In this document: piece after piece, positions 1 through 64,000 of the stretch
Position numbering within the stretch: position 1 is the first letter of the stretch
Layout: every line of letters begins with the position of its first letter
Source: an uncultured bacterium
GTDB taxonomy: Bacteria > Patescibacteriota > Minisyncoccia > Phycocordibacterales > Phycocordibacteraceae
DNA length: 64,000 nucleotides
Assembly: GCA_903825105.1 (NCBI GenBank)
Contig: CAIJZI010000008.1
Span: 8,401 to 72,400, forward strand
Reading direction: 5' to 3'
Notes under the pieces: model-generated
The model's database searches: none
What the model was told of the DNA's origin: nothing
Seen by the model: the letters and a program-made list of their open reading frames with translations, nothing else
Made by a program: the position numbers and the translations under genes

Positions 1-7
1 AACTATT

Positions 8-1984
8 TTGCGCTATAGTCTTATAGTGAAATACCTCGAAGGATTAAATGAAGCACAAAAACAAGCTGTCCTCGCTACCGACGGGCCTGTTTCTGTGCTC
101 GCGGGAGCCGGGAGCGGGAAAACGCGTGTCCTCACGACGCGCATTTATCACCTCATTCGACAAGGGGTACCGGCTGATCATATCTTGGCAGTGACATTCA
201 CCAATAAAGCTGCGCGCGAGATGCGCGGACGGGTGCGAAAGATGCTCGATTTAGGTGCAAGTGACAAGGTCCAAGGTGAAAGGAATTCTCATGACTTACC
301 CCTTACCCCTTACAACTCAAACCTACCTTTCATAGCCACCTTTCACGGCCTCGGCAGAGAATTGCTCGAGAGTTATGGAAGCGCTATAGGCATTTCACGA
401 TTTTTTAGCATTTATGATCGTGCTGATTCAGAAAAAACGGTCGCTGATGCATTAAAAGTTCTCGATGTTTCGTCAAAAGAGTTTTCGCCGAGGGCGATTA
501 TGGGCAGGATTTCGCATGCGAAAGGAGAAGGAGTGATGGTAAGTGAATTTTATGAAAAAAATGCTCACACCAGTTTCGGTAATCGCATAACTGCTGAAGT
601 GTGGCGCTCATATGAGAAAACTCTGAAAGCAGAAAAAGCGCTCGACTTCGATGATTTGATTTCTATACCCGTGCGCCTACTCGAAGAGCATAAGGATATT
701 CGTGAACAAGCACAAAATCGTTGGAAATATATTCATATTGACGAGTATCAGGATACCAACAGGTTGCAGGAGCAGTTGGCAGGAATTTTATCAGAGAAAC
801 ACAAAAATCTTTTTGTGGTAGGAGACGGCGACCAGGCGATTTATGGATGGCGAGGAGCAAAAATGGAAAATATTTTAGATTTTGAAAAAAGATACCCAGA
901 AGCGCAGACGATTATTCTTGAACAGAACTATCGTTCGACCAAGAATCTCGTTGAAGCGGCAAACGGAGTGATAGAAAAAAATAAAAATCGTAAAGAAAAA
1001 TATTCAACGACTGAAAGAGGGGAAGGGGAACCGATTGTGGTGCATCTCGCGATAAATGCTGAAGACGAGGCGCGCTGGATCGCGCTCAAGATACGCGAAT
1101 TGTCACAGCGTGGAGTGCCTTTTGAAAAAGTGGCGATACTTTTCCGTACCAACTTCCAATCGCGCGCACTTGAAGAAGGGCTGCTTCGTGCCGGTGTTCC
1201 GTATAAACTGCTCGGCACACGCTTCTTCGCGCGTAAAGAAATAAAAGATATGCTCGCGTGGATGCGGCTCGCGCTCGAGCCTTCTCGCGAGGTGGATATG
1301 TTGCGCGCGGTGGCGTCACCCGCGCGCGGAATCGGGAAGGTATTGCTCGGTAAAATCGCCGAAGGAGATCGAAGCAAACTCCGTGCGGGCGAATTGGCAA
1401 AGATAGAAGCATTCGAAAAAATCGTAAAAGAACTCTCTCTTGCGACAGAAACGCACGCGCCGTCAGAATTTGTAAAACTTGTTGTAGAAAAAAGTGGTAT
1501 GCGTCGTGCCCTTCTCGACGAGGGAAGTGAAGAAGATCGAGAGCGATTTGAAAATGTCGAAGAGCTTGCTACTGTTGCCGCGCGCTATGACGACACTCCG
1601 GGTAAAGTCGGCATATCAACCTTTCTCGCAGAATCTGCGCTCGCGAGCGATCAGGACGAGCTCGACCAAGGAGAAAAGACGGGGGTGACCTTGATGACTG
1701 TTCATGCGGCAAAAGGGCTCGAATTCAACACTGTTTTTGTGAGCGGAATGGAACAAGGCCTCTTCCCGCACGAAGGATTTGGAGAAAAAAATAGAGACGA
1801 AGAAGAAGAACGGCGGCTCTTTTATGTCGCGATGACGCGCGCAGAAGAGCGCCTTTTCCTCACACTCGCGCGGATTCGTAAGATCTACGGGAGCGATTTT
1901 ATTACCGAGCCGTCGTCATTTCTCGCCGATATCAATTCGGCGGTGATGGTTTATGATGAAACTGATGAATCAATCATCAATTAA
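8..1984 (+). CDS. uvrD: UvrD/PcrA-family ATP-dependent DNA helicase (658 aa)
   Basis: Walker A GAGSGKT, DEYQDTN (motif II), QNYRS and VHAAKGLEF motifs seen in the translation; starts on a TTG at position 8, so the true N-terminus may lie upstream of the window. Confidence 0.85.
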   Translation: MRYSLIVKYLEGLNEAQKQAVLATDGPVSVLAGAGSGKTRVLTTRIYHLIRQGVPADHILAVTFTNKAAREMRGRVRKMLDLGASDKVQGERNSHDLPLTPYNSNLPFIATFHGLGRELLESYGSAIGISRFFSIYDRADSEKTVADALKVLDVSSKEFSPRAIMGRISHAKGEGVMVSEFYEKNAHTSFGNRITAEVWRSYEKTLKAEKALDFDDLISIPVRLLEEHKDIREQAQNRWKYIHIDEYQDTNRLQEQLAGILSEKHKNLFVVGDGDQAIYGWRGAKMENILDFEKRYPEAQTIILEQNYRSTKNLVEAANGVIEKNKNRKEKYSTTERGEGEPIVVHLAINAEDEARWIALKIRELSQRGVPFEKVAILFRTNFQSRALEEGLLRAGVPYKLLGTRFFARKEIKDMLAWMRLALEPSREVDMLRAVASPARGIGKVLLGKIAEGDRSKLRAGELAKIEAFEKIVKELSLATETHAPSEFVKLVVEKSGMRRALLDEGSEEDRERFENVEELATVAARYDDTPGKVGISTFLAESALASDQDELDQGEKTGVTLMTVHAAKGLEFNTVFVSGMEQGLFPHEGFGEKNRDEEEERRLFYVAMTRAEERLFLTLARIRKIYGSDFITEPSSFLADINSAVMVYDETDESIIN

Positions 1985-2813
1985 TACTGGCGCTCGCTCG
2001 CAAACCAAAAAGAGAGCGCTCCGGCCGCTTGACCAATTCAACTCTCTTTTTGGCTTGCAAGCTTCGCGCCCAAAAAAGAGCTTGGGACAAAACTTTTTAA
2101 TGCACGCACGCATCGCGAATAGGATCGCCGGCGCGGCGGAGCTCGCGCCGGAGTCGGTGGTATTTGAAATTGGTCCTGGCACAGGAATGCTCACACACGA
2201 GCTTCTCAAAATGACAGGGAAAGTTATCGCTCTCGAAGCCGATCAAGAACTTTTTGAAAAATTAAAAATTGATTTTGATACTGAAATAAAAGAAGGGAAA
2301 CTCGAATTACTGCACGGCGACATTCGCACTTTTGAAATTTCGTCACTTCCAAAAAATTATAAACTGGTCGCGAATATTCCGTATTATCTGACCGGAGAAA
2401 TTTTTAGAATGTTTCTCGAGTCACAGAATCAACCAATCTCTATGACGCTTCTGGTACAAAAAGAAGTTGCAGAAAGAATCGCACGAAGCAAGAAGGAGTC
2501 CATTTTATCTATTTCAGTAAAAGCATTTGGAACGCCCAAATATGAATTCACCGTCCCGCGTGGCGCTTTCAGACCGGCGCCAAAAGTTGATTCAGCTGTG
2601 CTCACGATTTGTGACATCTCGCGTAAGAATTTTTCTTCAAAAAAAGATGAACAATTATTTTTTGAGCTCGTTCACGCAGGCTTCGCTCACAAAAGAAAAT
2701 TCGTATTAAAGAATTTAGTCGAGGCAGGATTCCAAATAGGGAATACGGGAGAAATAAAAGAAAAAGCTCGAGCTGAAGATCTCCAATTATCAGATTGGCT
2801 CGGGCTAATTTAA
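1953..2813 (+). CDS. rsmA: 16S rRNA (adenine1518/1519-N6)-dimethyltransferase KsgA/RsmA
   Basis: SLGQNFL...EIGPGTGMLT SAM-binding motifs and NIPY motif; N-terminal about 35 aa are atypical and overlap uvrD by 32 nt; an in-frame TTG at 2055 is an alternative start. Confidence 0.8.
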   Translation: MMKLMNQSSINTGARSQTKKRALRPLDQFNSLFGLQASRPKKSLGQNFLMHARIANRIAGAAELAPESVVFEIGPGTGMLTHELLKMTGKVIALEADQELFEKLKIDFDTEIKEGKLELLHGDIRTFEISSLPKNYKLVANIPYYLTGEIFRMFLESQNQPISMTLLVQKEVAERIARSKKESILSISVKAFGTPKYEFTVPRGAFRPAPKVDSAVLTICDISRKNFSSKKDEQLFFELVHAGFAHKRKFVLKNLVEAGFQIGNTGEIKEKARAEDLQLSDWLGLI

Positions 2814-3257
2814 AAAGACGATACGAAAGGCGTCATCAACCCATAAGAAGGTACCGGTGTACAAAAAGGCAACATAAGGCAAACGCCAAACACTGGGATT
2901 ATCCCCGGAATATATTTACCCATTATGTATGTTGCGGTCGGCACATTGTACATAGGGTAAAGTTGAGAATAGGGTCTGTATATTAATAACAAAGGCACGG
3001 ATGGCGGTATTGGCATTATGGTAAGTAACCAAGTCTGGCTACAAGTACAATATGTTGCGTTTGTTCTAATCCCTGAAAAAGGGATTCCTTTATCTAAATT
3101 TACAGCAAATGCTCTCGTGGGGAGTATTAGATTAGAAATTAAAAATATAATTAGTGTAAAAAACAGGAATCGAGTATGCATATTTATATAGTATCACCTG
3201 TTGGTGTAGATAACTGCCTCATTTACACTCATTACTGGTATACTTTATAGCGATACC

Positions 3258-4295
3258 ATGGGAAGAATTATAAAAAATTGGCCCATAACTATTGCAACGC
3301 TATTTTCGCTGTTTTTAATTGTCGGTGCCTTTATTCTCGCGCGCGACGCGATTTCGCCTTCAGTCGTTCAAGCATCGACAGAAACCGCTTTGTTGAAGGC
3401 AATAGCGACAAAAGATTCTACGGGTGACGGCTTGCCAGATTGGGAAAAGTCTTTGTATGGCATTCCGCTTAATGCGACAACTACCGATTATTTTAATCTT
3501 GGGATGACAGACGGCGAAGCTGTCGCGAGAGGGCTTATTGTCCCAAGGGCGATTGCTGATATTAAAGTCGCTGCCTCGCCAACAACCTCGTATGATTTAA
3601 ATGATGATTCTCTGCCACCAGCACCAGCTGATGATACGCTCACAGCCGCATTCGCGAAGAATTTTATGACGCTTTATCTTTCTGCAAAAGAACAGAATGG
3701 TGGAGCAGACCTTTCTGAAAGTGATATAGCCAATCTTTCAAAACAAGTGATGGATTCTCTCACTTCATCTATCTCTGTTGCCCCTGACTTTAAGTCAGCA
3801 AAAGATATAAAAGTTTCAGGGTCTGGTGCGGATGCGCTCAAAGCCTTTGCAGTAAGTGCAGAAGCTGTCTTCGCAGCTAATCAGAGTAGTGCCACGACAA
3901 GCGAATTATTCTATCTACAAAATGTGGTTCAAAATAACGATAATTCAGCCATTCCGTATCTCATTTCTCTCGCGAAATCTTATAGAAATAACGCAGTCGG
4001 GCTCTCGACACTGCTTGTGCCACAAGAGCTAGCTTCTGATGATCTCGCTATTGTGAATGCATTGATGCGAATAAGTGGAATCACGAGCGATTTTGCCCGC
4101 GTGAATGACGATCCTCTCGCGGCGATGCTCGCTCTTAATCAGTATCCAGGCGCAGTGTTAAATCTTAAAAATGCTTTTACAAATATAGGAAATATCTATA
4201 AAACAGCGGGTATTTCTCTTAAGGCGGGCACACCCGGCGCGTCATTTGTAAATGTGATTGGTAAAGTTAATGCAAAGCAGCAAGAAAAGATATGA
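3258..4295 (+). CDS. hypothetical signal-anchored extracytoplasmic protein (345 aa) with DSTGDGLPDWEK thrombospondin-type-3-like Ca-binding motif
   Basis: N-terminal TM helix WPITIATLFSLFLIVGAFILA, then Ala/Ser/Thr-rich extracellular region; first gene of an operon-like run with overlapping stop/start codons. Confidence 0.55.
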   Translation: MGRIIKNWPITIATLFSLFLIVGAFILARDAISPSVVQASTETALLKAIATKDSTGDGLPDWEKSLYGIPLNATTTDYFNLGMTDGEAVARGLIVPRAIADIKVAASPTTSYDLNDDSLPPAPADDTLTAAFAKNFMTLYLSAKEQNGGADLSESDIANLSKQVMDSLTSSISVAPDFKSAKDIKVSGSGADALKAFAVSAEAVFAANQSSATTSELFYLQNVVQNNDNSAIPYLISLAKSYRNNAVGLSTLLVPQELASDDLAIVNALMRISGITSDFARVNDDPLAAMLALNQYPGAVLNLKNAFTNIGNIYKTAGISLKAGTPGASFVNVIGKVNAKQQEKI

Positions 4296-6094
4296 AAAAA
4301 CAACTTAAAAGGGACATTTTGATAGCATCAACAGCGTTCACATTTTTTGTCGCGTCATCAGTATTTTTTATGTACCCACAAAAGGTTAGGGCGGGGGGAA
4401 TCCCTGTTTACGATCCTCTTAATCACATCGTAAATGTCATTACTTCTATCGCTGCGCCAATCACTTCAGCGTCTACACTGTTGTCCCAAATCAACTCCTA
4501 TGTTCTTCAGCCAATCGCGCTTACCTTGTCTGGGAATATATTGAAGTCGATGACGGCGAGCGCGACTTCATTTGTCAACGGGAAGAGTAATGGCACCGGT
4601 ATGCCGCAGTTTGTCACCAGTCTCCAAAACCAGTTACAGAAGACGGGAGATGTGCAGGCGCTTGCCTTCTTTTCGAATCTGAAAAATTCTAATTCACCAT
4701 TCGCGGCCTCAATCACCTCTTCTTTGAAAAATAAGTATCTCGAGAGTACCAGTCTTGCCGGGTTCTTCTCTGCGAATCAGTGCACGCTTTCTAAATCTTC
4801 TAAAAACATAAACTCTTTTCTCGCGGGTAATTGGTCTCAAGGAGGTGTCGGTGCGTGGCTCTCTCTCACGACACAAGATCAAAACAATCCCTACACGCTC
4901 TATGAAAAGGCACAGAACCAGCTCGCTTCTGTGGTAAACGCTGCACAAACAGAGAAGACCACACAGCTTAACTGGGGGCAGGGAATGCTCTCATGGTGTG
5001 GAAATGTATCGAGCTCGAGCTCTGGCTCTACGGGTGGTTCTGTGGATCCAACTTCAAGCACAGTAGACACACAAATAGACATGACTTGTTCTAATAACCA
5101 ACAGTGTCCAGGAGTTCTCGTGTGTATTTCTGGTAAATGTATAGACGATCCATTGACTACAACTTCAAGCACAATAGATACGCAAATAAACAATATAAGT
5201 ACAAAAAATCTAGATTTAAGCAATGTTAAAAACGACATCAATTCTGCTGCCTCCGCAAAATCCTTAAGCGCAGGGGACCCGTGTACCAAGAAAGATGGCT
5301 CCCCGGGCCAAATAAAAACGCCAGGCTCGGTTATTTCAGGCGCTCTTGGCAAAGCGCTCGGCGTCGAGCAGGATAAGCTCGCTCAACTAGGTAGTGCAGG
5401 CACAGAAATAAATAAACTTATGTCGAGTGTCGGGGATGTGCTGAAGTCGATGTCTATAATGACGAGTGTCGTCAACGGAGCTACTGGCGGGCTTCTTGGC
5501 GTTACCAATACCTCTGCTACCGACAGAACCTCTGAATTCTCGCAGTATGATTCAAGTGGATTCTTGGGCGCAACAGCCACCACATCAACAAAAAGTACTG
5601 ATAGCTTCGCTGTCTCTCCTTCTGTAATGACGAGTAACATCGCGCGGTATCAGGCGGCATGGAACACTATCAGCACAGCGGCGAACACTGCATCCACAAC
5701 AGTGGCGAGCCTTTTAAACACTTGTGCATCAAGCGCGAGCGAAGCACAGACCGCGCTCGATACAGAAATCGCTCCCGTTTTGAAACATGCTGCCCAAGCA
5801 ACGGTGAATATTTCACAAGCGAATGACCTACTACAGCAGATCCAAATTGATTTAGAAGACAATTCTTCTGGCACAGCATATACCAGTGATATGGTGACGC
5901 TTCAGACGACACCGCCGACGAGTGCGGATGTTTCGAATGCAGAACAAAATGCTCAAATTACAGAGTTCGCGACAACAGCAGACCCTAATTCGACCAATTC
6001 TCTCACTGTTTCTGGGGCGTCAATCCTCGACCAAATGATTCTTCTCACAACGAATGCCAACGCGCTCAAGGCCTCCTGCGGTTCTGGTATATGA
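4292..6094 (+). CDS. hypothetical secreted protein (600 aa); mature N-terminus GGIPVYDP (TrbJ/VirB5-like), two copies of a Cys-rich C-x6-C-x5-C-x3-C module, S/T-rich
   Basis: N-terminal TM/signal; IPVxD start followed by helical segments; TCSNNQQCPGVLVCISGKC module; start codon overlaps the upstream gene's stop. Confidence 0.6.
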   Translation: MKKQLKRDILIASTAFTFFVASSVFFMYPQKVRAGGIPVYDPLNHIVNVITSIAAPITSASTLLSQINSYVLQPIALTLSGNILKSMTASATSFVNGKSNGTGMPQFVTSLQNQLQKTGDVQALAFFSNLKNSNSPFAASITSSLKNKYLESTSLAGFFSANQCTLSKSSKNINSFLAGNWSQGGVGAWLSLTTQDQNNPYTLYEKAQNQLASVVNAAQTEKTTQLNWGQGMLSWCGNVSSSSSGSTGGSVDPTSSTVDTQIDMTCSNNQQCPGVLVCISGKCIDDPLTTTSSTIDTQINNISTKNLDLSNVKNDINSAASAKSLSAGDPCTKKDGSPGQIKTPGSVISGALGKALGVEQDKLAQLGSAGTEINKLMSSVGDVLKSMSIMTSVVNGATGGLLGVTNTSATDRTSEFSQYDSSGFLGATATTSTKSTDSFAVSPSVMTSNIARYQAAWNTISTAANTASTTVASLLNTCASSASEAQTALDTEIAPVLKHAAQATVNISQANDLLQQIQIDLEDNSSGTAYTSDMVTLQTTPPTSADVSNAEQNAQITEFATTADPNSTNSLTVSGASILDQMILLTTNANALKASCGSGI

Positions 6095-8829
6095 TTATGA
6101 AAAAAATTCTCACGCTTTCATTCTTCGCTCTCGCACTATCTATTTTTGTATTTACATCTGCTGGTCACGCTCCGAGCGTGCATGCGCAAGCTGTTTGCAA
6201 GATAAATGCAGATTGTGCTACAGACTTCGTCTGTGCTTCAGGTACTTGTGTCCCACTATCAACAACTTCATCAATAATAGATACACAAATAGATACAACT
6301 TGTGCGAATGACCAGCAGTGCCCCGCAGGTCTTGTTTGTACCTCAGGTAAATGTGTAGACTCTGGCACTGACTCTGGCACTGCCGCGGCTTCTGCGAAGC
6401 CTGCCAGCGATGCGGGCACGAAGAACCCGACAAGTAATTTGCCACAGCTGCAAGACACCAGCGGAGCTCTCGGCTCGGTGATGAAGTACATAATGACCAT
6501 ATTCGCGTGGCTTCTCGGTATCGCTGCGATCACGCTCGATAATGCGGTCTACTACACCGTCATCACGATGGGGAATTATGTAAGCAATTTAAATGCCATC
6601 GGAGTAACTTGGCGCATACTGCGAGACATTGGCAACATTGCCTTCATCTTTGGATTTTTGATGATCGGTATCAACATCATTTTAGGTACCAACTTATACG
6701 GATGGGGACAAAAATTGATCTCGACGCTTCTTATCTCAGCGATTTGTCTGAACTTCTCGCTCTTCGCGACAGAGGCGATTATCGATGTGGGGAACTTATT
6801 CGCGACACAATTTTATACACAAATAAACGGTGGAGTGCCGGCACAGTCGACAGATCTTTTAAGCGCGAGCAATATTAATAATGAAGTCATTTCGAATAAA
6901 ATATTGTCCCAATTAGGGCTCGCGACTATTTATGGCAGGGCACTCACCAATACTGATGGATTCTTAGCGAATTCCACCGCGACAACGCTTGTCAGCTTTA
7001 TGAGCATTATCTTATTCCTTATCGCGGCGTTCGTGATGTTCTCGCTCGCTTTTATCCTTATCGCGCGGTTCGTTATTCTTATTTTTGTCATTATAGTTTC
7101 TCCTATTGCTGTAGCAGGGTTCGCTATACCTCCACTCGCCAAGCTTAAAGACAGTTGGATGAGTGCTCTCCTTGGGGAGACAATGACTGCGCCAGTACTC
7201 CTATTATTGTTGTATGTCGCTCTGGCTATTATCACGGATGCAAAATTTCTCGCTTTTGGTTCAGACAAGGCGGATTGGCTAGGCTTTGTAGAAAGTAGCG
7301 GTGGGGCAATGAATCTGACCGGCATGGCGGGGCTTATTCTCTCATTTATTGTAGCGATGGGGCTCCTGCTCGCTGTGGTTATGTATTCTAAAAAGCTCGG
7401 CGCCTTCGGCGCGAGCTGGGCATCGAAAACAGCGGGGAAGTTAACCTTCGGCGCGACCGCCTGGGGGATGCGACAAACAGCCGGAAGAGCATCACAACGA
7501 TTGTCGAATTATACTCGTGCGAATTTTGGAGGCAGTGTTCTCGGGAGAATTACTGCTGGTGGTTTCGACAAGGTCGCGGCGGGGAGTTTCGATGTACGCG
7601 GGTCGAATGCGTGGATTTCTGGGACGAAGGCTCTTGGCGGCGTTGAGGCTGGGGAAGCACAGAAGGGTGGCTTTAAAGCAATGCGGGATAATACAGTTAA
7701 GGAACACGAAGCATATCTTAAGACGGTCACTTCAGCGATTGAAGATAAGAATCTTAAAAAGACAACGGCAGCTGCGCAGGCACGAGATGTTGCTGAGGCA
7801 GCAGCAGCAAAAGAATTCAAAGAAGTAGAAGAACCGATAAAAGATATTAATAAAAAGATTACCGCAAACAATGAAGAGATTGGGAAATTAGAGAAAGCAG
7901 AAAAAGGTCTAGCCCCTCTCGTCGAAACGCAAAAGAAGGCAAGTGAAAGTTTCCAAAAAGCTGACGCAAAATTTGTACAAGCAACAGCAGAAAAAGAACA
8001 AAAAGAAAAAGAACAAGCAACGGCGCAAGAACAAAAAGCTGCTATTGAGGCTGAGCAAAATACGGCAGAAACAGAAGTCGAGAAGAAAAAGGCAGAAGTC
8101 GCGAGCTTGTTAGAAGCCAAAGAACGAGAAGAAAAATTCTCTCCAAACGGCAGAATGACCGAAGAAACTGAAAAGAATCTCGCGATTGCCCAGCAGAATC
8201 TCGCGGCTTCTCAAGCAGCTCTCACTGAAGCGGATGGTCGCCTAGAAAAAGCAGCAAAAGAGCTTGATGAAAAGGAAAAGGCTACAACAATAGCGGCTGG
8301 TAATCATAAAACAGCAAGAGAAACCAGAGAATCCGCTGGAGAAAGCCTTCGTGGAGTCACGGAAAAAGTTTCGAAAGAAGAGGAAAAACATAAACTCGGG
8401 ACACTCGACCAAGTTACTGGAAAATTAGCTACTTCTAAGGAAGATCTCGAAGCAAATAAAGGCGAATTACAAAAGAAGTCGAAGACACTCAATGAATTAA
8501 AAGGAAAGCTCAAAGATGCTGTCGACGCAGAAAAGAAACTGAGCGGCGAAATATCGGAAAAGCAAAAAAAGGCACAAGAAGGATATGCCAGCAGTATTTC
8601 TGGAGTCATGGGTCTCGCGTATGGTCCTGGAGGCGGCATTGCTGCTAAGAAGATAATTAAAGGAGCGATTAAAAAAGATAATAGTCTTGATAAGATTAAG
8701 AAGTTATTGGGAGAAAAAAGCGAAGATGATATGCTCGCTGATGCATACAAAGCGCAGTTAAAAAAACAAGTTGAAGAAGAAGCTGAAAAGACAGCAAAAT
8801 CAGCAGAACCGGCCGCACCAACTGCTTAG
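6091..8829 (+). CDS. large polytopic membrane protein (912 aa) with N-terminal Cys-rich module, at least 6 TM helices and a 450-aa KEKE-rich cytoplasmic coiled-coil tail; VirB6/TrbL-like architecture
   Basis: Signal peptide; TCANDQQCPAGLVCTSGKC module homologous to the upstream gene's; hydrophobic block about aa 130-430; long E/K-rich coiled coil. Confidence 0.65.
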   Translation: MIMKKILTLSFFALALSIFVFTSAGHAPSVHAQAVCKINADCATDFVCASGTCVPLSTTSSIIDTQIDTTCANDQQCPAGLVCTSGKCVDSGTDSGTAAASAKPASDAGTKNPTSNLPQLQDTSGALGSVMKYIMTIFAWLLGIAAITLDNAVYYTVITMGNYVSNLNAIGVTWRILRDIGNIAFIFGFLMIGINIILGTNLYGWGQKLISTLLISAICLNFSLFATEAIIDVGNLFATQFYTQINGGVPAQSTDLLSASNINNEVISNKILSQLGLATIYGRALTNTDGFLANSTATTLVSFMSIILFLIAAFVMFSLAFILIARFVILIFVIIVSPIAVAGFAIPPLAKLKDSWMSALLGETMTAPVLLLLLYVALAIITDAKFLAFGSDKADWLGFVESSGGAMNLTGMAGLILSFIVAMGLLLAVVMYSKKLGAFGASWASKTAGKLTFGATAWGMRQTAGRASQRLSNYTRANFGGSVLGRITAGGFDKVAAGSFDVRGSNAWISGTKALGGVEAGEAQKGGFKAMRDNTVKEHEAYLKTVTSAIEDKNLKKTTAAAQARDVAEAAAAKEFKEVEEPIKDINKKITANNEEIGKLEKAEKGLAPLVETQKKASESFQKADAKFVQATAEKEQKEKEQATAQEQKAAIEAEQNTAETEVEKKKAEVASLLEAKEREEKFSPNGRMTEETEKNLAIAQQNLAASQAALTEADGRLEKAAKELDEKEKATTIAAGNHKTARETRESAGESLRGVTEKVSKEEEKHKLGTLDQVTGKLATSKEDLEANKGELQKKSKTLNELKGKLKDAVDAEKKLSGEISEKQKKAQEGYASSISGVMGLAYGPGGGIAAKKIIKGAIKKDNSLDKIKKLLGEKSEDDMLADAYKAQLKKQVEEEAEKTAKSAEPAAPTA

Positions 8830-8862
8830 GCGACGCCGCCAGCACCATAAAATTTAATCACT

Positions 8863-9624
8863 ATGGACACACAAGAACCAACACTCGATGAAAGTATCCA
8901 GCAGGTGATGCAGACCTTGCCGCCCGTGATTCGTGATTATCTTTCAGCAGGGAAGTACACAGAGGTTGCGAAAGGTTTAATCACGAAATATGGGCTCCAT
9001 GTCGATCAGGGAGGCATTCTCGAACGCGAGATAATGTTGCTTTTGATGGGTATCGAGAACCCAACAGAATTTATAAATGCGCTTATTGAAGAGGCGAAGC
9101 TCGATGCGAAGGTTGTAGAGAACATTGTGAAGGATGTGAATGACCAAATCTTCGCTCCACTTAAAGAAGCAGAGATGAAGAGCGACACTACCGAGCCAGA
9201 GCCAAGTCATTTTCATTTAGAAAATAAAATTCCTCATCCAGTTCCTGCGCCAGTGAGAAATGAGATTCACCACCCGCCACTCGGGCCCGCGGCAGCCGTC
9301 ACGGCGCCAGCTCCTGCCATTACTCCTGTTGAAGCGCCCAAACTCTTGGCGGAGGAGAAGCTGCTTGAAGACCATGAAGAGCCGCATCTAGATGTAAGGG
9401 ATAAGGTGCAAGCCCCGACGCAAGAAGTCGTGGCCCCGACCGGGAGCGTCGGGGGTATAAACTTAATACCCTTTCCGCCGAAAAAGATTGTGCCACCACC
9501 CCATCCTTTGCCAGAGGCTACGGAGGGCACAGCAGAAAAACCAATTTCTCCGACTCCACCTAAAGTCCCGCCACCTCCAGTCAAACCGTATTCAGTTGAT
9601 CCTTATCGCGAACCGATCGAATAA
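8863..9624 (+). CDS. hypothetical protein with globular N-domain and proline-rich C-terminal half
   Basis: ORF with in-phase codon usage; PxP-rich low-complexity C-terminus; last gene of the envelope cluster. Confidence 0.5.
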   Translation: MDTQEPTLDESIQQVMQTLPPVIRDYLSAGKYTEVAKGLITKYGLHVDQGGILEREIMLLLMGIENPTEFINALIEEAKLDAKVVENIVKDVNDQIFAPLKEAEMKSDTTEPEPSHFHLENKIPHPVPAPVRNEIHHPPLGPAAAVTAPAPAITPVEAPKLLAEEKLLEDHEEPHLDVRDKVQAPTQEVVAPTGSVGGINLIPFPPKKIVPPPHPLPEATEGTAEKPISPTPPKVPPPPVKPYSVDPYREPIE

Positions 9625-9649
9625 AACATCGCGGTGGCAAGTGCTGGGG

Positions 9650-9678
9650 TTGCATTTTCTCAGCAATTCCATTATATT
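9650..9678 (+). promoter_or_regulatory. sigma70-like promoter TTGCAT-N17-TATATT for the rpsL-rpsG unit
   Basis: Hexamers read directly from the sequence; a leader hairpin GACCCctgaGGGTC plus U-run (9685-9709) lies between the promoter and the rpsL ATG. Confidence 0.5.
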
Positions 9679-9711
9679 GTTCTTGACCCCCTGAGGGTCT
9701 TCTTTTTCTAA

Positions 9712-10119
9712 ATGTCCACCATCAATCAACTTTCTCGAAAGGGCCGAAAGAACAAAGCGTCTAAGACGAGCGTGCTCGCGCTTACCCGCGGTTTTAATAC
9801 ACTTAAGAATCGACCGACTTTTTATCCGTCTCCGTTTAAGAGAGGGGTCTGCACCAAGGTCACGACCAAGACGCCTCGTAAGCCGAACTCCGCTATTCGA
9901 AAGATCGCGCGCGTGCGCCTCACGAACGGTATGGAGGTCACAGCTTACATCCCAGGCATCGGGCACAACCTTCAGGAACACTCAGTCGTTCTGCTTCGCG
10001 GTGGCCGTGTTAAGGACATCGGCGTGCAGTACACGATCGTTCGCGGGAAGCTCGACACAACTGGCGTCGACAAACGCCGCAAAGCGCGCTCACGATACGG
10101 AGCGAAGAAGCCGAAATAA
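9712..10119 (+). CDS. rpsL: 30S ribosomal protein S12
   Basis: MSTINQL...PKKPNSA...RGGRVKD canonical S12 sequence. Confidence 0.97.
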
Positions 10120-10159
10120 TCTTTTATTTTTAAATATTTAAACATTTAAATATCTTTAT

Positions 10160-10624
10160 ATGCGCCGACCACTGAAACACAAGAGAACCTGGAGACCAGA
10201 TCTGAAGTATGGATCTGAAACTTTGTCGCGCTTTATAAACGCAGTGATGTGGAGCGGGAAGAAGGATACCGCGCGCGCAGTCGTCTATGATGCCTTCGCT
10301 GTGATAGAAAAGGATGGCGCGAATTCGCTCGAAACCTTTGAAGCAGCGCTCCGCAATGTCTCGCCTCTTATGGAGGTGCGTTCTCGACGTGTCGGTGGCG
10401 CGAACTATCAGGTGCCACGCGAAGTCCCACAGAATCGCCGCCTCGCACTCGCATTCCGTTGGCTTATCAACGCCGCCCGCTCTAAGAAGGGAAAGCCTAT
10501 GGCAGAAAAGCTCGCCGCCGAGCTCCTCCTCGCCGCAAAGAATGAAGGTGATGCGATTAAGAAGCGCGATGAGATGCATCGTATGGCAGAAGCGAACAAG
10601 GCTTTTGCTCACTTCGCTTGGTAA
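10160..10624 (+). CDS. rpsG: 30S ribosomal protein S7
   Basis: MRRPLKHKR... S7 signature; follows rpsL as in the str operon. Confidence 0.97.
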   Translation: MRRPLKHKRTWRPDLKYGSETLSRFINAVMWSGKKDTARAVVYDAFAVIEKDGANSLETFEAALRNVSPLMEVRSRRVGGANYQVPREVPQNRRLALAFRWLINAARSKKGKPMAEKLAAELLLAAKNEGDAIKKRDEMHRMAEANKAFAHFAW

Positions 10625-10685
10625 TTTGCGAAGCAAATTACCCTGAGCGTAGTCGAAAGGTTGGTTTTTGTGCTATATTTTTTAT

Positions 10686-10997
10686 ATGAAATATCGCAAC
10701 ACACTCCAGAAAGGTTCAGTACGCAACATAATCTTTCGCCAAGGGAAGGTGTGGTTTGGGGTGGCTCTAGAATTTAACATTGTTGAAACAGGGGATGACG
10801 CACAAGAAGTAATGATTCTTCTTGAAGAGGCGGTGCGCGGCTATCTCGCCTCAGCTCGTAAAGGTAAATTGAACGCAGCTGTTCTCAATCAGAAATCAGA
10901 ACCAGAATATGAAAATCTATGGCTTGGGAAAAATAATCCAAAGTTGATCCCGTCTCCCATTCAGATACACACTTTTAGCGAACGAACCTTTGCATAA
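10686..10997 (+). CDS. hicB: HicB-family antitoxin-like protein (N-terminal HicB fold only)
   Basis: About 100-aa protein immediately upstream of a clear HicA; AT-rich relative to flanks; HicB-like beta-alpha pattern (VALEFNIVETGDDAQEVMILLEEAVRGYL). Confidence 0.5.
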   Translation: MKYRNTLQKGSVRNIIFRQGKVWFGVALEFNIVETGDDAQEVMILLEEAVRGYLASARKGKLNAAVLNQKSEPEYENLWLGKNNPKLIPSPIQIHTFSERTFA

Positions 10998-11002
10998 TTT
11001 CT

Positions 11003-11239
11003 ATGCCGCGCGGGCTCAATAACTGGTCTTTTAGGGACATAAAACATTTTCTAGAACAACACAATTTTCATTTGAATCACATCGAAGGTAGTCATTATTT
11101 TTACACCGGTTCCTACAGAGGAGTCGTCCGCCAAGTTTCAATCCCATTTCACGGGTCAAAAACGATTCATCCTAAGACGATGAAAAGTATTGTGCGCCAG
11201 TCCGGCGTCCCGCAAGAAGAGTGGATGAAATATAAATAA
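11003..11239 (+). CDS. hicA: HicA-family mRNA interferase toxin (YcfA-like)
   Basis: 78 aa with GSH motif and HGSKTIHPKTMKSIVRQSGV C-terminus typical of HicA; 6 nt after the hicB stop. Confidence 0.7.
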   Translation: MPRGLNNWSFRDIKHFLEQHNFHLNHIEGSHYFYTGSYRGVVRQVSIPFHGSKTIHPKTMKSIVRQSGVPQEEWMKYK

Positions 11240-11311
11240 CAATAAACTGCGATTGACACTTTGTGTCAGGGGGGGGGGTAGGATTAAGGGTGTTATTAAT
11301 CCAAAAAATAT

Positions 11312-11854
11312 ATGAGCATAGAAAATCCCGAAAAATATACTCCAAGCGATGAAGAAATTAAAAAAGCAGGAGAAAATATGACAGATGCGCAAGCATATAT
11401 ATCAAACAAAAGAGAAGAGAGCGTCAAAAAATTAAAAGAAATTGGTGTAGATGGTTATTTAGAGAGACTCAGTGACGGGAAGATAAGCGGTAAAATTAAT
11501 GGTCATAAAATTGAGATTGTCCAAACTGGCGATAGCCATATGTTTCCTCATTATGAGGTTTTTGTTGATGATAATTTTAAATTAACAGAAGGCGAAGCTC
11601 ATCGCTTCGCACATAAATACCTTGGTTATAATTCTGAAAATGTCGCTGGCTACATAAAGTCTGAACGAAAGACCGTAATGATAAATTATAAAAAACTCGA
11701 TGGCACCTTAGGAAGGTATAGTGATACTACACATAAAAATATCGACATGCTCAAAGAAGCAGAGAAATTAACAAGAACAGAAGAGGGACAAAGACAAATT
11801 GAAGAACAAATTCAAGCAAAGGGAGAAAAAATGCTGAAAGAAATAGGTTTGTAA
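11312..11854 (+). CDS. hypothetical protein (180 aa), strongly AT-rich, horizontally acquired
   Basis: Long ORF with about 35% GC versus about 53% in flanking genes; preceded by a G10 tract and palindromes. Confidence 0.55.
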   Translation: MSIENPEKYTPSDEEIKKAGENMTDAQAYISNKREESVKKLKEIGVDGYLERLSDGKISGKINGHKIEIVQTGDSHMFPHYEVFVDDNFKLTEGEAHRFAHKYLGYNSENVAGYIKSERKTVMINYKKLDGTLGRYSDTTHKNIDMLKEAEKLTRTEEGQRQIEEQIQAKGEKMLKEIGL

Positions 11855-11925
11855 TTCAAAAGTTGACTCCTTTGCGCTTTAACCTTATATTTCTCTGCGG
11901 GTTGTACAAATTCAAAAACAAAAAA

Positions 11926-12126
11926 ATGAAAGGGGAAATAGAGTTGCCACCGTCTATTCAAGAAATAAACAGTGACGAAAAGTGTCGTTACTGTAATCTG
12001 CCAAGGGGATTGCACGGCATTTATGCCAGGCTTTTCAAGCGTCGGGGCGAGCTCGACCACCAAGGGCATCATGGCGACGACGAAGAGCCCGAATGCTCCG
12101 GCTTCGAGTCGGCGTCGATAACTTAA
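11926..12126 (+). CDS. possible small Cys/His-rich protein (66 aa from MKGEI...)
   Basis: CRYC...HQGHHG...C motif; followed by a plus-oriented terminator; competes with an antisense ORF, so low confidence. Confidence 0.25.
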   Translation: MKGEIELPPSIQEINSDEKCRYCNLPRGLHGIYARLFKRRGELDHQGHHGDDEEPECSGFESASIT

Positions 12127-12143
12127 ACCCAATCAACCCAACA

Positions 12144-12180
12144 GAGGTGGGACCCTACAGTCCCGCCTCTTTGCTTTTTC
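12144..12180 (+). terminator. intrinsic terminator (GAGGTGGGAC...GTCCCGCCTC + U-run)
   Basis: 10-bp stem with one G-U pair, followed by TTTGCTTTTT. Confidence 0.7.
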
Positions 12181-12240
12181 ACCATTTTCAGCTATTGTAC
12201 TTATAACGCCTCGGCGTCTTTTTATTTCCTACTATTATTT

Positions 12241-14388
12241 ATGAACCGCGACTATCCACTAGAAAAAGTGCGCAACTTCGGCATCATCGCTCACATCGAC
12301 GCGGGCAAGACGACTGTGTCTGAGCGCATCCTCTTTTATACCGGCAGTCAGCACAAGATCGGCGAGGTGCACGAGGGCGAGACCACGACCGACTGGATGG
12401 AACAGGAGCGCGAGCGCGGCATCACTATTACCTCGGCTGCTATCACTTGTTTCTGGAGCCGAACGAGCGAGAAAGATAAAAAGGATGTTTCGAAGAAAAC
12501 GCGTTTCAATATTATCGACACTCCGGGGCACATCGACTTTACCGCCGAGGTGCAGCGTTCTATGCGTGTGCTCGACGGCGCGATAGTCGTCTTCGACGGC
12601 GTGTCTGGGGTAGAACCACAGTCAGAGACCAACTGGCGCTATGCCGACGACGCGAGTGTCCCGCGCATCTGTTTCATCAATAAGCTTGATCGCATCGGCG
12701 CTTCGTTCGAGCGTTCCTATGCGAGCATTCTCGACCGGCTTTCACCAAAGGCGATTCGTATGCAGATTCCTATCGGAGAAGAATCTCTCCATGAAGGCTC
12801 GATCGATCTCCTCACGATGAAAGGGTACAATTTCGTCGGCAATATGGGCGAAGAAGTTGTTGAAATCCCTGTCCCAGAGAGCCTTCTCGAAGAGGCGAAG
12901 AAATATCGTTCAGAACTTATCGAGCGCATCGTTGAACAGGATGACGCGGCGATGAATGCATATCTCGAAGGGAAGGAACCGTCGCTTGAAGAATTAAAAG
13001 CAATTTTGCACAAGGCAGTTGTCGCGAATCAGATTTTCCCTGTCTACTGTGGCAGCGCGCTTCATAATAAAGGTGTTCAGCTCGTACTCGACGCCGTTGT
13101 CGATTATCTTCCTTCACCGAAGGAGTTGAAGCCAGTTACTGGCATTAATCCTAAGACTGGTGGACCTGTCGAGCGCCATGCCGCTGACGATGAGCCATTT
13201 TGTGCGCTCGCCTTTAAGCTTCAGACCGACCCGTTCGTTGGTGCATTAACCTTCTTCCGTGTGTATTCAGGAACGCTCTCTGCTGGCTCGTATGTCTATA
13301 ACTCGACCACAGGTTCAAAGGAGCGCGTGGGCCGTATCGTGCGTCTTCAGGCAGACAAAAGAGAAGAAGTGGCACAAGTTTTCACAGGAGAAATCGCTGC
13401 TGCTGTCGGTTTGAAAGATACGAAGACTTCGCACACGCTCTGTGACGAAGCGAATCCGATTATTCTCGAACAGATTAAATTCCCTGAACCAGTGGTGTCG
13501 CTTCGCATCGAACCGAAGACCAAGGCTGACCAAGAAAAAATGGGTGTCGCTCTGCGTAAGCTCTCTGACGAAGACCCGACCTTCCGCGTCTCGGGCGATG
13601 AAGAGACGGGCGAGACGATTATTTCTGGTATGGGTGAACTTCACCTCGAAATTCTCGTTGACCGAATGAAGCGTGAATTTAGCGTGATCGCTGATGTGGG
13701 GAAGCCGCAGGTGGCGTATCGCGAAACGATTCTCGGCGCTGCTGATGCTGAAGGGAAGTATATTAAGCAGACCGGTGGTCGCGGCCAGTATGGCCATGTG
13801 AAAATTAAATTGAAAAAGCTCGAACCGCTCGAAGAGGGTGCGAAGATCTCGAAGAATATCACGCGCGAAGACCACTTCGAATTCATCAACAACATCAAGG
13901 GGGGTGTCGTGCCACAAGAATATATCCCAGCGGTGGAGAAGGGCGTTCGCGAAGCGATGGCGAGAGGATTCCTCGCAGGCTTCCCGATGGTGGATGTGTC
14001 AGTCGACCTCTACGACGGTTCGTATCACGATGTCGACTCTTCAGAAATCGCTTTCAAAATCGCGGCATCAATGGCCTTTCAAGATGCAGCAGGGAAGGCG
14101 AAGGCAGTTATTCTCGAGCCGATTATGCGCGTGGAAGTCATTGTCCCAGATAAGTTTATGGGCGACATCACTGGCAACTTGTCAGGAAAGCGCGGGCAGA
14201 TCGAAGGCACCGAAGAGCGTGGAATGAATAAGGCGGTGCATGCGAAAGTGCCGCTCTCTGAAATGTTCGGTTATACCACAACGCTGCGCTCAATGACTGA
14301 AGGCCGCGGCAATATGACGATGGAGTTCGACCACTACGGCGTCGTGCCAAACAACATCGCGACGGACATTATTGCAAGTCGGAAGTAA
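12241..14388 (+). CDS. fusA: elongation factor G
   Basis: [17 protein letters not shown] and NKLDR GTPase motifs; 715 aa. Confidence 0.98.
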
Positions 14389-14509
14389 TAAACATCTTGC
14401 ATTTATATGTACCATTGCGTATAGTTGTTAGAACGCATTGAGGCGTAACTCGACTGGTGTTTTGTCGAGGATTTATTCGTGATTTTATTAATTTAAATTA
14501 CCAGATACT

Positions 14510-15709
14510 ATGGCAGAATTTAATCGTTCGAAGCCGCACATGAATGTCGGCACCATCGGTCACGTTGACCACGGGAAGACGACGCTTACCGCGTCTATTC
14601 TCCACATCCTCTCGATGATGACAGCGCAGGGCTACAGCGCACGCGTCGAAGGAGTTGACAATATCGACAGCGCCCCAGAAGAGAAGGCACGCGGGATCAC
14701 TATCGCTCTCCACCACTCGGAGTACGAGACCCCGAATCGTCACTACGCACACATCGACGCCCCAGGGCACGCTGACTACATCAAGAACATGATTACTGGT
14801 GCTGCCCAGATGGACGGCGCAGTACTCGTGGTCGCAGCGACTGACGGTGTGATGCCTCAGACACGCGAGCACATCCTTCTCGCGAAGCAGGTGGGTCTTA
14901 AGAAGCTCATCGTATTCATCAACAAGGTGGATATGGTCGCAGAAGCAGATCTTGTTGACCTCGTTGAAGAAGAAATTCGCGAATTGCTCACCAAACAGGG
15001 CTACGATGGTACAAACACGCCGATTATCCGCGGCTCAGGCCTCAAGGCCCTTGACGCTAAGAGCGTTGATGAAGAGTACGCAGTGAAGGTGAAGGAACTC
15101 GTCGACACAATGGACACCTACTTCGATCTCCCAGAGCGCGAAATCAGCAAGCCATTCCTTATGCCGATTGAAGACATCTTCTCGATCGAAGGTCGTGGCA
15201 CAGTGGTCACTGGCCGTATCGAGCGCGGTGTTATCAAGGTTGGTGAGGAAGTTGAAATTGTTGGTATCAAGCCAACAGCTAAGACGACCGTCACCGGTAT
15301 TGAAATGTTCAACAAGCAGCTCCAAGAGGGAACAGCAGGCGACAATGCCGGCATTCTTCTCCGCGGAACGAAGAAGGAGGATGTGCACCGTGGCCAGGTT
15401 CTCGCGAAGACTGGCTCGGTCACTCCACACACCGACTTCGAAGCAGAGGTGTATGTTCTTGGAAAGGATGAAGGAGGCCGTCACACGCCATTCTTCTCTG
15501 GCTACAAGCCACAGTTCTATATCCGAACCACAGATGTTACGGGCGAAGTAACGCTCGCAGATGGAAAGGAAATGGTGATGCCAGGCGATACAACAACCTT
15601 CAAGGTTAAACTTGTTGCCCCAGTCGCTCTCGAAGCAGAACAGCACTTCGCTATTCGCGAAGGAGGTAAGACCGTCGGCGCTGGCGTCGTGACGAAGATC
15701 ACTGCGTAG
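14510..15709 (+). CDS. tuf: elongation factor Tu
   Basis: [21 protein letters not shown]; 399 aa; own promoter TTGCAT-N17-TATAGT at about 14399-14428. Confidence 0.98.
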
Positions 15710-15793
15710 ATAAAAGATGTAAGGTTCAAGGTATAAGCAAAATTCAAAAAATAATTACTTAAACCTTAAATCTTATCCCTTACACCTACTCTC

Positions 15794-16201
15794 ATGCCTA
15801 CAGCTAAGACTACAAAGCCAATAGCGAAGAAAGCAAAAGCAGCTCCTAAAAAAGTTGCTGCGAAGAAAACCGCACCAGTAGCTGTCGCTCCAGCCGAGCA
15901 CAAGCTGCGCATCCGCGTCTGTGCCTACGAGCACAAGATTCTTGATCTCTCGGTGAAGCAGATTATGGACACCGCCGCCCGCTTTGATGCGGTCGTCGTT
16001 GGCCCAGTCCCGCTCCCGACTGAGATTAAGCGTTGGACAGTGAACCGTTCTACCTTCGTCCACAAGGACGCTCGCGAACAGTTCGAGATGCGCATCCACA
16101 AACGCCTCATAGATATTCTCAATCCTCTCCCGAAGGTGATCGAGGCCCTCACGAACCTCAATCTCCCAAGCGGAGTCACGATAGATGTGAAGATGGTTTA
16201 G
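15794..16201 (+). CDS. rpsJ: 30S ribosomal protein S10 with 30-aa Lys/Ala-rich N-terminal extension
   Basis: Core RIRVCAYEHKILD...THKDAREQFEMRIHKRLIDI matches S10; extra basic N-tail. Confidence 0.93.
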   Translation: MPTAKTTKPIAKKAKAAPKKVAAKKTAPVAVAPAEHKLRIRVCAYEHKILDLSVKQIMDTAARFDAVVVGPVPLPTEIKRWTVNRSTFVHKDAREQFEMRIHKRLIDILNPLPKVIEALTNLNLPSGVTIDVKMV

Positions 16202-16234
16202 CCTGAGCGAAGTCGAAGGCTTGCCAAAAACAAC

Positions 16235-16266
16235 AAAACCGGCTCACGCCGGTTTTGTTGTTTTTG
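16235..16266 (+). terminator. intrinsic terminator after rpsJ
   Basis: AAAACCGGCtcacGCCGGTTTTgttgttttt. Confidence 0.7.
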
Positions 16267-16319
16267 CTTGCATAAAATATTTTATATTATAGAATATTGA
16301 ACGGAGAAAGGAGTCTGGT

Positions 16320-16586
16320 ATGGGATATTTTGTCCCGTTTTTGGTTGAGTGCCGTGGCTGCTGGAACAGGAGTCGGCCTGACAGAAATGTGAAAGAATCA
16401 ATCCGCAAAGTTCTCGCTGGCGAATTCAAAGTCTGCAACAACTGCGGCCGTGATCTCATTGAGATTCAAGTGCCAAACAGAAAAGCGGTGCAGGAAGTTC
16501 TGAAATCGCTCGGAGGAGTTCTTCCGGAACATGTAATCATTGTTGATTACATCGGTGGGAAGTACCCAGCGAGAGGCATCGTCTAA
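16320..16586 (+). CDS. hypothetical zinc-ribbon protein (CxxC...CxxC), inserted between rpsJ and rplC
   Basis: ECRGC...VCNNCG pairs; flanked by terminators on both sides. Confidence 0.45.
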   Translation: MGYFVPFLVECRGCWNRSRPDRNVKESIRKVLAGEFKVCNNCGRDLIEIQVPNRKAVQEVLKSLGGVLPEHVIIVDYIGGKYPARGIV

Positions 16587-16590
16587 CTAG

Positions 16591-16633
16591 CGCACGCAGG
16601 GATCATTGATAATCCTTGCGTGCGTTTCTTTTT
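16591..16633 (+). terminator. intrinsic terminator
   Basis: CGCACGCAGGG...CCTTGCGTGCG stem then TTTCTTTTT. Confidence 0.65.
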
Positions 16634-16682
16634 AAGTAGTTGCATCTTTTTATACTATCGTGTAGAGTACTTGAAACGCTAT

Positions 16683-16749
16683 GTCCTTAGCAAAAGCGAA
16701 GGACCTATGGCAGAACGCGCGATGCGTCTCTGCATCGCGCGTTTTTCTT
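16683..16749 (+). promoter_or_regulatory. structured leader upstream of rplC: two hairpins, the second (GCGCGATGC..GCATCGCGC) followed by U-tract 5 nt before the ATG; attenuator-like
   Basis: Read directly from the sequence; position and shape resemble the L4-controlled S10-operon leader. Confidence 0.4.
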
Positions 16750-16754
16750 AAAAA

Positions 16755-17414
16755 ATGAAATTCATTCTCGCAAAAAAGGAAGGAATGACCCGAGTCTTCG
16801 GGGAAGATGGTCGCGCGCGAGCGGGGACTATTCTTCTTGCTGACCCTATTGTCGTGACGCAGGTGAAGACCAAAGAAGGGAAGGATAAATATTCTGCTAT
16901 TCAGGTCGGCATGGGCTCGCGAAAGGCGAAGAATGTCGGTAAGGCGGTCTTGGGTCACACCAAAGGTGTTGGCTATGAAAAGATTCGCGAATTCCGTCTC
17001 CCAACTTCATCGACTGAAGTTATGGCGGGCGAAGTCGGCGGAAAGATCGATGCTTCAATATTCGCTGTCGGCGAAGTGGTGCGCGTTTCTGGTATTACAA
17101 AAGGAAAAGGCTTCGCGGGCGGTGTGAAGCGTCACGGCTTCCACGGCGGCCCACGCACACACGGTCAGAAGCATTCTGAACGCGAGCCGGGAGCTATCGG
17201 CGGTTCGGGCGGTCGCGCAGGCGGTCGCGTCGCGAAGGGTATTCGTATGGCAGGAAGAATGGGCGGCGACAAGGTCACGGTCGAGAACCTTAAAGTGCTC
17301 GCGGTCGATGCTAAAAACGGAAAGATTATCGTCTCTGGCGCAGTCCCAGGGCCGCGCGGTACGATTCTCGAGATAACTTCAGTACCGGCTATGAAGCACG
17401 GTCGAACTGCATAA
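16755..17414 (+). CDS. rplC: 50S ribosomal protein L3
   Basis: 219 aa; GKGFAGGVKRHGF motif. Confidence 0.97.
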   Translation: MKFILAKKEGMTRVFGEDGRARAGTILLADPIVVTQVKTKEGKDKYSAIQVGMGSRKAKNVGKAVLGHTKGVGYEKIREFRLPTSSTEVMAGEVGGKIDASIFAVGEVVRVSGITKGKGFAGGVKRHGFHGGPRTHGQKHSEREPGAIGGSGGRAGGRVAKGIRMAGRMGGDKVTVENLKVLAVDAKNGKIIVSGAVPGPRGTILEITSVPAMKHGRTA

Positions 17415-17424
17415 TTTACATACC

Positions 17425-18135
17425 ATGGCTACAACAAATAAAATCGCGAAGAAGACAAAAGAGGCGCCAAACGAGCTCCCGATTTTCTCGATGACGGGAG
17501 AAAAGGTTGGTTCAATCGCATTGCCGAGTCAAATTTTTAACGCTCCGTGGCGTGCTGACCTCGTGCACCAAGTGACGACAGCGATGCAGGCGAATCTACG
17601 CCAGAATCGTGCACACACCAAAGATCGCGCAGAAGTCTCTGGCGGCGGCAAGAAACCGTGGAAGCAGAAGGGGACAGGTCAGGCGCGCGTCGGCTCGAGC
17701 CGCTCACCACTCTGGCGTCACGGCGGCGTAACCTTTGGTCCACGAAGCGAACGCGACTACAGCGAGAAGATTAATAAGAAGATGCGTGTCGGCGCGCTCC
17801 TCTCGGTTCTCTCCCAGAAGGCAAAGGACGGCGAAATCGTCTTGGTCGATCATTTCTCATTCGCGAAGCCATCGGCGAAGACGGCGAAGATCGCGATGCA
17901 GGCGCTCGCGAAAGGTACTGACGCACGATTCCTCTCAAAGAAGAAAAATGCTGCACTTCTCGCGCTCTCTTCATACGACACGAATTCCATTAAGAGTTTC
18001 AGCAACTTCGGCAATATGAAGACAGAAGAAGTGAGAAATATTAATCCACTCGAGATAATGACCCATAAGTATCTCATTATCGAGAACCCTGAAAAGGCAT
18101 TTGGAGAAATTCTTTCTCGCACCAATTTCAAATAA
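17425..18135 (+). CDS. rplD: 50S ribosomal protein L4
   Basis: 236 aa; KKPWKQKGTGQARVGS motif. Confidence 0.96.
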   Translation: MATTNKIAKKTKEAPNELPIFSMTGEKVGSIALPSQIFNAPWRADLVHQVTTAMQANLRQNRAHTKDRAEVSGGGKKPWKQKGTGQARVGSSRSPLWRHGGVTFGPRSERDYSEKINKKMRVGALLSVLSQKAKDGEIVLVDHFSFAKPSAKTAKIAMQALAKGTDARFLSKKKNAALLALSSYDTNSIKSFSNFGNMKTEEVRNINPLEIMTHKYLIIENPEKAFGEILSRTNFK

Positions 18136-18140
18136 ATTTT

Positions 18141-18515
18141 ATGGCACTATTTACTACCAAAAAGAAAGAAGTGAAATCAAAAAGCGATAAAGTCGCTCGT
18201 GTGTACCACGCTCGCGCGAATAAGCTCAAAGATGGTATCGCACACGAAGTGATTCTCGCGCCTTGGTTTTCTGAAAAGTCGCTTCTTATGACCGAGAAGG
18301 GAGTCTACACCTTCGCAGTGCCAAAGCGCGCGACGAAGGCAGACATCGCTGGCGCGATAAAAGAGATTTATAATGTCTCACCACGCGCCGTGCGCGTCGT
18401 GAACATTCCTGGTAAGCGAAAGCCGATGCGCACCAAGCGAGGGGAAGGCACGCGCGCCGAGAGACACAAGGCGTATGTCTACCTCAACGCAGGCGAGACG
18501 ATCTCCTTCACATAA
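18141..18515 (+). CDS. rplW: 50S ribosomal protein L23
   Basis: 124 aa; position and sequence. Confidence 0.93.
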   Translation: MALFTTKKKEVKSKSDKVARVYHARANKLKDGIAHEVILAPWFSEKSLLMTEKGVYTFAVPKRATKADIAGAIKEIYNVSPRAVRVVNIPGKRKPMRTKRGEGTRAERHKAYVYLNAGETISFT

Positions 18516-18520
18516 ATTTT

Positions 18521-19369
18521 ATGAAAACATACAAGCCAACATCAAAGAGCCGCCGAGCAATGACCACGCTCCCATACCGAGAACTTCTCTCGGGCGATGC
18601 TCCACACAAGCCACTCTTGAAAAAGAGCTCGAGCAAGGGTGGGCGTAACAACTTCGGCCGTATCACGGTTCGTCACCAGGGCGGCGGTCAGAAAAAGCGC
18701 TTCCGCGCCGTTGATTTCAAATATGATAAGAAAAATATCCCTGCGAAAATCGAGACCGTAGAATATGATCCGTTTCGCAGTGCCTTCATCGGTCTCGCCC
18801 TCTATCGCGACGGAGAGCGCCGCTATGTCGTCCTTCCAAAAGAGATGAAAGTGGGCAGCACCTTTGTTGTTGGCGAAGAAGTACCGATGACCATCGGTAA
18901 TCGTATGCCACTTGGTAAAATCCCCGTCGGTACCTTTGTTTATAATATCGAGCTCCAGCCAGGCTCAGGAGCTTCGCTCGTCAGAAGCGCGGGCAACTTC
19001 GCAGAAGTGGTCGCGCACGACGCGGGCTATGCACAGATTAAATTGCCATCGACAGAAATTCGTAAGATCTCCGACCTCTGCTACGCGTGTATCGGCGCGG
19101 TCGGCAATGAAGAATACAATCTCGTGGTTATCGGTAAGGCAGGTCGCTCACGATGGCTCGGTATCCGCCCAACAGTGCGCGGAACCGCGATGAACCCAGT
19201 CGATCACCCACACGGCGGTGGTGAAGGTAAGCAGGGAAGAGGCTCTCGTCGAGCGAAGACGATGTGGGGCAAGCCGTCGGGCAAGGGTCAGAAGACGCGC
19301 ACACCAAAGAAATACTCAAATGTGTTTATTGTCTCCCGCCGCAAGGTTGGAAAGAGAAAGAAAGGATAA
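18521..19369 (+). CDS. rplB: 50S ribosomal protein L2
   Basis: 282 aa; RNRMPLGKIPVG...HPHGGGEGK. Confidence 0.97.
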   Translation: MKTYKPTSKSRRAMTTLPYRELLSGDAPHKPLLKKSSSKGGRNNFGRITVRHQGGGQKKRFRAVDFKYDKKNIPAKIETVEYDPFRSAFIGLALYRDGERRYVVLPKEMKVGSTFVVGEEVPMTIGNRMPLGKIPVGTFVYNIELQPGSGASLVRSAGNFAEVVAHDAGYAQIKLPSTEIRKISDLCYACIGAVGNEEYNLVVIGKAGRSRWLGIRPTVRGTAMNPVDHPHGGGEGKQGRGSRRAKTMWGKPSGKGQKTRTPKKYSNVFIVSRRKVGKRKKG

Positions 19370-19388
19370 AAAAATAATAAAAACAAAA

Positions 19389-19416
19389 AGCCGTTCCGCA
19401 AGGAACGGCTTTTTGT
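19389..19416 (+). terminator. intrinsic terminator after rplB
   Basis: AGCCGTTCCgcaaGGAACGGCTTTTTG. Confidence 0.7.
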
Positions 19417-19472
19417 TGACTTTTGGATGGTTTAGGTAGAGATTGCTTGAGGAAGTAAAAAGTGGAGGCGTT

Positions 19473-19637
19473 ATGCCGTTTGTCATACTGCTCGTGGGAA
19501 TTCAAAGATTTTTTCGATTTCTTGGTGGTGCAAGCGATTACGACAAGATCGTGAAAGATCTCGCAGATGCGAAAGAAGAATCAGAACGTATAAAAGAAAA
19601 GTTCAGAAGATTTAGTGGGAATAATTGGATCATCTGA
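19473..19637 (+). CDS. small hypothetical membrane-anchored protein (54 aa)
   Basis: GGAGG SD 5 nt upstream of the ATG; hydrophobic N-terminus then charged helix; possible but unproven partner of the downstream MazF-like gene. Confidence 0.35.
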   Translation: MPFVILLVGIQRFFRFLGGASDYDKIVKDLADAKEESERIKEKFRRFSGNNWII

Positions 19638-19643
19638 ATCACA

Positions 19644-19672
19644 AAGCCGGCTTGCCAGAGCCGGCTTTTCAT
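19644..19672 (+). terminator. intrinsic terminator
   Basis: AAGCCGGCTtgccagAGCCGGCTT + TTTCAT. Confidence 0.6.
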
Positions 19673-19706
19673 ATTCTTGATTTATACGCATGTTAAAATA
19701 TTTTGG

Positions 19707-20093
19707 ATGAAAAAGTTTTTTGAGTGGATTGGGCTGAAGGAAAAACTTCACGAAACTGCTCATAAGCCGCCATTCGTGTCGGAGCGCGAAATTTGGTGGG
19801 TGAGCCTTGGAGAGAATGTCGGTTCAGAAATGAATGGCAAAAGCGATCGATTTACGAGACCTGCGCTCGTCTTAAAGAAGTTGGCGCACGGTTTCTTTCT
19901 TGTCGCGCCGACCACGACTCAGCATCACGAAGGAAGTTGGTATATCAGAGTCTCGCTCGAAGGAAAAGATGAATATGTGTGTCTCAACCAAATCAGAACG
20001 ATTGACCATCGGCGGTTGTATTCACGTCTCGGCAAGCTCGACGACGATGATTTTAGTAAAGTGAAGGAAGGATTTAAGAAACTGTATCTATAA
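19707..20093 (+). CDS. mazF: MazF/PemK-family endoribonuclease toxin
   Basis: REIWWVSLGENVGSE...RPALVL...LVAPTTTQ...CLNQIRTIDHRRL aligns with the MazF/PemK core; start could be 19677 or 19707. Confidence 0.7.
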   Translation: MKKFFEWIGLKEKLHETAHKPPFVSEREIWWVSLGENVGSEMNGKSDRFTRPALVLKKLAHGFFLVAPTTTQHHEGSWYIRVSLEGKDEYVCLNQIRTIDHRRLYSRLGKLDDDDFSKVKEGFKKLYL

Positions 20094-20357
20094 AATGTTC
20101 CACCGCCTTTTGGGCGGTGGTCGCGGCGAATGCCGAATGTGTTCGTAGTATAGAGCAGCTCTGTTTAAAAAGCAATGAAGTGGGGATAACTAAAAAATAA
20201 GGAAGGGACGGCTGAATAAATCGCGTTTAATTTCACATTTGTCAACGTTCTGGAATGGGCTAGGATTTATGAGGCTGTTTTGGAACAGTAGTTTGACTTT
20301 CAATACGGCTTCCTGTATCTTTCAGGTATCCCGTTAGCGCGGGCTTTTCATTGCTTT

Positions 20358-20702
20358 ATGTCACGCTCAATTAAAAAAGGACCCTTCGTGGATGCAAAGC
20401 TCCTGAAGAAGGTCTCGATTCTTAAGCCGTCAACAGCCGGTGTTATTAAGACATGGGCGCGCAGAAGCCAGATAAGCCCAGAAATGATCGGTTTTACCTT
20501 CGGTGTGCACAATGGTCGACAGCATGTTGAGGTCCTTGTTTCAGAAGAAATGATCGGACACCGACTCGGTGAATTCTCGCCGACGAAGAAGTTCCTTCGT
20601 CACGGAGGAAAGATGCAGAAGGAAATGGAGCAGAAGAAGCAGGAGGCCGAAATCGCTTCTGCGAAGGCTGCTAAGGCGCCGGCTCCAGCCGCTAAGAAAT
20701 AG
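20358..20702 (+). CDS. rpsS: 30S ribosomal protein S19 with Lys/Ala-rich C-terminal extension
   Basis: [12 protein letters not shown]...THNGRQHV core. Confidence 0.95.
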
Positions 20703-20717
20703 TTCGCTTTACATACT

Positions 20718-21038
20718 ATGGCAAATGCAACTTTAAAGACTCATAATCAGACACCGCGCAAGGTACGCCTCGTGACTGAACTCGTGAAGGGGAAGAAGAT
20801 CTCTGCTGCTCTTGCTGCACTCGAATTCCTCCCGAAGCGTGCGGCAGAGCCAGTGGCGAAGCTTATCAAGAGCGCTGCCGCGAATGCAAAAGAGCAGGGG
20901 AAGAATGTCGACGAACTCGTTATCAAAAACATCATTGTTGAGAGCGCTGGCATGATGAAGAAGTTTATGCCCCGCGCCTTTGGTCGAGCATCGACGATCC
21001 GCCGCCGTAAGAGTCGCGTTATCGTAACTCTCGCATAA
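20718..21038 (+). CDS. rplV: 50S ribosomal protein L22
   Basis: 106 aa; sequence and position. Confidence 0.94.
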   Translation: MANATLKTHNQTPRKVRLVTELVKGKKISAALAALEFLPKRAAEPVAKLIKSAAANAKEQGKNVDELVIKNIIVESAGMMKKFMPRAFGRASTIRRRKSRVIVTLA

Positions 21039-21044
21039 TTTAAT

Positions 21045-21725
21045 ATGACACACACTGTACATCCTTATGCACACCGACTCGGCATTATCCGAGACTGGAA
21101 GAGTCGTTGGTATGCCGCTGACCCGAAGAGTCGTCGCGAGAATATTAAAGTCGACGAGACGATTCGTCGTTTCCTCGAGAAGCGTCTCCGCGGTACCTAT
21201 ACGAGCGGTATCGAGATCGAGCGATCAGCGAGCACGCTTCGCATTATCCTCGCGACGGCGCGCCCAGGGCTCGTGATTGGCCGTTCTGGTGAGAACGCGA
21301 CAAAGCTCCGCAAAGAAGTAGAGACGGTGATTCGCAAGGTCGCACCGCTCGACAAGCGCGCTCTCAAGTTGGACATCGTCGAGATGCGCCAGCCAGAAAC
21401 AAATGCTGCTGTCGTCGCCTTTATGATCGCTGAAGGACTCGAGAAGAGAATGCCGTTTCGCCGCGTGCTGAAGCAGACGGTCGAGAAGGTGATCGCTGCT
21501 CGAGAAGTCGAAGGAGTCCGCATCGCGATCTCTGGGCGACTCGGTGGCGCAGAAATGAGCCGTAAGGAGGAATTAAAAAAAGGTCGAATTCCTCTTCAGA
21601 CCTTCCGTGCTGACATCGACTTCGCTGCAGAAGAGGCACACCTCCCGTACGGCGTGATTGGTATCAAGGTGTGGATCTTCAGAGGTAACGTTTTCCAAGA
21701 AAAAAAGGCTTATGCTATTTCCTAA
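21045..21725 (+). CDS. rpsC: 30S ribosomal protein S3
   Basis: MTHTVHPYAHRLGI KH-domain start; 226 aa. Confidence 0.96.
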   Translation: MTHTVHPYAHRLGIIRDWKSRWYAADPKSRRENIKVDETIRRFLEKRLRGTYTSGIEIERSASTLRIILATARPGLVIGRSGENATKLRKEVETVIRKVAPLDKRALKLDIVEMRQPETNAAVVAFMIAEGLEKRMPFRRVLKQTVEKVIAAREVEGVRIAISGRLGGAEMSRKEELKKGRIPLQTFRADIDFAAEEAHLPYGVIGIKVWIFRGNVFQEKKAYAIS

Positions 21726-22134
21726 AAAAGTAAAACATCGTAAGTGGCAGAACGGTCGCAAGAGTGCGAAGCGTCTTTCGCGTCCTGATACACGAGGAAC
21801 AGAAGTCGTCTTCGGATCGATTGGTCTGAAGGCGCTCTCGAGCTCGCGCGTCACCAGTAATCAGATCGAATCCGCGCGAAAGGTGCTCACGCGCGCCACT
21901 GCCAAGACCGGCAAGCTCTGGATTCGCATCTTCCCAGATCGACCAATTACCGAGAAGCCAGCTGGACTCAAAATGGGTAAGGGTAAGGGCGATCCGAAGC
22001 ACTATGTCTTCGAAGTCCGCCCCGGGCGCATCCTCTTCGAGTTCGACGGTGTCCCTGAAGATATCGCGCGCGCGCACTTACGCCAGGCAGGTATGAAGTT
22101 GCCAGTTAAGACGAGTATCGTCGTCAGCCATTAA
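21712..22134 (+). CDS. rplP: 50S ribosomal protein L16
   Basis: [17 protein letters not shown]16 N-terminus; overlaps rpsC by 14 nt. Confidence 0.93.
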
Positions 22135-22140
22135 ATTTTT

Positions 22141-22335
22141 ATGACTAAAAAAGAAATCATCTCGGATAAGGCAGATGCAGAGCTTCTTAAGATGCTCTCT
22201 GAAACACGCGCCGCGCTTCGCGGTGAGCGATTCGCTGCTGCTGGCGCTCGCCCGAAGGATTCGAACTCGCCGAAGAAGCTCCGAAAGACGATTGCGCGCA
22301 TATTAACAGAACAGGGTCGACGCAATACGAAATAA
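22141..22335 (+). CDS. rpmC: 50S ribosomal protein L29
   Basis: 64 aa; position and sequence. Confidence 0.9.
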   Translation: MTKKEIISDKADAELLKMLSETRAALRGERFAAAGARPKDSNSPKKLRKTIARILTEQGRRNTK

Positions 22336-22339
22336 TTTT

Positions 22340-22615
22340 ATGGAAACAAAAAACACAACACATTCGACAAGCTCAGTGCAGGCTCGTCCGCAGACATTCA
22401 CTGGCGTCGTTATAAAAACGGCGATGAAGGATACTGCTACTGTTCGTGTCGATCGCTTTGTTAAGAATGCGAAGTATAAAAAGTATTCAGTGCGATCGAA
22501 GAATTATCTCGCACACGATCCGGGCAATACGGTTGCGGTGGGGGACAAGGTCACGATTGTCGCGACGCGCCCGATCTCGAAGCTCAAGCATTTCAAGATC
22601 GCTACTAACGCATAA
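22340..22615 (+). CDS. rpsQ: 30S ribosomal protein S17
   Basis: 91 aa; FTGVVIKTAMKDTATVRVDR. Confidence 0.93.
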   Translation: METKNTTHSTSSVQARPQTFTGVVIKTAMKDTATVRVDRFVKNAKYKKYSVRSKNYLAHDPGNTVAVGDKVTIVATRPISKLKHFKIATNA

Positions 22616-22618
22616 TTT

Positions 22619-22996
22619 ATGTTGCAGACACAATCCATCGTAGCAGTAGCGGACAATTCAGGCGGCAAGGTCGCTAGAATCTTCAAAGTGCTCGGCGGTT
22701 CGCATCGCAGGTACGCGCGCATCGGCGACATTGTTGTTGTTTCTATTCAGACAGCCGAGCCACGCAAGGCGGTAAAGAAAAAAGATATTTTCCGCGCAGT
22801 CGTCGTTCGCCAGGTAAAGCCCTTTGGTCGCAAAGACGGCTCATCGATTCGCTTCGATGAAAACGCTGTGGTCCTTATCGAGAAGCAGGGTAAAGAAATG
22901 GGCCCTAAGGGGAATCGCATCTTCGGCCCCGTGCCACGCGAATTGTCAGAAAGAGGCTGGCACTCGATCGTGTCTCTCGCTCCAGAAGTCGTTTAG
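22619..22996 (+). CDS. rplN: 50S ribosomal protein L14
   Basis: MLQTQSIVAVADNSGGK. Confidence 0.96.
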   Translation: MLQTQSIVAVADNSGGKVARIFKVLGGSHRRYARIGDIVVVSIQTAEPRKAVKKKDIFRAVVVRQVKPFGRKDGSSIRFDENAVVLIEKQGKEMGPKGNRIFGPVPRELSERGWHSIVSLAPEVV

Positions 22997-23006
22997 CTAA
23001 ATTTAT

Positions 23007-23264
23007 ATGAAAATTAAAAAAGGAGACAAAGTAAAAGTGATTTCAGGTAAGGATAAAGGCGCGACTGGCGTGGTGCTCCAAGCATTGCCGAAAGAAAATA
23101 AGGTCGTTGTTGAAGGTGTCGCTATCTACAAGCGTCATTTGAAGGGTGGGGCAGGAAAGGTTGGTCACATCGCAGAAAAGCCGCGCGCGATTGATGTCTC
23201 GAATGTGAAAAAGGTTGATTCTGCAGAGACCAAGAAGAAAGAAGCTGTTTTTAGCGTAAAATAA
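23007..23264 (+). CDS. rplX: 50S ribosomal protein L24
   Basis: KOW motif [15 protein letters not shown]. Confidence 0.94.
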
Positions 23265-23269
23265 ATCAT

Positions 23270-23821
23270 ATGTCTATCACCAAACAAAAACAGCAGTCCA
23301 GTTATCTCGCTCTCGCCGAGCAATTTGGCTATACGAGCCCGATGCAGGGCGTGCGCATTGAGAAGGTCATCGTCTCTTCTGGCGTTGGTAAGAAGCGCGA
23401 CAAGAAGCAGATCGAGCTCATCGAGAATCGCCTCGCGAAAATAACGGGACAGAAGTCAGCAAAGCGCCCAGCGAAGACCTCTATCGCCGCCTTTAAGGTG
23501 CGCGAAGGCGACACGGTTGGCCTCCAGACAACGCTTCGCGGCGCGCGCATGTACGACTTCGTCGACAAGCTCATCCACATCGCTCTCCCGCGCACACGCG
23601 ACTTCCGTGGCCTCTCTCCAAAAGCGATTGACGATATGGGTAATATCACGGTCGGTATCCGCGAGCACACGATCTTCCCCGAGACTTCTGACGAAGATAT
23701 TAAAGATGTCTTCGGTCTCGCGATAACAATCGTCACGACTGCGAAGTCAAAGGCAGAAGCAGAGGCATTCTTCCGCCATATCGGCATGCCGCTGACCGAT
23801 GGGGCAGAAACAAAGAAATAA
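23270..23821 (+). CDS. rplE: 50S ribosomal protein L5
   Basis: 183 aa; sequence and position. Confidence 0.96.
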   Translation: MSITKQKQQSSYLALAEQFGYTSPMQGVRIEKVIVSSGVGKKRDKKQIELIENRLAKITGQKSAKRPAKTSIAAFKVREGDTVGLQTTLRGARMYDFVDKLIHIALPRTRDFRGLSPKAIDDMGNITVGIREHTIFPETSDEDIKDVFGLAITIVTTAKSKAEAEAFFRHIGMPLTDGAETKK

Positions 23822-23833
23822 TTTTGTAAACAA

Positions 23834-23871
23834 AACCCGCGGCGACCATTCGGTCGCCGCGGTTTTTGTTT
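23834..23871 (+). terminator. intrinsic terminator after rplE
   Basis: AACCCGCGGCGACCattCGGTCGCCGCGGTTTTTGTTTG. Confidence 0.75.
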
Positions 23872-23930
23872 GTGGTCTTGACAGAATAATTTGATTGAGT
23901 ATTGTAATAGCGGAAAAGAAGGAGGCAGAA

Positions 23931-24107
23931 ATGCCGACAATAGAAACCAATAAGCTCGTTCGGAGTAAGGACGATTGCCAAGTTCAACTTTTTCTTGAAT
24001 GGTGTGAGCGGGTTAACTCCACGCCGCCAGAACTGAATACTCCTGAATTTGAGCGTCAGTTTACTAACTGGCTCTCGTGGGGAATGTGCAGAGATGAAGT
24101 TGGTTAA
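23931..24107 (+). CDS. small hypothetical protein (58 aa) with own promoter and perfect SD
   Basis: TTGACA-N16/17-TATTGT at about 23877-23905; AAGGAGG 7 nt before the ATG. Confidence 0.45.
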   Translation: MPTIETNKLVRSKDDCQVQLFLEWCERVNSTPPELNTPEFERQFTNWLSWGMCRDEVG

Positions 24108-24223
24108 ACCGCTCAAGGAATCGCTTCTTTGGGCGGTTCCTCGTTTATATTTTGAGGATGTTTGACTCCTTAGAAGCTATTTGATACAGTGTCAGCACGC
24201 TCTTCGGAGCTATTACTTTTGAT

Positions 24224-24493
24224 ATGGCTAAAAAATCCCAGTTGGCGAGACTTGCTAAAAAGCAGAAGCTCGTGAAGAAGTACGCAGAGAAGCGTGCGGC
24301 TTTGAAGTTGGCTGGTGATTCTGAAGGCCTCCAGAAGCTCCCGCGTAATTCTTCGCCGGTACGGTTGAAGAACCGCTGTGCGATATCGGGTCGATCTCGT
24401 GGATATATGCGCGCTTTTGGGCTCTCGCGCATCCAGTTCCGCGAACTTGCGCTCGAAGGGAAGATCCCAGGTGTTAAAAAATCATCTTGGTAA
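24224..24493 (+). CDS. rpsN: 30S ribosomal protein S14 (long, non-zinc form)
   Basis: 89 aa; [27 protein letters not shown]; promoter TTGACT-N17-TACAGT upstream. Confidence 0.93.
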
Positions 24494-24497
24494 TTTT

Positions 24498-24899
24498 ATG
24501 GTAACTGACCGCATCGGAGATTTTATAATTCGACTTCAGAACGCTGCCATGATCGGCAAGCGTGAAGTGTCGGCCCCTTATTCAACACACCTTTTCACTA
24601 TTGCGAAAAAGTTGAGAGAACTCGGCTTTCTCGATAAGGTCGAGATGAAGACAAAAGAAGATGAAGTTAAAAAAGAATTTGTTGTGACACTTTCCTGCGA
24701 CGAGAGTGGCGCTCCGAAGCTCCACGGCGTGAAGCGTATCAGCAAGCCTGGGAGACGACTCTACGCTCCACATGATTCTATTCATAAGGTGAAGGGTGGC
24801 AGTGGCTCGCGAATCATTTCATCTTCGGCAGGCATTATTTCTGATGCTGAAGCGCGAAAGACGAAGGTCGGTGGTGAAGAACTTTTTGAAATTTGGTAA
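24498..24899 (+). CDS. rpsH: 30S ribosomal protein S8
   Basis: MVTDRIGDFIIRLQNA start. Confidence 0.95.
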   Translation: MVTDRIGDFIIRLQNAAMIGKREVSAPYSTHLFTIAKKLRELGFLDKVEMKTKEDEVKKEFVVTLSCDESGAPKLHGVKRISKPGRRLYAPHDSIHKVKGGSGSRIISSSAGIISDAEARKTKVGGEELFEIW

Positions 24900-24909
24900 T
24901 AAATAATTT

Positions 24910-25440
24910 ATGTCTCGACTCGCCAAAAAACCAATACTAGTAGGGAAGACAACCGTTTCAGTCGCGGGTGGCGAACTCTCTGTGAAGGGCTCGAAGGGAA
25001 CTTTGACGAAGCGCGTACATCCTTCGATCGACATCTCTGTTGGAGAAGAGGGTGTGATGGTCTCGCCAAAAAATAGCTCGCGTCTCGCGAAGATGCTCAC
25101 GGGCACATTCGCCTCGCATGTGAAGAATATGACGCGCGGTGTTGAAGAGCCGTTTCTTATCACGCTTATTCTCGAAGGCGTCGGCTATAAGGTAGAAGTG
25201 AAGGGGAATAAGGTCGTGCTCACGGTTGGATTCTCGCACACGGTCGAGCTCGAGATCCCCGCAGATGTCACGGTGGCAGTTACTAAAAATGTTATGAAGA
25301 TTGAGAGTATTAACAAAGAGTCGGTTGGGCAGTTCGCCGCGAACATTCGTCGCGTGAAGCCGCCAGAACCGTATCTCGGCAAGGGTATTCGCTACGATGG
25401 CGAGATTATCCGCCGCAAGCAGGGTAAGAAGGCTGTATAA
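24910..25440 (+). CDS. rplF: 50S ribosomal protein L6
   Basis: 176 aa; sequence and position. Confidence 0.95.
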   Translation: MSRLAKKPILVGKTTVSVAGGELSVKGSKGTLTKRVHPSIDISVGEEGVMVSPKNSSRLAKMLTGTFASHVKNMTRGVEEPFLITLILEGVGYKVEVKGNKVVLTVGFSHTVELEIPADVTVAVTKNVMKIESINKESVGQFAANIRRVKPPEPYLGKGIRYDGEIIRRKQGKKAV

Positions 25441-25445
25441 AAATT

Positions 25446-25796
25446 ATGAACCACAAACCGACTACAAACAGTGAACTTCGAGCACATCGCCACAAGCGCA
25501 TTCGCGCGCTTATTAAGGGTACCGCGGAACGCCCTCGCCTCGCAGTATTTCGAAGTAATCGTTTCGTATCAGCACAGCTGATCGACGATAACGCCGGTAA
25601 GACGCTCGCTGCTGCACACGGCCGAGAGTTTAAAGGTGCACAGTCTGAACAAGCGAAGGCTGTTGGTGCGGCGATTGGAAAGGCGGCGAAGGCTCTCGGT
25701 ATTACGACAGCCGTTTTTGATCGTGCGGGATACAAGTACGCTGGACAAATAAAATCGCTCGCAGATGCTGCGCGTGAAGAAGGACTTATTTTTTAA
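25446..25796 (+). CDS. rplR: 50S ribosomal protein L18
   Basis: 116 aa; sequence and position. Confidence 0.94.
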   Translation: MNHKPTTNSELRAHRHKRIRALIKGTAERPRLAVFRSNRFVSAQLIDDNAGKTLAAAHGREFKGAQSEQAKAVGAAIGKAAKALGITTAVFDRAGYKYAGQIKSLADAAREEGLIF

Positions 25797-25802
25797 ATAA
25801 TT

Positions 25803-26372
25803 ATGACAACAACAGAAAAAGAAGTAGTGAAGAGCGAAGAGGTAATAACTTCACCAGCGGGAAATGCTCCTGTTGCAGAAAACCGTGGTAGAACGATGCG
25901 TGGGCGTGCTCCTCGTAGTGGTAACAGAGAGCGCGCGCCTCGTGAACGCGGAGAATTCGATCAGGTGACGATTGATGCACGACGCGTGGCGCGTGTTATG
26001 GCAGGAGGTCGCCGATTTAACTTCAGTCTTGTCGTCGTTATTGGCGACAAGAAGGGGAGAGTCGGTGTTGGTCTCGGCAAAGGTGTCGACACGGCGCTTG
26101 CTATCGACAAGGCAGTTCGCGATGCGAAGAAGCATTTGATAACGGTCGCGAGAACGAAGTCTGGCTCGATCCCTCATCAGGTTATGGCGAAGTACGCATC
26201 TTCGACGGTTGAAATTATCCCGTCAAAGGGTCGCGGTCTTGTCGCTGGCTCTGCGGTACGCACAGTGCTCGATTCAGCAGGAATTAAAGATGTGATTACG
26301 AAGATTCACACACGCTCGAAGAATAAACTCACGATCGCGCGCGCGACCGTTGAAGCTTTGAAGAAGTTATAA
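25803..26372 (+). CDS. rpsE: 30S ribosomal protein S5
   Basis: 189 aa; S5 dsRBD-like core. Confidence 0.95.
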   Translation: MTTTEKEVVKSEEVITSPAGNAPVAENRGRTMRGRAPRSGNRERAPRERGEFDQVTIDARRVARVMAGGRRFNFSLVVVIGDKKGRVGVGLGKGVDTALAIDKAVRDAKKHLITVARTKSGSIPHQVMAKYASSTVEIIPSKGRGLVAGSAVRTVLDSAGIKDVITKIHTRSKNKLTIARATVEALKKL

Positions 26373-26379
26373 TATTTTT

Positions 26380-26832
26380 ATGCAACTCAATTCACTTTTA
26401 CCTCGAATAAAGAATAAAAAGAACGCGCCAGTAGGTCGCGGCGGTACACGCGGAAAAACTTCTGGCAGAGGAGGGAAGGGCCAGACTGCACGCGCCGGGC
26501 ACAAGATTCGCCCAGAGATGCGCGATATTATAAAGAAAATCCCGAAGCTTCGTGGTCAAGGGAAGAATCGTTCGCGCACGGTTCGTACCAATAAAATTCG
26601 AGTGACCGCAGTCAATGTCGCGCTTATCGAAGCAGAATACGCTGCAGGAGAGACGGTGACACCAGCATCACTCGTTTCAAAAGGTCTTGTACGCCGAGCA
26701 AAAGGTCGTGCACCTGTAGTAAAAATTCTTGGAACGGGGGAATTCACTAAGGCACTCGTTGTTCGAGGATGTATGATGTCAGAGACCGCCCTCAAAGCAC
26801 TTGTTGCTGCTGGCGGCACACACCATGCTTAA
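26380..26832 (+). CDS. rplO: 50S ribosomal protein L15 (directly follows S5; no L30 gene)
   Basis: 150 aa; GRGGTRGKTSGRGGKGQ. Confidence 0.95.
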   Translation: MQLNSLLPRIKNKKNAPVGRGGTRGKTSGRGGKGQTARAGHKIRPEMRDIIKKIPKLRGQGKNRSRTVRTNKIRVTAVNVALIEAEYAAGETVTPASLVSKGLVRRAKGRAPVVKILGTGEFTKALVVRGCMMSETALKALVAAGGTHHA

Positions 26833-28114
26833 TTCATTCATTCGTAAGATTAAACTTGCTTTCGGCGATAAAGAAATTCGTTTTCGCATTCTTTTCCTCG
26901 TTGGAGCACTCGCAGCGTTTCGCATTCTCGCATCGGTACCAATACCGGGTGTTGATCGCGCTGCACTCGCATCATTCTTTTCAAATAATCAGTTCTTCGG
27001 TCTTCTCAACATCTTTTCTGGTGGCGGACTCGCGCGTTTATCCGTCGTGATGCTCGGCGTCGGCCCCTATATCACTGCGTCAATTATTATGCAGCTCGGC
27101 ACGATAATCTTCCCGCAGTTGAAGCAGGCATACTTCGAAGAGGGAGAGGCAGGGCGGGCGAAGTTTGTTGAATGGAGCCGCCTTCTCACGATCCCGATCG
27201 CTGTTCTCCAGTCGATTGGATTTTTGGTTCTTCTCGAGAGTCAACATGTCATTATGAATCTCGGTATTCTCGCATTTGTATCCAATGTCATGATTGTCGC
27301 TGCAGGCTCGATGCTTCTTATGTGGATCGGCGAACTCGTGACTGAGTTTGGTATCGGCAACGGCGTTTCACTCATCATTCTCGCCGGTATTCTCGCACGC
27401 GTGCCAGCCAGCATCTCGCAGACAGTCTTCGCAGCTGGGGCCGCGACGAGTATCGCCGCGAATATTCCGACCTATGGCGCATTCCTCGTCCTCGCTCTCG
27501 CGATGATTTATGCAGTGGTCGTTGTCTCTGATGCAGAACGATCCATACCGATCGCCTACGCTCGCGCAGTGCGTGGCGCAGCCTTGTCACAGGGCGCGGC
27601 GACCTATCTCCCTATCCGCCTTCTTCAGGCGGGTGTTATCCCAATTATTTTTGCACTTTCACTCTTGCTTGTCCCACAGATGGCGCTCTCGATGCTCTCT
27701 GCGGCTCATATCTCCTTTGCTTCTGGTGTAGCAACCTGGTACACCGCATTTCTCTCGAACCCGTGGCAATATGGGTCACTCTACTTCGCGCTCGTTGTTC
27801 TCTTCACTTATTTCTATACCGCTGTCACCTTCGAGCCACACCGTGTCGCTGAAAATCTTCAGAAGACGGGTGCCTTCGTCCCTGGTGTTCGTCCGGGGGG
27901 AGAGACTGAGAGATACATCGGTAATGTGGTAAATCGCGTCACGCTCCCAGGAGCAGTCTTCCTCGGCTTTATCGCGGTCGCTCCTTCAATTATCCAAGGA
28001 TTGACCGGCATCACGACTCTTGTCCTCGGTGGCACAGCTCTTCTCATTGCCGTTCAGGTCGCTCTCGACCTCGCACAAAAAATCGAAGCTCAAGTCTCAC
28101 TTCGGGAGTATTAA
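26825..28114 (+). CDS. secY: preprotein translocase subunit SecY
   Basis: 10-TM profile; MLNSFIRKIKL start; overlaps rplO by 8 nt. Confidence 0.96.
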   Translation: MLNSFIRKIKLAFGDKEIRFRILFLVGALAAFRILASVPIPGVDRAALASFFSNNQFFGLLNIFSGGGLARLSVVMLGVGPYITASIIMQLGTIIFPQLKQAYFEEGEAGRAKFVEWSRLLTIPIAVLQSIGFLVLLESQHVIMNLGILAFVSNVMIVAAGSMLLMWIGELVTEFGIGNGVSLIILAGILARVPASISQTVFAAGAATSIAANIPTYGAFLVLALAMIYAVVVVSDAERSIPIAYARAVRGAALSQGAATYLPIRLLQAGVIPIIFALSLLLVPQMALSMLSAAHISFASGVATWYTAFLSNPWQYGSLYFALVVLFTYFYTAVTFEPHRVAENLQKTGAFVPGVRPGGETERYIGNVVNRVTLPGAVFLGFIAVAPSIIQGLTGITTLVLGGTALLIAVQVALDLAQKIEAQVSLREY

Positions 28115-28118
28115 AATT

Positions 28119-28147
28119 TGCATTTTGTAAAAAGTGCGGTATACTCT
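28119..28147 (+). promoter_or_regulatory. sigma70-like promoter TTGCAT-N16-TATACT for the receiver gene
   Basis: Read directly from the sequence. Confidence 0.55.
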
Positions 28148-28190
28148 TACGCGGATGAACGGCGTGATGAATCGCGCCAAAGGAGTAAAA

Positions 28191-28541
28191 ATGAGGAAAG
28201 TGTTGGTTGTTGACGACGATCAGAAGATGTTGAAACAGTTCCGTAACATCATTCTCAAATCAGGGTATCAAGTGATCGCTTGCGAAAGTGCAGAAGAAGC
28301 AATCCAGCATATCGAAGATGTCGATGCTGTTATCACTGATTTCTCTATGCCTAAAATGGATGGCAACGAATTCGCAAAAGTGGTCAAGCTCAAAAGGCAC
28401 GAAGTTCCGGTGATGATCGCAACAAGCAATCCGGACATTGTTCCAAAAGATCATCTCGCAAACAGCGTGATCTGCAAACTCGATGCTTTTTGGGGCGATG
28501 TCAATTGTGTCTCTTGGCTCAAGGAAGTGCTGGGCGAGTAG
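28191..28541 (+). CDS. standalone response-regulator receiver domain protein (CheY-like)
   Basis: VLVVDDD...D(F)SMPKMDG...IATSN receiver motifs; AAAGGAG SD; own promoter and terminator. Confidence 0.8.
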   Translation: MRKVLVVDDDQKMLKQFRNIILKSGYQVIACESAEEAIQHIEDVDAVITDFSMPKMDGNEFAKVVKLKRHEVPVMIATSNPDIVPKDHLANSVICKLDAFWGDVNCVSWLKEVLGE

Positions 28542-28547
28542 CGCCGG

Positions 28548-28603
28548 CCCTCCGAATTTTTGCACGCAGATGCGTTGCAGGAGTTCGGAGGGTTTTTATT
28601 TTA
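28548..28603 (+). terminator. intrinsic terminator (CCCTCCGAA...TTCGGAGGG + U-run)
   Basis: 9-bp stem, long loop, TTTTTATTTTATT. Confidence 0.65.
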
Positions 28604-28638
28604 TTGCGGAAGTGTCGTTTTTGATTTATAGTCAGCAG

Positions 28639-29217
28639 ATGGAAACACGCACGATACTTTTTATCGGGAAGCCGGGCTGTGGGAAAGGGGATCAAACGAA
28701 ACTGTTGTCAGAAAAAACGGGATGGAAGATTCTTTCTAGTGGAGACAACTTTCGTTCTATCTCTTCAGAAAATACGCCAATCGGGCGAAGGGTAAAAGAA
28801 GTAAATGACGCCGGGCTTCTTCAGCCATCGTGGCTCGCGGAATATCTTTTTATAAAATATCTCTCTCCGCTGCCAGAAAATGAAAGTGTCATCTTTGACG
28901 GCTTCGGCAGAAAGGCGCGAGAAGCAGAGTTCGTTATCGAATCACTCGCGTGGATTAATCGACCGCTCTCGGTCATTCACCTCGATGTCTCTGATGAAGA
29001 AATTATAAAGCGCGTCGCTTTACGCAAGGAGATCGAAGGGCGGGCAGACGACAAAGTCGTCGAAGAGCGACTGAAAGAATATTACGAATACACCGAGCCT
29101 GCGCTTAAAAAGTTTCGTGATGAAGCGCATGTGATTGAAATAAATGGTGAGCAGGCTCGTGAAAAAATTGCTGAAGATGTTCAAAAAGCGCTAAATTTAC
29201 CCTCGACAGGTTCTTGA
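28639..29217 (+). CDS. adk: adenylate kinase
   Basis: GKPGCGKGDQ P-loop; preceded by TTGCGG-N17-TATAGT. Confidence 0.93.
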   Translation: METRTILFIGKPGCGKGDQTKLLSEKTGWKILSSGDNFRSISSENTPIGRRVKEVNDAGLLQPSWLAEYLFIKYLSPLPENESVIFDGFGRKAREAEFVIESLAWINRPLSVIHLDVSDEEIIKRVALRKEIEGRADDKVVEERLKEYYEYTEPALKKFRDEAHVIEINGEQAREKIAEDVQKALNLPSTGS

Positions 29218-29990
29218 AACAAGACATGATAGTTACTACAGAAAAACAGCGTGGAGATCTTATCGAATCTGGGAAGCGCCTCGCGCGTATTCTGGGAGTT
29301 CTCGCTGGAAAGGTCGCTCCCGGCGTCTCGGCTAGTGAGCTCGACGACCTCGCCGAGAAGCTTATTCGCGATGGGGGCGACACGCCAGCTTTCCTTGGCT
29401 ATAAAGGAGAAGGCTCGCGACCGTACCCGGCGACTTTGTGCGTTTCTATAAATGATGAAATCGTGCATGGCATTCCAAATGAATCAGAAAAGATTTTTAA
29501 AGAAGGCGATATCGTGAGCCTCGACTTCGGGCTTATTCATAATGGTGTGGTGACGGACGCTGCTGTCACGGTGGCAGTGGGGAATATAGATGAACAGTCA
29601 AAAAAATTACTCAGAGCGACAGAGAACGCGCTCGCTGCAGGCATCGCTGAAGCGATTCCAGGGAATTATTTGGGCGATATTTCGCATGCGATTCAGGCAG
29701 AAATAGAAAAAGCGGGATTCGCAGTGGTAAAAGAGCTCGGCGGGCACGGCGTTGGTGATGAAGTCCACGAAGAGCCGTTTATTCCCAACTTCGGGAAGAA
29801 GGGCGAAGGAGAATTACTTGTCGAGGGAATGGTGCTCGCGCTCGAGCCGATCTCCTCAGCAGGGAAGTCGGCGATGACGCTCGCGCCAGATGGTTGGACC
29901 TATCGTACGAAAGATGGTTCCCGAAGCGCTCACTTCGAGCACACGATCTTGATAGAAAAGAGCGGAGCGCGTATTATTACAAAATTATGA
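29214..29990 (+). CDS. map: methionine aminopeptidase type I
   Basis: 258 aa; sequence and position after adk. Confidence 0.93.
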   Translation: MKQDMIVTTEKQRGDLIESGKRLARILGVLAGKVAPGVSASELDDLAEKLIRDGGDTPAFLGYKGEGSRPYPATLCVSINDEIVHGIPNESEKIFKEGDIVSLDFGLIHNGVVTDAAVTVAVGNIDEQSKKLLRATENALAAGIAEAIPGNYLGDISHAIQAEIEKAGFAVVKELGGHGVGDEVHEEPFIPNFGKKGEGELLVEGMVLALEPISSAGKSAMTLAPDGWTYRTKDGSRSAHFEHTILIEKSGARIITKL

Positions 29991-30463
29991 ACCATCCAAA
30001 AGAAGAACGCACTCTTGTTATTTTAAAACCAGACGCGGTACACCGCGGACTCATGGGAGAAATTATTGGTCGTATGGAACGCAAAGGGCTTAAGATCGTG
30101 GGAATGAAAATGATACAGCTCGAAGACGCAGTGCTTGAAGCACATTATGCGCACATTAAGGATAAACCGTTCTTTGGGAGTATTAAATCCTTTATGAAAT
30201 CAGCTCCTGTTGTGGTCATTGCCCTTTCAGGAATCAATGCTGTTTCAGCGACGCGTCTTATTGTCGGCCCGACCAAGTCTTATGAAGCTACAGCGGGGAC
30301 TATTCGTGGCGATCTCGCACTCTCTTCTCAATCGAATATGGTTCATGCCTCCGACAGTGTAGAAAATGGTGTGATAGAGGTGAGCCGCTTCTTTAACGAA
30401 GATGAGATTTTCTCATATGCGCGCAATGACTTTGGCTTTATAAACGCCGAAGAATCGTTCTAA
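29987..30463 (+). CDS. ndk: nucleoside diphosphate kinase
   Basis: ERTLVILKPDAV...NMVHASDS active-site region; ATGA overlap with the map stop. Confidence 0.92.
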   Translation: MNHPKEERTLVILKPDAVHRGLMGEIIGRMERKGLKIVGMKMIQLEDAVLEAHYAHIKDKPFFGSIKSFMKSAPVVVIALSGINAVSATRLIVGPTKSYEATAGTIRGDLALSSQSNMVHASDSVENGVIEVSRFFNEDEIFSYARNDFGFINAEESF

Positions 30464-30654
30464 AGTTTTGCACAGGCCTATTTGGCAGGGGATGTATACT
30501 AGTAAGTGGAGCCGTTCTTAAAAACGCAACTTGCCTCTATTAGGGGAGCAGAGCATTAAGGCAGTTTGGTGAATTTTGCGTAAGTAGAAATCCGATAGCT
30601 GTCGTTCTCGCACCCACCTGGCTGATAAAGTTGCCCGTTAAAGGACGGTTTCGC

Positions 30655-30688
30655 AAAAAAGTCGCTTTTTAAAAAGCGACTTTTTTGC
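30655..30688. terminator. bidirectional intrinsic terminator (palindrome AAAAAGTCGCTTTTTAAAAAGCGACTTTTTT)
   Basis: Perfect palindrome flanked by A-run and T-run. Confidence 0.65.
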
Positions 30689-30702
30689 GCTATAGTGGTG
30701 AA

Positions 30703-32121
30703 ATGAAACTCTCGTTTTATGGCGGAGCCGGGAAAGTGACGGGCTCAAATTTTTTAATAGAGAGCGGAGCATCTAAAATGCTAGTCGATTGCGGCATCGA
30801 ACAAGGTGCAGACTTTGTGGTTGAAGAGGTGTATGGAAAATTCCCCTATGAGGTAAAAAATATCGATGCACTTGTGGTCACGCACGCACATTTGGATCAT
30901 GTAGGCAGAATCCCCAAACTAATGAAAGAAGGTTTCAAGGGCAAAATTTTTATGACGCCGCCGACGAGAGATTTAGCAGAATTAATTCTGCGCGATTCGG
31001 CGAATATCTTACGACAAGACGCCGAACGACGCGGGCTACCGCCGCTTTATGAAGAAAAAGATGTCGACGAGGCGATGACGCTTGTAGAAACGCTCGAGTA
31101 TCATACTGAAAAACAAGTTACTCCCGATCTCTCTATTTATCTACGCAACACGGGGCACATTTTGGGCTCGGCGAGTGTGCGAATTAAAGATTCTGAAGGT
31201 AATTCTGTCGCGCTCACGGGCGATATCGGCAACTCGCCATCACCTCTTCTACCCAACTGGGAGCCAATTGAAGACGCGGACGCTCTCGTGATGGAAAGCA
31301 CATATGGAAATAGAGTGCACCCGAACCAGCAGGTTCGTGTCGAGCTCTTGGGCGAGACACTAAGGCGCGCAATTGCCCGCGGCGGCACGATTCTTATCCC
31401 CGCATTTTCGCTCGAGCGAACACAGCTAATGCTCTATGAGCTCTCAAATTTCTTTTCGTCTGGTGAATTGCCACAGATCCCAGTCTTCCTCGATTCGCCG
31501 CTCGCGATTCATGTGACCGAAGCGTATGAAAAATATGGCCCAACTTATTTTAAGCCAGAGGTTGAGGATGAGATAAAAAGAGAGAAGAGCATCTTTGAAT
31601 TCCCATTTCTTAAAAAGACGCTTTCGCGTGGCGAGTCAGAGGCGATAGAGCATATACCAAACCCGAAGATTATCATCGCTGGGGCAGGGATGAGCCATGG
31701 CGGCAGAATTGGGCACTGGGAGGCCAGATACCTGCCAGACAAGGCCACAACGCTTATAATCGTCGGTTATCAGGCCCCAGGGAGCCCTGGGAGGCGTATG
31801 GCTGAAGGGGCGCCAAGTGTGCGGCTAAACGGTAGCGAGGTGAAAATAAGGGCAAAAGTGGAGATTTTAGACGGTTGGTCGGCACACGCCGATCGCGATG
31901 AACTTCTTAAGTTTGCAGAAGCCGCGCTCGCGGGGAAGAGAATCAAAACTATTTTTACCGCGCTTGGCGAACCTGTGGCAGAACGATTTCTCGCCCAGCG
32001 CATTCATGATTATTTCCTGCCGCAGGACTCCCGAGTGGGAGTAAAGTGCCGCGCCATTGTTCCCGAACAAGGCGAGAGTTGGGAAGTCGCGAACGGTTCA
32101 GTGAAAAAGAGTATCAGGTGA
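30703..32121 (+). CDS. MBL-fold beta-CASP family metallo-hydrolase (RNA-processing type)
   Basis: HAHLDHVG motif, beta-CASP region; TATAGT -10 only 6 nt upstream, so possibly leaderless. Confidence 0.8.
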   Translation: MKLSFYGGAGKVTGSNFLIESGASKMLVDCGIEQGADFVVEEVYGKFPYEVKNIDALVVTHAHLDHVGRIPKLMKEGFKGKIFMTPPTRDLAELILRDSANILRQDAERRGLPPLYEEKDVDEAMTLVETLEYHTEKQVTPDLSIYLRNTGHILGSASVRIKDSEGNSVALTGDIGNSPSPLLPNWEPIEDADALVMESTYGNRVHPNQQVRVELLGETLRRAIARGGTILIPAFSLERTQLMLYELSNFFSSGELPQIPVFLDSPLAIHVTEAYEKYGPTYFKPEVEDEIKREKSIFEFPFLKKTLSRGESEAIEHIPNPKIIIAGAGMSHGGRIGHWEARYLPDKATTLIIVGYQAPGSPGRRMAEGAPSVRLNGSEVKIRAKVEILDGWSAHADRDELLKFAEAALAGKRIKTIFTALGEPVAERFLAQRIHDYFLPQDSRVGVKCRAIVPEQGESWEVANGSVKKSIR

Positions 32122-32192
32122 TTACTAGTTGATTAATTATTTACTAACTATCATTTATCCGTAATTACATACGACCGTGGTATATTGAGGAT

Positions 32193-32774
32193 ATGGCGAA
32201 TGTCGAAATTGGAGCACAAAAGAAGCGTAGAAAGGGGTATATCCAACAAGCAATTCTTGCAACCGTTGCGCTTTCCGGAGTTGCGCTTATAGCGGCGATA
32301 GCTCCCAATGCTCCTGCCGCACTCGCGAAATTGCCGAGCATAAAGCGAGCACAACTTAAAGCACGATACCGAACAGCTCTTGGACGGCTTGCTATTATAG
32401 GGCTCGTGACGTTTGAAAAGCGAAACGGAAAATCATATGCGCGGATTACGGATGCTGGGCGCAAGAAACTGGCGTTTGAGTTAGAGAAGGATAAATTGGA
32501 TCTTTCTAAAAAACGGCGCTGGAATGAACGGTGGCGTGTGGTAATTTTTGACGTGCCGGAACGTCGTCGAAAGACGCGTGACCGACTCAGAATCCTTATG
32601 CAAGAAATTGGTTTTGTTCGTCTACAGGATAGCGTATGGGTCTTCCCGTACGATTGCGAAGAATTCATAACATTACTGAAAGCTGAACTAAAAATTGGCG
32701 CAGCCGTTCTTTATATGGTAGTGGAGGAGATAGAAAACGATAAGCATTTGCGTGAACATTTTGGTTTGAAGTGA
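32193..32774 (+). CDS. PaaX-family-like transcriptional regulator (short form)
   Basis: wHTH-like RNGKSYARITDAGRKKL and W-x-E-R-W-R-V-V-I-F-D...GFVRLQDSVWVFP matching the PaaX C-domain pattern. Confidence 0.5.
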   Translation: MANVEIGAQKKRRKGYIQQAILATVALSGVALIAAIAPNAPAALAKLPSIKRAQLKARYRTALGRLAIIGLVTFEKRNGKSYARITDAGRKKLAFELEKDKLDLSKKRRWNERWRVVIFDVPERRRKTRDRLRILMQEIGFVRLQDSVWVFPYDCEEFITLLKAELKIGAAVLYMVVEEIENDKHLREHFGLK

Positions 32775-32848
32775 TATTTGTTATTATATACGACCGTGAT
32801 AAATAGCGGATAAGTTTATACACGCTACCGCCTGGTAGAATTGGCGCT

Positions 32849-33073
32849 ATGGATTTAAAACTCGGGATTTATGAGCATTCTAAAAGCGGGAAGCACTATC
32901 GCGTGATTGGTGTTGCGAAACACAGCGAAACGCTCGAAGATTTAGTGATTTATGAAGCTCTTTATGAAAACAAAATGTCGAAACTCTGGGCGCGCCCGCT
33001 CAAAATGTTTACTGAAGAAGTTGAAATCAATGGTAACAAAGTACCGAGATTTAAATATATTGGCGAAGAATAG
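32849..33073 (+). CDS. DUF1653-family small protein
   Basis: YEHSKSGKHYRVIGVAKHSETLEDLVIYEALYEN...WARPLKMF matches the DUF1653 signature. Confidence 0.7.
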   Translation: MDLKLGIYEHSKSGKHYRVIGVAKHSETLEDLVIYEALYENKMSKLWARPLKMFTEEVEINGNKVPRFKYIGEE

Positions 33074-33077
33074 AAAA

Positions 33078-33110
33078 CAAAAAACCGCCCTGGGGGGCGG
33101 TTTTTTGTTT
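33078..33110. terminator. bidirectional terminator between convergent genes
   Basis: AAAACCGCCCtggGGGGCGGTTTTTTG. Confidence 0.7.
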
Positions 33111-33456
33111 AGATGACCTGCTTCGAAATTCTTGCGAAGATTTCTGGCCGATCGGCGGCGAATTCGGCGAGGACCTTTCGGTCGAGCGCGAAGCCGTTTT
33201 TCTTCAACTTCGCGATAAAGGTGGAGTAGGACTTATGACCAGCGTCGCGAACGGCGGCGTTCAAACGAACGATCCAGAGCTGACGGAAGTCAGTCTTCTT
33301 ATCTTTACGATGTGCGAATGAATAGCGCCCCGCGCGCATAAGCGCTTCGTGTGCATAGCGTTCCTTTTTAGAACGGACACCACGAAAGCCTTTTGCTCGC
33401 TCGAGCACATTCTTTCTTCGCTTCTGCGCCATGACGCCCCCTTTAATACGAGTCAT
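33109..33456 (-). CDS. rplT: 50S ribosomal protein L20
   Basis: 115 aa; sequence and position. Confidence 0.95.
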   Translation of the reverse strand: MTRIKGGVMAQKRRKNVLERAKGFRGVRSKKERYAHEALMRAGRYSFAHRKDKKTDFRQLWIVRLNAAVRDAGHKSYSTFIAKLKKNGFALDRKVLAEFAADRPEIFARISKQVI

Positions 33457-33484
33457 AAGTAATAAGTAATAAGTTTAAGTAAAT

Positions 33485-33679
33485 CTACTTTGCGCCTGAC
33501 CCTGGGAGAAATCGTCTGCGATTTCGCACCGAGAGGGTAAGGGCGACTGCGCGGCGCTTACCGCTACGCTTCGAACCGCTCTGCTTCGCGTTGAAGTGGT
33601 CTTGACCAGGCTTTCGAGCCATCATCTTACCTTTACGCGTTACGCGGATTCTTTTTAAAAATGATTTGTTAGTTTTCAT
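33485..33679 (-). CDS. rpmI: 50S ribosomal protein L35
   Basis: 64 aa basic protein; position. Confidence 0.9.
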   Translation of the reverse strand: MKTNKSFLKRIRVTRKGKMMARKPGQDHFNAKQSGSKRSGKRRAVALTLSVRNRRRFLPGSGAK

Positions 33680-34218
33680 GATTTTGTTTGTTTACCCTGT
33701 GCTGACATATCTCGCTCGACGACGCAGGCGAAGCCTTTAGGGCTCTTCGCCATCGGTTCAGCGATCTTGTACGCATACGGGATGCGAATCAAGAATTTCT
33801 CGAGGCGCTCTTTAAGGAATGCCTCACCCATACCCTTATAGCGGCCTTTAAGGAAGAGCTCGGCACGAACGCGATGACCCTCGGCGAGCCATTCTGCGGC
33901 CTTTTTCGCCTTGAGGAGCATGTCGTTGTCTCCGGTGCCGACTTTGATCTGGACTTCTTTAGTCTCAGAGATCTTCACCTTCGCTTTTGCTACCTTTTCC
34001 TTCTTGCTACGCTCGTACTCAAATTTACCATAATCTGTGATCTTCGCAACCGGCGGGATAGCCGAGGGCGAGATCTCGATAAGGTCGAGCCCGACGCGAA
34101 GCGCTGCCGCCAAAGCCTCTTTAAGCGAGATAACGCCGAGGTTTTCACCCTCTGCGCCAATGACGCGCAATTCTTGCGCGCGGATTTCGTTATTGATGCG
34201 AAGTCGTTCTGTAGCCAC
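33676..34218 (-). CDS. infC: translation initiation factor IF-3 (probable GTG start, near-leaderless)
   Basis: RINNEIRAQELRVIG...DYGKFEYE IF3 signature; the upstream in-frame extension lacks homology and contains the TTGTGC-N18-TATAGT promoter. Confidence 0.8.
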   Translation of the reverse strand: MATERLRINNEIRAQELRVIGAEGENLGVISLKEALAAALRVGLDLIEISPSAIPPVAKITDYGKFEYERSKKEKVAKAKVKISETKEVQIKVGTGDNDMLLKAKKAAEWLAEGHRVRAELFLKGRYKGMGEAFLKERLEKFLIRIPYAYKIAEPMAKSPKGFACVVERDMSAQGKQTKS

Positions 34219-34331
34219 TGGAAGTAGATTTACTATAGCACGAGAAGGGGAGAATGCACAACCGTTCGACAGGAGGCAAGCTAAAAAAGAAAGCCGCCGC
34301 GCTTCAGAAGCGCGGCGGGGCAGGTACATAG

Positions 34332-34781
34332 TTACTTCTTTTTGCTCTTGTAAACGCAACACAAGAAGTTGTGGTCTATAAGAGCTGATGCACAACTGAT
34401 TCCATCACACGGCTCCCCATACACTGTGCATGGTATATATCTGATTTTCAGGCCTGATGGTTCAAGTGCGTGTTGCAGAATACCTCCGACATTATCGGGG
34501 CTAATTGCAAAAGCTGTGCAAGAGCTCGCGTCGGATGGCCCAACAGAACGAACCTTAGGCGGAGTTATCCTGCTGACGGCTGTCACAATCTCACTGTAAT
34601 CAGCCTTAGAGAAAGCTAGTATTGGCGACTCTGCATGAGCCCACACAAGCGTGTTCATGGCGCTCTCGATTTGCGAATACAAGTCCACCCCACTATCGGT
34701 TAGTGGCCAAAGTTTCAGCTCTCTCAATAAATGGTATTCAGTGGTCCCATTATCAAGAACGCAAGAAGAGTATATCTTCAT
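34332..34781 (-). CDS. hypothetical Cys-rich protein (149 aa, no signal peptide)
   Basis: C-terminal CTVYGEPCDGISC...LCC cluster; adjacent to the secreted PLD nuclease. Confidence 0.4.
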   Translation of the reverse strand: MKIYSSCVLDNGTTEYHLLRELKLWPLTDSGVDLYSQIESAMNTLVWAHAESPILAFSKADYSEIVTAVSRITPPKVRSVGPSDASSCTAFAISPDNVGGILQHALEPSGLKIRYIPCTVYGEPCDGISCASALIDHNFLCCVYKSKKK

Positions 34782-34842
34782 TTCTTCACCTCACTTTCAA
34801 ATTTCAAATCCACTAATAAAATACTACGAACTTGCGCGTGTG

Positions 34843-35757
34843 TCAATCAGCAATCTGGCTTTTATCAGAGACGATTATTTCTGCCTTTCCTTGATACGAA
34901 GAGATTTTTCCGGTCAGGGTAATTGTCTTCCCGTTATATTTTGAGAGATCGCCAATTTTCTTAGCATCATCGGCGAAGACGACGCCAGAGAACGGGCAGT
35001 TTTTATAACTTTTACAAAAATCTAAGAAAACGGTCCCGGTTGAAGTTGTGTGTGCGTCGACGAGCGTCCCACGAACAGAGGCGAGAGCGCCGATGTGAGC
35101 GGGCGCATCGGTGTAGTCAATGGTGCCGATAGAAACAGGCGCGGCCGCGCTAGCGGCCGCGTTGGTGCCTTTATAGGCTTGTAATAATTTCGTCAGAATA
35201 GTTTCATAAGTCTGACGAAGCGTCGGGTCAGTGCCTATTTCAAGAATCTCATCATTTTCTGTCGTCGCCGATCCCGTCCAGTTGTAGCTGCCAAGAGCAT
35301 ACGCCGAGTCGGTCACGATCATTTTAATATGCATAATCCCGTTGCCGTCTTTGTGCTTCTCGGTTTCTACCGGAATGCCGGCATCTACCAATTCAGAAAT
35401 AATCGGTGCGTCGTAGCTATTCGCGCTTTCGCCGGCATCAACAAGTCCTTTGACTTCAACTCCACGCTTTTTTGCTGCAACTAAAGCGTCGGCAACATCT
35501 TTGAGTGTGAATTCATACATCGCGAAATAAATTTTCGTTTTCGCCGCATCTATAAGCGCGATAATTTCTTTATCATTTTGTTTTTGGTCCAAGCTATAAA
35601 TAACACGGACAGAGCCGGGCGCTGGGGCAGTGATAGTTTCAGCGGGGATACTAGGCGCGACGCCTGTTGAAGTGTCGCCTTTAAGAGAATATCCAGTCGC
35701 TCCAGCGGCTATCGCCAAGGCGAGGGCGATTCCCGTGCGAATTATTTTTTGGTTCAT
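34843..35757 (-). CDS. secreted PLD-family (HKD) nuclease with C-terminal OB-fold-like domain
   Basis: Signal peptide MNQKIIRTGIALALAIAAG; HKD motif HIKMIVTD...GSYNWT; start chosen at the Met preceding the signal peptide. Confidence 0.7.
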   Translation of the reverse strand: MNQKIIRTGIALALAIAAGATGYSLKGDTSTGVAPSIPAETITAPAPGSVRVIYSLDQKQNDKEIIALIDAAKTKIYFAMYEFTLKDVADALVAAKKRGVEVKGLVDAGESANSYDAPIISELVDAGIPVETEKHKDGNGIMHIKMIVTDSAYALGSYNWTGSATTENDEILEIGTDPTLRQTYETILTKLLQAYKGTNAAASAAAPVSIGTIDYTDAPAHIGALASVRGTLVDAHTTSTGTVFLDFCKSYKNCPFSGVVFADDAKKIGDLSKYNGKTITLTGKISSYQGKAEIIVSDKSQIAD

Positions 35758-35818
35758 CTCTATAGTATACTTCGGCAACGAGAGAATAATAATTTTTATC
35801 CAGCATAGTAACACCCAT

Positions 35819-36355
35819 ATGAACATCCTCGCCATTTCAGGGAGCTTACGGAAAGATTCGTTTAATACGGCGCTTGTGAAAAGTCTCCAAGCGCTCGCGC
35901 CTGAAGGGATGCAGATCGATATCGTAGACATCACGCCAATCAAACTCTTTAATCAAGACGACGAAGCCGCTTTCCCTAGAGAAGTCCAGAATTTTAAAGA
36001 TAAAATAGTCGCCGCAGATGGCATTATTATCGCGACGCCAGAATACAATCATTCGATCCCTGGCGTTTTGAAAAATGTCATCGACTGGGCGAGTCGCCCT
36101 TATGGCCAGAACTCATTTGATAAAAAGAAAGTGCTTATTATGGGCGTTTCTATCGGGAAAAATGGTGCGATGCACGCGCAAGTTCAGTTGAAAGAATTGA
36201 TGACCTATCTCGGAGCAGAAGTTATTGAACAAGAGCTCCACATCGGCCCAGCGAGTGAAATCTTTGACGAGAAGGGAGCTATCACGAGTGCATTAACTAA
36301 AGCGCTGCTCACCAAAGCGCTCGGAGTATTCGCAGAAAAAGTGAAGATTAACTAA
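35819..36355 (+). CDS. NADPH-dependent FMN reductase family protein
   Basis: MNILAISGSLRKDSFN...TPEYNHSIPGVLKN. Confidence 0.8.
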   Translation: MNILAISGSLRKDSFNTALVKSLQALAPEGMQIDIVDITPIKLFNQDDEAAFPREVQNFKDKIVAADGIIIATPEYNHSIPGVLKNVIDWASRPYGQNSFDKKKVLIMGVSIGKNGAMHAQVQLKELMTYLGAEVIEQELHIGPASEIFDEKGAITSALTKALLTKALGVFAEKVKIN

Positions 36356-36938
36356 AAGAATCCTTTTTTCTCTTCACATACGCGTGGAAGTTGTGCCAGC
36401 CTGCGTAGGCGAGGATGAGCGAGAACACGCCAGCGATGCCCCAACGCGCGGGGCCGATCCATTCTGAAGTGACGGCGCCAAACCAATACGATACACAGAA
36501 GAGAAAGGTCATCCAAATCACTGCCGCGGCGATAACTGAAGAGATAAAGGTAGAAAATTTAGAATTAAAAAAACCACTCGCGGTATAAGTGAGGAATCGT
36601 GAGCCCGGTATGAAGGTTGCAGAAAAGACGGCGAGAGAATAACTGCGCTCGAGCCACGATTTAAACGGGGCAGTGAAGTCGTGCTCGACATACTGTGCGA
36701 GACGCGGATGAGTGCTCGCCAACTTGCCAACATAATATATACAAATGTCGCTCGCTATAACGCCAATAAAGAGAGAGAGGAGTGCGAAGGGCGCGTGAAT
36801 AATCTTGTCTGCTGCGAGAACACCGACAATAATCGCGGTTAAATCTTCGAGGAAAAAACAGCCGATAAGAATGGCGAAAAATAAAATAATATTACTCCCA
36901 ACGGCGCCATTAATCAGGTGTGAAATAAAAAAAAACAT
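36348..36938 (-). CDS. DedA/TVP38 family membrane protein
   Basis: Multi-TM; FIPGSRFLTYTASG motif. Confidence 0.7.
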   Translation of the reverse strand: MFFFISHLINGAVGSNIILFFAILIGCFFLEDLTAIIVGVLAADKIIHAPFALLSLFIGVIASDICIYYVGKLASTHPRLAQYVEHDFTAPFKSWLERSYSLAVFSATFIPGSRFLTYTASGFFNSKFSTFISSVIAAAVIWMTFLFCVSYWFGAVTSEWIGPARWGIAGVFSLILAYAGWHNFHAYVKRKKDSFS

Positions 36939-36956
36939 GCGTGTAGGGTAATTCTA

Positions 36957-37877
36957 TCAAATCTTAAACGCTGGCGCACCGCTCCTGCGCACAACCGCAT
37001 AGGCAAAAGACTCTTTCGACGGCAGGGTAATTTCTGAATCAGTTTTTCTTTCGATGGCACAATCAACCTTCTCTCCTTCGCGTAACCAATATCTTTTTAT
37101 AAATTCAACGCGTGCAGGGTCTATCGCTCCTGGATTTTTCATTGCTGCGACAAAGCTGTCAGAAATATCTTCTTGCGGATCAAGCGATGCATAAGAATTC
37201 GGTACCAATTCCGGGCGGGTATTTACATAAAATTGATGTGGTTGCCCAGATGCGCCTTCCTCGTTATTTATCTTCCATTCGAATTTTTCTCGCCACTCTT
37301 TTTGAAAATCTTGATCTTGTAGACAATGCGCCACTTCGTGGAGATAGGTTCCTTCAAAATTAGATACACCAAGAATCCGATGCTCTTTTTGTGAGAGTGA
37401 CCGCGGGTATAAAACAATAGCGTTTAATTTGGGTGGCGAGTTGCCGCTCAGATCTTCGCCCGTTTTTGTATTCGTGGCGCTTTCGTTATTGATCAAACAA
37501 TAAGGTGGGATATCCGCGATTTTATTTTCTGTAAGCGAGCCCTGCAAAAGAGTAAAAGCATCTTGTAACTCTTGAGTGCGTTCTGGACTCAAAACGTCGC
37601 CGAAGTTGTATACGACTAATTTTGCATCGCGAGACGCTATTTCAATTTGTTCTTTTGGTGGGCCTTTTTCTTGCCATTCTTTATTAAGCCACCAAAATCT
37701 TTTTTCCAACTCTCTTTTAATTCTCGTTTCTATTTCTGACGGTGGAGTATCGAGTCCGACACGCACCACATACTCGGCTGCATCTTCTTCAACTTCTTGA
37801 AGTCTGATGTCATCAATGCTCTGGTATGACTTTTCTTTGCTGGCAGGCGAACCTTCGTGGCTAGGCATAAAACGCAT
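36957..37877 (-). CDS. hypothetical protein with HExxH (HEVAH) putative zinc-metallopeptidase motif
   Basis: Single HEVAH motif; otherwise unassigned. Confidence 0.5.
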   Translation of the reverse strand: MRFMPSHEGSPASKEKSYQSIDDIRLQEVEEDAAEYVVRVGLDTPPSEIETRIKRELEKRFWWLNKEWQEKGPPKEQIEIASRDAKLVVYNFGDVLSPERTQELQDAFTLLQGSLTENKIADIPPYCLINNESATNTKTGEDLSGNSPPKLNAIVLYPRSLSQKEHRILGVSNFEGTYLHEVAHCLQDQDFQKEWREKFEWKINNEEGASGQPHQFYVNTRPELVPNSYASLDPQEDISDSFVAAMKNPGAIDPARVEFIKRYWLREGEKVDCAIERKTDSEITLPSKESFAYAVVRRSGAPAFKI

Positions 37878-37941
37878 TGTACCAAATTTGTCATTCGATT
37901 ATGAAATGTGCCAGGCAGGGAAGCGTAGTACTATAGGGGCG

Positions 37942-38529
37942 ATGCCCCAAACGCCCCAAATGACTGATGATGCATCGGACGAAGAGATTGTTCGCCGAAC
38001 GCTTATAAATAAAGACGCGTTCGCGCTTCTAATCAAACGCTACGAGGCGAAGCTCTCGCGGTACCTGACCCGCCTTGGCGTCGGGCTCGCCGAAGATCGC
38101 GAAGACATTCTCCAAAATGTGTTTATCAAAGCGTATAAAAACCTGAACAGCTTCGACCCCAGCCTCGCATTCTCTTCGTGGATCTATCGCATCGCGCACA
38201 ATGAGACGATGAGTTTCTTCCGCGCGAAGCACGCCCGCCCGCAGGTTATTCTAAATGAAGAGAGCGAGATGCTCATCACCGAACTCGAAGACGAAATGGC
38301 AGACACCTCACTGCTCGCAGAGGCGAGGTTGTCGAAGGAGGAGTTAACAAAAGCGCTCGAAACACTCCCACAGTCATATCGCGACGCTTTAACACTGCGC
38401 TTTTTTGAAGACCGATCGTATTCAGAAATGTCAGATATTCTTCAGGTGCCAGTCGGGACAGTCTCGACGCTTCTTTACCGAGCGAAACGCGCGTTAAAGG
38501 AATCACTTCCAAAAACATTTTTACCATGA
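37942..38529 (+). CDS. RNA polymerase sigma factor, ECF (sigma-70 family group 4)
   Basis: Region 2 (FSSWIYRIAHNETMSFFR) and region 4 (YRDALTLRFFEDRSYSEMSDILQVPVGTV) motifs. Confidence 0.8.
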   Translation: MPQTPQMTDDASDEEIVRRTLINKDAFALLIKRYEAKLSRYLTRLGVGLAEDREDILQNVFIKAYKNLNSFDPSLAFSSWIYRIAHNETMSFFRAKHARPQVILNEESEMLITELEDEMADTSLLAEARLSKEELTKALETLPQSYRDALTLRFFEDRSYSEMSDILQVPVGTVSTLLYRAKRALKESLPKTFLP

Positions 38530-39371
38530 ACACACAAAAAGATAATCTTATCGAACGCGTGCTTAAAAATATCGAGGAGAAACATCTCACCCCTCGTCCG
38601 CGCTACGAATTTATATTAAAAAATTATTTTTTCTGGACGCTTGGCGCGCTCGCAGTAGCCTTTGGCGCGCTCGCATTCTCGGCAACACTTTTTGAAATAC
38701 AAAATGTCGATTGGCGACTCTCTGTGGCGACGCACTCGAGCTTCTTTTCATTTTTCTTATCAGCCGCGCCATTCGTTTGGATTATCACTCTCGTCCTTTT
38801 TATCCTCATCGGTTATATCAATGTACGCAGGACGAATCACGGCTACCGCTACCCACTCTCGATTATCGCTATTGGCGCAGTGCTCACCTCGATCGCGCTC
38901 GGCACCGCGCTCTATGCGATTGGCTTTGGCGGCAGAATCGACGAAGCGATCGGCGATCACCCGCCCTTTTATCGCCCGATTCTCGCCACACAGCGCGAGT
39001 GGTGGCTCGCGCCAGAAAAGGGGCTTTTGGGTGGAGAAATAATTAAGGCCGCAGCCGATCTCTCTTCATTTTCTGTTAAAGATTTTTCAGGGCATGTTTG
39101 GAATGTCGACGGGAGTGATCTCCGTGGGCCTGATCTCGCGACGGTCGCGCGCGGTGGCATCGCGCGCATCGTCGGAGTTCCTGTGTCGGCGACGAGCACA
39201 CTCTTCCACGCCTGCTTCGTATTCCCTTGGGAGATGCGCGGCGATTTTAGAAATGCTCCTCCGCCACGCCCACTCGCCGCAGTCGCCTCAAGCACACAGG
39301 CTGCGACAACGCGTAGCGATGCGTGTAAAAACATCCGTCCCTACCAACAGCTTCACGACATTGATGATTGA
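38526..39371 (+). CDS. putative membrane anti-sigma factor
   Basis: ATGA overlap with the ECF sigma gene; several TM helices; assigned by context only. Confidence 0.4.
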   Translation: MNTQKDNLIERVLKNIEEKHLTPRPRYEFILKNYFFWTLGALAVAFGALAFSATLFEIQNVDWRLSVATHSSFFSFFLSAAPFVWIITLVLFILIGYINVRRTNHGYRYPLSIIAIGAVLTSIALGTALYAIGFGGRIDEAIGDHPPFYRPILATQREWWLAPEKGLLGGEIIKAAADLSSFSVKDFSGHVWNVDGSDLRGPDLATVARGGIARIVGVPVSATSTLFHACFVFPWEMRGDFRNAPPPRPLAAVASSTQAATTRSDACKNIRPYQQLHDIDD

Positions 39372-39402
39372 TTATCTGCCAGATTTGTGGTAAGGTAGAG
39401 CA

Positions 39403-40599
39403 ATGAAAAAATACATTGTGAGTGCAGTTTTGGCATTCGTTCTCGTCTTGCCAGCCTTTGTCCCACAGGTAAAAGCGGCAGAACTCTCTTCAGCACAAAT
39501 AAACGCTGTTATATCGCTTCTTCAGTCGTTCGGCGTTGATCAGGCGACCATAAATAGCGTGCAGTCTGCGCTTGGTGGCACTTCAACTGGCACAACGAAT
39601 TCCTGCTACAACTTTTCAACGAATCTCGGGATGGGGATGAATGGCTCTGCTGTCACAGCGCTTCAAAACGCGCTTAAAAATGATGGCGAGTCGGTCACGG
39701 TTACTGGCATTTATGATGAACAAACTGCCTCCGCAGTCACAGGCTTTCAACAGAAATACGCGAGCGACATTCTCACACCGAACGGTCTTCAATACGGCAC
39801 CGGCTATGTAGGTGTTTCTACACGAGCGAAATTGAATTCTCTTTGTACTGGTACGGTGGTTATAACTCCAACAGTTCCAACTCTCCCAACAAAAATTTGC
39901 CCAGTGTGGGGATGCACACCGCCAACTCCGACACCAATCCAGATGCCGGTAACTGCGGCTACAATTCCAACGATTACTTCGATTTCCCCAACATCAGGTC
40001 CAATGGGAACCGTAATAATTATTAACGGCTCTGGTTTTCTTAATAATGATGTTGTGAATTTCAACGGAATGGCAAATCAAGAAAGCAACATCGCTAATAT
40101 TCAGGGGACTATGTTGCACACGACTATTGGGAATTCAATAACGGCCGGGACATATAATGTGACCGTTACTTCGCCAAGTGGTCAGACGAGTAATGCTGGT
40201 ACATTTACTGTAACTGGTGTGCCAATCATTTCCTCAATTTCTCCTACAACCGGAACAGTTGGCACAACTGTTACTGTTTCAGGCTCAGGATTCGCTCCGA
40301 AAGGCAATGTTGTGGTGTTAAACGGATTGGAAGTCGTCGTTGCAAATTCATCTGATGGAAACACTCTAACATTTACGATCCCACAAAAATGGTTGAGTCA
40401 ATGCAACTTTACCGGGACTGGCGCTGGAACTCAAATGAATTGCTTTCCATTTACCAATCAGTCAACTTCTTGGGTATTGCCAGGTAATTATGGCCAGACA
40501 CAATATACGTATCCGCTTAATGTGTTCGTGCCAAACGCCGGTTTCAGTAATAGCATTCCGTTCACGGTCACAAATGGATCAGCCACAACTTTCGGTTAA
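39403..40599 (+). CDS. secreted protein with peptidoglycan-binding domain and IPT/TIG repeats
   Basis: Signal peptide; PG_binding_1-like GSAVTALQNALKNDG...TGIYDEQTASAVTGFQ; ISPTSGPMGTVIIINGSGF and ISPTTGTVGTTVTVSGSGF. Confidence 0.65.
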   Translation: MKKYIVSAVLAFVLVLPAFVPQVKAAELSSAQINAVISLLQSFGVDQATINSVQSALGGTSTGTTNSCYNFSTNLGMGMNGSAVTALQNALKNDGESVTVTGIYDEQTASAVTGFQQKYASDILTPNGLQYGTGYVGVSTRAKLNSLCTGTVVITPTVPTLPTKICPVWGCTPPTPTPIQMPVTAATIPTITSISPTSGPMGTVIIINGSGFLNNDVVNFNGMANQESNIANIQGTMLHTTIGNSITAGTYNVTVTSPSGQTSNAGTFTVTGVPIISSISPTTGTVGTTVTVSGSGFAPKGNVVVLNGLEVVVANSSDGNTLTFTIPQKWLSQCNFTGTGAGTQMNCFPFTNQSTSWVLPGNYGQTQYTYPLNVFVPNAGFSNSIPFTVTNGSATTFG

Positions 40600-40911
40600 A
40601 TGATTGATAAAATTTTTAAGCGAGATGTTGCAACTATAGTAATTCTTTTTCTTGTTGCTGTTGTTTTGTTTTTTGTTCCTACACTTTTGGCCCATTTTGT
40701 TCACTTCTTTGTAAGTGAATCAGAAGGTCGGAATTATGAATTTATTCTGTTAGGAGTTTCTGGTTTCATCGATGTTGTAGCATTTTTCTTATCCATTGTT
40801 CTTATATTTAGGAAAGGGTGGAAGCCTAAAATTACGGGGATTGTTTTTGCAATTCTCACGCTCATCTTTTTCATCTGCCTGGAAATTGTCGCTGTACTCT
40901 CATCACTCTAG
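40600..40911 (+). CDS. small hypothetical membrane protein (3 TM)
   Basis: Hydrophobic ORF contiguous with the upstream gene. Confidence 0.35.
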   Translation: MIDKIFKRDVATIVILFLVAVVLFFVPTLLAHFVHFFVSESEGRNYEFILLGVSGFIDVVAFFLSIVLIFRKGWKPKITGIVFAILTLIFFICLEIVAVLSSL

Positions 40912-40979
40912 TTATCTTGCTTTCTGATAGGCAAGGTCGGAGATTGCACCGATCCCTTAAAACGCGTATTCTGGAGGCT

Positions 40980-41408
40980 ATGAAACGCCTCGGAGTCGTG
41001 CTTATCGTCATCTTCGCTTTTTGCGGGCTGTCTGACTCGCTCTATCTCGCCCAGCATGAATCGAGCGGCACACCGCTTATCTGTAATGTCGCAAATCTTA
41101 CGGGCTGTAACACGGTCGCAGCGAGTCAATACACGCACCTTTTCGGCATCTCGATCGCCGATTATGGCGTTATGTTTTATGCATTTATTTTTGTTATCGC
41201 AGCCTTAGAGCTCGTCGTCTTCGATCGACTCTTGCGCCGTGTGCTTCAAACAGTTTCTGTTGTTGGGATACTCGCGTCTATTTATTTTACCTGCATCGAG
41301 ATATTTCTTTTAAAAACATTTTGTATTTATTGCCTCGCTTCTGCGCTTATTTCTCTCCTCGTCTTTATTCTTGCTTGCTTTATCGAATCGATTAAAAAAA
41401 GAGTATGA
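40980..41408 (+). CDS. vitamin K epoxide reductase (VKOR)-family membrane oxidoreductase
   Basis: Loop Cys pair (C..GC) and CIYC active-site CxxC in a TM helix. Confidence 0.65.
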   Translation: MKRLGVVLIVIFAFCGLSDSLYLAQHESSGTPLICNVANLTGCNTVAASQYTHLFGISIADYGVMFYAFIFVIAALELVVFDRLLRRVLQTVSVVGILASIYFTCIEIFLLKTFCIYCLASALISLLVFILACFIESIKKRV

Positions 41409-42571
41409 ACCGTTTTTTATTTGCTACCCTTGCCGCGCTCTTTCTTCTAGGAGGAGCGGGGAAGGTGATGGCTGCGCCAGCATCTTTTTCTGCTGCGAGG
41501 TCGCTCGTTACGGCGAGTTCTTCGCCAGGCAATTTATATGTTGCAGGGTTTTCGAACATAATCACTGCGCCAGTCTCGGGCGACTTATCTGCTGTCGGCG
41601 GGAATGTTATTTCAACCGCCTTAATAAAAGGTGATGCGCTTTTTCTTGGCGGGTCGGTTGATTCGCGTGAAGAAATAAAGGGAGACCTGCGCGCCATAGG
41701 CGGCAACATAACGGTAGAACAATCTGTCGGCGGAGATCTTGTCGCCTCCGGCTTGTCGGTAAATGATACTGGTCGTGCCGGTAAAAGCGTTTTTATTATC
41801 GCCTTGAATACCGTGTTAAGTAACGGCGCTTCCGGGCCAGTCACTATTTATGGGAACAATGTTTCGCTCGGAGGTGACTTCACTGGAGATGTGAATGTGG
41901 TCGCGAGCGGGCGAGTGACGATCCAGCCAGACACTATTATTCACGGGGCATTTTCATATGAGTCGCCAGAGACAATCTCAATGCCCGATTCCGCTGTAGT
42001 AAAAGGTGCGACAACATATACCAATATCTCTTATCTGCCTAATTCAGGCACATCGCGTGCGATTGAGATCGCGAGTGTGGGGTTCTTCTTATTGCTCCGC
42101 ATTCTTGGCGCGCTTATTATTGCGGGTCTGCTGGCAGGGCTCTTCCCGCGTCTAGGAGAATTGGTGGCGAAGCGTGCTTACACAACACGGTTGCGCAGTT
42201 TATTTCTAACTCTCTTGCTAGGTTTTGCGGTACTTGTCGCTACGCCAATCATGCTTCTCATTCTTTCTCTTACCTTCGTTGGCTTCGGTATCGCTTTGCT
42301 CCTTTTTATCATATATGCGCTTCTTGTTTTCTTAGCGGTTATCTATGCTGGCATTATTATCGGCGGAATTATTGCTCGAAGATTTAGACATCGACGAATG
42401 ATTCTTTGGCATGATGGAGTGCTCGGGATGTTGATTCTCTCAATCATTGCACTCATTCCTTATGTGGGAGTATTCATTGCGCTTATCCTCACGATTTTTT
42501 CTATCGGAGCACTGCTTCTTATATTCTTTCACTTTGCGTTTCCCCACGGAGAACAAATTGAGTTGTTATGA
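41405..42571 (+). CDS. hypothetical membrane protein with bactofilin-like (GDL..GGN) beta-helical repeats and C-terminal TM block
   Basis: Signal peptide; repeated GDLxAxGGNI motifs; hydrophobic C-terminus. Confidence 0.5.
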   Translation: MNRFLFATLAALFLLGGAGKVMAAPASFSAARSLVTASSSPGNLYVAGFSNIITAPVSGDLSAVGGNVISTALIKGDALFLGGSVDSREEIKGDLRAIGGNITVEQSVGGDLVASGLSVNDTGRAGKSVFIIALNTVLSNGASGPVTIYGNNVSLGGDFTGDVNVVASGRVTIQPDTIIHGAFSYESPETISMPDSAVVKGATTYTNISYLPNSGTSRAIEIASVGFFLLLRILGALIIAGLLAGLFPRLGELVAKRAYTTRLRSLFLTLLLGFAVLVATPIMLLILSLTFVGFGIALLLFIIYALLVFLAVIYAGIIIGGIIARRFRHRRMILWHDGVLGMLILSIIALIPYVGVFIALILTIFSIGALLLIFFHFAFPHGEQIELL

Positions 42572-43260
42572 AGAGTGAAAAAGAACGCAAAAAACGCCCT
42601 ACTTCGCTGAAGCTACGCAGGGCACGCGCGAAGAAAATCGTTGCGTATTTAAAGAAGACTTATCCCGAGCCAAAGAGTGAATTAGTGTACAAGACGCCAT
42701 TTCAATTTGTCGTGGCAGTAATGCTCTCGGCACAGTGTACGGATAAAAAGGTGAATGAGTGCACAGAAAAACTTTTTAAAAAATATAAAACGGTTAAAGA
42801 TTTTGCATCAGCTGACCAAAAAGTTTTTGTAAAAGAAATTTCCTCCATCCTGTTTTTCAGAAATAAAGCGAAGGCGATTATCGCTACAGCGAAACTGATT
42901 CAAACGCGGCACGGCTCCGCCGTGCCGCGAAGTGAGAGGGAGTTGGTCGCCTTGCCCGGTATTGGCTACAAAACTGCGCATGTCGTTCTTGGCGAGCTTT
43001 ACAGCCTTTATGAAGGTATCGCAACCGACACACATGTGAAGAGATTCGCGAAGCGCTTTGACTTAACTGATCAAAATGACCTCACCAAAATCTCAAAAGA
43101 TTTAGAAAAACTTATTCCAAAAAAAGATTGGAAGTTCGTCAACAATGGCCTCGTCTTGTACGGTAGATATGTTTGTAAAGCGCGTCCCCATGACTGCGTG
43201 AATCATCCTTTAACAAAGCTCTGGCCACCTGCGGCAAAAAGATGGCCGAAGACGAAATAA
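42568..43260 (+). CDS. nth: endonuclease III (HhH-GPD, Fe-S)
   Basis: HhH LPGIGYKTAHVVL; C-terminal Cys cluster. Confidence 0.85.
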   Translation: MKSEKERKKRPTSLKLRRARAKKIVAYLKKTYPEPKSELVYKTPFQFVVAVMLSAQCTDKKVNECTEKLFKKYKTVKDFASADQKVFVKEISSILFFRNKAKAIIATAKLIQTRHGSAVPRSERELVALPGIGYKTAHVVLGELYSLYEGIATDTHVKRFAKRFDLTDQNDLTKISKDLEKLIPKKDWKFVNNGLVLYGRYVCKARPHDCVNHPLTKLWPPAAKRWPKTK

Positions 43261-43267
43261 AACAGGA

Positions 43268-43834
43268 TTAATTACCGGACATAGTTCGCCAAATTTTTAA
43301 ATCCGCATCAGCCATTGAATATTTTGGAAACTTAGCACGAATAATATCTCGGGCAACAGTCTCAATTTCAGCGTACTGCTTCTTATTTGTTGGTGTAGAC
43401 CTCGGAATATTTTTCAAGTCGCACTCGTCTCGTAAATATCTCAAGATATGAGTATCTAATACAACATGCTCGCACCCCTTGCGGGTATGAAGAAGGAAGA
43501 AGCGGGCGGTTTTATTACCTACTCCAGGGATTTTCATAAAATTCTCCAGCGTGGATTTCTTTAAATCCAAATTAAGACTTTCTCTAAAAGCTTTTTCGAT
43601 TCTCTTATATTGTCCAATTTTGACGGACTTTAAGTGTTTCAAAAGTACACCTTTGTCTATCATTTTCTGGATTTTTTCGAATGGAGTATTGCCTGCTTGA
43701 ATTGCTAAGAATTGTTCAACTTTCGCGGCTTGAACGGGGCCTTTTTTACCAGCTACACATATTGCTACGAGCCAAAATTCTTCAAGCTCGGCTTGTGTAC
43801 GGTTGAAGTTTGTGACTTTAGTCAGGTCGACCAT
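43268..43834 (-). CDS. HhH-GPD superfamily DNA glycosylase (second, divergent)
   Basis: HhH motif MKIPGVGNKTARFFLL...D near the C-terminus. Confidence 0.6.
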   Translation of the reverse strand: MVDLTKVTNFNRTQAELEEFWLVAICVAGKKGPVQAAKVEQFLAIQAGNTPFEKIQKMIDKGVLLKHLKSVKIGQYKRIEKAFRESLNLDLKKSTLENFMKIPGVGNKTARFFLLHTRKGCEHVVLDTHILRYLRDECDLKNIPRSTPTNKKQYAEIETVARDIIRAKFPKYSMADADLKIWRTMSGN

Positions 43835-45727
43835 TTATATTCCTATAAGTACAGGAATTACCATCGGAGCTTTGTTGGTGCGGGAGAAGAGGTAACCCGC
43901 CATCACATCGGTCAGATTATTTTTCACATATTCGAGATCGATCGGGTTCATATTGTGTGTCGAGTCTTCGATGGTCTTCTTAATCAATATGCGTGCTTCG
44001 TTGAGCAGGTTTTGTGACTCGCGCAGATAGATAAAGCCACGGCTGATGATGTCCGGCGACTTGCGGAGTTTGCCGGTCTTAATATTCACGCTCGCGATAA
44101 TCACAAACATACCATCTTTGGCGAGTGACTGTCGGTCGCGCATCACTACTTCTTGTCGATCGCCGATATTGAACCCGTCGACGACGAGCGGGGCAGAAGG
44201 GACTTTTTGTTTATGCACATTCAGCTTCTCGCCATTTTCAATATCGATAACCATACCGTTGTCAGGAATAATAATTGACTCGCGTGGGCGACCTGCTTGT
44301 TCGTTGGCGCGCGCGTGGCACCAGAGCATCGAGTAGCAGCCGTAGCCCGGCATAAAGAACTTTGCGTTCACTTGCTTATTAAACCAGACGAGGTCGCCGG
44401 TGTTGCCGTGGCCAGTCGAGTGCACATCAGACGATTGGTAATTAATAATCTTCACGCGATTTCGGTAGAGATTATCCTTCAACTTCTGCACAGAGGTTTC
44501 ATTGCCTGGAATGACTGAAGAAGAGAGGACAACTGTGTCGCGTTCATTAAATTGGAGATATTTGTGTTGGCGTATCGCGACGCGCATAAGCGCACCGAAC
44601 TCTTCGCCCTGTGCTCCCGTACAAATCACGACAATTTTATCCGGCTGGTAATCTCCCATTTCTTGGGCAGGAACAATCGTGCCTTTTTGGACTTTGAGAA
44701 GCCCAGCTTTTTCAGCGATTTCGATGTTGGCGCGGATCGCGCGACCTTCGACGACAATCTTCTTACCATATTTCTCGGCACTTTCGATAATGCGGAGCAT
44801 GCGTTCAAACTGCGAAGAGAAGGTACCGATGATGAGACGACCAGTGACGGTCTTAATAATCTCATCGAGCGTTACTTGAACGCGCTTTTCAGGAATAGAG
44901 AAGCCGTCTTTTTCTGCATTCGTTGAATCAGCGATGAAAAGAAGATTGTTGTCCTTACTCAAGTCGCCCCAGGTCTTCGCCTCGCGCTCTGAAGGGATGC
45001 CATTCTCGTGGTCAAGCTTCAAGTCGCCGGTAATAACGACATTGCCGTTTGGCGTCTCGAGCGAGATACCCATCGAATCAGGGATCGAGTGCGTGACTGG
45101 GAAGAACTTCATTCGCGTATTGCTGATGGTTATTGTTTGTCCGACTTCAACAGTGATGATTTCTGGTTTTGGCACATCAGGGAATTCTTCTTGGCGTTTT
45201 AAAATCATCAAACGCGTGAGCGATTGTGTGTAGATCGGCGGATTGCCGAAGCGTGCCATAAGAAAAGGGATACCGCCGATGTGGTCGAGGTGGCCGTGCG
45301 TGATAATCACTGCGCGGACGCGGTCACGATTTTTTTCGAGAAATGCAGTATTCGGGAGTGTGTAGTCGGCGCCCGGGACATCGTCCTCTTCTTTAAAGGC
45401 GAAGCCAACATCGAAGACGAAGATGTCGCCGTTGACATCGATCGCGACCATATTGCGTCCCACTTCTTCTACTCCACCCAAGGGAACAACGCGTGCGGTA
45501 GAAAGGTCTGGAGTAGCAGGGAAGTAGTCTGCATTTCGCACGGTGCGCGTGGTGTTTGCCGACGGGCGACGAAGAATGCGCTGGATTCTGCGCGAGGCTG
45601 TGCCGGGGCGTGGTGCGCGTCTCTCGAAGTGTCTCGTCGCCGGTCGTGGTGAGTGATTCGGAGAGGAATGAGGTGTTGCTGATGGCGCTGAAGAAGGAAC
45701 GGGCGCTGGTGCTGGTGGTTGATTCAT
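43835..45727 (-). CDS. rnj: ribonuclease J (beta-CASP MBL) with about 80-aa P/S/A-rich N-terminal extension
   Basis: HGHLDHIGG, beta-CASP and C-terminal domain; 630 aa. Confidence 0.85.
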   Translation of the reverse strand: MNQPPAPAPVPSSAPSATPHSSPNHSPRPATRHFERRAPRPGTASRRIQRILRRPSANTTRTVRNADYFPATPDLSTARVVPLGGVEEVGRNMVAIDVNGDIFVFDVGFAFKEEDDVPGADYTLPNTAFLEKNRDRVRAVIITHGHLDHIGGIPFLMARFGNPPIYTQSLTRLMILKRQEEFPDVPKPEIITVEVGQTITISNTRMKFFPVTHSIPDSMGISLETPNGNVVITGDLKLDHENGIPSEREAKTWGDLSKDNNLLFIADSTNAEKDGFSIPEKRVQVTLDEIIKTVTGRLIIGTFSSQFERMLRIIESAEKYGKKIVVEGRAIRANIEIAEKAGLLKVQKGTIVPAQEMGDYQPDKIVVICTGAQGEEFGALMRVAIRQHKYLQFNERDTVVLSSSVIPGNETSVQKLKDNLYRNRVKIINYQSSDVHSTGHGNTGDLVWFNKQVNAKFFMPGYGCYSMLWCHARANEQAGRPRESIIIPDNGMVIDIENGEKLNVHKQKVPSAPLVVDGFNIGDRQEVVMRDRQSLAKDGMFVIIASVNIKTGKLRKSPDIISRGFIYLRESQNLLNEARILIKKTIEDSTHNMNPIDLEYVKNNLTDVMAGYLFSRTNKAPMVIPVLIGI

Positions 45728-45737
45728 AAAGGGTAAG

Positions 45738-47489
45738 TTATTTTTTATTATTTGCGAAAAATGGCCAAACAGTGTCAGTCACTCGATACCATGACGCGAC
45801 AGTCGCGAAACGATCTGATGGCGTAATAATCTGTGGCAATGAAATGCCGTGAAGATTTTTTGGAATCGTATAAACAAAGTCAGGCGCGTACAAAAATGCG
45901 GCAGGATAATCAGAAGCAATCGCGTTCTCAATTTTTTGGAGATCAGCAGTTCGCGTGCCTTGGTCTGTCGAGCTACGAGCGTCTTCAAGTAGGGTGTCTA
46001 CCGTCTTATTCGCATAAAGCGCAACATTCAGTCCAGGATCGTTCTGTTCTCGCGAATCCCAAAAAGCGTACAAATCTTGATCGCGTCCGATAACTTCTCC
46101 GTAGAGAAGAGCTTCGTATCTTCTCGATCTGATCACATTCTGCGAAAGGTCGCCAGATTCGTATAGCTCAATAGTAACCGGAATGCCCAATTTCTCCAAA
46201 TCGGTCTTTACCGCAGTGGCGACATTTTTTAATTCAGGAACATTCGAGGTTCGTAGCGTGATGCCCTCAAGGGTCTGTTTCGCTCCCGCGTTTTTCCAGA
46301 TGCGCGCAGAGCCGTCATATAACCAGCCCGATGTCTCGAGCACGGTGGCAGCAGCTTCTGTGTAATCTCCAAATTGAACAGGCACCTGCTTCACTAAACC
46401 ACCGGGAGGAACGGGACCCATAATCGCGGTCGCATGGTCGCTCAAAACATTTTCGACAATATTTTGGCGGTCGATCGCGAGCGACAACGCTTTTCGCACT
46501 TCGATTCGCGAGAAAACTTTGTTCTGACTCGGATTCCAAAACACGCCGAAGATACGGGCGTAGGGAGCAGTCAGTTCGGTGTCGGATGGGACATCGTATG
46601 CACTCTCGACAGCTCCACTCGAAACAGCGTTCGCGAGATCCTCACTATTTGAATAGAAATTAAAATTAATACCGTTCAAATATGGGCGGCCGAGCGCATA
46701 ATATTTATTTTGTGCGAAGGAAACGCCTTGGATAAGGCCAGAAGAGTTTCGCGAGACGCTGGTTACCTTAAATGGCCCGGCGCCAACAGGACTTGTTTCA
46801 AGTGTTGAAAATGAAAATTCTTCATCTGAAATATTTTGCCACAAGTGCGCCGGGAGAATACCAAGGGTTGTGAGCTCGAGGAAAGGCGCATAAGCCTTTT
46901 GAAGAGTGAACTCTACCGTGTGGGCATCAAGCGCTTCGACGCCAATGCCAGACCAGTCAGCATATTCAGGACTCTTTAATCCAGAATCCTGTGCCTTTTG
47001 AATCGTGAAGACAACATCGTTTGCTGTTACGCTCGTTCCGTCAGAGAACTTCGCATTTGGGCGTAGGGTGAAGGTGTAGGTCTTTCCGTCTGGTGACTCT
47101 GTGTAGCTTTCTGCGAGCACGGGCACCAGATCTCCCGATCCAGAAATGCCCATAAGCCCAGCATAAGCGAGTGCCGAGAGGTCGCGATCTGCATCGGTTA
47201 TAGCGAGAAGGGGATTAATAAACTGCGGACTGCCGACCTCTCCTTCGGTGAGCGTCCCGCCGTATGCCGGCACCTGAACAAGGAGAGATTTCTCGAGCGA
47301 ATAGAGTCCTGAAAGGGTGGCGATACAAACAAGCACGATAAGTGTATAAAAAATAATAGTATCGCCGGGAGAAAACGAGTTGACGCGGTCACCGAGCTTG
47401 TCGAAAATAGAAACGGTACGCACGCGAGTAAGACTCTCGCGCATTCGGGCGCGCCGCTCGTCAGAAATCAGATTTCTAACGGAGTTCAT
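45738..47489 (-). CDS. ABC transporter substrate-binding protein, family 5 (peptide/nickel), membrane-anchored
   Basis: N-terminal TM anchor; SBP_bac_5-like length and motifs. Confidence 0.75.
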   Translation of the reverse strand: MNSVRNLISDERRARMRESLTRVRTVSIFDKLGDRVNSFSPGDTIIFYTLIVLVCIATLSGLYSLEKSLLVQVPAYGGTLTEGEVGSPQFINPLLAITDADRDLSALAYAGLMGISGSGDLVPVLAESYTESPDGKTYTFTLRPNAKFSDGTSVTANDVVFTIQKAQDSGLKSPEYADWSGIGVEALDAHTVEFTLQKAYAPFLELTTLGILPAHLWQNISDEEFSFSTLETSPVGAGPFKVTSVSRNSSGLIQGVSFAQNKYYALGRPYLNGINFNFYSNSEDLANAVSSGAVESAYDVPSDTELTAPYARIFGVFWNPSQNKVFSRIEVRKALSLAIDRQNIVENVLSDHATAIMGPVPPGGLVKQVPVQFGDYTEAAATVLETSGWLYDGSARIWKNAGAKQTLEGITLRTSNVPELKNVATAVKTDLEKLGIPVTIELYESGDLSQNVIRSRRYEALLYGEVIGRDQDLYAFWDSREQNDPGLNVALYANKTVDTLLEDARSSTDQGTRTADLQKIENAIASDYPAAFLYAPDFVYTIPKNLHGISLPQIITPSDRFATVASWYRVTDTVWPFFANNKK

Positions 47490-47725
47490 GATCCTGCCAG
47501 AAGGAAGTTCGTTATTGCCGCGAGTACGAGAAGAACTGCTATGACGATTGTCGCGGTGAATATAAATTTCTCGGCGCCTCTGCGTTTATAAAAAGTTGAC
47601 GCGAAATTGTCGCCTCCGAATGCTCCGCCTAGTGTCGCGCCGCGCTGTTGGAGCACGATGCCGACGATGAGGAGGATCGAGAGAGCGATTTCTGCGTATG
47701 GTAGTGCCGATACGAGTGCCTTCAT
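47486..47725 (-). CDS. secG: preprotein translocase subunit SecG
   Basis: 79 aa; LLIVGIVLQQRGATLGGAFGG matches the SecG signature; ORF trimmed to MKALVS. Confidence 0.7.
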   Translation of the reverse strand: MKALVSALPYAEIALSILLIVGIVLQQRGATLGGAFGGDNFASTFYKRRGAEKFIFTATIVIAVLLVLAAITNFLLAGS

Positions 47726-47764
47726 CTGTACGGACAAGGATAGCATAAAGAGGGGAGTGAGCGC

Positions 47765-47801
47765 AACCCCGTAAAGTTGATTACAACCACGGGGCTGCGC
47801 G
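47765..47801. repeat. 35-bp direct repeat copy 1 (CCCCGTAAAGTTGATTACAACCACGGGGCTGCGCG), internal hairpin
   Basis: 31/35 identical to the copy at 48250-48285. Confidence 0.7.
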
Positions 47802-47844
47802 GCTGGTGTGTAAAGATGTAAATGTATAAAAATATAAAATGAAA

Positions 47845-47886
47845 AGCGCCGCCTGTCGCAACATCCGTAGATGTTGGCAGGCGGCG
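47845..47886 (-). terminator. strong intrinsic terminator for the minus-strand small peptide gene
   Basis: 18-bp imperfect inverted repeat GCGCCGCCTG.CAACATC / GATGTTGGCAGGCGGCGC followed, on the minus strand, by TTTTCATTTTATATTTTT. Confidence 0.7.
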
Positions 47887-47901
47887 CTGATTGATGGCGA
47901 A

Positions 47902-48078
47902 TCAGTGTGACGGCCAGATCGCCATCACGATGGCCGCAGCAGAGGCGGCGATGCAGAACCACCCTGTGAAACACTCCGAAACGGAACGATTTTTTGCAGT
48001 GATGTTTTCCAAACCGCACATCCCGAGTCTGAGAAACAAAAGCACCACGATAACCCGCACAGCAATTTCGATAATCAT
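47902..48078 (-). CDS. small hydrophobic peptide (58 aa, MIIEIAVRVIVVLLFLRLGM...)
   Basis: GGAGGAG SD 8 nt upstream; consensus promoter TTGACA-N17-TATGCT at about 48139-48166 (minus); dedicated terminator; two hydrophobic segments. Confidence 0.5.
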   Translation of the reverse strand: MIIEIAVRVIVVLLFLRLGMCGLENITAKNRSVSECFTGWFCIAASAAAIVMAIWPSH

Positions 48079-48214
48079 GATGTGTTCTCCTCCGGCGCAA
48101 GCAGCGCCAATTTCAAAATTCGTACATCCCGCATATAAGCATAGCAAATTGCAAGCCGTTTGTCAAGCTCTTGGGCGTGGTTCAGAAAAGGTAGTAAATA
48201 CCTCATAAAATTTA

Positions 48215-48233
48215 ACATAGGAAATTCCTATGT
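48215..48233. promoter_or_regulatory. perfect 19-bp palindrome ACATAGGAAATTCCTATGT (candidate operator)
   Basis: 9-bp perfect arms; lies upstream of the -35 of the small-peptide promoter. Confidence 0.45.
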
Positions 48234-48249
48234 ATTGAAATCGCGTAAA

Positions 48250-48285
48250 GCCCCGTAAAGTCGATTACGACCACGGGGCCACGCG
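48250..48285. repeat. 35-bp direct repeat copy 2
   Basis: See copy 1. Confidence 0.7.
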
Positions 48286-48361
48286 ACAAATCAAAACGCC
48301 GCGTTTCTGAAGAAACGCGGCGCTATTCTTAGCTGTCTCACGACGCTGGCTGATGAAAGTC

Positions 48362-48712
48362 TCAGTCTTTTAACTCCGGTTCGTCCAGAACCGGAACAAT
48401 GTCCCCGCTCATGTCCAGCATGAATCCTGCCGGGAGATCAACTCCTGTGACCGGAAGAGCGTAGATCCTCTTGCTGTGGTTACATTCCTGGATCATTGCT
48501 AATTTCACCATGACGGTCGAGTTTTCAAGCGTGACGGTTGCGCGAGAAAGTACCCGGTACTTTACTCCACGACTGAGTTTGTCCTCAAGGATTCCGAATG
48601 TGGCGACCTTGCCTTCGCCGCTGAGGTATCCTCGCCAATAGAAGAAAAGAACGACGATAACCAGAATCACATAAAACCACGGGTCATAAAGCATTTGATT
48701 GTTCACAAGCAC
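48362..48712 (-). CDS. hypothetical membrane-anchored protein (116 aa)
   Basis: N-terminal TM; dedicated terminator at 48296-48330 on the minus strand. Confidence 0.4.
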   Translation of the reverse strand: MLVNNQMLYDPWFYVILVIVVLFFYWRGYLSGEGKVATFGILEDKLSRGVKYRVLSRATVTLENSTVMVKLAMIQECNHSKRIYALPVTGVDLPAGFMLDMSGDIVPVLDEPELKD

Positions 48713-48850
48713 CTCCGTGCCATTTCAATTAAACTCACATCCAAAACTAGTCTAACGACCTAATTTTGATTTGTCAACTTGATTCAAGGCAGTAATTTCT
48801 CTATACTCATCTGCACTTGGGCGCGATTATTAGCTTTACATTCGATAAAT

Positions 48851-49159
48851 ATGGCAAAAAGATTTACCTTGAAGCCCTTGGGCGATCGGATTATCGTGAG
48901 ACCATCTGAAAAAGAAGGCGAGAAGAAGCTCGCTTCTGGAATTATTCTCCCCGAAGCGGCGAATAAAGAAAAACTTATAAAAGGTGAGGTCGTCGCTACC
49001 GGCCCGGGGCGGAAGAATGATGATGGGAAGCGCCTCGAGCTCGAAGTCGAGATCGGCGACACGGTATTTTTCAAAAAGCCGTGGGACGAGCCGATTAAAA
49101 TGGACGATGTCGAGTACTACATCCTCTCTGAATCAGACATTCTCGGCACTTTGGATTAA
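48851..49159 (+). CDS. groES: co-chaperonin GroES
   Basis: LKPLGDRIIV...GEVVATGPG; promoter TTGATT-N17-TATACT upstream; no CIRCE recognised. Confidence 0.95.
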   Translation: MAKRFTLKPLGDRIIVRPSEKEGEKKLASGIILPEAANKEKLIKGEVVATGPGRKNDDGKRLELEVEIGDTVFFKKPWDEPIKMDDVEYYILSESDILGTLD

Positions 49160-49211
49160 TTTTTTTATTTCTTAAACCTTAAACCTTAAACCTTATCCCT
49201 TAAACCTGTAA

Positions 49212-50849
<1,638 letters not shown>

Positions 50850-50956
50850 AATTGCGCTGATTTAGTTGTACACAGCTCATCATTAAATCGTTCTAAAAAG
50901 AGTCATACTTATAAACAGCGGACTTATTCGTCACGCTTTATTAACTATCTTTCTAC

Positions 50957-51184
50957 ATGAAAGCACTACACAAAATAGCGTTCTGGCTTCTTGTTATCGG
51001 CGGGCTCAACTGGGGCCTCGTCGCGCTCGGTACTTGGATGGGCAGTAATTGGAATGTCGTGAATCTTCTCCTTGGTTCGTGGGCTTGGCTTGAGAATCTT
51101 GTCTACTTGATTGTCGGTATCTCGGCGATTGTTGTCATCTTCAAAGGTGACTGCAAGTGCACATCTCCCTCACAGTCGATGTAA
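50957..51184 (+). CDS. DUF378-family small membrane protein
   Basis: IAFWLLVIGGLNWGLVAL signature. Confidence 0.7.
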   Translation: MKALHKIAFWLLVIGGLNWGLVALGTWMGSNWNVVNLLLGSWAWLENLVYLIVGISAIVVIFKGDCKCTSPSQSM

Positions 51185-51325
51185 TCAGCCAGTGTTCAGT
51201 ATAAAAAATTAAAACAGCCTGCGCTCCGCGCCGGCTATTTTAATTTGATGGACACTTCGTGTTGGTCAGAACAACCAAGTCTGAAACTTGATTGAATATA
51301 TTGGCTATGTAGTACAATAAATTGA

Positions 51326-52489
51326 ATGAATCGCGCGGTATTCGCCGTTATTTTTTTATCAACGCTTGTTTCGGCGTTTATTTTTAACATTCCAAAAGCG
51401 TGTGCAGCAACAACACCCTTTGAAATTTCTGGGTGGATACCCTATTGGCGGGAGGCGACTGGCACGATAGATGTATTGCCACATATGAAGAGCATGACTT
51501 CGGTGATGCCCTTCGGCTACATCGTTCAAAATGATGGTGCTCTCTATGATGCATTCGGATTTAGCGCCACCTCTTCGGCGACCTCGAGCGTGAGTATTTT
51601 GTCGAGCGTGGCAAAAATCCAAAAAGTAAAAATAATCCCAACCGTGATGTGGAGTAATAGTGAAGCGATGGACAGAATTTTAAAAAACGCGACCACACGC
51701 CAGAAGCTCGAAGACGATATAGCGAATCTGGTGAAGCAAAATAATTTTGCCGGCATCGATATCGACTTCGAAAATAAGTTAGCAGAGACGAAGTCCTATT
51801 TCTCACTCTTTTTAAAGGGACTGTATATGCGCATGGGGCAAAAGCTGGTCTATTGTGCCATCGAGCCGCGCACTCCGCCCTCGTCTGCATTCGCAGTGAT
51901 CCCGAATCCGCTTCAATACGCGAATGATTATTCTGCGATAAATAAATACTGCGATCGTGTCGAGATTATGGCGTATGACCAGGGTAGGGTGGATATTAAA
52001 TTGAATGCTAACGCGAGCCCGACTCCGTATATACCGATATCTGATACGGCGTGGGTTAAAAAAGTGGTCGAGCTCACCGCCCAGTCTATTTCTAAAAAGA
52101 AAATAATAATCGGCATCGCCACCTATGGCTATGAATATGATTTGGTTAAGCTCACACAAGGATATCGCTATGATCTCGCGTGGACATTTAACCAGGGCTA
52201 TGCGACCGCGCTCGCTTCTGATCTCGGCCTTATCCCCACGAGAAATAGTGCGGGCGAATTAAACTTTATCTATACACCAACGACAACGCCGATGACGAAT
52301 ATCGTCGCTGCGAGCGCTTCAGCCGGCCCGATACCGGCGACGACAACGCCACAGAGAATCGTCTGGTGGAGTGACGCGAGCTCGGTGAACGATAAAATTC
52401 AATTAGCCAAACAACTCGGCGTGCGTGGTGTCGCCTTTTTTAAATTTGACGGCGGCGAAGACCAGAATATTTGGAATATTTTGCCCTAA
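51326..52489 (+). CDS. secreted glycoside hydrolase family 18-like protein
   Basis: Signal peptide; GIDIDFE (DxDxDxE) catalytic motif. Confidence 0.75.
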   Translation: MNRAVFAVIFLSTLVSAFIFNIPKACAATTPFEISGWIPYWREATGTIDVLPHMKSMTSVMPFGYIVQNDGALYDAFGFSATSSATSSVSILSSVAKIQKVKIIPTVMWSNSEAMDRILKNATTRQKLEDDIANLVKQNNFAGIDIDFENKLAETKSYFSLFLKGLYMRMGQKLVYCAIEPRTPPSSAFAVIPNPLQYANDYSAINKYCDRVEIMAYDQGRVDIKLNANASPTPYIPISDTAWVKKVVELTAQSISKKKIIIGIATYGYEYDLVKLTQGYRYDLAWTFNQGYATALASDLGLIPTRNSAGELNFIYTPTTTPMTNIVAASASAGPIPATTTPQRIVWWSDASSVNDKIQLAKQLGVRGVAFFKFDGGEDQNIWNILP

Positions 52490-52639
52490 AACAGATTAAT
52501 TTAACAAGATATTGAATCATCGTGGCGCTATTGACATTTTTGATATAGGTATGCTATACTAGATTTGGGTTGTGGAGGCCTTTGCCATCGTGGCAATATG
52601 TTTATCCACTGAAAGTACCTTTAACTGAAGGAGAGGGAA

Positions 52640-53467
52640 ATGAAAAAAATTTTGGCAATTCTCGGTCTCGTTGTAGTACTCAGTTTGACCGGCTGTACCG
52701 TTGCTTCGCCCGACGCCGGGCACCAGATGGTGTGGATGGAAAAGCCAATGTTCTTCGGGCATGGGGGGGTGGATTCTAACCCCGTCACTGCTGGGCGATC
52801 CTACGGCGCTATTACCAGCAATGCTATCGATGTGTACATGCAGCCCTACCGGTATGACATGGAATTCGACGACATGATGACCAAGAGTGGCGTCCCTGTG
52901 TCTTTCCATGTCGTGGCTACCTGTCAGATCACCGACTCCGTAAAACTGGTACGAGACTTCGGCTCAGACTTTGACGAGAAAACAGGGTACGGATTCTGGA
53001 CACGAAACCTCGACCAGCCCATCCGGACTGCCGTTCGGGACTCCGTCAAGCGACGCGATATGCAGGAAATGGCAATCGACCAAAGTGCCGCAGATGCTGT
53101 CGGTCAAGAAGTCGCAGAGGCCACGGTGAAAATCATTCAGAAGACGGGGGTGCCTCTCACTTGTACGGCCATCAACGTAGGCCGAGTAAATCCTCCAGAC
53201 GCCATCAAGAACCAGCGCGTGGAGACAGCTGCTCAAGAACAGAGGGCTATTACCGAGCAGCAGCGCAAGCTAGCCGAAGATCAGCGCAAGGCGGCTGAAC
53301 AGAGTCGCGCGGCGGCTGACAACGCTTACCGTCAGGAGATGCAGCTTTCGCCGGACCAATTCTTGCAGCTGGAGCGGATCAAGATGCAACGCGATGTCTG
53401 TTCAAGCGGTGGCAACTGTACCTTCTTCATCGACGGGAAGCCGACGCCTGTTGTAAATATGAAATAA
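52640..53467 (+). CDS. SPFH/band-7 domain lipoprotein
   Basis: Lipobox LSLTGC; SPFH core plus QRKLAEDQRKAAEQSRAAAD coiled-coil. Confidence 0.7.
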   Translation: MKKILAILGLVVVLSLTGCTVASPDAGHQMVWMEKPMFFGHGGVDSNPVTAGRSYGAITSNAIDVYMQPYRYDMEFDDMMTKSGVPVSFHVVATCQITDSVKLVRDFGSDFDEKTGYGFWTRNLDQPIRTAVRDSVKRRDMQEMAIDQSAADAVGQEVAEATVKIIQKTGVPLTCTAINVGRVNPPDAIKNQRVETAAQEQRAITEQQRKLAEDQRKAAEQSRAAADNAYRQEMQLSPDQFLQLERIKMQRDVCSSGGNCTFFIDGKPTPVVNMK

Positions 53468-53689
53468 CAATTATGGCATGTGGGAGATCTTAACGATCGT
53501 TACTACCACATGCCATTTCCATTTTTAGATAAAACTCGGTGGCGAAGAGCAGAATCTCTGGAATATTTTGCCCTAATCTGTTATACTAACAAGCGATGAG
53601 GCGATAACGCCTTGAATCGATCGGCTCGCGCCGATACGCAGCTTCTCCCGCTCGGAAGAAGTTTCTTTATTTCTTAACCTCAATTAAAA

Positions 53690-54214
53690 ATGAGTTATCA
53701 TACTATTCCACTAGGAAAGAAGTCGCCTGAAGTAGTCAACGCTGTTATCGAGATACCGAAAGGCGCTTCGGCGAAGTTTGAATATGACGAAGATCTTGAT
53801 GTTATCAAGCTTGACCGCGTGCTTCACTCAACGATGCACTACCCATTTGATTATGGCTTTATCCCCGAGACGCGGAGCGAAGACGGCGACCATCTCGATG
53901 TGCTCGTGATCGTCTCCGCGCCATTATTCCCCGGATGCATGGTCTCGGTGCGACCCATCGGTGCTATCGATATGGAGGATGAAGCAGGGAAGGATTGGAA
54001 GATAATCGCTGTGGCGAAGAAGGATCCGCGCGTGAAGAATGTTAAAACTATTGAAGATCTCGGCGAACATTTTAAAAAAGAGGTTCAGCACTTCTTCGAA
54101 GAATATAAAAAGCTTGAGGATAAATGGACGAAGATAAATGGCTGGCTTGGCTTAGACGAAGCGCACAAGATAATTAAAGAAGGGGCAGAGCGATTTGCAA
54201 AGGAAAAATATTAA
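53690..54214 (+). CDS. ppa: inorganic pyrophosphatase (family I)
   Basis: EIPKGASAKFEYD...DGDHLDVLV motifs. Confidence 0.92.
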   Translation: MSYHTIPLGKKSPEVVNAVIEIPKGASAKFEYDEDLDVIKLDRVLHSTMHYPFDYGFIPETRSEDGDHLDVLVIVSAPLFPGCMVSVRPIGAIDMEDEAGKDWKIIAVAKKDPRVKNVKTIEDLGEHFKKEVQHFFEEYKKLEDKWTKINGWLGLDEAHKIIKEGAERFAKEKY

Positions 54215-54282
54215 AAGTTGCGCCGTTCATTCCTTGAGAGTATTGTGCGTGTCAGAGGTCAATTTGTACAAGGAGGCGCTCC

Positions 54283-54684
54283 ATGGAAGGGATCAGTCGA
54301 GGAATGTGTTTAGAGATTTTCACGAATCCCCACGATCTTGAAATCGTTGTTTCCAAAGCAAAAAATTTCGATAAATGGGTCTTCGTTCTTACTCGTGGGC
54401 CGAGAGACAGACACAAGGTACTGTTGGAAGGAGGTTTTTTCAGACAGTCCAATGACGCGGTGGATACGATCAAAAAGATTCTCGAGGGAATTCTGGAATT
54501 CACCACAAAAGAGCTTAAAGACCCGAAGAGTCTCCTGACTGAGCTCATCAATTCTGATCATGAAGAAGTGATGGATCCTTCGAAGATTCTGACGCTCGAC
54601 CTGATCACTAGAATCGTCGAAGAACTTCAACAACATCAGACAGCGAGTACATACAAGATGATGGCTGCTGTTCCTGCTGTGTAA
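54283..54684 (+). CDS. hypothetical protein (133 aa)
   Basis: ORF followed by a terminator at 54707-54737; no recognisable domain. Confidence 0.4.
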   Translation: MEGISRGMCLEIFTNPHDLEIVVSKAKNFDKWVFVLTRGPRDRHKVLLEGGFFRQSNDAVDTIKKILEGILEFTTKELKDPKSLLTELINSDHEEVMDPSKILTLDLITRIVEELQQHQTASTYKMMAAVPAV

Positions 54685-54706
54685 ACAACTTCATTCAAAC
54701 ATCAAA

Positions 54707-54737
54707 TCGGCGACACGTGCGTGTCGCCGATTTTTTA
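54707..54737 (+). terminator. intrinsic terminator
   Basis: TCGGCGACACgtgcGTGTCGCCGATTTTTT. Confidence 0.75.
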
Positions 54738-55111
54738 CTACAGGATTCTGTCACGCGCCCTCCTAATTTCGCGGGGGATTCGAACCCTTTCGAATGGATT
54801 TTGGAGGATTGGAAATCAAGCAAGCAAAACGCTAATGAAACGAGATAATTAAAGGACTTATTAAAAAACTAACAATTCTCAATCGTACTCACAAACTATC
54901 AATTTTGGGCAACTTCTATCACTTTTTGGGCAACCGGAAATGCAACATTATTAGCGGGGAACAGTGCAGGCGTGAGTGATGAAAATTTTAAAACGCGACG
55001 AGACGGTGGTTTTTGTGTGGGTATGTTTATTGGTGACACATCATCACTCCGCCTCCGTTTTACTGCTTATCGTGAAATATGACTTCTGCCGTGAAATGAT
55101 AGTATTAACAT

Positions 55112-56755
55112 ATGGATGAGAATAAGTTGAGAGAAATTATAAGGTGTGCTCGCGAGAATGAGAATGTCGAGTTTAAGTCTGCATCAGACAGTTTTTCTGT
55201 CCTCGGAGGCGAAAGAGAGAATAAGAAATCTTTGTATGGATATTGTACAGCTATTGGTAACGAGGGAGGTGGGCGTATTGTTTTTGGAGTGACTGATGAA
55301 CGAGAGATTGTCGGAACGAAAGCTTTTCAAAATATTGAAGAGATCAGGTCTCAGATATACGAAAAAATGGGTGTTAAAATCGGTATTCAAGAATTTTTAC
55401 TACCGCAACGAGTTGTGGTTATTGATGTACCGGGACGGCAAATTGGTAAAATATTTACATTCCATAATCGGTATCTCACACGAGTTGGCGAAGAACTTGT
55501 AGAAATGAAACAGGATGAGATAGCTAAGATTCTTGCGGAGACGCAAGAGGATTTTTCAGCAAAATATTTGGATTTTGGATTAGAAGTGTTGGATCCGCAA
55601 GCTATAAAGAAAATGCGCGAATTATATGAGAAGAAGGCGTTAAGCACCACGAATGCTTCTAAAGCATCACTGACAGATGTTCAGTTTCTTTCCGATCTCG
55701 GGCTACTAAAGAACAATAAGATTAACAACTCAGCTTTGTTATTGCTTGGGACCACCGAATCATTACGTGATTTGCTTCCCGATGCAGAGATAATTTTTGA
55801 ATACAGAGTAAATCAAAATGATACACATTATTCCGACAGGTTGAATCTTCGCCAATCCCTAGTGTTTTCTTTGGATATTTTATGGGACAAAATAAATTCC
55901 CGTAACTTCGTGTCTCAATTACGTGAGCGCCTAATGCGGCGAGACATTCAGGCGTTTAACGAAGATGTAGTTCGTGAAGCCATGAATAATGCTGTGGTGC
56001 ATAGAGATTACCAAGCGCATAAATCAATATTCGTGCGCCAAGATAATACAAAGATAGTCTTCGAAAACCCGGGAGGTTTTATGCCAGGAATTACGCCGGA
56101 AAATATCTACAATCAAACTGCCTATAGAAATAGGCGACTGGCTGAATCGTTTGAAAAAATTGGTCTAGTTGAACGGTCTGGGCAGGGTGCGAATCTTATC
56201 TTCGAGAAGAATATTCGTGAAGGTAAAGGCATCCCAAAATATGAGACCACACAATATGATGTGTCGCTGTCTTTGTCAGCCCTTATTAAAGATGAAGAAA
56301 TCATTACCTATTTGGACGAGATAATTCAAAGCAAACAACTGGCTTTAACTGTTGATGACTTGGTGATTCTTGAAAAGATAAAGGATAGAACGTCCAAAGG
56401 GATAATGAAGAGAGATGTACAGAAATTTATTGATGCAGGGGTTGTTGTGTCCGACGGTGTTGGTAGGGGAGTGAAGTATTTTCTATCGAAGCAGTATTAT
56501 AAAGATCATGACAGACTTGGTGAATACACGAAGATTAAGGGACTGAGTCGGGCCGGTATCAAAGAACTAATTCTTGAACACCTTAATGCCAATAAGAAAG
56601 TAACCGCAAAGGAATGTCAGCAAATATCGCCAAACTTGAGCCCGAAAGACGTCGATAATATTTTACAAGAATTACGCAGAGATGAAAAAATCAAATTCAT
56701 TACATTTTCAGGAAACAAGAAGAATGGGCATTGGATTCTAATAGGTGAAAACTAG
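55112..56755 (+). CDS. Schlafen/AlbA_2 domain + HATPase_c_4 (RecG-C-like) putative ATP-dependent DNA-binding regulator or defence-type protein
   Basis: N-terminal YGYCTAIGNEGGGRIVFGV (AlbA_2-like); central NAVVHRDYQAHKSIFVRQDNTKIVFENPGG (HATPase_c_4 hallmark); AT-rich versus neighbours. Confidence 0.7.
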   Translation: MDENKLREIIRCARENENVEFKSASDSFSVLGGERENKKSLYGYCTAIGNEGGGRIVFGVTDEREIVGTKAFQNIEEIRSQIYEKMGVKIGIQEFLLPQRVVVIDVPGRQIGKIFTFHNRYLTRVGEELVEMKQDEIAKILAETQEDFSAKYLDFGLEVLDPQAIKKMRELYEKKALSTTNASKASLTDVQFLSDLGLLKNNKINNSALLLLGTTESLRDLLPDAEIIFEYRVNQNDTHYSDRLNLRQSLVFSLDILWDKINSRNFVSQLRERLMRRDIQAFNEDVVREAMNNAVVHRDYQAHKSIFVRQDNTKIVFENPGGFMPGITPENIYNQTAYRNRRLAESFEKIGLVERSGQGANLIFEKNIREGKGIPKYETTQYDVSLSLSALIKDEEIITYLDEIIQSKQLALTVDDLVILEKIKDRTSKGIMKRDVQKFIDAGVVVSDGVGRGVKYFLSKQYYKDHDRLGEYTKIKGLSRAGIKELILEHLNANKKVTAKECQQISPNLSPKDVDNILQELRRDEKIKFITFSGNKKNGHWILIGEN

Positions 56756-56889
56756 GAAGAAAATAGGAGGAAATATGAAAATTAATACGAAAAATAAGGA
56801 TACTATTTAGATTCTAATAGGTGAAAAATAGGAAGAAAAGTTGAGCGGAAATTAAGTCGACAGACCTTTCGGATTCCGATTTTCAATTT

Positions 56890-56981
56890 TGGCGGAGGGG
56901 GAGGGATTCGAACCCTCGATACGGTATTACCCGTATAGCGAGTTAGCAACCCGCCGCACTAGGCCTCTATGCGACCCCTCC
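56890..56981 (-). tRNA. tRNA-Ser (anticodon GCU), class II long variable arm, CCA encoded
   Basis: Hand-folded from the sequence: acceptor GGAGGGG/CCCCTCC, anticodon stem GCGGG/CTCGC, loop TTGCTAA, variable arm ATACGG/CCGTAT, T-arm GAGGG-TTCGAAT-CCCTC, discriminator G + CCA. Confidence 0.85.
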
Positions 56982-57005
56982 ATGCTTGTTTGAATTTTAA
57001 CAAAT

Positions 57006-57701
57006 TCAGTGCGCTAAAGCGAGCGGGATTATATTTTGTGCTCCAGCTTTTTTAAGTGCGTCAATTGCAGCTTGGAGTGTTGCGCCGGTTGTGAGGACAT
57101 CGTCGAGGATTATGAAAGTGCTTTTAGAAATTTCGTCATGGCTTATCCGCCTTCGTTCAAAGAACTTCGGCGTGACGAGGAATGCGTCTTTCATATTCTT
57201 TTCTCTTTCGTGGCGCGGGAGCGAGACTTGGGAGGTTGTTTCGCGGGTGCGCTCGAGGACATTCTCGACCAGCGCGCAGCCAAGCTGCTTGGCTGCGCGG
57301 TTCGCCACTTCTTCTACTTGATTATACCCGCGCTCTTTTTGGCGTTTTTTACCAAGCGGTATCGGAACCAAAACAAGGTTCGACCTTGAGGATTCGGATT
57401 TAAGGTCGAACCTTGTTTTTGGGAGATCATCGGCATCGTGCAGATATTCTAAAACTGCGAGCGAGAGGAGTTCGAAGGCGCGTCCATTCCCATGATATTT
57501 TGCTTCGTGGATTGCGGCGCGTACACGCTCGTCGTGATAGGGCAGGAGCGCGACCGTGCCGGGCCGAGTTTCTGGCACGAGCCGAGGCGCGACAAGAGCG
57601 AGGAACTCATCTGTTGAAATATCCCTCGACACGAGTTCGTCTGCACGAGGAGGAAAAATGAAATCTAAACACCTGTGGTGAATGAAATTGAACCAGCGCA
57701 T
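57006..57701 (-). CDS. comF: ComF-family phosphoribosyltransferase-domain protein
   Basis: C-terminal PRTase motif IILDDVLTTGATL. Confidence 0.7.
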   Translation of the reverse strand: MRWFNFIHHRCLDFIFPPRADELVSRDISTDEFLALVAPRLVPETRPGTVALLPYHDERVRAAIHEAKYHGNGRAFELLSLAVLEYLHDADDLPKTRFDLKSESSRSNLVLVPIPLGKKRQKERGYNQVEEVANRAAKQLGCALVENVLERTRETTSQVSLPRHEREKNMKDAFLVTPKFFERRRISHDEISKSTFIILDDVLTTGATLQAAIDALKKAGAQNIIPLALAH

Positions 57702-57721
57702 CGTGGTATTATATATCTCAT

Positions 57722-58807
57722 ATGTCCTTCCTCGGAACTATCTTTGGCGACAAAAAAGAAAAGAGCGTTCTCGGTATCGATATAGGCTCCTCATCTTTGA
57801 AGGTTGTGCAGCTGCGTAAAGAGCATGGTCAGGCAGTTCTCGAGACTTATGGCGAATTGTCGCTCGGGCCCTATGGCGGAGAAGAAGTGGGGCAGGCGAC
57901 GAATCTTTCCCCAGAACAAATTTCAGAAACATTAAAAGATCTTTTGCGCGAAGCGAAGGTGACGACCAAGAGTTGTGGCGTCTCGATACCGTTTACCCGT
58001 TCTCTGCTTACCCTCGCCACACTGCCGTATCGTGAAGATAAAAAAGAACAAAAGACTATTATAGAACTTGAAGCTAGAAAATATATACCGGTACCCGTGA
58101 GTGAAGTCCAGCTCGATTGGTTTGTAGTGCCTGACACAACGCACGCTTCTCCCGAGGACAATTCTGGAAAAAATAAAAAGATAGAAGTGCTTCTGGTCGC
58201 GGTTCATAATGATGAGCTCGCCATACTTCAAAATATCGTCGCAGGGGCTGGCCTTCAGGCGAGCTTTTATGAGATTGAGATATTTAGCACCATACGCGCA
58301 GTCGATGACGAGCCGATGAAGCCGGTGATGATTCTCGATGTGGGCGCCGCATCGACCAAGACCTATGTTATCGAACACGGTGTTGTCGCTTTTTCACATT
58401 CGATAAGTATCGGAAGCCAAGAGATTACTCGTGCGATCGCGATTTCTGGGAATGTGCCGATCGCGCAGGCAGAAATGTTAAAGAAGGAAGCAGGGATCGA
58501 AGGCGACGGGGCGCTTGGCTCTCCAGAATTTGTTTTCTCGCGCATTTTTGCTGAAGCGCGTCGCGTGCTCGTTCAATATGAGACAGCACATAAGAAATCA
58601 ATCACGGCGATTATATTAACGGGCGGTGGCGGCGTTACCAAAGAGCTTGGCGCGTATGCAAAAAACATTTTCTCGATAGATGTGCATGTCGCGAATCCAT
58701 TTGCGAAGACAAAAGCGCCGGCATTTATGAAATCAGTTCTCGAAAGTATCGGCCCCGAATTCGCCGTCGCTGTCGGCCTCGCTCTGCGAAAACTTGATGA
58801 GATATAA
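57722..58807 (+). CDS. pilM: type IV pilus assembly protein PilM (actin-like ATPase)
   Basis: LGIDIGSSSLKVVQL; 361 aa. Confidence 0.85.
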   Translation: MSFLGTIFGDKKEKSVLGIDIGSSSLKVVQLRKEHGQAVLETYGELSLGPYGGEEVGQATNLSPEQISETLKDLLREAKVTTKSCGVSIPFTRSLLTLATLPYREDKKEQKTIIELEARKYIPVPVSEVQLDWFVVPDTTHASPEDNSGKNKKIEVLLVAVHNDELAILQNIVAGAGLQASFYEIEIFSTIRAVDDEPMKPVMILDVGAASTKTYVIEHGVVAFSHSISIGSQEITRAIAISGNVPIAQAEMLKKEAGIEGDGALGSPEFVFSRIFAEARRVLVQYETAHKKSITAIILTGGGGVTKELGAYAKNIFSIDVHVANPFAKTKAPAFMKSVLESIGPEFAVAVGLALRKLDEI

Positions 58808-58820
58808 AAGTGGATAAAGT

Positions 58821-59447
58821 TTGTATGCGAATAGGGCAGTGCTCGTTATACTAAATCAAATGGACCTTCCTCCGACAATCCCTACATCGTTTGTGCCCAA
58901 CCAAGGAACTGCTGTGTCGCGTGTGCAGGAACAGAAATCGACTATTTCTGGGGCTTTAAGCTTCATCGCATATATTATTTTTGTTGCTGTTTTTGCCGCC
59001 GCGGTAGGAGTATTTTTCTATGGGCAATTTCTCAACAATCAAAAAACTGCGAAAAATACAGAGCTGCAAAATGCTGAAGCAAAGATCGATTCTGCGACCG
59101 CTGATAGTTTTATAAGATTGCGAGATCGTATCGCTTCAAGTAGAACGCTACTTGCGAACCATATTGCTTTTTCTAAGTTCTTCTCGCTTCTCGGGTCTCT
59201 TATGCCGACCAGTGTCCACTTCACACAATTGCATCTTTCTGTTAACAACGACGGCACGGCAAGTGTAGATGGAATTGGCGTAGCAAAAAATTTCAACGCG
59301 CTTGCATTTACTTCAACAACATTTGCTAAAGACGGTCGCATAAAAGATGCCATTTTCTCAAATATCGCGGTGTCTCCAAGAGATGGCTCGGTATCTTTTT
59401 CTCTCTCAGCCAAACTGGATTCTAAGACGATCACCTTTTCACCATGA
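58821..59447 (+). CDS. putative PilN-like bitopic membrane protein
   Basis: Single TM after a short cytoplasmic N-terminus; position after pilM; weak similarity only. Confidence 0.45.
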   Translation: MYANRAVLVILNQMDLPPTIPTSFVPNQGTAVSRVQEQKSTISGALSFIAYIIFVAVFAAAVGVFFYGQFLNNQKTAKNTELQNAEAKIDSATADSFIRLRDRIASSRTLLANHIAFSKFFSLLGSLMPTSVHFTQLHLSVNNDGTASVDGIGVAKNFNALAFTSTTFAKDGRIKDAIFSNIAVSPRDGSVSFSLSAKLDSKTITFSP

Positions 59448-60001
59448 ACAGCAACAATATTCTTTCGACGCTCGCATTTTTAGTAGCCATAGGCATATTC
59501 TTTGCGTATGTTAATCCGACATGGTCTGGATCGATTGCAGAAGCTCGTGCCACAATTGATTCTGATAATCAGGCACTCACAGCAGCAGGCGAATATACTG
59601 CACAACAAAATGAGCTTACTTCTGCGCGCAATGCGATTGACCCAGCTAATCTAACAAGGCTCGCAACTTTTCTGCCAGATGCGGTTGATAATGTGGGACT
59701 CATTCTTGATTTGAATTCTCTCGCTGCACGCAGCGGGCTTTCGCTTTCGAATATTGATGTGGCCGCGAACGATTCTGCATCATCCGGTTCTTCGAATGGG
59801 TCTGTGCCGGCAATGGCAAATCCGGTGAGTTCTGCAGACTTATCGCTTTCTGCGGTCGGAACATATACAGCTCTGCAAAACTTCTTGGCAGGAGTTGAAA
59901 AGAGCGGTCGATTGCTCGATGCCAGAGATATAGTAATAACTGGCTCAGATACTGGGGTTTATACATATAAAATGAAATTACGCCTGTATTGGCTCCACTA
60001 A
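59444..60001 (+). CDS. putative PilO-like bitopic membrane protein
   Basis: TM + coiled-coil + C-terminal domain; gene order. Confidence 0.45.
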   Translation: MNSNNILSTLAFLVAIGIFFAYVNPTWSGSIAEARATIDSDNQALTAAGEYTAQQNELTSARNAIDPANLTRLATFLPDAVDNVGLILDLNSLAARSGLSLSNIDVAANDSASSGSSNGSVPAMANPVSSADLSLSAVGTYTALQNFLAGVEKSGRLLDARDIVITGSDTGVYTYKMKLRLYWLH

Positions 60002-60004
60002 CAT

Positions 60005-60367
60005 ATGAAATCTAATGCTGTCATTGTCATTATTGCGGTTCTCGCCATCTCTGCTGGCGCGTATTGGTATTTTTTCACTGGCACTGGCAATCAACAGCCA
60101 CTGACCGGGGTTGGTACATCTATAAATATCGCGCAAGCACAATTCCAAACACTTCTCGGCGAACTTCAGCCAATTTCTTTTGATCCAAGCATTTTTTCTG
60201 ATGCGCGATTTAATGTTCTAACAGATCTTACAACAACAGTTTCTCCAGAAACAACAGGTCGACTCGATCCTTTTTCAATCGCTTCTAATCCAAGTCAAGG
60301 TTCTTCCGGTTCTGTTTCTACCGCGAGCTCCACAGCGAGCTCAACCACAAAAGTAATTAAAAAGTAA
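60005..60367 (+). CDS. small membrane-anchored S/T-rich protein (PilP-like position)
   Basis: N-terminal TM; operon position only. Confidence 0.35.
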   Translation: MKSNAVIVIIAVLAISAGAYWYFFTGTGNQQPLTGVGTSINIAQAQFQTLLGELQPISFDPSIFSDARFNVLTDLTTTVSPETTGRLDPFSIASNPSQGSSGSVSTASSTASSTTKVIKK

Positions 60368-62154
60368 TGAATTTCTTAGGATTTATTGTTGACAAAGGCC
60401 TCATCACCGCAATTGACCGCGCGAAGGTTGAAGCTGAACTAGCGAAAAAGCGCCCTCTTTCTGAAGTGCTTGCTGAGCATGGCGTCTCGCTCGAGAGCGC
60501 GCTCAAACAAGCGGGGGAAGAATACAATATTCCCGTTCGTATTCTCGGAGATCCTCCTGCTGAACAAAATGTGTTTAATTATGTTCCGATTGATTCGGCA
60601 CAGCATTATGGATTCGTTCCGCTTAGTATGAAAGATGGCGCGCTCGAAGTCGGAATGACCGATCCTGATAACATCGAAGCTTTCGATGCACTCCAATTCA
60701 TCTCGGGGAAGATTGGCATACCGTATAAGATTTTTCTCATTACAAAACAAGATTTCGATAGAGTCATTGAGTCGTATAAAAATATTTCTGGCGAAGTTGG
60801 GGAAGCTCTTTCAGAATATGAAAACACATCAAAATCTCCCTCTGCCGCGCACGGTTCTATGCATAAAGAAGCTGCTCCCGAAGAGAATTCAAATCTTAAT
60901 GATGAAGCCATAACGCTTACGGGCGCGCGCGAATCGTTAAAAGAAGACGCACCCGTTACCAAGATTGTTTCGACTATATTGCGCTATGCCATCGAAGGTC
61001 ACTCGTCAGATATTCATATAGAATCTTCCTCGACGAGAACGCGCGTTCGTTTCCGTATGGACGGCGAGCTCCACACTTCACTTGAATTGCCAACGAAGGT
61101 GCATGACGCGGTTGTTGCGCGCGTTAAGATTCTAGCGAAACTTCGTCTCGACGAAAAGCGTAAGCCACAAGACGGTCGATTTTCTGCGACCATAGAAAAG
61201 CGTCGAATCGACTTCCGTGTCTCGACATTCCCAACTGAATATGGCGAAAAGGTGGTGATGCGTATTCTCGATCAGTCGGCGGCGACTGCGACGCTCGAGT
61301 CGATCGGATTTTCCGCAGAACAGCTCGTTGAGATCAGAGACATGATGAAAGTTCCGTACGGGATTATCCTCATCGCTGGGCCAACCGGTTCTGGAAAGTC
61401 GACAACTTTGTTCGGTATGCTTTCTGAAGTTGACCGCGAAACTGAAAATGTGGTGTCGCTTGAAGATCCTATCGAATATGAAATCCCCGGCGTTTCCCAG
61501 AGCCAGGTTCGTCCAGAAATCGGCTACACCTTCGCGAACGGTCTCCGTTCAATCCTGCGTCAAGACCCTGATGTCATTATGGTTGGAGAAATTCGTGATA
61601 ATGAAACTGCGGTGCTCGCGGTGCAGGCTGCGCTTACGGGGCACCTCGTCTTTTCAACGATTCACACCAACACCGCCACAGGCGCGATACCGCGTCTTGT
61701 TGATATGGGCGTTGACCCATTCCTTATTGCACCGACATTGACTGCAGTTATTGGGCAAAGACTCGTAAGAAAGCTTGGAGAAGGGGCGGGGAAGCCGTTC
61801 CCGATTACGGACAGCATCAAAGCTTTTCTCGATAGACAATTTGCGGATCTACCGAAGGAATTTCAGAAAAATTTTCCTCCATTCAATCAGTTTTATCATG
61901 CGACTCCGACAGCAGAATGTCCAAGTGGCACCCGTGGCCGCACGGGAGCTTTTGAAATCCTTAGGATGAACAAAAAAATCGAAGAAGTTATTTTGAAAGA
62001 GCCTGTTGAAGAGAAGATTTATACCGCAGCACGCGCCGGCGGGATGCTCACGATGCGTGAAGACGCGATTATGAAAGCACTCGCAGGCGTCATTTCTTTT
62101 GAAGAAATCAATACGCTTGGAGGAGAGCTCTTTGTAGAAGACGAAAAAGACTAA
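60367..62154 (+). CDS. pilB: type IV pilus assembly ATPase PilB/GspE family
   Basis: Walker A GPTGSGKST; Asp box; His box; N-terminal GSPII_E_N-like domain. Confidence 0.9.
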   Translation: MNFLGFIVDKGLITAIDRAKVEAELAKKRPLSEVLAEHGVSLESALKQAGEEYNIPVRILGDPPAEQNVFNYVPIDSAQHYGFVPLSMKDGALEVGMTDPDNIEAFDALQFISGKIGIPYKIFLITKQDFDRVIESYKNISGEVGEALSEYENTSKSPSAAHGSMHKEAAPEENSNLNDEAITLTGARESLKEDAPVTKIVSTILRYAIEGHSSDIHIESSSTRTRVRFRMDGELHTSLELPTKVHDAVVARVKILAKLRLDEKRKPQDGRFSATIEKRRIDFRVSTFPTEYGEKVVMRILDQSAATATLESIGFSAEQLVEIRDMMKVPYGIILIAGPTGSGKSTTLFGMLSEVDRETENVVSLEDPIEYEIPGVSQSQVRPEIGYTFANGLRSILRQDPDVIMVGEIRDNETAVLAVQAALTGHLVFSTIHTNTATGAIPRLVDMGVDPFLIAPTLTAVIGQRLVRKLGEGAGKPFPITDSIKAFLDRQFADLPKEFQKNFPPFNQFYHATPTAECPSGTRGRTGAFEILRMNKKIEEVILKEPVEEKIYTAARAGGMLTMREDAIMKALAGVISFEEINTLGGELFVEDEKD

Positions 62155-62176
62155 TTATTTATAGTATAATAAAACT

Positions 62177-62578
62177 ATGGCATACCGTATATATTTGATT
62201 GACGATGACAAGTTTCTTCTTGACCTTTATGCTGTTAAGTTTAAAAATGCAGGGCATGAAGTCACTGCCTTCGGTAGTGGTGAAGAGCTTTTGGCTACAC
62301 TGAGAAAGCCTGAGGTCGCTGCTCCAGACGCGATTCTTATAGATCTTATTATGCCGGGGATGGGCGGATTTGGAGCCCTTGAAGCAATACGAAAGGAAAA
62401 TCTAGCGAAGGGAACGAAAATAATCATTCTTTCAAATCAAGGTAAGGATGCGGATATTGAAAAAGCAAAACAATTTGCTGTTGATGGCTATATTATAAAA
62501 GCGTCGGCGATTCCTTCAGAAGTTTTAGCCGAGACATTAAATATTATTCATCCGGACTCAGCTGTGCCAAAAACATAA
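62177..62578 (+). CDS. standalone response-regulator receiver (PilH/PilG-like position)
   Basis: LIDDD...DLIMPGMGG...ILSN receiver motifs. Confidence 0.8.
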   Translation: MAYRIYLIDDDKFLLDLYAVKFKNAGHEVTAFGSGEELLATLRKPEVAAPDAILIDLIMPGMGGFGALEAIRKENLAKGTKIIILSNQGKDADIEKAKQFAVDGYIIKASAIPSEVLAETLNIIHPDSAVPKT

Positions 62579-62581
62579 TGT

Positions 62582-63640
62582 ATGGTTATAGATAAACGAC
62601 TCGAAGAACTTCTCGACCTGGTTATCGCTCAAGGCGGTTCGGATTTACATATTTGTGCAGGCGCGTCTCCTATGATCCGCATAGCGGGTACATTGATACC
62701 AATCACAAAATATTCAGCGCTCACGAGTGAAGAAACAGAAACGATGTTTAAAAGCATTGTGCCAGAAGATCGTTGGGATTTGTTTAGAGAACGGCAGAAC
62801 ATTGACCTTTCTTATGCGCATGGGAATTCACGGTTCAGAATAAATGGATTCCGCGTTCAAGGAACAACCGCTTTTGCTCTCCGTCTTGTTCCGCACGCTA
62901 TTAAAACATTTTCTGAACTTAATTTGCCATCCGTTCTTGAAGTCTTTACTCAGCGCAAGCAGGGTTTTTTCCTTGTCGTTGGTCCAGTTGGGCACGGCAA
63001 ATCAACTACGCTTGCCGCAATGATTGACTGTATTAATGATTCTCGTTCAGAACACATTCTCACCATCGAAGACCCTGTAGAATATGTTTTTACTCCAAAA
63101 AAATCGCTCATTCATCAACGCGAAGTTCATATAGATGTGCCCGATTTCCAAACCGCTCTCCAAGGAGCATTCCGAGAAGATGTTGATGTCATTATGGTCG
63201 GTGAGATGCGTGATTATGAGACTATTTCAAATGCAGTTACCGCGGCGGAGACAGGGCATCTGGTATTTTCAACACTGCACACCAACAACGCAGCGCAGAC
63301 GATCGATCGCATTATTGATATGTTCCCTGCGGAGCAACAAGCTCAGGTGCGCGTACAGCTCGCGGGTAGTCTCGCGGGCATCTTTTCGCAGCGCCTCGTT
63401 CCTCGTATTTCTGGCGGACTTATCCCTGCGTGTGAGCTTCTTATAAATAATAATGCGGTATCTACTCTTATCCGCGATGCACGCACGCACGAGATTGATA
63501 CGGTAATACAGACCTCTTCGCAAGAGGGGATGATTGATATGGATCGCTCGCTCGCTGATCTTATGAAGCGCGGGGAAGTGACGATCGAGCACGCGTATGA
63601 ACATGCGGTTAATCCAAAGACATTTGAACGCTACTTATAA
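62582..63640 (+). CDS. pilT: twitching-motility retraction ATPase PilT
   Basis: Walker A GPVGHGKST; 352 aa. Confidence 0.9.
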   Translation: MVIDKRLEELLDLVIAQGGSDLHICAGASPMIRIAGTLIPITKYSALTSEETETMFKSIVPEDRWDLFRERQNIDLSYAHGNSRFRINGFRVQGTTAFALRLVPHAIKTFSELNLPSVLEVFTQRKQGFFLVVGPVGHGKSTTLAAMIDCINDSRSEHILTIEDPVEYVFTPKKSLIHQREVHIDVPDFQTALQGAFREDVDVIMVGEMRDYETISNAVTAAETGHLVFSTLHTNNAAQTIDRIIDMFPAEQQAQVRVQLAGSLAGIFSQRLVPRISGGLIPACELLINNNAVSTLIRDARTHEIDTVIQTSSQEGMIDMDRSLADLMKRGEVTIEHAYEHAVNPKTFERYL

Positions 63641-63667
63641 AATGTTTAATTTTTTAAATATTTAAAT

Positions 63668-64000
63668 ATGTTGTTTACTTACCACGCGATTGATCAAGAC
63701 GGACACGAACGAGGCGGAACGATAGAGGCGCTTTCGAAAGATGCTGCGGTCTCCGCACTTCAGCGGCGCAATTTGATTGTGTCGATGATTGAATCGGCAG
63801 AGAAGCACTCAATCCTAGACATGAAGTTACCGTTCACAGGAAAAATAAGAGGGAAAGACATTGTTATTTTTTCCCGCCAAATAGCGACCTTGTTCGAGGC
63901 ACAAGTCTCTGCACTACGCATTTTCAGACTTCTCGCAGCAGAATCTGATAATAAAAATTTCGCAGTAATTCTTTCAGAAATAGGAGATGATATCCAAAGT
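63668..64000 (+). CDS. pilC: type IV pilus platform protein PilC (GspF family), 5' partial, runs off the window end
   Basis: MLFTYHAIDQDG...SRQIATLFEAQVS typical PilC N-domain. Confidence 0.75.
   Translation, partial: MLFTYHAIDQDGHERGGTIEALSKDAAVSALQRRNLIVSMIESAEKHSILDMKLPFTGKIRGKDIVIFSRQIATLFEAQVSALRIFRLLAAESDNKNFAVILSEIGDDIQS

Follow-up and report, generated by a model that had tools for sequence, protein, structure and literature searches.

A VirB6-containing gene block between rsmA and rpsL is the probable membrane and surface module of a Patescibacteria type IV secretion system

We conclude, with a probability of about 0.8, that a four-gene cluster of an uncultured patescibacterium encodes the membrane and surface components, VirB6 included, of a chromosomal, MPF_FATA-related Patescibacteria type IV secretion system (T4SS). 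The cluster belongs to an already known system and is not a new kind of machine; a rearrangement in this lineage separated the VirB6 half of the system from its ATPase half. The window, that is, the whole stretch of DNA analyzed, is 64,000 nucleotides long and carries the following genes of interest.

3258-4295, + strand: gene 1, an ORF of 345 aa and the first gene of the module
4292-6094, + strand: gene 2, an ORF of 600 aa, candidate VirB5 analogue
6091-8829, + strand: gene 3, an ORF of 912 aa, extended VirB6/TrbL-like polytopic membrane protein
8863-9624, + strand: gene 4, an ORF of 253 aa, proline-rich
2810-3181, minus strand: g0, an ORF of 123 aa with a signal peptide, inside a supposed noncoding gap

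Throughout the clade, the four genes keep together as a compact block read in one direction. As a previous sequence-only reading of this DNA had described, all four lie on the + strand with abutting or overlapping ends, and an ATGA overlap is present at both the gene 1/2 and the gene 2/3 junctions. The public gene call starts gene 3 two codons downstream (910 aa) and still leaves it abutting gene 2. The close packing is retained in relatives: genes 1 and 2 overlap by 4 nt in 58 of 72 loci, and genes 2 and 3 are separated by 7 nt or less in 76 of 78. Across 82 relatives (Kaiserbacteria/Paceibacteria), the cluster occurs in identical order between rsmA and rpsL, the arrangement uvrD-rsmA-(g0)-g1-g2-g3-g4-rpsL-rpsG-fusA being found in L001, L002, and 80 more species; it is strictly conserved in close relatives, neither absent nor unlinked. 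Gene 1 was found upstream of gene 2 in 71/82 loci, with absences mostly corresponding to contig ends, and gene 4, likewise present in 71/82, invariably has the VirB6-like gene on one side and rpsL or PrgI on the other. The gap of 440 bp noted earlier does exist (444 bp), but it contains the minus-strand ORF g0, homologues of which occupy the same site and strand in 13/82 loci. Promoter and terminator scans gave nothing above shuffled expectation, and no T4SS family was recognized when the five window proteins were scanned directly against Pfam and NCBIfam.

The assignment to a T4SS begins with gene 3, which is built as follows.

about 6196-6357, + strand: Cys-rich ectodomain, after the signal peptide
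about 6463-7395, + strand: 7-TM VirB6-like core
about 7396-8826, + strand: charged cytoplasmic coiled-coil tail of roughly 480 aa

The expectation of a polytopic protein with at least six TM segments was borne out by seven hydropathy peaks between residues 126 and 430, and the charged coiled coil is also present, although longer than the 450 aa first proposed. The AF2 model is all-helical and, as modeled, shows the VirB6 fold and topology: its top PDB matches by Foldseek were the R388 stalk chains 8rt9_F and 8rtd_L (probability 0.99, about 300 columns), with E-values of 0.04 to 0.6 that are weak on their own. TrbL-type Pfam families (PF04610 and PF19597) matched 8 of 22 gene 3 orthologues at E ≤ 1. 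The L078 orthologue scored 29.0 bits with TrbL_4 (cut-off 27) and the P0103 orthologue scored 26.6 bits, while the P0067 orthologue reached 24.8 bits with TrbL (cut-off 25.9) over profile positions 24 to 214 of 215. The VirB6/TrbL-like character proposed from the letters is backed by the R388 fold match and by some of the orthologues; the window copy has no Pfam TrbL match. An hhalign comparison of the gene 3 core with three proteobacterial proteins (TrwI, VirB6, and TrbL), a thin three-sequence reference profile, was not significant; searching the PDB with a sequence profile of the full-length gene 3 alignment gave coiled-coil noise only; and tblastn of the core against 72,556 plasmids found no match.

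Gene content in relatives ties the cluster to a motor. In three of them (L075, L076, and L078), the genes directly after gene 4 are PrgI, a TrsD-like gene, VirB4, two more genes, and T4SS_pilin. The relatives' PrgI/VirB3 (PF12666, E 2.5e-11), VirB4 (PF19044, E 6.6e-27), and pilin (PF18895, E 7.4e-8) were recognized by profile, the VirB2-like pilin of L075 lying at 17635-18615. This order, g3-g4-PrgI-TrsD-VirB4, agrees with the published order VirB6-x-VirB3-TrsD-VirB4, an example of which is given as VirB6 531, VirB3 533, TrsD 534, VirB4 535 (PMC12102498). The same source reports KsgA (= RsmA) as common near virB4 in Paceibacteria, and its Table S1 records VirB4 in 5/6 cluster-bearing genomes, namely, the L078 genome, where cluster and motor genes are contiguous, and 4 of the 5 genomes arranged as in the window.

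Two relatives with the window's arrangement show the split itself, their ATPase block lying roughly 40 to 60 kb from the cluster on the same replicon. On the complete chromosome OY969413.1, the cluster is at about 0.70-0.71 Mb (L067) and the motor block at about 0.773-0.780 Mb (L087), beside yidC-rnpA-dnaA, with genes for PrgI, a TraC-like protein, VirB4, a 300-aa protein, a 338-aa protein, a pilin, and a 398-aa protein. JBAYHD010000001.1 has the same split pattern (cluster L024, motor block L089), and a pilin is found in L089 too. Judged by hydropathy only, no protein of the split ATPase block is VirB6-like in size or TM count, the 300-aa protein alone having 3 to 4 hydrophobic segments. Between species, the surface module is 35 to 55% identical, compared with 86 to 94% for the ATPase.

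The window itself yielded no HMM match for VirB4 or VirD4 at E < 1 and no PrgI, TrsD, or VirB2-like pilin; neither relaxase nor coupling-protein genes were seen near either module in the loci examined. An earlier statement that the window holds no ATPases is correct for VirB4 and VirD4 but not for ATPases of the type IV pilus.

60367-62154: PilB-type T2SSE-family ATPase (PF00437), type IV pilus locus
62582-63640: PilT-type T2SSE-family ATPase (PF00437), type IV pilus locus

A different explanation for the missing motor could be that the cluster is a self-contained, minimal VirB5/VirB6 contact or secretion module working without any T4SS ATPase, as was originally suggested. Besides the empty window, VirB4 and VirD4 were absent within 10 kb of the cluster in 79/82 relatives, the cluster is set in a housekeeping neighborhood, and one cluster-bearing MAG is scored VirB4-negative in PMC12102498, a draft scaffold-level assembly that may be incomplete. 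Such a module is nevertheless highly improbable given that three relatives have PrgI-TrsD-VirB4-pilin immediately next to the cluster, that both split relatives keep this ATPase block, devoid of a VirB6-like gene, elsewhere on the replicon, and that VirB4 is on record for all but one of the surveyed cluster-bearing genomes. Because the block lies elsewhere on the replicon in relatives, the motor-less reading is an effect of the window's limits, and the cluster, being parted from its ATPase half, is not a stand-alone machine. As the window's own genome was covered over 64 kb only, we infer its VirB4 block from these relatives rather than show it.

The gene 2 product raises the question of VirB5. 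It is Sec-exported and mostly helical, with a variable Cys-rich insert, a C-terminal helical bundle, and four conserved cysteines (C236, C331, and C478 are invariant in the alignment). Its N terminus is signal-peptide-like, and GGIPVYDP follows the predicted cleavage site, where R388 TrwJ/VirB5 reads ...MAQ-GIPVFD. The secretion signal and the mature N terminus were read correctly at the outset, but the VirB5/TrbJ homology drawn from the motif found no backing in profile, profile-profile, PDB sequence, or fold searches. PF07996, which gave TrwJ 122.9 bits, matched neither gene 2 nor any of 35 orthologues even at E ≤ 10. With hhalign, the N-terminal half of gene 2 compared with TrwJ, VirB5, and TrbJ (again a thin three-sequence reference profile) gave P = 0.23 to 0.59, and the PDB sequence-profile search was empty. 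The 50 best Foldseek matches listed from the PDB (best E 0.73) include no VirB5 chain; the AF2 model used has an overall pLDDT of 60.7 and is confident (about 90) only at residues 440 to 600. A profile search of 1.84 billion representatives found 2,877 representative clusters at E ≤ 1e-3, so the family is large; those listed are close relatives only. A VirB1-like cell-wall hydrolase role for gene 2 was set aside, as the protein has no hydrolase domain.

On account of its position upstream of virB6, its signal peptide, and its N-terminal GIPV(F/Y)D-type motif, gene 2 is a candidate VirB5 analogue. Whether it is also a true, highly diverged, and enlarged VirB5/TrbJ homologue, forming with gene 3 an R388-like VirB5-VirB6 stalk, is a more doubtful matter, and we consider it possible but unlikely. 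Pointing toward homology are the translational coupling of gene 2 to the VirB6-like gene directly downstream, the existence of VirB2-like pilins in the system, and the shared placement of the TrwJ-like motif after a signal peptide. Many gene 2 orthologues, too, begin with (I/V)(P/V)(V/F)xD..N or VFDPTNY, although not all do and not in register. DUF4141 scored 29.4 bits at the N terminus of the P0179 orthologue and 19.2 bits at that of the L075 orthologue, both below the cut-off of 30 but comparable to the 18.2 bits that this model gives Agrobacterium VirB5. There is also a precedent in TraH of the F plasmid, reported to be a VirB5 homologue that goes undetected by sequence or structure comparison and binds the extended VirB6 protein TraG (bioRxiv 10.64898/2026.07.31.741991). 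Against homology stand the negative searches, although the fold search relied on a poor model; in addition, gene 2 is 2 to 3 times the size of VirB5, its motif shifts position from one family member to another and is in part hard to tell from the signal peptide, and VirB5 is unreported in the literature on monoderm-type T4SSs. We tentatively raise a related idea, namely, that gene 2 might be the missing VirB5-type cap or tip of the Patescibacteria T4SS, docking by its N terminus on a gene 3 pentamer and nucleating a VirB2-like pilus, while a fast-evolving, Cys-knot-decorated surface sets host specificity.

The remaining two genes encode a membrane-anchored protein and a proline-rich protein. 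Gene 1 had been taken for a signal-anchored protein with a TSP3-like motif, and this is what we find: a single hydrophobic segment (residues 10 to 28, by hydropathy) provides an N-terminal membrane anchor, and the extracytoplasmic domain of this bitopic protein opens with a bacterial TSP3 (Ca-binding type) repeat. TSP3_bac (PF18884) matched 22/29 gene 1 orthologues in Pfam (best E 1.9e-7) and did not match the window's own gene 1 at E ≤ 1; the motif DSTGDGLPDWEK is present in the window copy, and D53, D57, G58, L59, D61, and W62 are invariant in the alignment. A PDB sequence-profile search with gene 1 found no relative. Gene 4, proline-rich as first described, has no TM segment; a proline-rich linker joins its conserved N-terminal domain (∼100 aa) to a C-terminal PYxxDPYREPI motif that is likewise conserved (D246, P247, Y248, and E250 invariant in the alignment); with no Pfam or PDB match, it falls into no recognizable family. 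Genes 2 and 3 share a Cys-knot module, detected by DNA repeat search, whose copies are 77% identical as DNA.

5039-5146, + strand: Cys-knot module copy in gene 2, weak DUF7107/EB matches
6253-6360, + strand: Cys-knot module copy in the extracellular N terminus of gene 3, weak DUF7107/EB matches

In the assembly that we envisage for a split T4SS, the VirB6-like gene 3 product would serve as a platform or channel in the membrane. Its long tail in the cytoplasm, the proline-rich protein of gene 4, or both would probably dock the PrgI/TrsD/VirB4 motor, encoded far away, onto it, and VirB2-like pilins would be assembled on this platform. The gene 2 product, Sec-exported and probably disulfide-bonded, could cap its outer face or form a tip there in a VirB5-like role, and gene 1 may hold the assembly in the wall as an anchor or scaffold. 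In Southlakia epibionticum, the T4SS is essential for epibiotic growth (PMC10633639); by analogy, the probable function of the machine is interaction with a host cell and not conjugation. The whole system, this module included, might instead import DNA or nutrients in a ComB-like manner. Most Patescibacteria T4SSs are reported in PMC12102498 to have no accompanying relaxase or coupling protein, PrgI in L087 and L089 has a ComEC-type competence gene some 3.5 kb upstream, and competence genes are reported to co-localize with T4SS loci in class ABY1. However, S. epibionticum remains viable upon loss of ComEC while its T4SS is essential (review PMC12857230), and we regard uptake as rather unlikely.

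Compared with the Patescibacteria T4SS as described by Quinonero-Coronel et al. 2025 (PMC12102498) and Wang et al. 2023 (PMC10633639; S. epibionticum SEML1_0006-0019), the relatives share the clade-specific VirB4 (annotated TraC, DUF87, or VirB4-like), PrgI/VirB3, TrsD, and VirB2-like pilin, and the location is likewise chromosomal, near the origin and ksgA. The system differs in that the VirB6 gene and its partners, genes 1, 2, and 4, are set apart from the ATPase and pilin genes, in that these three partners appear not to be among the components named in the two papers, and in that the window's VirB6 falls below Pfam detection. Unlike R388 TrwI/VirB6 and TrwJ/VirB5 (stalk complex, PDB 7O3V/8RT9), the pair here comes from a monoderm, in which there is no outer-membrane core complex; relative to TrwI, gene 3 has the additional Cys-rich ectodomain and long tail, and gene 2 lacks detectable similarity to the VirB5 fold or profile. 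F-plasmid TraG/TraH is similar in design: a large VirB6 bears a long C-terminal extension, and its partner is larger, carries a signal peptide, and is not linked to VirB5 by sequence or structure searches. However, neither protein is related in sequence to gene 2 or gene 3, the TraG extension is reported to be disordered and belongs to a diderm F-type system, and the g2-g3 interaction is putative. Legionella DotA (Dot/Icm protochannel, PDB 9NGY) is a type IVB protein of a diderm pathogen with another domain composition and other partners (IcmX). Rickettsiales also have T4SS genes dispersed in separate chromosomal islands and VirB6 proteins with large hydrophilic extensions, but theirs is a P-type system of diderms and includes several VirB6 paralogues, in contrast to the single VirB6-like gene and only two islands found here.

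The Patescibacteria T4SS, whose components are known only in part, is essential for epibiotic growth in the one species amenable to genetics. Because published surveys look no farther than about 20 genes from virB4, detached blocks can be missed; the VirB6 gene of Kaiserbacteria-type genomes is accompanied by three conserved partners between rsmA and rpsL, far from virB4. The families of genes 1, 2, and 4 are new candidate T4SS components, among them a possible VirB5 equivalent, which would make sense of the VirB2-like pilins and, if the proposed cap or tip is real, would give the first VirB5/VirB6/VirB2 stalk-and-pilus architecture in a monoderm. The faster evolution of the surface module than of the ATPase is the pattern expected of host-facing parts.

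Four co-directional open reading frames (ORFs) make up the envelope cluster, with uvrD and rsmA upstream and rpsL, rpsG, and fusA downstream. Their coordinates and abutting or overlapping ends were verified, gene pairs 1/2 and 2/3 sharing an ATGA overlap, and the sequence-only reading of the cluster proved largely correct.

3258-4295, + strand: gene 1, ORF of 345 aa
4292-6094, + strand: gene 2, ORF of 600 aa
6091-8829, + strand: gene 3, ORF of 912 aa
8863-9624, + strand: gene 4, ORF of 253 aa

Hydropathy analysis revealed a single N-terminal anchor in gene 1, an N-terminal segment resembling a signal peptide in gene 2, and no hydrophobic segments in gene 4. Gene 3 carries a signal peptide and seven hydrophobic segments (residues 126-430), where the VirB6/TrbL-like architecture proposed for it called for at least four transmembrane helices; its remainder is a charged coiled coil, and SMC-like matches there are noise. 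The 444-bp gap preceding the cluster had been taken as noncoding, a description that does not hold: it contains a minus-strand ORF (2810-3181) encoding a 123-aa protein with a signal peptide. In this protein the signal peptide is followed by a Cys/Pro-rich hydrophobic body. Homologs occur in 13 of 82 loci; in one relative (L002) the corresponding position encodes a larger protein of 329 aa, with a faint PG_binding_1 match, whose C-terminal part shares 38% identity with the 123-aa product.

The order uvrD-rsmA-[4 genes]-rpsL-rpsG-fusA was also found on two long contigs, and tblastn with the window proteins as queries recovered this arrangement in virtually all of 80 further loci, which came from a scan using one genome per species. 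Across the 82 loci, gene 2 was detected in 77 and genes 1 and 4 in 71 each, undetected genes lying mostly at contig ends. Genes 1 and 2 overlap by 4 nt in 58/72 loci, and the spacing of genes 2 and 3 is within 7 nt in 76/78. Because gene order and tight spacing are kept across loci, we conclude that the cluster belongs to this clade's core genome as a fixed, operon-like unit and is not a mobile element. Homologs of gene 3 number 549 at E ≤ 1e-3 and, where the source gives a name, belong to Kaiserbacteria, Paceibacterota, or Patescibacteria.

Two other features of the window were recorded. An insertion of about 1.6 kb separates rpsG from fusA (10668-11854), a distance of only about 0.5 kb in many relatives; it holds a gene for a HicA toxin (11003-11239; PF07927, E 2.4e-11), preceded by a 109-aa ORF that may encode the antitoxin, as well as a 180-aa ORF. 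A 547-aa Schlafen/AlbA_2 protein with an HATPase_c_4 domain (55112-56755), which may be a defense or mobile-element remnant, is encoded next to tRNA-Ser (56890-56981).

The identity of gene 3 was evaluated by profile and fold comparison. A Pfam scan of the window's own protein gave no TrbL match, and PF04610 was matched at E ≤ 1 in 8/22 orthologs. One of these orthologs, P0067, scored 24.8 bits against a cutoff of 25.9 over TrbL (PF04610) profile positions 24-214 of 215, and the ortholog from the relative's locus L078 exceeded the TrbL_4 cutoff of 27 with 29.0 bits. An AF2 model of residues 95-540 (alignment of 36 sequences; pLDDT 70.5) was compared with the PDB by Foldseek, and the best matches were chains of the R388 TrwJ/VirB5-TrwI/VirB6 stalk complex (8rt9_F: E 0.043, probability 0.99, 300 columns); judging by their length of about 260-270 modeled residues, these chains are TrwI/VirB6. 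DotA was also among the top matches. Since hhalign against three proteobacterial VirB6 proteins gave no significance, we base the VirB6/TrbL assignment on fold, topology, borderline profile matches, and genomic context taken together. The Cys-rich ectodomain and ~480-aa cytoplasmic tail of gene 3 are in keeping with the "extended VirB6" class that a review (PMC12857230) describes.

The cluster had been described as lacking ATPases. Neither VirB4 nor VirD4 was found within the 64-kb window, and homologs of PrgI, TrsD, VirB4, and pilin were likewise absent from it, so that part of the claim stands. Secretion-type ATPases as such are present: PilB-like and PilT-like genes adjoin PilM in a type IV pilus locus 50 kb from the cluster.

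57722-63640: type IV pilus locus
57722-58807: PilM
60367-62154: PilB-like ATPase, PilB type with MshEN domain
62582-63640: PilT-like ATPase

A VirB4 HMM made from three proteobacterial sequences was searched against every ORF in the window and in the loci; it matched only in three relatives' loci, L075, L076, and L078 (E 1e-16 to 1e-19). There, gene 4 is directly followed by PrgI/VirB3 (PF12666, E 2.5e-11), a TrsD-like gene, VirB4 (PF19044, E 6.6e-27), two more genes, a VirB2-like pilin (PF18895, E 7.4e-8), one gene, and yidC. This gene 3-gene 4-PrgI-TrsD-VirB4 order agrees with the order VirB6-x-VirB3-TrsD-VirB4 of a Paceibacteria genome in a Patescibacteria type IV secretion system (T4SS) survey (PMC12102498), and the rsmA neighbor of the cluster agrees with the remark in the same paper that virB4 often has ksgA (rsmA) nearby. 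In Table S1 of that survey, 5/6 cluster-bearing genomes were scored VirB4 positive.

In two relatives with the window's arrangement, the two sets of genes are parted. On the complete 993-kb chromosome OY969413.1, the cluster lies at 694.8-716.1 kb (L067) and the ATPase block at about 773-780 kb (L087), adjoining yidC-rnpA-dnaA-dnaN, in the order PrgI, TraC-like/TrsD, VirB4, 300-aa gene, 338-aa gene, pilin, 398-aa gene. On JBAYHD010000001.1, the cluster falls within 52.5-73.9 kb (L024) and the block within 102-124 kb (L089). Hydropathy analysis found no protein of VirB6-like size or transmembrane count in the ATPase block, the 300-aa protein having 3-4 hydrophobic segments; gene 3 is therefore the sole VirB6-like gene found at either locus. 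The proposed "ATPase-less minimal module" is thus most likely an artifact of viewing one window, since three relatives carry PrgI, TrsD, VirB4, and pilin contiguously with the cluster and two carry them on the same replicon. Directly or at a distance, gene 3 is associated with the only such set seen in the examined loci. Among the four further block proteins (L087 11814-15809), only the pilin is characterized (293 aa, with a long Cys-rich C-terminal extension); the 300-aa protein also has a proline-rich tail, the 338-aa protein is secreted, and the 398-aa protein is membrane anchored. In these two relatives a ComEC-type competence gene (PF03772) lies near the origin-proximal block, about 3.5 kb upstream of PrgI (L087 4012-5511; L089 5137-6624).

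Gene 2 had been read as VirB5/TrbJ-like. Its N-terminal motif is real: the predicted mature protein begins GGIPVYDP, comparable to the GIPVFD that follows the signal peptide of R388 TrwJ/VirB5, and many orthologs start with IPVxD, VFDPTNY, or AV(V/L)D..N variants, out of register. Against DUF4141, the Pfam family covering this N-terminal segment (cutoff 30 bits), ortholog P0179 scored 29.4 bits and the L075 ortholog 19.2, with genuine Agrobacterium VirB5 at 18.2. The other comparisons did not bear the reading out: PF07996 was matched in none of 35 orthologs, a PDB sequence search gave no match, hhalign against VirB5-type proteins returned P = 0.23-0.59, and Foldseek reached a best E of only 0.73 with a model confident only at residues 440-600. 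These negatives give no support for VirB5 family membership. They are compatible with a VirB5-like role because F-plasmid TraH, reported in a preprint (bioRxiv 10.64898/2026.07.31.741991) to be a VirB5 equivalent that binds the extended VirB6 protein TraG, likewise escapes sequence and fold comparison. We regard gene 2 as a tentative, rather doubtful candidate for a VirB5 analog.

A profile search placed 2,877 representative clusters (E ≤ 1e-3) in the gene 2 family, and in the alignment four cysteines are conserved whereas an insert, often rich in Cys, is hypervariable. The window's protein is the only one among 35 aligned with a Cys-knot insert, TSSxIDTQIDxTCxNxQQCPxxLVCxSGKCxD, encoded by both copies of a ~100-nt stretch of DNA that genes 2 (5039-5146) and 3 (6253-6360) share at 77% identity. 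It seems that the two neighboring genes exchanged a surface module recently. A bacterial TSP3 repeat lies just past the membrane anchor in 22/29 gene 1 orthologs, with no other match, including in a PDB sequence search. The gene 4 product could be placed in no family by Pfam or the PDB; its N-terminal domain is conserved, a proline-rich linker follows, and the DPYxE motif at the C-terminal end is invariant. A wall scaffold (gene 1) and a cytoplasmic adaptor (gene 4) are conceivable roles, and a VirB8 (NTF2-like) identity is an evident candidate for gene 1.

The cluster thus encodes a VirB6-fold membrane protein with three conserved partners and is most likely part of the known Patescibacteria T4SS, as a new member with a split gene arrangement. 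When L075, L078, L087, and L089 are compared with the window, species of this clade share only about 35-55% identity in genes 2 and 3, whereas VirB4 is 86-94% identical between species; the envelope module changes far more rapidly than the motor. Gene 3 would serve as the membrane platform, with the VirB4 motor docking on its cytoplasmic side and pilins, together with the secreted product of gene 2, assembling on its outer side; transport could be import or export. The T4SS of S. epibionticum is essential and is without a relaxase and coupling protein (PMC10633639), and by analogy the machine may support an epibiotic lifestyle. The main value added is three unannotated partner families, of which that of gene 2 may be equivalent to VirB5.

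Follow-up and report, generated by a model that had tools for sequence, protein, structure and literature searches.

Patescibacteria depend on other cells. Proteins of the VirB6/TrbL type, such as TrwI of R388 (PDB entries 7O3V and 8RT9), are polytopic membrane proteins, and the gene immediately upstream of virB6/trbL is virB5/trbJ. VirB6 homologs have been reported in Patescibacteria, where KsgA/RsmA has been noted near T4SS genes and variation of surface components, in arrays of VirB2 pilins, has been proposed to serve host adaptation (Quinonero-Coronel et al. 2025, PMC12102498); according to work cited there, the single lineage that has been tested cannot grow epibiotically without its T4SS-like genes. 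Small cysteine repeats form a second group of described systems. DUF7107, the carboxy-terminal half of Dickkopf_N, EB, Dumpy DPY and TIGR04201 have the spacing C-x5-C-x5-C-x4-C, and the DUF7107 type, which follows the consensus C-t-s/n-D-x-q-C-P-x-G-l-v-C-x-x-G-x-C-v, occurs as tandem arrays. In the locus described here, which belongs to the same phylum as the MPF_FATA-like T4SS of PMC12102498, a cassette of about 100 bases, made up of a linker and a four-Cys mini-domain with this spacing and consensus, has really been copied between two neighbouring genes, A and B.

The window, that is the whole stretch of 64 kb of DNA that was analysed, contains the A/B locus of an ultra-small Patescibacteria bacterium. 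The two genes adjoin in an operon-like cluster coding for proteins of 345, 600, 912 and 253 amino acids and flanked by rsmA and rpsL (Table 1), in which the stop codon of the 345-residue gene overlaps the start codon of gene A (ATGA). About 75 Paceibacteria genomes or loci share this four-gene order. A second sample yielded the locus again, 99.97% identical, on a contig of its own (L081), so that an assembly artefact is ruled out. No virB2, virB3 or virB8 was found near the cluster, and no virB4-like ORF is present in the window or, in the related L083, in the 10 kb upstream; because virB4 is missing from these regions, the assignment of the cluster to a T4SS is indirect. A Cys-rich ORF in another frame (6054–6311) was rejected, being an out-of-frame shadow of gene B.

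Table 1. Features of the A/B locus, in coordinates of the window.
Feature	Position	Strand	Basis and remarks
Upstream partner gene, 345 aa	3258..4295	+	ORF; N-terminal membrane anchor
Gene A, 600 aa, secreted, mostly helical, signal peptide	4292..6094	+	ORF; AF2 model
Hypervariable loop of A	4997..5284	+	Alignment; edges are the invariant C236 (in SWC) and C331 (in GDPC)
Linker copy 1 in A, PTSSTVDTQIDMT	5048..5086	+	Repeat alignment
Four-Cys module in A, CSNNQQCPGVLVCISGKC	5087..5140	+	Repeat alignment, Cys spacing
Linker copy 2 in A, PLTTTSSTIDTQIN	5150..5191	+	No Cys module after it; few decayed codons
Gene B, 912 aa, signal peptide, VirB6/TrbL-like	6091..8829	+	ORF; hydropathy; Pfam matches of homologs; Foldseek
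N-terminal ectodomain of B, aa 33–125	6187..6465	+	From signal-peptide cleavage site to TM1; hypervariable family-wide
Four-Cys module 1 in B, CKINADCATDFVCASGTC	6196..6249	+	C36/42/48/53; diverged copy, type shared
Linker in B, PLSTTSSIIDTQIDTT	6253..6300	+	Repeat alignment; structure prediction
Four-Cys module 2 in B, CANDQQCPAGLVCTSGKC	6301..6354	+	Predicted beta hairpin, pLDDT about 75
Downstream partner gene, 253 aa	8863..9624	+	ORF; cytoplasmic, Pro-rich C-terminus; conserved synteny

Gene A has 197 homologs, all in Patescibacteria, with a conserved framework of five cysteines (C164, C236, C331, C478 and C596). Its AF2 model is helical, with a carboxy-terminal bundle of pLDDT above 90 and a low overall confidence (pLDDT 61–62 for the models of A and B). 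The hypervariable loop is 95 residues long in the window, as against 12–18 residues in the closest homologs. A is located immediately upstream of B, as virB5/trbJ is of virB6/trbL, and it resembles VirB5 solely in this gene order and in helical content; it has 600 residues where VirB5 has about 225, and no fold match was found. The sequence of A has no match in Pfam, PDB sequences or PHROGs, a Foldseek search with the model returned nothing with E below 1, and hhalign of its profile against R388 TrwJ gave a probability of 0.3%. An assignment of A to VirB5/TraC/TrwJ/TrbJ thus finds no support in Pfam, PDB profile search, Foldseek or hhalign, and neither does the suggestion, made in an earlier note on this DNA, that A is a tip protein. 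In sum, A is a secreted helical protein without a recognisable fold.

The hydropathy profile of B divides it into an ectodomain (residues 33–125), some seven to eight TM helices (residues 126–438) and a K/E-rich coiled-coil tail (residues 560–912). The protein in the window does not match the TrbL families of Pfam at E ≤ 1. Its homologs come near the thresholds (24.8 versus 25.9 for TrbL, 26.6 versus 27 for TrbL_4); TrbL or TrbL_4, and no other Pfam family, is matched at E ≤ 0.01 by four of 24 family members, and PF04610, PF19597 and PF19590 are precomputed on several homologs. In Foldseek, the top match is TrwI/VirB6 (7o3v_J, E = 0.015), with 8rt9_F and 8rtd_L, also TrwI/VirB6, in the same list (E 0.015–0.1, TM 0.46–0.50, with a low-confidence query model of pLDDT 62). 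Alignment of the B profile to R388 TrwI by hhalign was negative, a PDB sequence search with the profile returned coiled-coil noise alone, PHROGs gave no match, and a literature search on Parcubacteria and TrbL found no papers. From the Pfam matches of its homologs and the Foldseek result, B is plausibly a VirB6/TrbL-like polytopic membrane protein forming a channel or platform, in keeping with its earlier description as a channel protein. It differs from VirB6/TrbL in its cleavable signal peptide, its ectodomain with Cys modules and its 350-residue K/E coiled-coil tail.

In a repeat search of the window, positions 5049–5146 in A and 6263–6360 in B form an ungapped alignment of 98 nucleotides that is 77% identical and keeps the codon phase. 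Compared over 34 codons, the copies agree at 76 of 102 nucleotides and 23 of 34 amino acids. Both copies contain the four cysteines (C266, C272, C278 and C283 in A; C71, C77, C83 and C88 in B), the motifs QQCP, LVC and SGKC and the preceding IDTQID strand, so that the similarity extends beyond S/T runs to the whole Cys framework. The earlier note had described a module shared by two adjacent envelope genes and attributed it to a recent intra-locus duplication or shuffling; the sharing and the duplication are borne out, whereas a dS of about 0.75 and a nucleotide identity of about 75% speak against a recent date. With a dN of 0.22, dN/dS is about 0.29, which indicates that both copies are under purifying selection. 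A third copy, consisting of the linker alone (5150–5188), is 77% identical to each of the other two. It had been taken for a degenerate second copy of the module in A; of the Cys module, at most about five decayed codons follow, the first Cys codon reading AGT instead of TGT. The extra unit reported upstream in B is present, but its spacing is C-x5-C-x5-C-x4-C, as in all three four-Cys modules, rather than C-x5-C-x7-C-x5-C, and the spacing C-x6-C-x5-C-x3-C given for the module itself is likewise incorrect. The end of the B linker is predicted to form a beta-strand packing on the module. The sequence AASAK, found 3' of both copies, was rejected as a duplication boundary; the two occurrences differ at every third codon position and do not match as DNA.

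Judged by its sequence, the module is a half-unit of the widespread DUF7107/Dickkopf_N/EB/DPY repeat type. B scores 23.8 bits (E = 5.9e-5) against DUF7107 (PF23416), below the gathering threshold of 24.6, and A scores 15.2 bits, also below it. Residues 36–89 of B, containing both modules, align to positions 2–47 of the 48-position model, and the score is lowered by the linker inserted between them. All three modules match the half-unit spacing and the consensus CP.G..C..G.C (compare CTSDAQCPGTLICVDGEC of P0242). A phmmer search with the B ectodomain retrieved 72 proteins at E ≤ 1e-3, mostly tandem arrays; the ten that were scanned all match DUF7107, nine of them above the cutoff (E 1e-13 to 1e-37). 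Against TIGR04201 (Myxo_Cys_RPT), residues 71–88 of B score 11.7 bits, below the NCBIfam cutoff of 25 bits. Matches to PDB sequences are weak (a Cys stretch in 4r12 and LDL-receptor repeats, E ≥ 0.16), and a literature search on DUF7107 found no papers. An EGF-like domain contains six cysteines, including a C-x-C motif, in some 35–40 residues. The module has four cysteines in 18 residues, no C-x-C and no EGF match in Pfam, and an inhibitor cystine knot needs six cysteines in three disulfides; its earlier classification as knottin/EGF-like is therefore abandoned. Unlike the DUF7107 arrays, the T4SS-like membrane protein B and its partner A contain just one or two copies, with a lineage-specific TSSxIDTQID linker interposed.

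Over 67 genomes, the A loop varies from 16 to 132 residues and the B ectodomain from 39 to 190, between invariant flanking residues. Since both proteins have signal peptides and the number of cysteines is even in both variable segments of all 67 genomes, a location of both copies in extracytoplasmic segments, as proposed earlier, is supported. The cassette is absent from A in the closest relatives P0122–P0130 and L001 and from B in the closest relatives L001, P0003 and P0004. The B homologs P0002, P0015 and P0076 carry the module type of the window, on contigs that stop short of the A loop. Other lineages have different small disulfide modules in these segments, some genomes have low-complexity S/T/A/G or helical Ala-rich inserts, and many lack cysteines in one or both. 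Sharing of a module between A and B of the same genome is seen in four of the 67 (the window, L018, L010 and L026), each time with a different module type; in these, the A/B score exceeds every cross-genome comparison (permutation p = 0.0019) and the two copies are mutual best matches. Comparable A/B swaps have arisen independently in a few related genomes.

The reading we regard as reasonably probable is that a lineage-specific cassette was copied in frame between A and B, a tightly coupled pair, from one hypervariable extracytoplasmic segment to the other. The cassette consists of a short beta-strand linker (TSSxIDTQID) and a four-Cys mini-domain, presumably with two disulfides; genes for MdbA-like/VKOR disulfide machinery are known from CPR bacteria (bioRxiv 10.1101/335083). 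The recipient sites are insertion hot spots differing in length and content by lineage, namely the loop bounded by two invariant cysteines in A and the ectodomain between signal peptide and TM1 in B. The likely route is recombination, ectopic or illegitimate, from one neighbouring gene to the other, followed by retention under purifying selection, and B probably carried the module first, given that the same module type is found at the amino-terminus of its closest relative. The modules would most plausibly be small disulfide-stabilised knobs, surface-exposed at a common site and decorating the exposed end of an A/B complex, where they would contact something extracellular, for example a host surface or cell wall.

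A and B could instead each have taken the cassette from a third source, such as a DUF7107-repeat surface protein of the same genome or of a donor. The module type is very widespread, usually in tandem arrays, one such type can occur in the A and B genes of different genomes (A of L011 against B of L062 scores 102), and the 64 kb are the whole visible part of this genome. Nevertheless, no further cassette copy was found in any frame of the window, none of 101 pattern matches to [IV]DTQID[TM]T and C[AS]N[DN]QQCP in JGI metagenome contigs was confirmed by tblastn, and the mutual best matches in all four sharing genomes point to exchange within the pair; separate acquisition is considered unlikely. 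Selection for a common module, through a shared external partner or the pairing of A and B in assembly, would account for same-genome sharing with at least four independent origins and four module types (p = 0.002) and for purifying selection on the copies, and VirB5 and VirB6 of R388 do form one stalk (PDB entry 7O3V). However, 63 of the 67 genomes share nothing, and neither do 13 further pairs whose A and B were matched through their contigs; having Cys modules in A shows no correlation with having them in B (Fisher p = 0.27), and the many segments with zero cysteines fit poorly. Function therefore does not depend on sharing. Such matching has, in our estimate, a low probability, and a common partner or co-assembly of A and B, as the earlier note suggested, is speculation.

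The segments might also be spacers that tolerate insertions, in which the modules, carried along by sloppy recombination, would have a role limited to stable folding. The extreme turnover in segment length and content, including low-complexity and Ala-rich inserts, and the closest relatives devoid of any module would fit such spacers, but all cysteines and turn residues have been kept despite the synonymous divergence, cysteine counts are always even, and the conserved flanks indicate that the site is maintained, which makes mere filler quite improbable. That the similarity is due to chance or low complexity, or the locus to faulty assembly, can practically be dismissed: the flanks are S/T-rich, but the Cys framework and other non-S/T residues are common to both copies, the match has a chance expectation of about 1e-16 (binomial, over all offsets between both genes), copies just 75–77% identical are not collapsed reads, and the locus recurs in a second sample.

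A disulfide-bounded hypervariable loop of a surface filament is found in the D-region of type IV pilins. By analogy, the A loop is a variable segment between two conserved cysteines of a secreted surface protein, and C236–C331 is the candidate loop-closing pair; we know of no homology between the two. The A/B hot spots are two precise, alignable sites that receive, and sometimes exchange, lineage-specific disulfide modules, which makes them natural candidates for host contact. It is conceivable, if doubtful, that the A loop and the B ectodomain form the disulfide-stabilised, host-recognising tip of a Paceibacteria-specific VirB6-type apparatus, diversified by cassette exchange. If so, exchange and new mini-modules would diversify host range or evasion of immunity or phages, and organisms with tiny genomes would have in these cassettes a counterpart to pilin or antigenic variation; if the modules are tolerated filler, the locus is still a clean case of short-range domain shuffling between neighbouring genes. 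Neither the four-gene cluster, nor its hot spots for Cys modules, nor an exchange of modules from gene to gene is described in the account of Patescibacteria T4SS in PMC12102498. In the MPF_FATA-like T4SS described there, variation takes the form of paralogous gene arrays, whereas in A and B it takes the form of cassette insertion.

An ungapped match of 98 nucleotides, with 77% identity, connects the gene of the 600-residue secreted protein A with that of its neighbour, the 912-residue membrane protein B. The match covers a cassette of a linker (TSSxIDTQID) and a four-cysteine module. The two long copies share a codon phase, and their alignment over 34 codons has 76 of 102 nucleotides and 23 of 34 amino acids identical, with nine codons differing synonymously only and eleven non-synonymously (dN 0.22, dS 0.75). 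With a chance expectation of about 1e-16, considering all offsets, this bears out an earlier note, which had described a module shared within and between the two genes. As all four cysteines, the QQCP, LVC and SGKC motifs and the IDTQID sequence before the module are common to both copies, the similarity is no artefact of Ser/Thr low complexity. The linker itself, of about 39 nucleotides, is present three times, with pairwise identities of about 77%. In A, a linker is followed by a module (C266, C272, C278, C283) and a second linker, with no more than a few decayed codons of a module behind it (TGT changed to AGT). In B, module 1 (C36–C53) is followed by a linker and module 2 (C71–C88). The cysteine spacing of all modules is C-x5-C-x5-C-x4-C. 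Searched in all frames, the 64-kb window has no further copy of linker or module, and the same locus is found on a contig from a second sample, with 99.97% identity. An 85-residue cysteine-rich reading frame over the start of B is an out-of-frame shadow of the module region and no gene.

Coordinates of the genes and sequence features in the window
Feature	Position	Strand	Remark
pcrA	8–1984		
rsmA	1953–2813		
123-aa small ORF	2810–3181	-	signal peptide, Pro-rich hydrophobic C-terminus
345-aa gene	3258–4295		upstream partner of A
A, 600 aa	4292–6094		
345-aa gene/A overlap	4292–4295		ATGA
A loop	4997–5284		between C236 and C331
Linker copies	5039–5077, 5150–5188, 6253–6291		
98-nt match	5049–5146, 6263–6360		
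85-aa ORF	6054–6311	+	other frame
B, 912 aa	6091–8829		
A/B overlap	6091–6094		ATGA
B ectodomain	6187–6465		signal peptide to TM1
B coiled-coil tail	7770–8830		aa 560–912
253-aa gene	8863–9624		downstream of B
398-aa protein	39403–40599		
Type IV pilus genes	60367–63640		

The window comes from the chromosome of a member of the Patescibacteria (Paceibacteria/Kaiserbacteria-like). Downstream of the 253-residue gene follow rpsL, rpsG, fusA and tuf, and then the ribosomal protein operon. In 80 loci of GTDB species representatives, the gene order 345-A-B-253, flanked by rsmA and rpsL, is nearly always preserved. Stop/start overlaps tie the 345-residue gene tightly to A and A to B, implying translational coupling of the three. 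In public gene calls, B starts at M3 (910 residues) and A at M87 (514 residues). The match of the small minus-strand frame is confined to the C-terminal part of a minus-strand gene of about 330 residues at the same position in relatives, so that the frame is apparently a shortened form of this gene, which has a faint PG_binding_1 match in locus L083. Elsewhere in the window, a protein that combines PG_binding_1 with two IPT/TIG domains is probably another cell-surface protein, and the right end contains PilB-like (595 residues, T2SSE and MshEN) and PilT-like (352 residues) ATPases.

Homologs of B (549) and A (197) all come from Patescibacteria MAGs (Kaiserbacteria, Paceibacterota, Minisyncoccota) and are all annotated as hypothetical. 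B begins with a signal peptide and an ectodomain (residues 33–125), followed by about seven to eight hydrophobic helices; its tail is a K/E-rich coiled coil. The only Pfam families matched by its homologs, near threshold, are TrbL, TrbL_4 and PF19590, and the best PDB match of its AlphaFold2 model (pLDDT 62) is TrwI/VirB6 of the R388 stalk (E = 0.015, TM 0.46–0.50). Comparison with TrwI alone by hhalign was negative, and virB4 was seen neither in the window nor in the 10 kb upstream in one relative. On these grounds B is called VirB6/TrbL-like and membership of the cluster in a T4SS is not claimed. The B tail exceeds that of most homologs, which have about 700 residues in total, by about 200 residues, and holds short direct repeats of AAAGAA type (families D1, D4 and D5), which suggest expansion by slippage. 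A has a signal peptide and is largely helical, with a confidently modelled C-terminal bundle. It matches nothing known in Pfam, PDB sequences, Foldseek or by hhalign to R388 TrwJ; only gene order suggests that it may be a VirB5 analogue. The A family has an odd number, five, of widely conserved cysteines; C164 is absent in many homologs and so might be unpaired or form a bond between subunits. Across loci L001–L080, the signal peptides of both families end in a common P-x-AHA-(Q) motif.

Two invariant cysteines (SWC236 and GDPC331) bound the loop that holds the cassette of A; this loop has 95 residues here versus 12–18 in the closest homologs (P0122–P0130, about 50–64% identical overall). The cassette of B lies between signal peptide and TM1. 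Among 67 genomes, the A loop spans 16–132 residues and the B ectodomain 39–190, between invariant flanks. Their contents vary, from Ser/Thr/Gly/Ala low-complexity sequence and Ala-rich helical inserts to at least eight kinds of small cysteine modules. In all 67 genomes the cysteine number of each segment is even, pointing to extracellular disulfides formed within modules; CPR bacteria encode MdbA-like/VKOR oxidoreductases (10.1101/335083). In the A loop of L008, L015, L019, L025, L030, L055, L059, L064 and L067, 80–130 Ala/Asn-rich residues (…AAYDxAYNAAI…AKAANAGN…), probably helical, take the place of cysteine modules, which is another way of filling this hot spot.

The module had been described as knottin/EGF-like. 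Below threshold, it matches DUF7107 (across both modules of B), Dickkopf_N, EB and TIGR04201 in Pfam and NCBIfam. With residues 30–100 of B as the query, an exhaustive phmmer search retrieved 72 proteins at E <= 1e-3, the top match being a Blastocystis protein of 4710 residues. The ten that were scanned are all DUF7107-repeat proteins, nine of them strongly, with overlapping Dickkopf_N, EB and DPY matches; one has an M10 protease domain. P0242 has a MYXO-CTERM-like tail, as read from its C-terminal sequence. By sequence, the module therefore belongs to this widespread four-cysteine repeat type (DUF7107/Dickkopf_N/EB/DPY) and not to the knottin/EGF folds. Most of the retrieved proteins contain 2–44 repeated stretches, whereas B has only two modules, scoring 23.8 bits for DUF7107 against a threshold of 24.6. 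Modules of DUF7107 type also occur in the A loop of L071 (4423–6448; four tandem copies with linkers, on a contig ending before B), L017 (two), L016 and L073 (one each); B of L017 and L016 has none. In the AlphaFold2 model of B module 2 (pLDDT about 75), the linker end (IDTT), LVCT and KCVD form a small sheet with an SG turn, which explains the joint movement of linker and module.

Sharing was measured by Smith-Waterman comparison of every A loop with every B ectodomain across 67 × 67 genome combinations. In four genomes the A–B pair scores higher than any cross-genome comparison that includes its A or its B (permutation p = 0.0019): the window (137), L018 (103), L010 (82) and L026 (62), against a 99th percentile of 50 between genomes. 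The module differs each time, being SCSDxNGNxGxMTxxGCxAN in L018, CxxGxxxxxGVCV hairpins in L010 and CxGGxxCxxxGxEDGxPxxAxC in L026. As the copies in these three are only about 54% identical in nucleotides, the window is the youngest case. Module types also recur across genomes: A of L011 and B of L062 score 102, and the common B-type module CTxxGxxCTTADGSxGTC is found in A of L021. Sharing is not obligatory, being absent from 63 of the 67 genomes and from 13 further pairs, and whether A has cysteine modules shows no correlation with whether B does (Fisher p = 0.27).

The findings agree with sporadic ectopic recombination between two neighbouring genes whose variable segments both tolerate insertions. 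P0002, the closest homolog of B, has the same module type at its N-terminus, which hints at B as the donor; L001, the nearest species representative, P0003 and P0004 lack any module in either gene. It is also possible that the cassette was acquired from a third source; a metagenome scan did not find the specific linker of the window elsewhere. After recombination, folded, disulfide-stabilised inserts would have been kept (dN/dS about 0.29), although the modules may possibly be neutral filler. The A loop and B ectodomain are extracytoplasmic, and the two proteins, encoded together, are probably also assembled together; the favoured role is therefore that of exposed knobs contacting external structures. 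Direct pairing of A and B is possible too; recurrent sharing agrees with a site or ligand common to both but does not prove it, along the lines of the common partner or co-assembly proposed earlier.

Targeted literature searches found no report of the cluster, the hot spots or module exchange. A survey of Patescibacteria T4SS (PMC12102498), which reports VirB6 homologs and variable VirB2 arrays, does not contain this four-gene cluster, its hot spots or module exchange either. The module type and domain shuffling as a process are already known, while the setting and the recurrence are new.

Follow-up and report, generated by a model that had tools for sequence, protein, structure and literature searches.

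A composite accessory islet, probably of at least two layers, in the str cluster of a Candidatus Kaiserbacteria-like bacterium

In a groundwater bacterium of ultra-small size with a Candidatus Kaiserbacteria-like (Patescibacteria/CPR) genome, the DNA that separates rpsG from fusA, at about positions 10625-12205 of the analysed 64-kb window (the whole stretch of DNA studied here), is best explained as a composite accessory islet made up of at least two layers and located in a recombination hot spot. We assign a probability of roughly 0.7 to this reading. A first-pass annotation had described the segment as one AT-rich foreign HicB-HicA toxin-antitoxin (TA) islet. The insertion itself is borne out by the present data, but the idea of one islet is not, since the segment consists of at least two layers of different age and a sister lineage carries hicBA without the 180-aa gene that follows it in the window (gene X). 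The str cluster, which is among the most conserved bacterial gene arrangements, thus tolerates and keeps accessory DNA here.

Gene order and flanking genes

The genes and signals of the locus all lie on the forward strand, in the order rpsL, rpsG, a HicB-like gene, hicA, the 180-aa gene, a small ORF, a terminator, fusA and tuf. The flanking features are:

9712-10119, forward strand: rpsL (ribosomal protein S12), a 135-aa ORF at the left flank of the str cluster
10160-10624, forward strand: rpsG (ribosomal protein S7; Pfam PF00177, E 7e-56)
10620-10642, forward strand: a 10-bp hairpin over the rpsG stop codon, GGTAATTTGC-GAA-GCAAATTACC, from folding (centroid -11.5 kcal/mol)
12241-14388, forward strand: fusA (EF-G), the right flank, with all EF-G domains (Pfam GTP_EFTU, EFG_III, EFG_IV, EFG_C and others)
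14510-15709, forward strand: tuf (EF-Tu), from the ORF and its translation, 79% identical to the tuf segment of locus L072
15794-16201, forward strand: rpsJ (Pfam), next after tuf

The rpsL product is 88% identical to the Pfam-annotated S12 of the sister locus L004, and the 90%-identity protein cluster of the rpsG product is named Candidatus Kaiserbacteria / Paceibacterota. In E. coli and most bacteria the canonical str operon reads rpsL-rpsG-fusA-tuf. The window shares this gene order and strand, and close relatives keep a 51-nt gap between rpsG and fusA, whereas the gap in the window measures 1,616 nt and accommodates three or four additional ORFs together with a strong internal terminator and further promoter-like sites. 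Because of these additions, fusA-tuf probably forms a separate transcription unit. The left boundary of the inserted DNA is the rpsG stop codon. The hairpin over this stop codon is not a canonical terminator, since no T-run follows its stem, and the terminator scan did not report it. An Rfam scan of the whole window at the gathering threshold returned one tRNA only and nothing in the islet, while an E-value scan of 10600-12260 gave chance-level matches only.

Occupied and empty sites

Comparison with relatives supports the earlier view that 1.6 kb has been inserted between rpsG and fusA. The gap is 51 nt in L214, L220 and L221 and 112 nt in L215 and L216, and these relatives, with S7 91.6% and EF-G 89.7% identical to the window, are about as close to it as the sister locus L004. 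In L004 and L005 (S7 91%, EF-G 88% versus the window), hicBA is present at the same rpsG-fusA site, without gene X. Relative to close relatives, the 1.6 kb is therefore extra DNA. Had every relative carried these genes here, this would have spoken for a native origin. The outcome was a partial one: one sister lineage has hicBA there, whereas equally close relatives do not, and neither do the 80 species-level Patescibacteria loci in which this hicBA family occurs in many contexts (0 of 80 between rpsG and fusA). The rpsG-hicB junction recurs with 100% identity in contigs L212 and L213 from other samples, and the metagenomes ERZ27313095 and ERZ18626419 contain this identical junction; the hicA-X and X-fusA junctions are known from this single contig.

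In L004, the 3' end of rpsG recurs as a direct repeat of 56 nt (89% identity) that encloses hicBA, the bracketed unit being 656 nt long. No direct repeats surround the insert in the window itself, and none of the four ORFs of the insert matched a recombinase or integrase in family profile searches. For their integration, genomic islets can target the 3' end of conserved genes and duplicate it, which leaves att-type direct repeats. The present locus resembles such islets in its empty-site relatives, in the duplicated rpsG 3' end that flanks hicBA in L004, in the TA module at the edge of the insert and in cargo that varies by strain. It differs from them in that no integrase or recombinase is present, the unit is just 656 nt long and the repeat has been lost in the window. 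Homologous recombination, or homology-facilitated illegitimate recombination, accounts for the insertion equally well.

The site is a strain-level recombination hot spot in which the middle segment is swapped between related strains. L004 and L005 share identical sequence on either side of a stretch of about 250 nt that is unrelated between them. L214 and L215 match at 100% as far as the rpsG stop codon and are unrelated beyond it, until identity returns in fusA after about 500 nt.

The hicBA pair

The left part of the insert contains two genes:

10686-10997, forward strand: hicB, encoding a small HicB-type antitoxin of 103 aa from its ATG, with no DNA-binding domain
11003-11239, forward strand: hicA, encoding a predicted HicA toxin of 78 aa with a GSH motif (Pfam PF07927)

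HicA had been placed correctly. Its product matches PF07927 across the full profile (positions 1-58 of 58; E 2.4e-11; 44 bits, the cut-off being 27) and PHROG 353 'toxin' (E 1e-9). It has the conserved catalytic His in a G-x-H context (translation HIEGSHYFY), and this GSH aligns with the GGH of 1WHZ in a weak match (E 0.12). The proposed HMM search for both partners thus succeeded for HicA, but for the HicB-like ORF no HicB family was found at E<1 in Pfam or NCBIfam, and a HicB profile matched no PDB sequence. We nevertheless regard this ORF as the partner of HicA because of conserved adjacency, fold and database names. It is directly followed by hicA in about 71 of the 80 Patescibacteria loci, with a gap of 5 nt in the window, and among its 65 homologues four carry the JGI name 'RNase H-like HicB family nuclease'. 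The AlphaFold2 model (pLDDT 92) shows a partial RNase H fold of the type beta-beta-beta-alpha...beta, with strands at residues 10-19, 22-27 and 32-36, a helix at 39-59, two short helices and a last strand at 93-102; its best matches in the PDB are HicB/UPF0150 proteins, all of them weak (E >= 0.45).

The hicBA pair is under strong purifying selection, with dN/dS values against L004 of 0.034 for hicB and 0.067 for hicA. Its synonymous divergence from L004 (pS 0.70-0.72) is similar to that of the flanks (pS 0.60-0.67), and we therefore consider the pair to be old. The hicBA family moves from one genomic setting to another; a 90% identical hicB adjoins groES/secG in L003.

The pair belongs to a known class and is ordinary within it. 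In Class 2 hicBA systems the antitoxin gene comes first, and HicB has 63-103 codons and no DNA-binding domain (Gerdes 2024, mBio, PMC10865869). The pair in the window agrees with this class in its antitoxin-then-toxin order, in a PF07927 HicA with the conserved His, and in a HicB of 103 codons that lacks a DNA-binding domain and is encoded directly upstream of hicA. Differences are that the HicB models of Pfam and NCBIfam miss this Patescibacteria HicB subfamily, that its AlphaFold2 model has two extra short helices between alpha1 and the last strand, and that its siting within the rpsL-rpsG-fusA cluster is unusual; our literature search found no report of a TA module within the str operon.

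We propose that hicBA represents the older layer of the islet, in which HicA would cleave mRNA and the small HicB would block HicA by direct binding. The pair may have entered right after rpsG, or within its last 56 nt, in an ancestor common to the sister lineage, and would since have been held intact by selection. The terminator scan detected no terminator between rpsG and hicB, so that these genes could be co-transcribed; hicBA would then probably be transcribed by read-through from the rpsL-rpsG promoter. A coupling of toxin expression to the transcription of translation genes is accordingly plausible from the gene arrangement. The likeliest role of hicBA would be that of an addiction or defence module, which would also make the islet hard to lose. 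A phage origin was considered and dropped, as neither gene X nor the HicB family is present among the IMG/VR viral contigs. Exact look-ups of the window HicA and gene X proteins matched no indexed contig.

Gene X

Downstream of hicA lies a gene of different character:

11312-11854, forward strand: gene X, encoding an acidic protein of 180 aa from an uncharacterised family of proteins of about 130 aa, with an insertion of about 50 residues

The predicted low GC content of this gene, about 35%, was confirmed by measurement. At 0.341 it is the most AT-rich 543-nt stretch in the 64-kb window, and its GC3 of 0.26 compares with 0.57-0.64 in the neighbouring genes, so that the suggested scan of GC and codon usage identifies gene X as compositionally foreign. 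Judged by GC per gene, however, the label AT-rich suits gene X, but applies just mildly to the TA pair: the values are 0.429 for hicB and 0.422 for hicA, against 0.544 for rpsG, 0.521 for fusA and a window mean of 0.474.

The gene X family has 132 representatives at E<1e-3. A search with 33 members found no Pfam family, and the weak matches obtained were to PADLOC PDC-S15 (E 0.0055) and one PHROG. Nothing in the PDB matched by sequence, and no fold match was found in the PDB or among the BFVD viral structures. The AlphaFold2 model has a core with pLDDT >90 of the form alpha-alpha-beta4-alpha plus C-terminal helices. A gene of this family also occupies the rpsG-fusA slot of a second lineage, represented by L001 and L094, whose EF-G is 71% identical to that of the window. 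L001 and L094 share 92% identity in EF-G but just 40% in their X proteins. The family occurs without hicBA in L086 and L094, other members adjoin HIT/recJ or an IS200-type transposase or lie elsewhere, and no X homologue was found next to hicBA in L004/L005 or the 80 other hicBA loci.

A poly-G tract in the gene X promoter

We consider gene X to be the younger layer of the islet, with a promoter of its own:

11253-11284, forward strand: predicted gene X promoter, with -35 TTGACA (11253-11258), G10 (11269-11278) and -10 TAGGAT (11279-11284)

The spacer is 20 nt long (TTGACA-N10-G10-TAGGAT), and its G10 tract is the sole G/C run of at least 8 in the 64 kb. The same layout is conserved upstream of gene X homologues in L001 (G12), L002 (G10) and L086 (G10, -10 TAATAT), while L094 has a plain TTGACA-N17-TATAAT without a G run at the equivalent place. 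Such poly-G promoters are common in low-GC metagenome contigs: a TAnnnT hexamer directly follows the G run at 68 of the 112 such sites, against a background of 2.1%. Near-identical poly-G promoters from different samples that differ by one G in tract length were found in the pairs L096/L099, L129/L162 and L098/L134.

As three homologous loci preserve this layout and low-GC contigs often show it, we regard the G10 promoter as a candidate phase-variable promoter. Homopolymer tracts are known from phase-variable promoters, namely poly-G/poly-C between the -35 and -10 of porA and opc in Neisseria meningitidis and a poly-A tract at the vlp genes of Mycoplasma hyorhinis, and the optimal spacing between -35 and -10 is 17 nt. 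By analogy, slippage in the G tract would shift this spacing (20 nt here) and thereby switch or tune the expression of gene X, a model that corresponds to the classical homopolymer type of phase variation. The present promoters resemble those of porA, opc and vlp in that a G tract of at least 10 lies within the spacer between recognisable -35 and -10 elements, the tract length differs among orthologous promoters (G10, G12, G10, G10), and the downstream gene is highly variable between strains. However, the host is an environmental CPR bacterium and not a pathogen, and gene X encodes a small acidic, cytoplasmic-looking protein with no signal peptide instead of a surface protein. Moreover, switching is here a prediction from sequence, and the spacers of all four gene X promoters (19-21 nt) exceed the optimum, so the G tract could have another role. 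The terminator scan found none between hicA and gene X, and read-through could therefore express gene X whatever the state of its promoter.

The uncharacterised family that recurs at the rpsG-fusA slot and its conserved poly-G promoter are the less ordinary parts of this locus. If the G tract does switch expression, uncultured episymbionts with reduced genomes would use the contingency-locus strategy of host-adapted pathogens. Our literature search found no paper that joins phase variation with CPR/Patescibacteria. A broader idea, which we offer tentatively and rate as doubtful, is that Parcubacteria-type CPR bacteria have in the rpsG-fusA junction a dedicated hot spot of cassette exchange and that gene X is one of a set of small acidic proteins, spread across the CPR, which would share an N-terminal module of about 35 residues (KYxP[ST]xEE..AE..M[ST]..Q..LS..RE) and be expressed from hypermutable poly-G-spacer promoters. 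Ultra-small episymbionts would then possess a contingency-gene system, which might serve in defence or in interaction with the host, and no such system would have been described in this radiation before.

The right end of the islet

Between gene X and fusA we distinguish the following features:

11863-11891, forward strand: P1, a strong sigma-70-like promoter site just after gene X (TTGACT-17-TATATT)
11929-12126, forward strand: a small Cys/His ORF of 65 aa from an ATG, or of 87 aa from a TTG at 11863; an open frame, unsupported
12143-12180, forward strand: an intrinsic terminator with an 11-bp stem (12143-12170), a 6-nt loop and a T-rich tail, the stem being followed by TTGCTTTTT
12171-12198, forward strand: P2, a promoter-like block that overlaps the terminator tail and is a candidate fusA promoter (-35 TTGCTT, 16-nt spacer, -10 TATTGT)
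12206-12223, forward strand: a small hairpin, ACGC-CTCG-GCGT, followed by a T-run, just upstream of fusA (from folding)

P1 is the best promoter match in 9400-16000 (10/12), and a promoter also follows gene X in L001 and L094. The small Cys/His ORF of the first-pass annotation exists as an open frame, but all its Pfam and NCBIfam matches are below threshold, it has no counterpart in the sister locus L004, and the public collection contains no protein call for it. Two of the sub-threshold matches, to the same small family (E ~0.03), had suggested a CxxH/CxxC (YyzF-like) protein, an assignment that we rejected. The region of the small ORF has a fold z of -2.6, and the stretch between P1 and the terminator is possibly a non-coding leader or a small RNA. 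We discarded a conserved leader or riboswitch for these ~250 nt, as they are wholly different between L004 and L005 and align poorly with the window.

The strong terminator reported at 12144-12180 was recovered with its stem starting at 12143 (dG -21.4 kcal/mol, z -5.7 versus shuffles), and L004 has a hairpin of other stem sequence at the same position. That the terminator closes the islet holds with regard to its location at the right end of the inserted DNA, but it also stands directly ahead of P2, a block that is conserved in L004/L005 (-10 TACTAT there) and missing from the empty sites L214/L215. P2 scores 8/12, which is below the threshold of the promoter scan, and we therefore infer its role as the fusA promoter. 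Since the terminator precedes a block that is conserved in L004/L005, fusA-tuf is probably uncoupled from rpsL-rpsG and transcribed separately. The elements that would together bring about this separation are a strong promoter-like site, ~250 nt that are unconserved, the strong terminator and the weak but conserved promoter-like block. The hairpin at 12206-12223 is common to the window, to L004/L005 and to the 51-nt spacer of L214, L220 and L221. On these sequences it belongs to the ancestral rpsG-fusA spacer and would mark the right boundary of the inserted DNA.

Alternative explanations

The extra genes could instead be native, lineage-specific members of the str operon that were inherited vertically and lost in some relatives, gene X perhaps being a translation-associated factor. 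This would agree with the strong purifying selection on hicBA and its presence at the same site in L004/L005 and L212/L213, and a member of the X family between rpsG and fusA in a second lineage with an EF-G 71% identical is hard to obtain by chance. We nonetheless consider it unlikely, because relatives that are just as close show the usual bacterial gap, of 51 nt, L004 bears the scar of an rpsG 3' duplication, the GC3 of gene X is 0.26 against 0.57-0.64 in its neighbours, X alleles are 40% identical between strains with 92% identical EF-G, and other X members are found near HIT/recJ, near an IS200-type transposase or elsewhere. The first-pass proposal appears less probable again and is for the most part contradicted by the data. 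According to it, hicB, hicA, the 180-aa gene and the small ORF form a single recently acquired AT-rich foreign TA unit with its own terminator, which stabilises the locus or ties the toxin to translation-factor transcription. The DNA is indeed extra compared to empty-site relatives, it has a lower GC than the flanks along its whole length, and its ORFs all read in one direction without a terminator among them. However, the sister lineage has hicBA without gene X, hicBA is old by synonymous divergence while gene X is far more deviant in composition, gene X is served by a conserved promoter of its own, is found in L086 and L094 in the absence of hicBA and is missing from the 80 other hicBA loci, and the small ORF is unsupported.

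The composite islet is also preferred over two readings to which we give very little weight. In one of them, gene X is a third TA component (a regulator, a chaperone or a second antitoxin) of a tripartite system, as might be suggested by its place beside hicA, on a shared strand and not separated from it by a terminator; in L013, too, a poly-G promoter and another gene come after hicBA. Yet that gene is not a relative of X, no X homologue stands beside hicBA in L004/L005 or the 80 other loci, and gene X has its own promoter and is found elsewhere without hicBA. Slightly less credible still is an assembly artefact, in which the poly-G tract would be a chimeric join (e.g. from read tails of two-colour chemistry) and the islet as assembled would not be real. 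The hicA-X and X-fusA junctions do rest on this contig, and L001 and L002 start within 50 nt of their own poly-G runs, but the arrangement of a -35 to the left of the G run and a -10 and a gene to its right recurs in three independent assemblies, in L086 it sits inside a contig of 41.8 kb, the -10 hexamer abuts the run at 68 of 112 similar sites in other metagenomes, and the rpsG-hicB junction is confirmed in other samples.

Gene content and composition of the rpsG-fusA interval

The gap between rpsG and fusA in the window measures 1,616 nt, and the genes and the terminator that the first-pass annotation had placed in it were found to be present by ORF, Pfam and fold analyses. The organization of this region is as follows.

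Features of the str region in the window
9712-10119, + strand, rpsL (ORF)
10160-10624, + strand, rpsG (ORF; S7 by Pfam)
10686-10997, + strand, HicB-like ORF of 103 aa
11003-11239, + strand, hicA, 78 aa (ORF; HicA by Pfam PF07927)
11312-11854, + strand, gene X, 180 aa (ORF)
11929-12126, + strand, small ORF (open frame; 87 aa with a TTG start at 11863)
12241-14388, + strand, fusA (ORF; EF-G by Pfam)
14510-15709, + strand, tuf (ORF)
15794-16201, + strand, rpsJ (ORF; S10 by Pfam)

Based on the ORFs, the Pfam matches, the terminator and the GC values, the original observation holds with one correction, which concerns composition. The islet had been described as AT-rich, and this applies to gene X (GC 0.341, GC3 0.26), which is the lowest-GC 543-nt stretch of the whole 64 kb. 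However, the toxin-antitoxin (TA) pair (hicB 0.429, hicA 0.422) has no strong AT bias of its own; the values for rpsG, fusA and the window mean are 0.544, 0.521 and 0.474, respectively. The source organism belongs to the CPR bacteria and is of Parcubacteria type. Its S7 protein belongs to a 90%-identity cluster (n=617) whose named members are Candidatus Kaiserbacteria or Candidatus Paceibacterota, and all 80 species-level loci with relatives of the HicB-like protein are from Patescibacteria. A perfect 10-bp inverted repeat with no T-run behind it spans the rpsG stop codon (10620-10642); it is missing in the sister contig L004 and in the relatives with an empty site.

A layered insert at a recombination hot spot

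Relatives with an empty site carry an S7 from the same cluster, are 91.6% (S7) and 89.7% (EF-G) identical to the window, and keep the ordinary order rpsL-rpsG-fusA-tuf-rpsJ with a rpsG-fusA gap of 51 nt (L214, L220, L221) or 112 nt (L215, L216). A small hairpin, CGCCTCGGCG, together with a T-run closes the 51-nt spacer. Both L004 and the window (12206-12223) have this hairpin directly 5' of fusA, which puts the inserted DNA of the window at about 10625-12205. The window's sequence over rpsG into hicB recurs with 100% identity in two contigs of 1 kb from other samples (L212, L213). The groundwater contigs L004 and L005, at a distance from the window similar to that of the empty-site relatives (S7 91%, EF-G 88%), have the order rpsL-rpsG-hicB-hicA-fusA without gene X. 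In L004, hicBA lies between the two copies of a direct repeat, 56 nt of the rpsG 3' end, which are 89% identical and 656 nt apart; the second copy begins at the hicA stop codon. This repeat is an insertion scar; a search of the window for a direct repeat of the rpsG 3' end found none.

L004 and L005 come from replicate samples of one well. Their sequences agree fully through hicA and the rpsG remnant, and identity resumes at the 3' arm of the terminator and continues up to fusA. Between these points lie unrelated segments of 230-260 nt (L004 5597-5830, L005 1775-2030), neither of which contains a convincing ORF. Likewise, L214 (3591-5216) and L215 (501-2187) share 874 nt with 100% identity over rpsL and rpsG to the rpsG stop codon. 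Beyond it the spacers are unrelated, and fusA starts with ~500 nt at 85-93% identity before the two strains are again 98-100% identical. As judged from this alignment, the divergence is a recombination tract that begins exactly at the rpsG stop codon. The rpsG-fusA junction is thus a recombination hot spot, and the 1.6 kb is a layered insert at this hot spot. Its left arm (hicBA) is old and conserved, its right arm (the terminator position and the P2 promoter-like site) is also conserved, and its middle is exchanged between strains, the window's middle being X with a poly-G promoter. No recombinase gene was found in the islet; entry by site-specific integration and by homology-assisted recombination are both possible.

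The hicBA pair

The 78-aa protein is a HicA toxin, as had been proposed (PF07927, E 2.4e-11, 44 bits with a cut-off of 27). The 103-aa protein, which had been named as HicB-like, matched no Pfam or NCBIfam profile. The assignment as the partner of HicA nevertheless stands on adjacency, fold and JGI names: hicA lies directly 3' of the HicB-like gene in about 71 of 80 Patescibacteria species loci, and 4 of 65 homologues carry the JGI name 'RNase H-like HicB family nuclease'. In the AlphaFold2 model (pLDDT 92), three strands are followed by a long helix, two short ones and a last strand, and the best Foldseek matches in the PDB were HicB/UPF0150 proteins (3kwr, 3k6q, 5yrz_C, 4p78_A, 2yzt), none of them significant. 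The 103-aa protein is therefore predicted, from sequence and model, to be the antitoxin partner of HicA. The pair matches Class 2 hicBA as defined by Gerdes (PMC10865869) in its size, in the order of the two genes and in having no DNA-binding domain. HicA would act as an mRNA interferase that HicB neutralizes by direct binding, and the pair may serve as an addiction or defence module. It would be co-transcribed with rpsL-rpsG, given that no terminator was detected between them.

The window's TA pair is of a known class in an unusual place. None of the 80 HicB-like loci in Patescibacteria is located between rpsG and fusA. Other locations indicate that the pair moves between contexts. A pair of the window's family lies about 600 nt 3' of tuf in a Candidatus Vogelbacteria contig (L072, 2218-4534), a position again near the str/S10 region. 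In L003 (4438-4876), a hicB that is 90% identical to the window's is found between a 128-aa gene and secG, near groES/groEL; because its hicA has an internal deletion, this hicB is an orphan antitoxin in another context. Comparison of the window with L004 gives dN/dS values of 0.034 (hicB) and 0.067 (hicA), with 0.038 (rpsG) and 0.061 (fusA) in the flanks, and pS is 0.70-0.72 for hicBA and 0.60-0.67 for the flanks, so that saturation is alike. These values imply that hicBA was inserted before the split of the two lineages and that both genes were kept functional. In a further contig, L013, a hicBA pair lies between two copies (415-485 and 1740-1805) of a unit of terminator plus TTGACA-N9-G6/G8-TAATAT, each with a 17-nt spacer. 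A 194-aa gene is flanked by these copies as well, and the arrangement resembles an array of variable genes that each have their own promoter.

The poly-G promoter of gene X

Promoters of gene X and its homologues
Window, 11253-11284: TTGACA-N10-G10-TAGGAT, spacer 20 nt
L001: TTGACA-N9-G12-AACACT, spacer 21 nt
L002: TTGACG-N9-G10-TAGACT, spacer 19 nt
L086: TTGACG-N9-G10-TAATAT, spacer 19 nt
L094, equivalent position: TTGACA-N17-TATAAT, no G run, spacer 17 nt

Apart from the G10 of the X promoter, the window has no G/C run of 8 or more, and such runs are rare in other Patescibacteria loci (5 in 617 kb). A scan of public metagenome contigs for TTGACR-N4-G-N2-TC-(N)-G10+ gave 116 stretches, 112 of them scorable. 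A TAnnnT hexamer abutted the G run at 68 of these 112 sites and, on low-GC contigs, at 62 of 87 (background 2.1%). By this pattern, the sites are real promoters whose spacer holds the G tract. Low-GC metagenome contigs commonly carry the layout TTGACA-N9-G10/11-TAnnnT (L096-L211; e.g. L098, L100, L130, L183, L196). Among the products of the genes behind these promoters are surface proteins whose signal peptides are of the YSIRK type, as well as pilins, lipoproteins and many acidic proteins of small size. In three pairs of near-identical promoters (L096/L099, L129/L162, L098/L134), the two members come from different samples and differ by a single G. The spacers of all four poly-G X promoters, at 19-21 nt, exceed the optimal length. 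The X promoter agrees with the classical scheme in which promoter spacing is set by a hypermutable homopolymer, which makes it a candidate phase-variable promoter; X expression would then be phase-variable. Poly-G promoters are a known kind of switch, and our literature search found no report of one in CPR bacteria.

The -35 region of the X promoter lies within a palindrome, TGACAC-TTT-GTGTCA (11254-11268), which is possibly an operator and is not conserved in the other X promoters. In L086, a PaaX-like gene sits just 5' of the poly-G promoter and is surrounded by a 39-nt direct repeat (2268-2306 and 2842-2880, 77% identity).

The gene X family and the origin of the insert

A word-indexed search with X retrieved only two partial homologues, and an exhaustive profile search gave 132 cluster representatives at E<1e-3, mostly of 125-160 aa. 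The family is acidic (median pI 5.0), with the consensus KYxPSxEE..AE..MT..Q..LS..RE..LKExGVxGYLE..GxINGHxI..IDG..KY..LKDIGL-COOH; the window's X has ~50 additional residues at 105-140, which are predicted to be disordered. The model core (pLDDT >90) is built from two helices, a sheet of four strands and a third helix, and the C-terminal helices come after it. The family is uncharacterized; it has no Pfam entry, and fold searches of the PDB and BFVD gave no match. The N-terminal ~35-residue motif KYxP[ST]xEE..AE..M[ST]..Q..LS..RE is also present in otherwise unrelated, larger proteins behind poly-G promoters in L180, L196 (335-aa ORF) and L203 (202-aa ORF), which suggests a common N-terminal module on variable C-terminal parts. 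The CPR genes that combine such promoters with this module are the lead of wider interest.

The contexts of X vary: rpsG-hicBA-X-fusA in the window, X-fusA in L001, rpsL-rpsG-X-GIY-YIG-fusA in L094, next to HIT/recJ in L002 and L086, and yet another setting in L095. In L087/L088, X (919-1344) is directly upstream of an IS200/IS605-type Y1 transposase gene (1589-2020) and rpsP, a further ribosomal-protein setting. The small GIY-YIG nuclease gene of L094 (1684-1962) indicates that the rpsG-fusA slot takes more mobile-looking cargo in another lineage. L001 and L094 share homologous sequence 3' of X and 92% identity in EF-G, whereas their X proteins are only 40% identical; EF-G of their lineage is only 71% identical to that of the window lineage. 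X thus recurs in the slot of two lineages and turns over much faster than its neighbors.

This recurrence is what a vertically inherited, native str-operon gene would show, and such an origin of X is possible. Against it stand the empty sites, the base composition, the turnover of alleles and the other genomic contexts. A role of X as a third TA component is unlikely, since every other hicBA locus examined lacks X. It is also unlikely that the assembly is chimeric at the G run, as independent assemblies show the same combination of a -35 on the left side of the run with a -10 and the gene on the right. The view of a single, recent AT-rich foreign islet, as taken in the first-pass annotation, is contradicted by the sister locus, which has hicBA without X, and by the divergence data.

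The right-hand end of the insert

P1 (TTGACT-17-TATATT, 11863-11891), the best of the sigma-70-like sites in the region, lies 3' of X and is followed by about 250 nt of near-native GC with the small ORF, and then by the terminator. The small Cys/His ORF is an open frame that lacks further support. No Shine-Dalgarno sequence is recognizable 5' of the start codons of hicB, hicA, X or fusA (10670-12240), and its lack at the small ORF is for this reason no evidence against it. The strong terminator that was said to close the islet is an intrinsic one at 12143-12180 (11-bp stem, dG -21.4 kcal/mol, z -5.7 compared to shuffles). Its tail is overlapped by the P2 block (TTGCTT-16 nt-TAYTRT, 12171-12198), which is conserved with L004/L005 and missing in the empty sites. 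L004 has a hairpin of other sequence at the terminator position and, further upstream, its own terminator and a TTGACA-17-TAATAT promoter. Transcription from rpsL-rpsG through hicBA and X would stop at 12170-12180, and fusA-tuf would be re-initiated from P2 and/or by escape from P1, leaving fusA-tuf transcriptionally uncoupled from rpsL-rpsG.

Elsewhere in the window, the region 55112-56981 contains the second most AT-rich stretch (about 56300, GC 0.355), which lies in a gene for a 547-aa product with the domains Schlafen AlbA_2 and HATPase_c_4. This gene adjoins a tRNA-Ser(GCT) gene on the opposite strand (56890-56981), and the region is possibly another accessory islet, located at a tRNA gene.

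Follow-up and report, generated by a model that had tools for sequence, protein, structure and literature searches.

A conserved two-hairpin leader in front of rplC, probably a protein-dependent transcription attenuator, in Patescibacteria

The E. coli leader of the S10 operon precedes rpsJ and is composed of five hairpins (HA-HG), of which HD and HE are required for attenuation and HG extends over the start codon of S10; the work of Zengel and Lindahl ascribes its action to a NusA-dependent pause and not to a classical antiterminator, and the family is confined to Gammaproteobacteria (PMC3616713). A terminator/antiterminator switch operates in the infC-rpmI-rplT leader of B. subtilis, where binding of L20 provokes termination (PMC1865079). 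For archaea, a candidate L4 leader located directly upstream of rplC-rplD-rplW-rplB was described in Archaeoglobi, with the ligand assigned by precedent and the motif itself rated “?” by the authors (Eckert and Weinberg, 2020, PMC7247131). Motifs of this kind, leaders of ribosomal protein genes (r-leaders), are included among Rfam families (Rfam 14 paper). Our literature search returned no r-protein leader reported for Patescibacteria, none located in front of bacterial rplC, and no work on how CPR bacteria balance the synthesis of ribosomal proteins and rRNA. Here, we describe an RNA element upstream of rplC, which is most likely a previously uncatalogued r-protein leader of known class.

This element resembles the E. 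coli S10 leader in that its transcription unit includes rplC-rplD-rplW-rplB, a hairpin lies upstream of the terminator hairpin, the terminator is positioned near the first start codon, and dual control of transcription and translation is possible. Unlike its E. coli counterpart, it is a leader of rplC located after rpsJ, and it adopts two hairpins in the terminated state with none of them over the start codon. The infC leader of B. subtilis appears to be its closest mechanistic relative, both being placed in the 5′ untranslated region of an r-protein operon, both having mutually exclusive structures, and termination upon binding of the operon-encoded r-protein being what we propose here as well. 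Nevertheless, the two are unrelated in sequence and fold, differ in length (~200 vs. ~80 nt), and belong to different operons and lineages; besides, L20 binding and rRNA mimicry were experimentally shown in B. subtilis, while those of the rplC leader are predictions from sequence. The Archaeoglobi candidate shares the position in the operon but is archaeal, and its description, as far as it is available to us, presents no terminator/antiterminator platform (PMC7247131).

The window, i.e., the whole stretch of 64 kb of DNA subjected to analysis, carries rpsL-rpsG, two unknown ORFs, and fusA, then tuf-rpsJ, an orphan 88-aa ORF, and rplC-rplD-rplW-rplB, with a 64-aa ORF and a PemK/MazF toxin gene located 3′ of rplB and followed by rpsS-rplV-rpsC and further genes; the features relevant for the leader are collected in Table 1. 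The window belongs to a genome of Paceibacterota (Parcubacteria, Kaiserbacteria-like): the nearest L3 proteins are 73-77% identical and all originate from such MAGs. The start of L3 at 16755 is correct, the deduced MKFILAKKEGMTRVF being in agreement with the canonical N-terminus as in E. coli L3, while the product of rpsJ has an N-terminal Lys/Ala-rich extension of ~38 aa. For comparison, 160 rplC-centred loci were used (80 species representatives and 80 metagenome contigs), which together with the window comprise ~0.9 Mb of searched DNA.

Table 1. Positions of genes, signals and RNA structures in the rpsJ-rplC region of the window (elements of RNA structure are predicted).
Feature	Position	Strand	Details
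rpsJ (S10), last gene of the tuf-rpsJ unit	15794..16201	+	Pfam PF00338, E 2e-31, residues 39-133
Intrinsic terminator closing the rpsJ unit	16225..16270	+	19-bp stem, 4-nt loop, T-rich tail
Promoter-like TTGCAT-N16-TAGAAT of the inserted ORF	16268..16295	+	Pattern search
Orphan 88-aa Cys4 (zinc-ribbon-like) ORF	16320..16586	+	Two CxxC pairs
Terminator of the inserted ORF	16589..16634	+	Stem 16589-16626 followed by TCTTTTT; -25.3 kcal/mol, z -6.2
Promoter of the rplC unit	16640..16668	+	-35 TTGCAT 16640-16645, N17, -10 TAGAGT 16663-16668
Helix P0 (tentative)	16673..16679	+	5′ flank (G)AAACGC with GCGUUUU 16739-16745; constrained folds
Hairpin 1, candidate sensor	16678..16711	+	-14.8 kcal/mol, z -4.1
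14-codon uORF (MAERAMRLCIARFS)	16707..16751	+	Starts in the CCUAUGGC motif, stop 16749-16751, spans the terminator
Antiterminator hairpin	16710..16733	+	16710-16718 with 16724-16727 and 16729-16733; -12.3 kcal/mol
Terminator hairpin and U tract	16712..16749	+	16712-16725 with 16732-16745, 14 bp, loop GUCUCU; -24.2 kcal/mol, z -5.7
rplC (L3), first gene of the rplC-rplD-rplW-rplB unit	16755..17414	+	Unit extends to 19369

The original prediction for this DNA held that the S10 cluster is split after rpsJ and that an attenuator-like leader, likened to the L4-responsive S10 leader of E. coli and seen as relocated, stands in front of rplC under its own promoter. The promoter is supported by two observations: the pattern TTGCAT-N16-18-TANANT occurs in the window five times against 0.47 expected, each time on the + strand, and both GTAGAGT and TTGCAT are invariant or near-invariant among relatives. 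Apart from the rplC leader, these sites precede rpsL, tuf (site at 14397), the orphan ORF, and a response-regulator-domain ORF at 28134; the latter overlaps an adenylate-kinase ORF. Transcription of the rplC unit would thus be expected to start near 16675, ~7 nt 3′ of TAGAGT. The lack of a Shine-Dalgarno (SD) sequence in front of rplC had also been pointed out, which is true but is no specific property of the leader: SD was looked for before rplC, fusA, tuf, rpsJ, rplD, rplW, rplB, rpsS, rplV, and rpsC and found in none of the ten. Since SD is missing across the translation genes, its absence at rplC is uninformative. A strong SD (GGAGAAAGGAG) is present only at the orphan ORF, which is unusual for this genome.

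Folding of the transcript from 16668 to 16770 yields two hairpins with total energy of -39.8 kcal/mol (z -6.3, none of 200 shuffles being as good), exactly reproducing the pair seen in the original prediction; the leader is ~80 nt long. Promoter, U tract, and the two hairpins are all preserved in the eight closest relatives, and the covariance model built from them (R1) gave in ~0.9 Mb 24 + strand matches with E<1e-3, every one immediately 5′ of rplC and 3′ of a conserved promoter. Relaxed motif searches extended the number of carriers to approximately 35 of the 160 rplC loci, again always directly 5′ of rplC. The leader is confined to loci with a gap of 100 nt or more between rpsJ and rplC (27 of 76 vs. 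none of 54), and the strict descriptor of the sensor is enriched ~43-fold in the 260 nt preceding rplC as compared to the rest of the loci. In the alignment of R1 matches (A4), 91.6% of cells are paired vs. 77% in shuffles and 22-45% in slid controls, and two-sided changes are registered in 10 of 19 pairs. Here as in the core alignment (see below), the observed values are reached by none of 500 shuffles on most measures. Much of this covariation rests on a single split between leaders of types A and B and so represents few independent events. Both the conservation of the leader in relatives and covariation in each of the hairpins are confirmed. If compared with features used to recognize r-leaders (PMC7247131), the element has a covarying structure and a constant position in the 5′ untranslated region before an r-protein gene, and in silico it also displays an expression platform, that is a terminator with U tract and a mutually exclusive antiterminator, in all 26 leaders of the close clade and of the more distant group D1. 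Altogether we regard the leader, with high confidence, as a conserved cis-regulatory RNA. Several weak matches of R1 or R2 (the model of the conserved core, see below) elsewhere in the window were rejected as chance, namely, 4442-4580 inside a 600-aa ORF, 23820-23876 coinciding with a plain terminator, and 20688-20724 with E of 4.1.

Hairpin 1 is the candidate sensor. Its outer helix is formed by 16678-16682 and 16707-16711 with a conserved U.G inside, C16705 and U16706 are bulged, and the inner helix (16683-16688 with 16699-16704) is closed by a variable tip. Across relatives the outer helix comprises 4-5 bp with the nearly invariant U.G and is separated from the inner helix by an asymmetric internal loop, where one nucleotide on the 5′ side is opposed by a 3-nt bulge on the 3′ side; this loop is conserved in sequence (GCUAYG...CCWAUGGC), giving the consensus 5′-S-C-U-A-Y-G[variable stem-loop]C-C-W-A-U-G-G-S-3′, while the inner helix covaries freely and the tips vary from 4 to >60 nt. 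The core alignment of 30 lineages has 92% of cells paired against 16-43% in slid controls, five of nine pairs show two-sided changes, and the outermost pair occurs as GC, CG, UA, and GU. U.G wobbles in the sensor identify + as the functional strand. When the 64-kb window was searched with the core model R2, hairpin 1 appeared as the sole match (E 1.5e-5). The sensor is of small size, and its alternative pairing partners account for some of the conservation in sequence; in several relatives the minimum-free-energy fold gives up the outer helix for a longer base of the terminator.

Resemblance to the rRNA site of the protein, frequent among r-leaders though no requirement, was looked for in E. 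coli rRNA. R2 detected nothing at E<=10 in the rrn operon of E. coli (16S-23S-5S), and a hand scan for the motif C[AU]AUGG and a partner on its 5′ side gave a chance-level number of hits, with local partners at 2294/2326 of 23S and near ~1237 of 16S; the accepted 23S structure is folded differently at 2294/2326. The absence of resemblance to E. coli rRNA leaves no pointer to a particular protein. Similar shapes were also encountered at start codons. One such case is the locus L064, where a hairpin weakly resembling the sensor (R2 E 3.2) lies ~5 nt 5′ of AUG and has no terminator. In Yonath/Nomurabacteria, the hairpin ACCA-A-C[hairpin]G-CAA-UGGU is found 7-19 nt 5′ of AUG, likewise without terminator; its topology agrees with that of the sensor, R2 does not detect it, and it is kept as a lead only.

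Hairpin 2 has the features of an intrinsic (Rho-independent) terminator, a GC-rich stem-loop with a U run directly after it. The stem is followed by UUUUUCUU, and the U tract (16742-16749) ends five nucleotides, all A, before the ATG of rplC, as had been noted for this sequence. Two-sided changes are found in five of the nine pairs of this helix (helix 3), and the stem with U run before AUG is kept in all 14 leaders of the close clade and in 12 of group D1, even though the D1 leaders have a different sequence of the terminator stem and an extra small hairpin; the distance from the end of the U run to AUG in the 26 close-clade and D1 leaders varies from 3 to 20 nt. A 43-aa ORF at 16620-16751 was dismissed, its start being located 5′ of the promoter. 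The uORF spanning the terminator was considered as well and is probably incidental: its ATG is absent in type B leaders and in the locus L003, and length, frame, and peptide vary among relatives.

The second, mutually exclusive structure is the putative antiterminator, which was not a part of the original prediction and adds to the attenuator character of the leader. On one side, it uses the 3′ strand of the outer helix together with the linker and the beginning of the terminator 5′ arm; these pair with the terminator top, loop, and first bases of the 3′ arm. In the window, it overlaps the outer helix of hairpin 1 by only 2 nt and takes from the terminator 9 of the 14 nt of the 5′ arm plus two nt at the beginning of the 3′ arm. 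When close-clade leaders were folded without the 3′ arm of the terminator, the antiterminator and not the outer helix was the minimum-free-energy fold in 12 of 14. Within the close clade, 91% of cells in this helix are paired (18-56% in slid controls) and three pairs show two-sided changes; this pairing would explain the invariance of GCG and of UUGC/UCUGYCA in the terminator loop. In type B leaders, where CCUCCAGC replaces CCUAUGGC, the substitutions disrupting the outer helix have compensatory counterparts in the antiterminator. In D1 leaders, the 3′ strand of the sensor, CAAUGGC, is complementary over 6-8 bp to GCYAUUG of the terminator 5′ arm and loop (11 of 11), and in one of them (L101) all partners are changed together in a three-way GGG/CCC/CCUA replacement. 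Thus, two sub-lineages appear to have built the terminator/antiterminator switch differently around the same strand of the sensor. In these folds, the antiterminator is incompatible with the outer helix as well as with the terminator. At -12 kcal/mol it is much less stable than the terminator at -24 kcal/mol, so read-through would depend on kinetics. With the antiterminator enforced, helix P0 forms in 13 of 14 close-clade leaders and yields a compact three-way junction; one of its pairs covaries as A-U/U-A in step with types A and B, with one independent lineage (L116) judged by eye, and the presence of P0 in the read-through conformer is proposed tentatively.

Taken as a whole, these features make it rather probable that the leader is a protein-dependent transcription attenuator of the rplC-rplD-rplW-rplB unit. 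According to this model, transcription would start ~7 nt after TAGAGT, and hairpin 1 would be the first to fold, offering as sensor its conserved outer helix (GCUAU/AUGGC) together with the asymmetric internal loop. When no effector is bound, the weak outer helix would open and release its 3′ strand, which together with the linker and the first half of the terminator 5′ arm would enter the antiterminator (16710-16733), allowing RNA polymerase to pass the U tract at 16742-16749 and to transcribe rplC. The weakness of the outer helix and the preference of truncated folds for the antiterminator make read-through the presumed default (ON) state. Once the polymerase has passed, pairing between the 5′ flank and GCGUUUU may form P0 and lock the ON state. 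The effector would clamp hairpin 1, so that the antiterminator is blocked and the 14-bp terminator can form, ending transcription 5-10 nt before AUG (OFF). The direction of the switch, termination itself, and the nature of the effector are what we infer from these structures. A contribution at the level of translation is possible in addition, as the hairpin ends 9 nt before the SD-less start.

Most plausibly, the effector is an excess of a primary rRNA-binding protein encoded by the unit itself: a short irregular helix, conserved loop nucleotides, a dispensable tip, and occurrence only before r-protein genes speak for autogenous r-protein feedback. The assignment to L4, suggested by the precedents of the E. 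coli S10 leader and the Archaeoglobi candidate, is rather doubtful, since nothing singles it out and L3, L23, and L2 may serve equally well. We know of no autoregulatory RNA for L3. A broader reading, in which hairpin 1 is a compact modular sensor of something other than L4 (another protein, e.g., L3, or a small molecule/alarmone) mounted on at least two or three platforms across Paceibacterota lineages (an antiterminator in the form of a local hairpin, one of long range, and a position next to the start codon), seems unlikely; if true, ribosome synthesis in ultra-small CPR bacteria would have a regulator acting throughout the phylum.

Several other explanations of the same features have to be weighed against a protein-dependent attenuator. 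The leader might be mainly or only a translational operator, where hairpin 2 and a protein on hairpin 1 block the 30S subunit at the SD-less A/U-rich start and the U run serves as a landing site for the ribosome. This would suit the position of the stem, which ends 9 nt before AUG in a genome initiating without SD, and the start-proximal hairpins of L064 and Yonath/Nomurabacteria devoid of a terminator, and the E. coli S10 leader indeed acts on both transcription and translation (PMC3616713). However, the covarying antiterminator is then left without a role, the maintenance of a GC stem with an immediate U run despite divergent terminator sequences is unexplained, and the start-proximal variants, having no convincing R2 E-value, may be unrelated; a purely or mainly translational mode is therefore decidedly unlikely. 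It is also improbable that the structure is constitutive and responds to no effector, acting as a leaky terminator, which sets a fixed level of expression or insulates the unit from the cargo, and/or as a 5′ stem-loop stabilizing mRNA. A very stable terminator near a strong promoter at an insertion hotspot, where insulation is useful, and the fact that no ligand is identified would fit such a role, but the promoter lies 5′ of the terminator, which is thus unable to insulate it, and neither sequence conservation in the internal loop of hairpin 1 nor a covarying alternative helix is expected in a passive hairpin. Hairpin 1 might respond to something other than an r-protein, be it an RNA-binding protein from outside the ribosome or, as in a compact riboswitch, an ion or small molecule, since terminator/antiterminator logic suits any ligand and no mimicry of E. 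coli rRNA was found. A helix of 4-5 bp with a 1x3 loop and a variable-tip helix is typical for a protein site and too simple for most aptamers, the element occurs only before r-protein genes, and no Rfam riboswitch matches it, which makes a non-ribosomal ligand quite improbable.

The remaining explanations deserve still less weight. Promoter, structured RNA, and strong terminator do constitute a complete sRNA-like unit, and one may imagine an independent sRNA gene of ~75 nt with rplC expressed by read-through. Yet the element always abuts the rplC start, leaves no space for another rplC promoter, and is found nowhere else in 0.9 Mb, and, judging from the antiterminator, it is read-through that is regulated; an autonomous sRNA is very improbable. 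The claim that the E. coli L4-responsive S10 leader was moved in front of rplC is the part of the original prediction that did not stand, in distinction to the attenuator type itself. In both cases, a hairpin is followed by a terminator hairpin near the first start codon of an operon including rplD, but position, architecture (two hairpins instead of five, none on the start codon), and lineage, the E. coli family being restricted to Gammaproteobacteria, are wrong for homology, and the covariance models reveal no similarity: neither R1 (E<=0.0015) nor R2 (filters off, E<=10) matched the E. coli S10 leader (L162). At the gathering score, neither the window nor 20 loci carrying the leader had a match in Rfam 15, and at E<=10 the leader had none either, the stretch 16150-16850 giving only generic terminator look-alikes; the control search with the E. 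coli S10 leader itself matched no model either, so that Rfam cannot test this kinship. Common origin with the S10 leader is extremely improbable. The same holds for attenuation driven by a leader peptide translated from the AUG in CCUAUGGC. Its 14-codon uORF spans the terminator, and most members have the AUG preceded by purine-rich GGA, but the AUG is missing in type B leaders and L003, the frame varies in length between five codons and continuation into rplC, and its peptide is unconserved, leaving this mechanism hardly any credibility.

CPR bacteria have tiny genomes and few regulators, and the leader preferred here, a protein-dependent attenuator, would provide this group with an r-protein regulatory RNA supported by comparative genomics. 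It also narrows binding tests to a concrete 34-nt RNA and a few candidate proteins.

Separation of rpsJ from rplC, the genomic context of the leader, is a trait of the lineage and not a local accident. As had been supposed, rpsJ ends with its own terminator (hairpin 16225-16266, dG -30.7 kcal/mol, z -7.9), and the zinc-ribbon ORF behind it is followed by a second one, both the ORF and this terminator being present. Relatives devoid of the inserted gene keep the terminator, TTGCAT promoter, and leader within ~160-190 nt, and in the loci L002, L004, L007, and L008, an equivalent terminator stands directly 5′ of TTGCAT. The inserted orphan itself had no significant match in Pfam, and a search among 5.8 billion proteins recovered only its own sequence; being without homologues, it is uninformative about the leader and represents lineage-specific cargo. 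In other genomes, the place between the rpsJ terminator and the promoter is occupied by genes for a sugar transferase, a PaaX/Cas2-like protein, a ParE toxin, an NYN-domain protein, or a NUDIX hydrolase or by orphan ORFs, and the leader persists both with an rpsJ-rplC gap of 159 nt and with one of 2.3 kb filled with unrelated cargo. In these lineages, the ancestral str-S10 cluster is broken up into units, each having its own promoter and terminator, and the junctions of these units serve as landing sites for accessory genes. In the window, the downstream limit of the rplC-rplD-rplW-rplB unit is likewise set by an insertion, that of MazF, flanked by terminators.

Comparison of rpsJ-rplC gaps across 160 rplC-centred loci from relatives (L001-L160) revealed that the junction of these two genes is an insertion hotspot among leader-bearing Paceibacterota, where gaps of 0.5-2.3 kb are filled by unrelated genes encoding Bac_transf, a PaaX/Cas2-like domain, ParE toxin, NYN, NUDIX and orphan products; in leader-less lineages the gap is mostly shorter than 100 nt. 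In the window, this junction accommodates an orphan 88-aa Cys4 ORF that has a copy of the TTGCAT promoter on either side and is preceded by a strong Shine-Dalgarno (SD) sequence, GGAGAAAGGAG, the only one within the region, the core genes of this genome being devoid of SD. The flanking TTGCAT copies and the presence of a strong SD where core genes have none suggest a cassette of recent acquisition that entered downstream of the rpsJ terminator and ahead of the rplC promoter.

The rplB/rpsS interval represents a second break of the S10 cluster; a third break, between rpsG and fusA, falls into the str cluster and contains two ORFs of 109 and 180 aa, neither of which has a match in Pfam. The tuf gene possesses its own TTGCAT promoter. 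The N-terminus of S10 carries a Lys/Ala/Pro-rich extension of about 38 residues, which is not part of the Pfam S10 domain (the match begins at residue 39), and S10 proteins of relatives are alignable only from residue about 35.

Features of the S10 and str clusters (window positions)
Feature	Position	Remark
rpsG/fusA interval	10668-11854	third break
tuf promoter	14397	TTGCAT
S10 N-terminal extension	15794-15910	
Orphan 88-aa Cys4 ORF region	16268-16634	flanking TTGCAT promoters start at 16268 and 16640
rplB/rpsS interval	19370-20357	second break
Terminator-like hairpins	19382-19417; 19643-19668; 20100-20120	within rplB-rpsS break
64-aa ORF	19443-19637	within rplB-rpsS break
PemK/MazF-like toxin	19677-20093	within rplB-rpsS break; Pfam E 1.5e-16
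Promoter-like sites	20239-20321	within rplB-rpsS break
GC hairpin before rpsS	20330-20357	3′ of promoter-like sites
Weak R2 match	20688-20724	rpsS/rplV junction

The small GC hairpin CCCGTTAGCGCGGG, followed by CTTTTC, is located 14 nt upstream of the rpsS ATG, so that the order of promoter, short hairpin with U run and SD-less ATG matches the layout before rplC. The covariance model of the sensor core (R2) also gave a weak match (E 4.1) further downstream, CGCUAA-N20-CUAUGGCAA, with its AUG being the rplV start codon; this match is probably due to chance.

Among the relatives, five loci (L025, L068, L149, L160 and L076) carry a variant leader, AGACCUAYG...GGACCAAUGGGCACAAA, at a distance of 100-190 nt ahead of rplC. 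Behind it come a long perfect hairpin and another copy of UAUGGGUC, which could pair with the 5′ strand. An obvious U tract is absent from this group, which probably combines the same sensor with another expression platform. Leaders of the Yonath/Nomurabacteria type (L012, L014, L018, L033, L051, L089 and L098), ACCA-A-C[hairpin]G-CAA-UGGU, are placed 7-19 nt upstream of rplC and were not detected by R2. Their topology, a 4-bp helix plus a CAA-containing 1x3 loop, is that of the sensor; they differ from it in the AUG-adjacent position and the presence of UUACCG repeats. In two further loci (L116 and L037; about 220-250 nt upstream of rplC), about 200 nt more of apparently structured sequence separate the sensor and terminator from the gene, and "...GGCGGGU..." blocks recur in this extra stretch.
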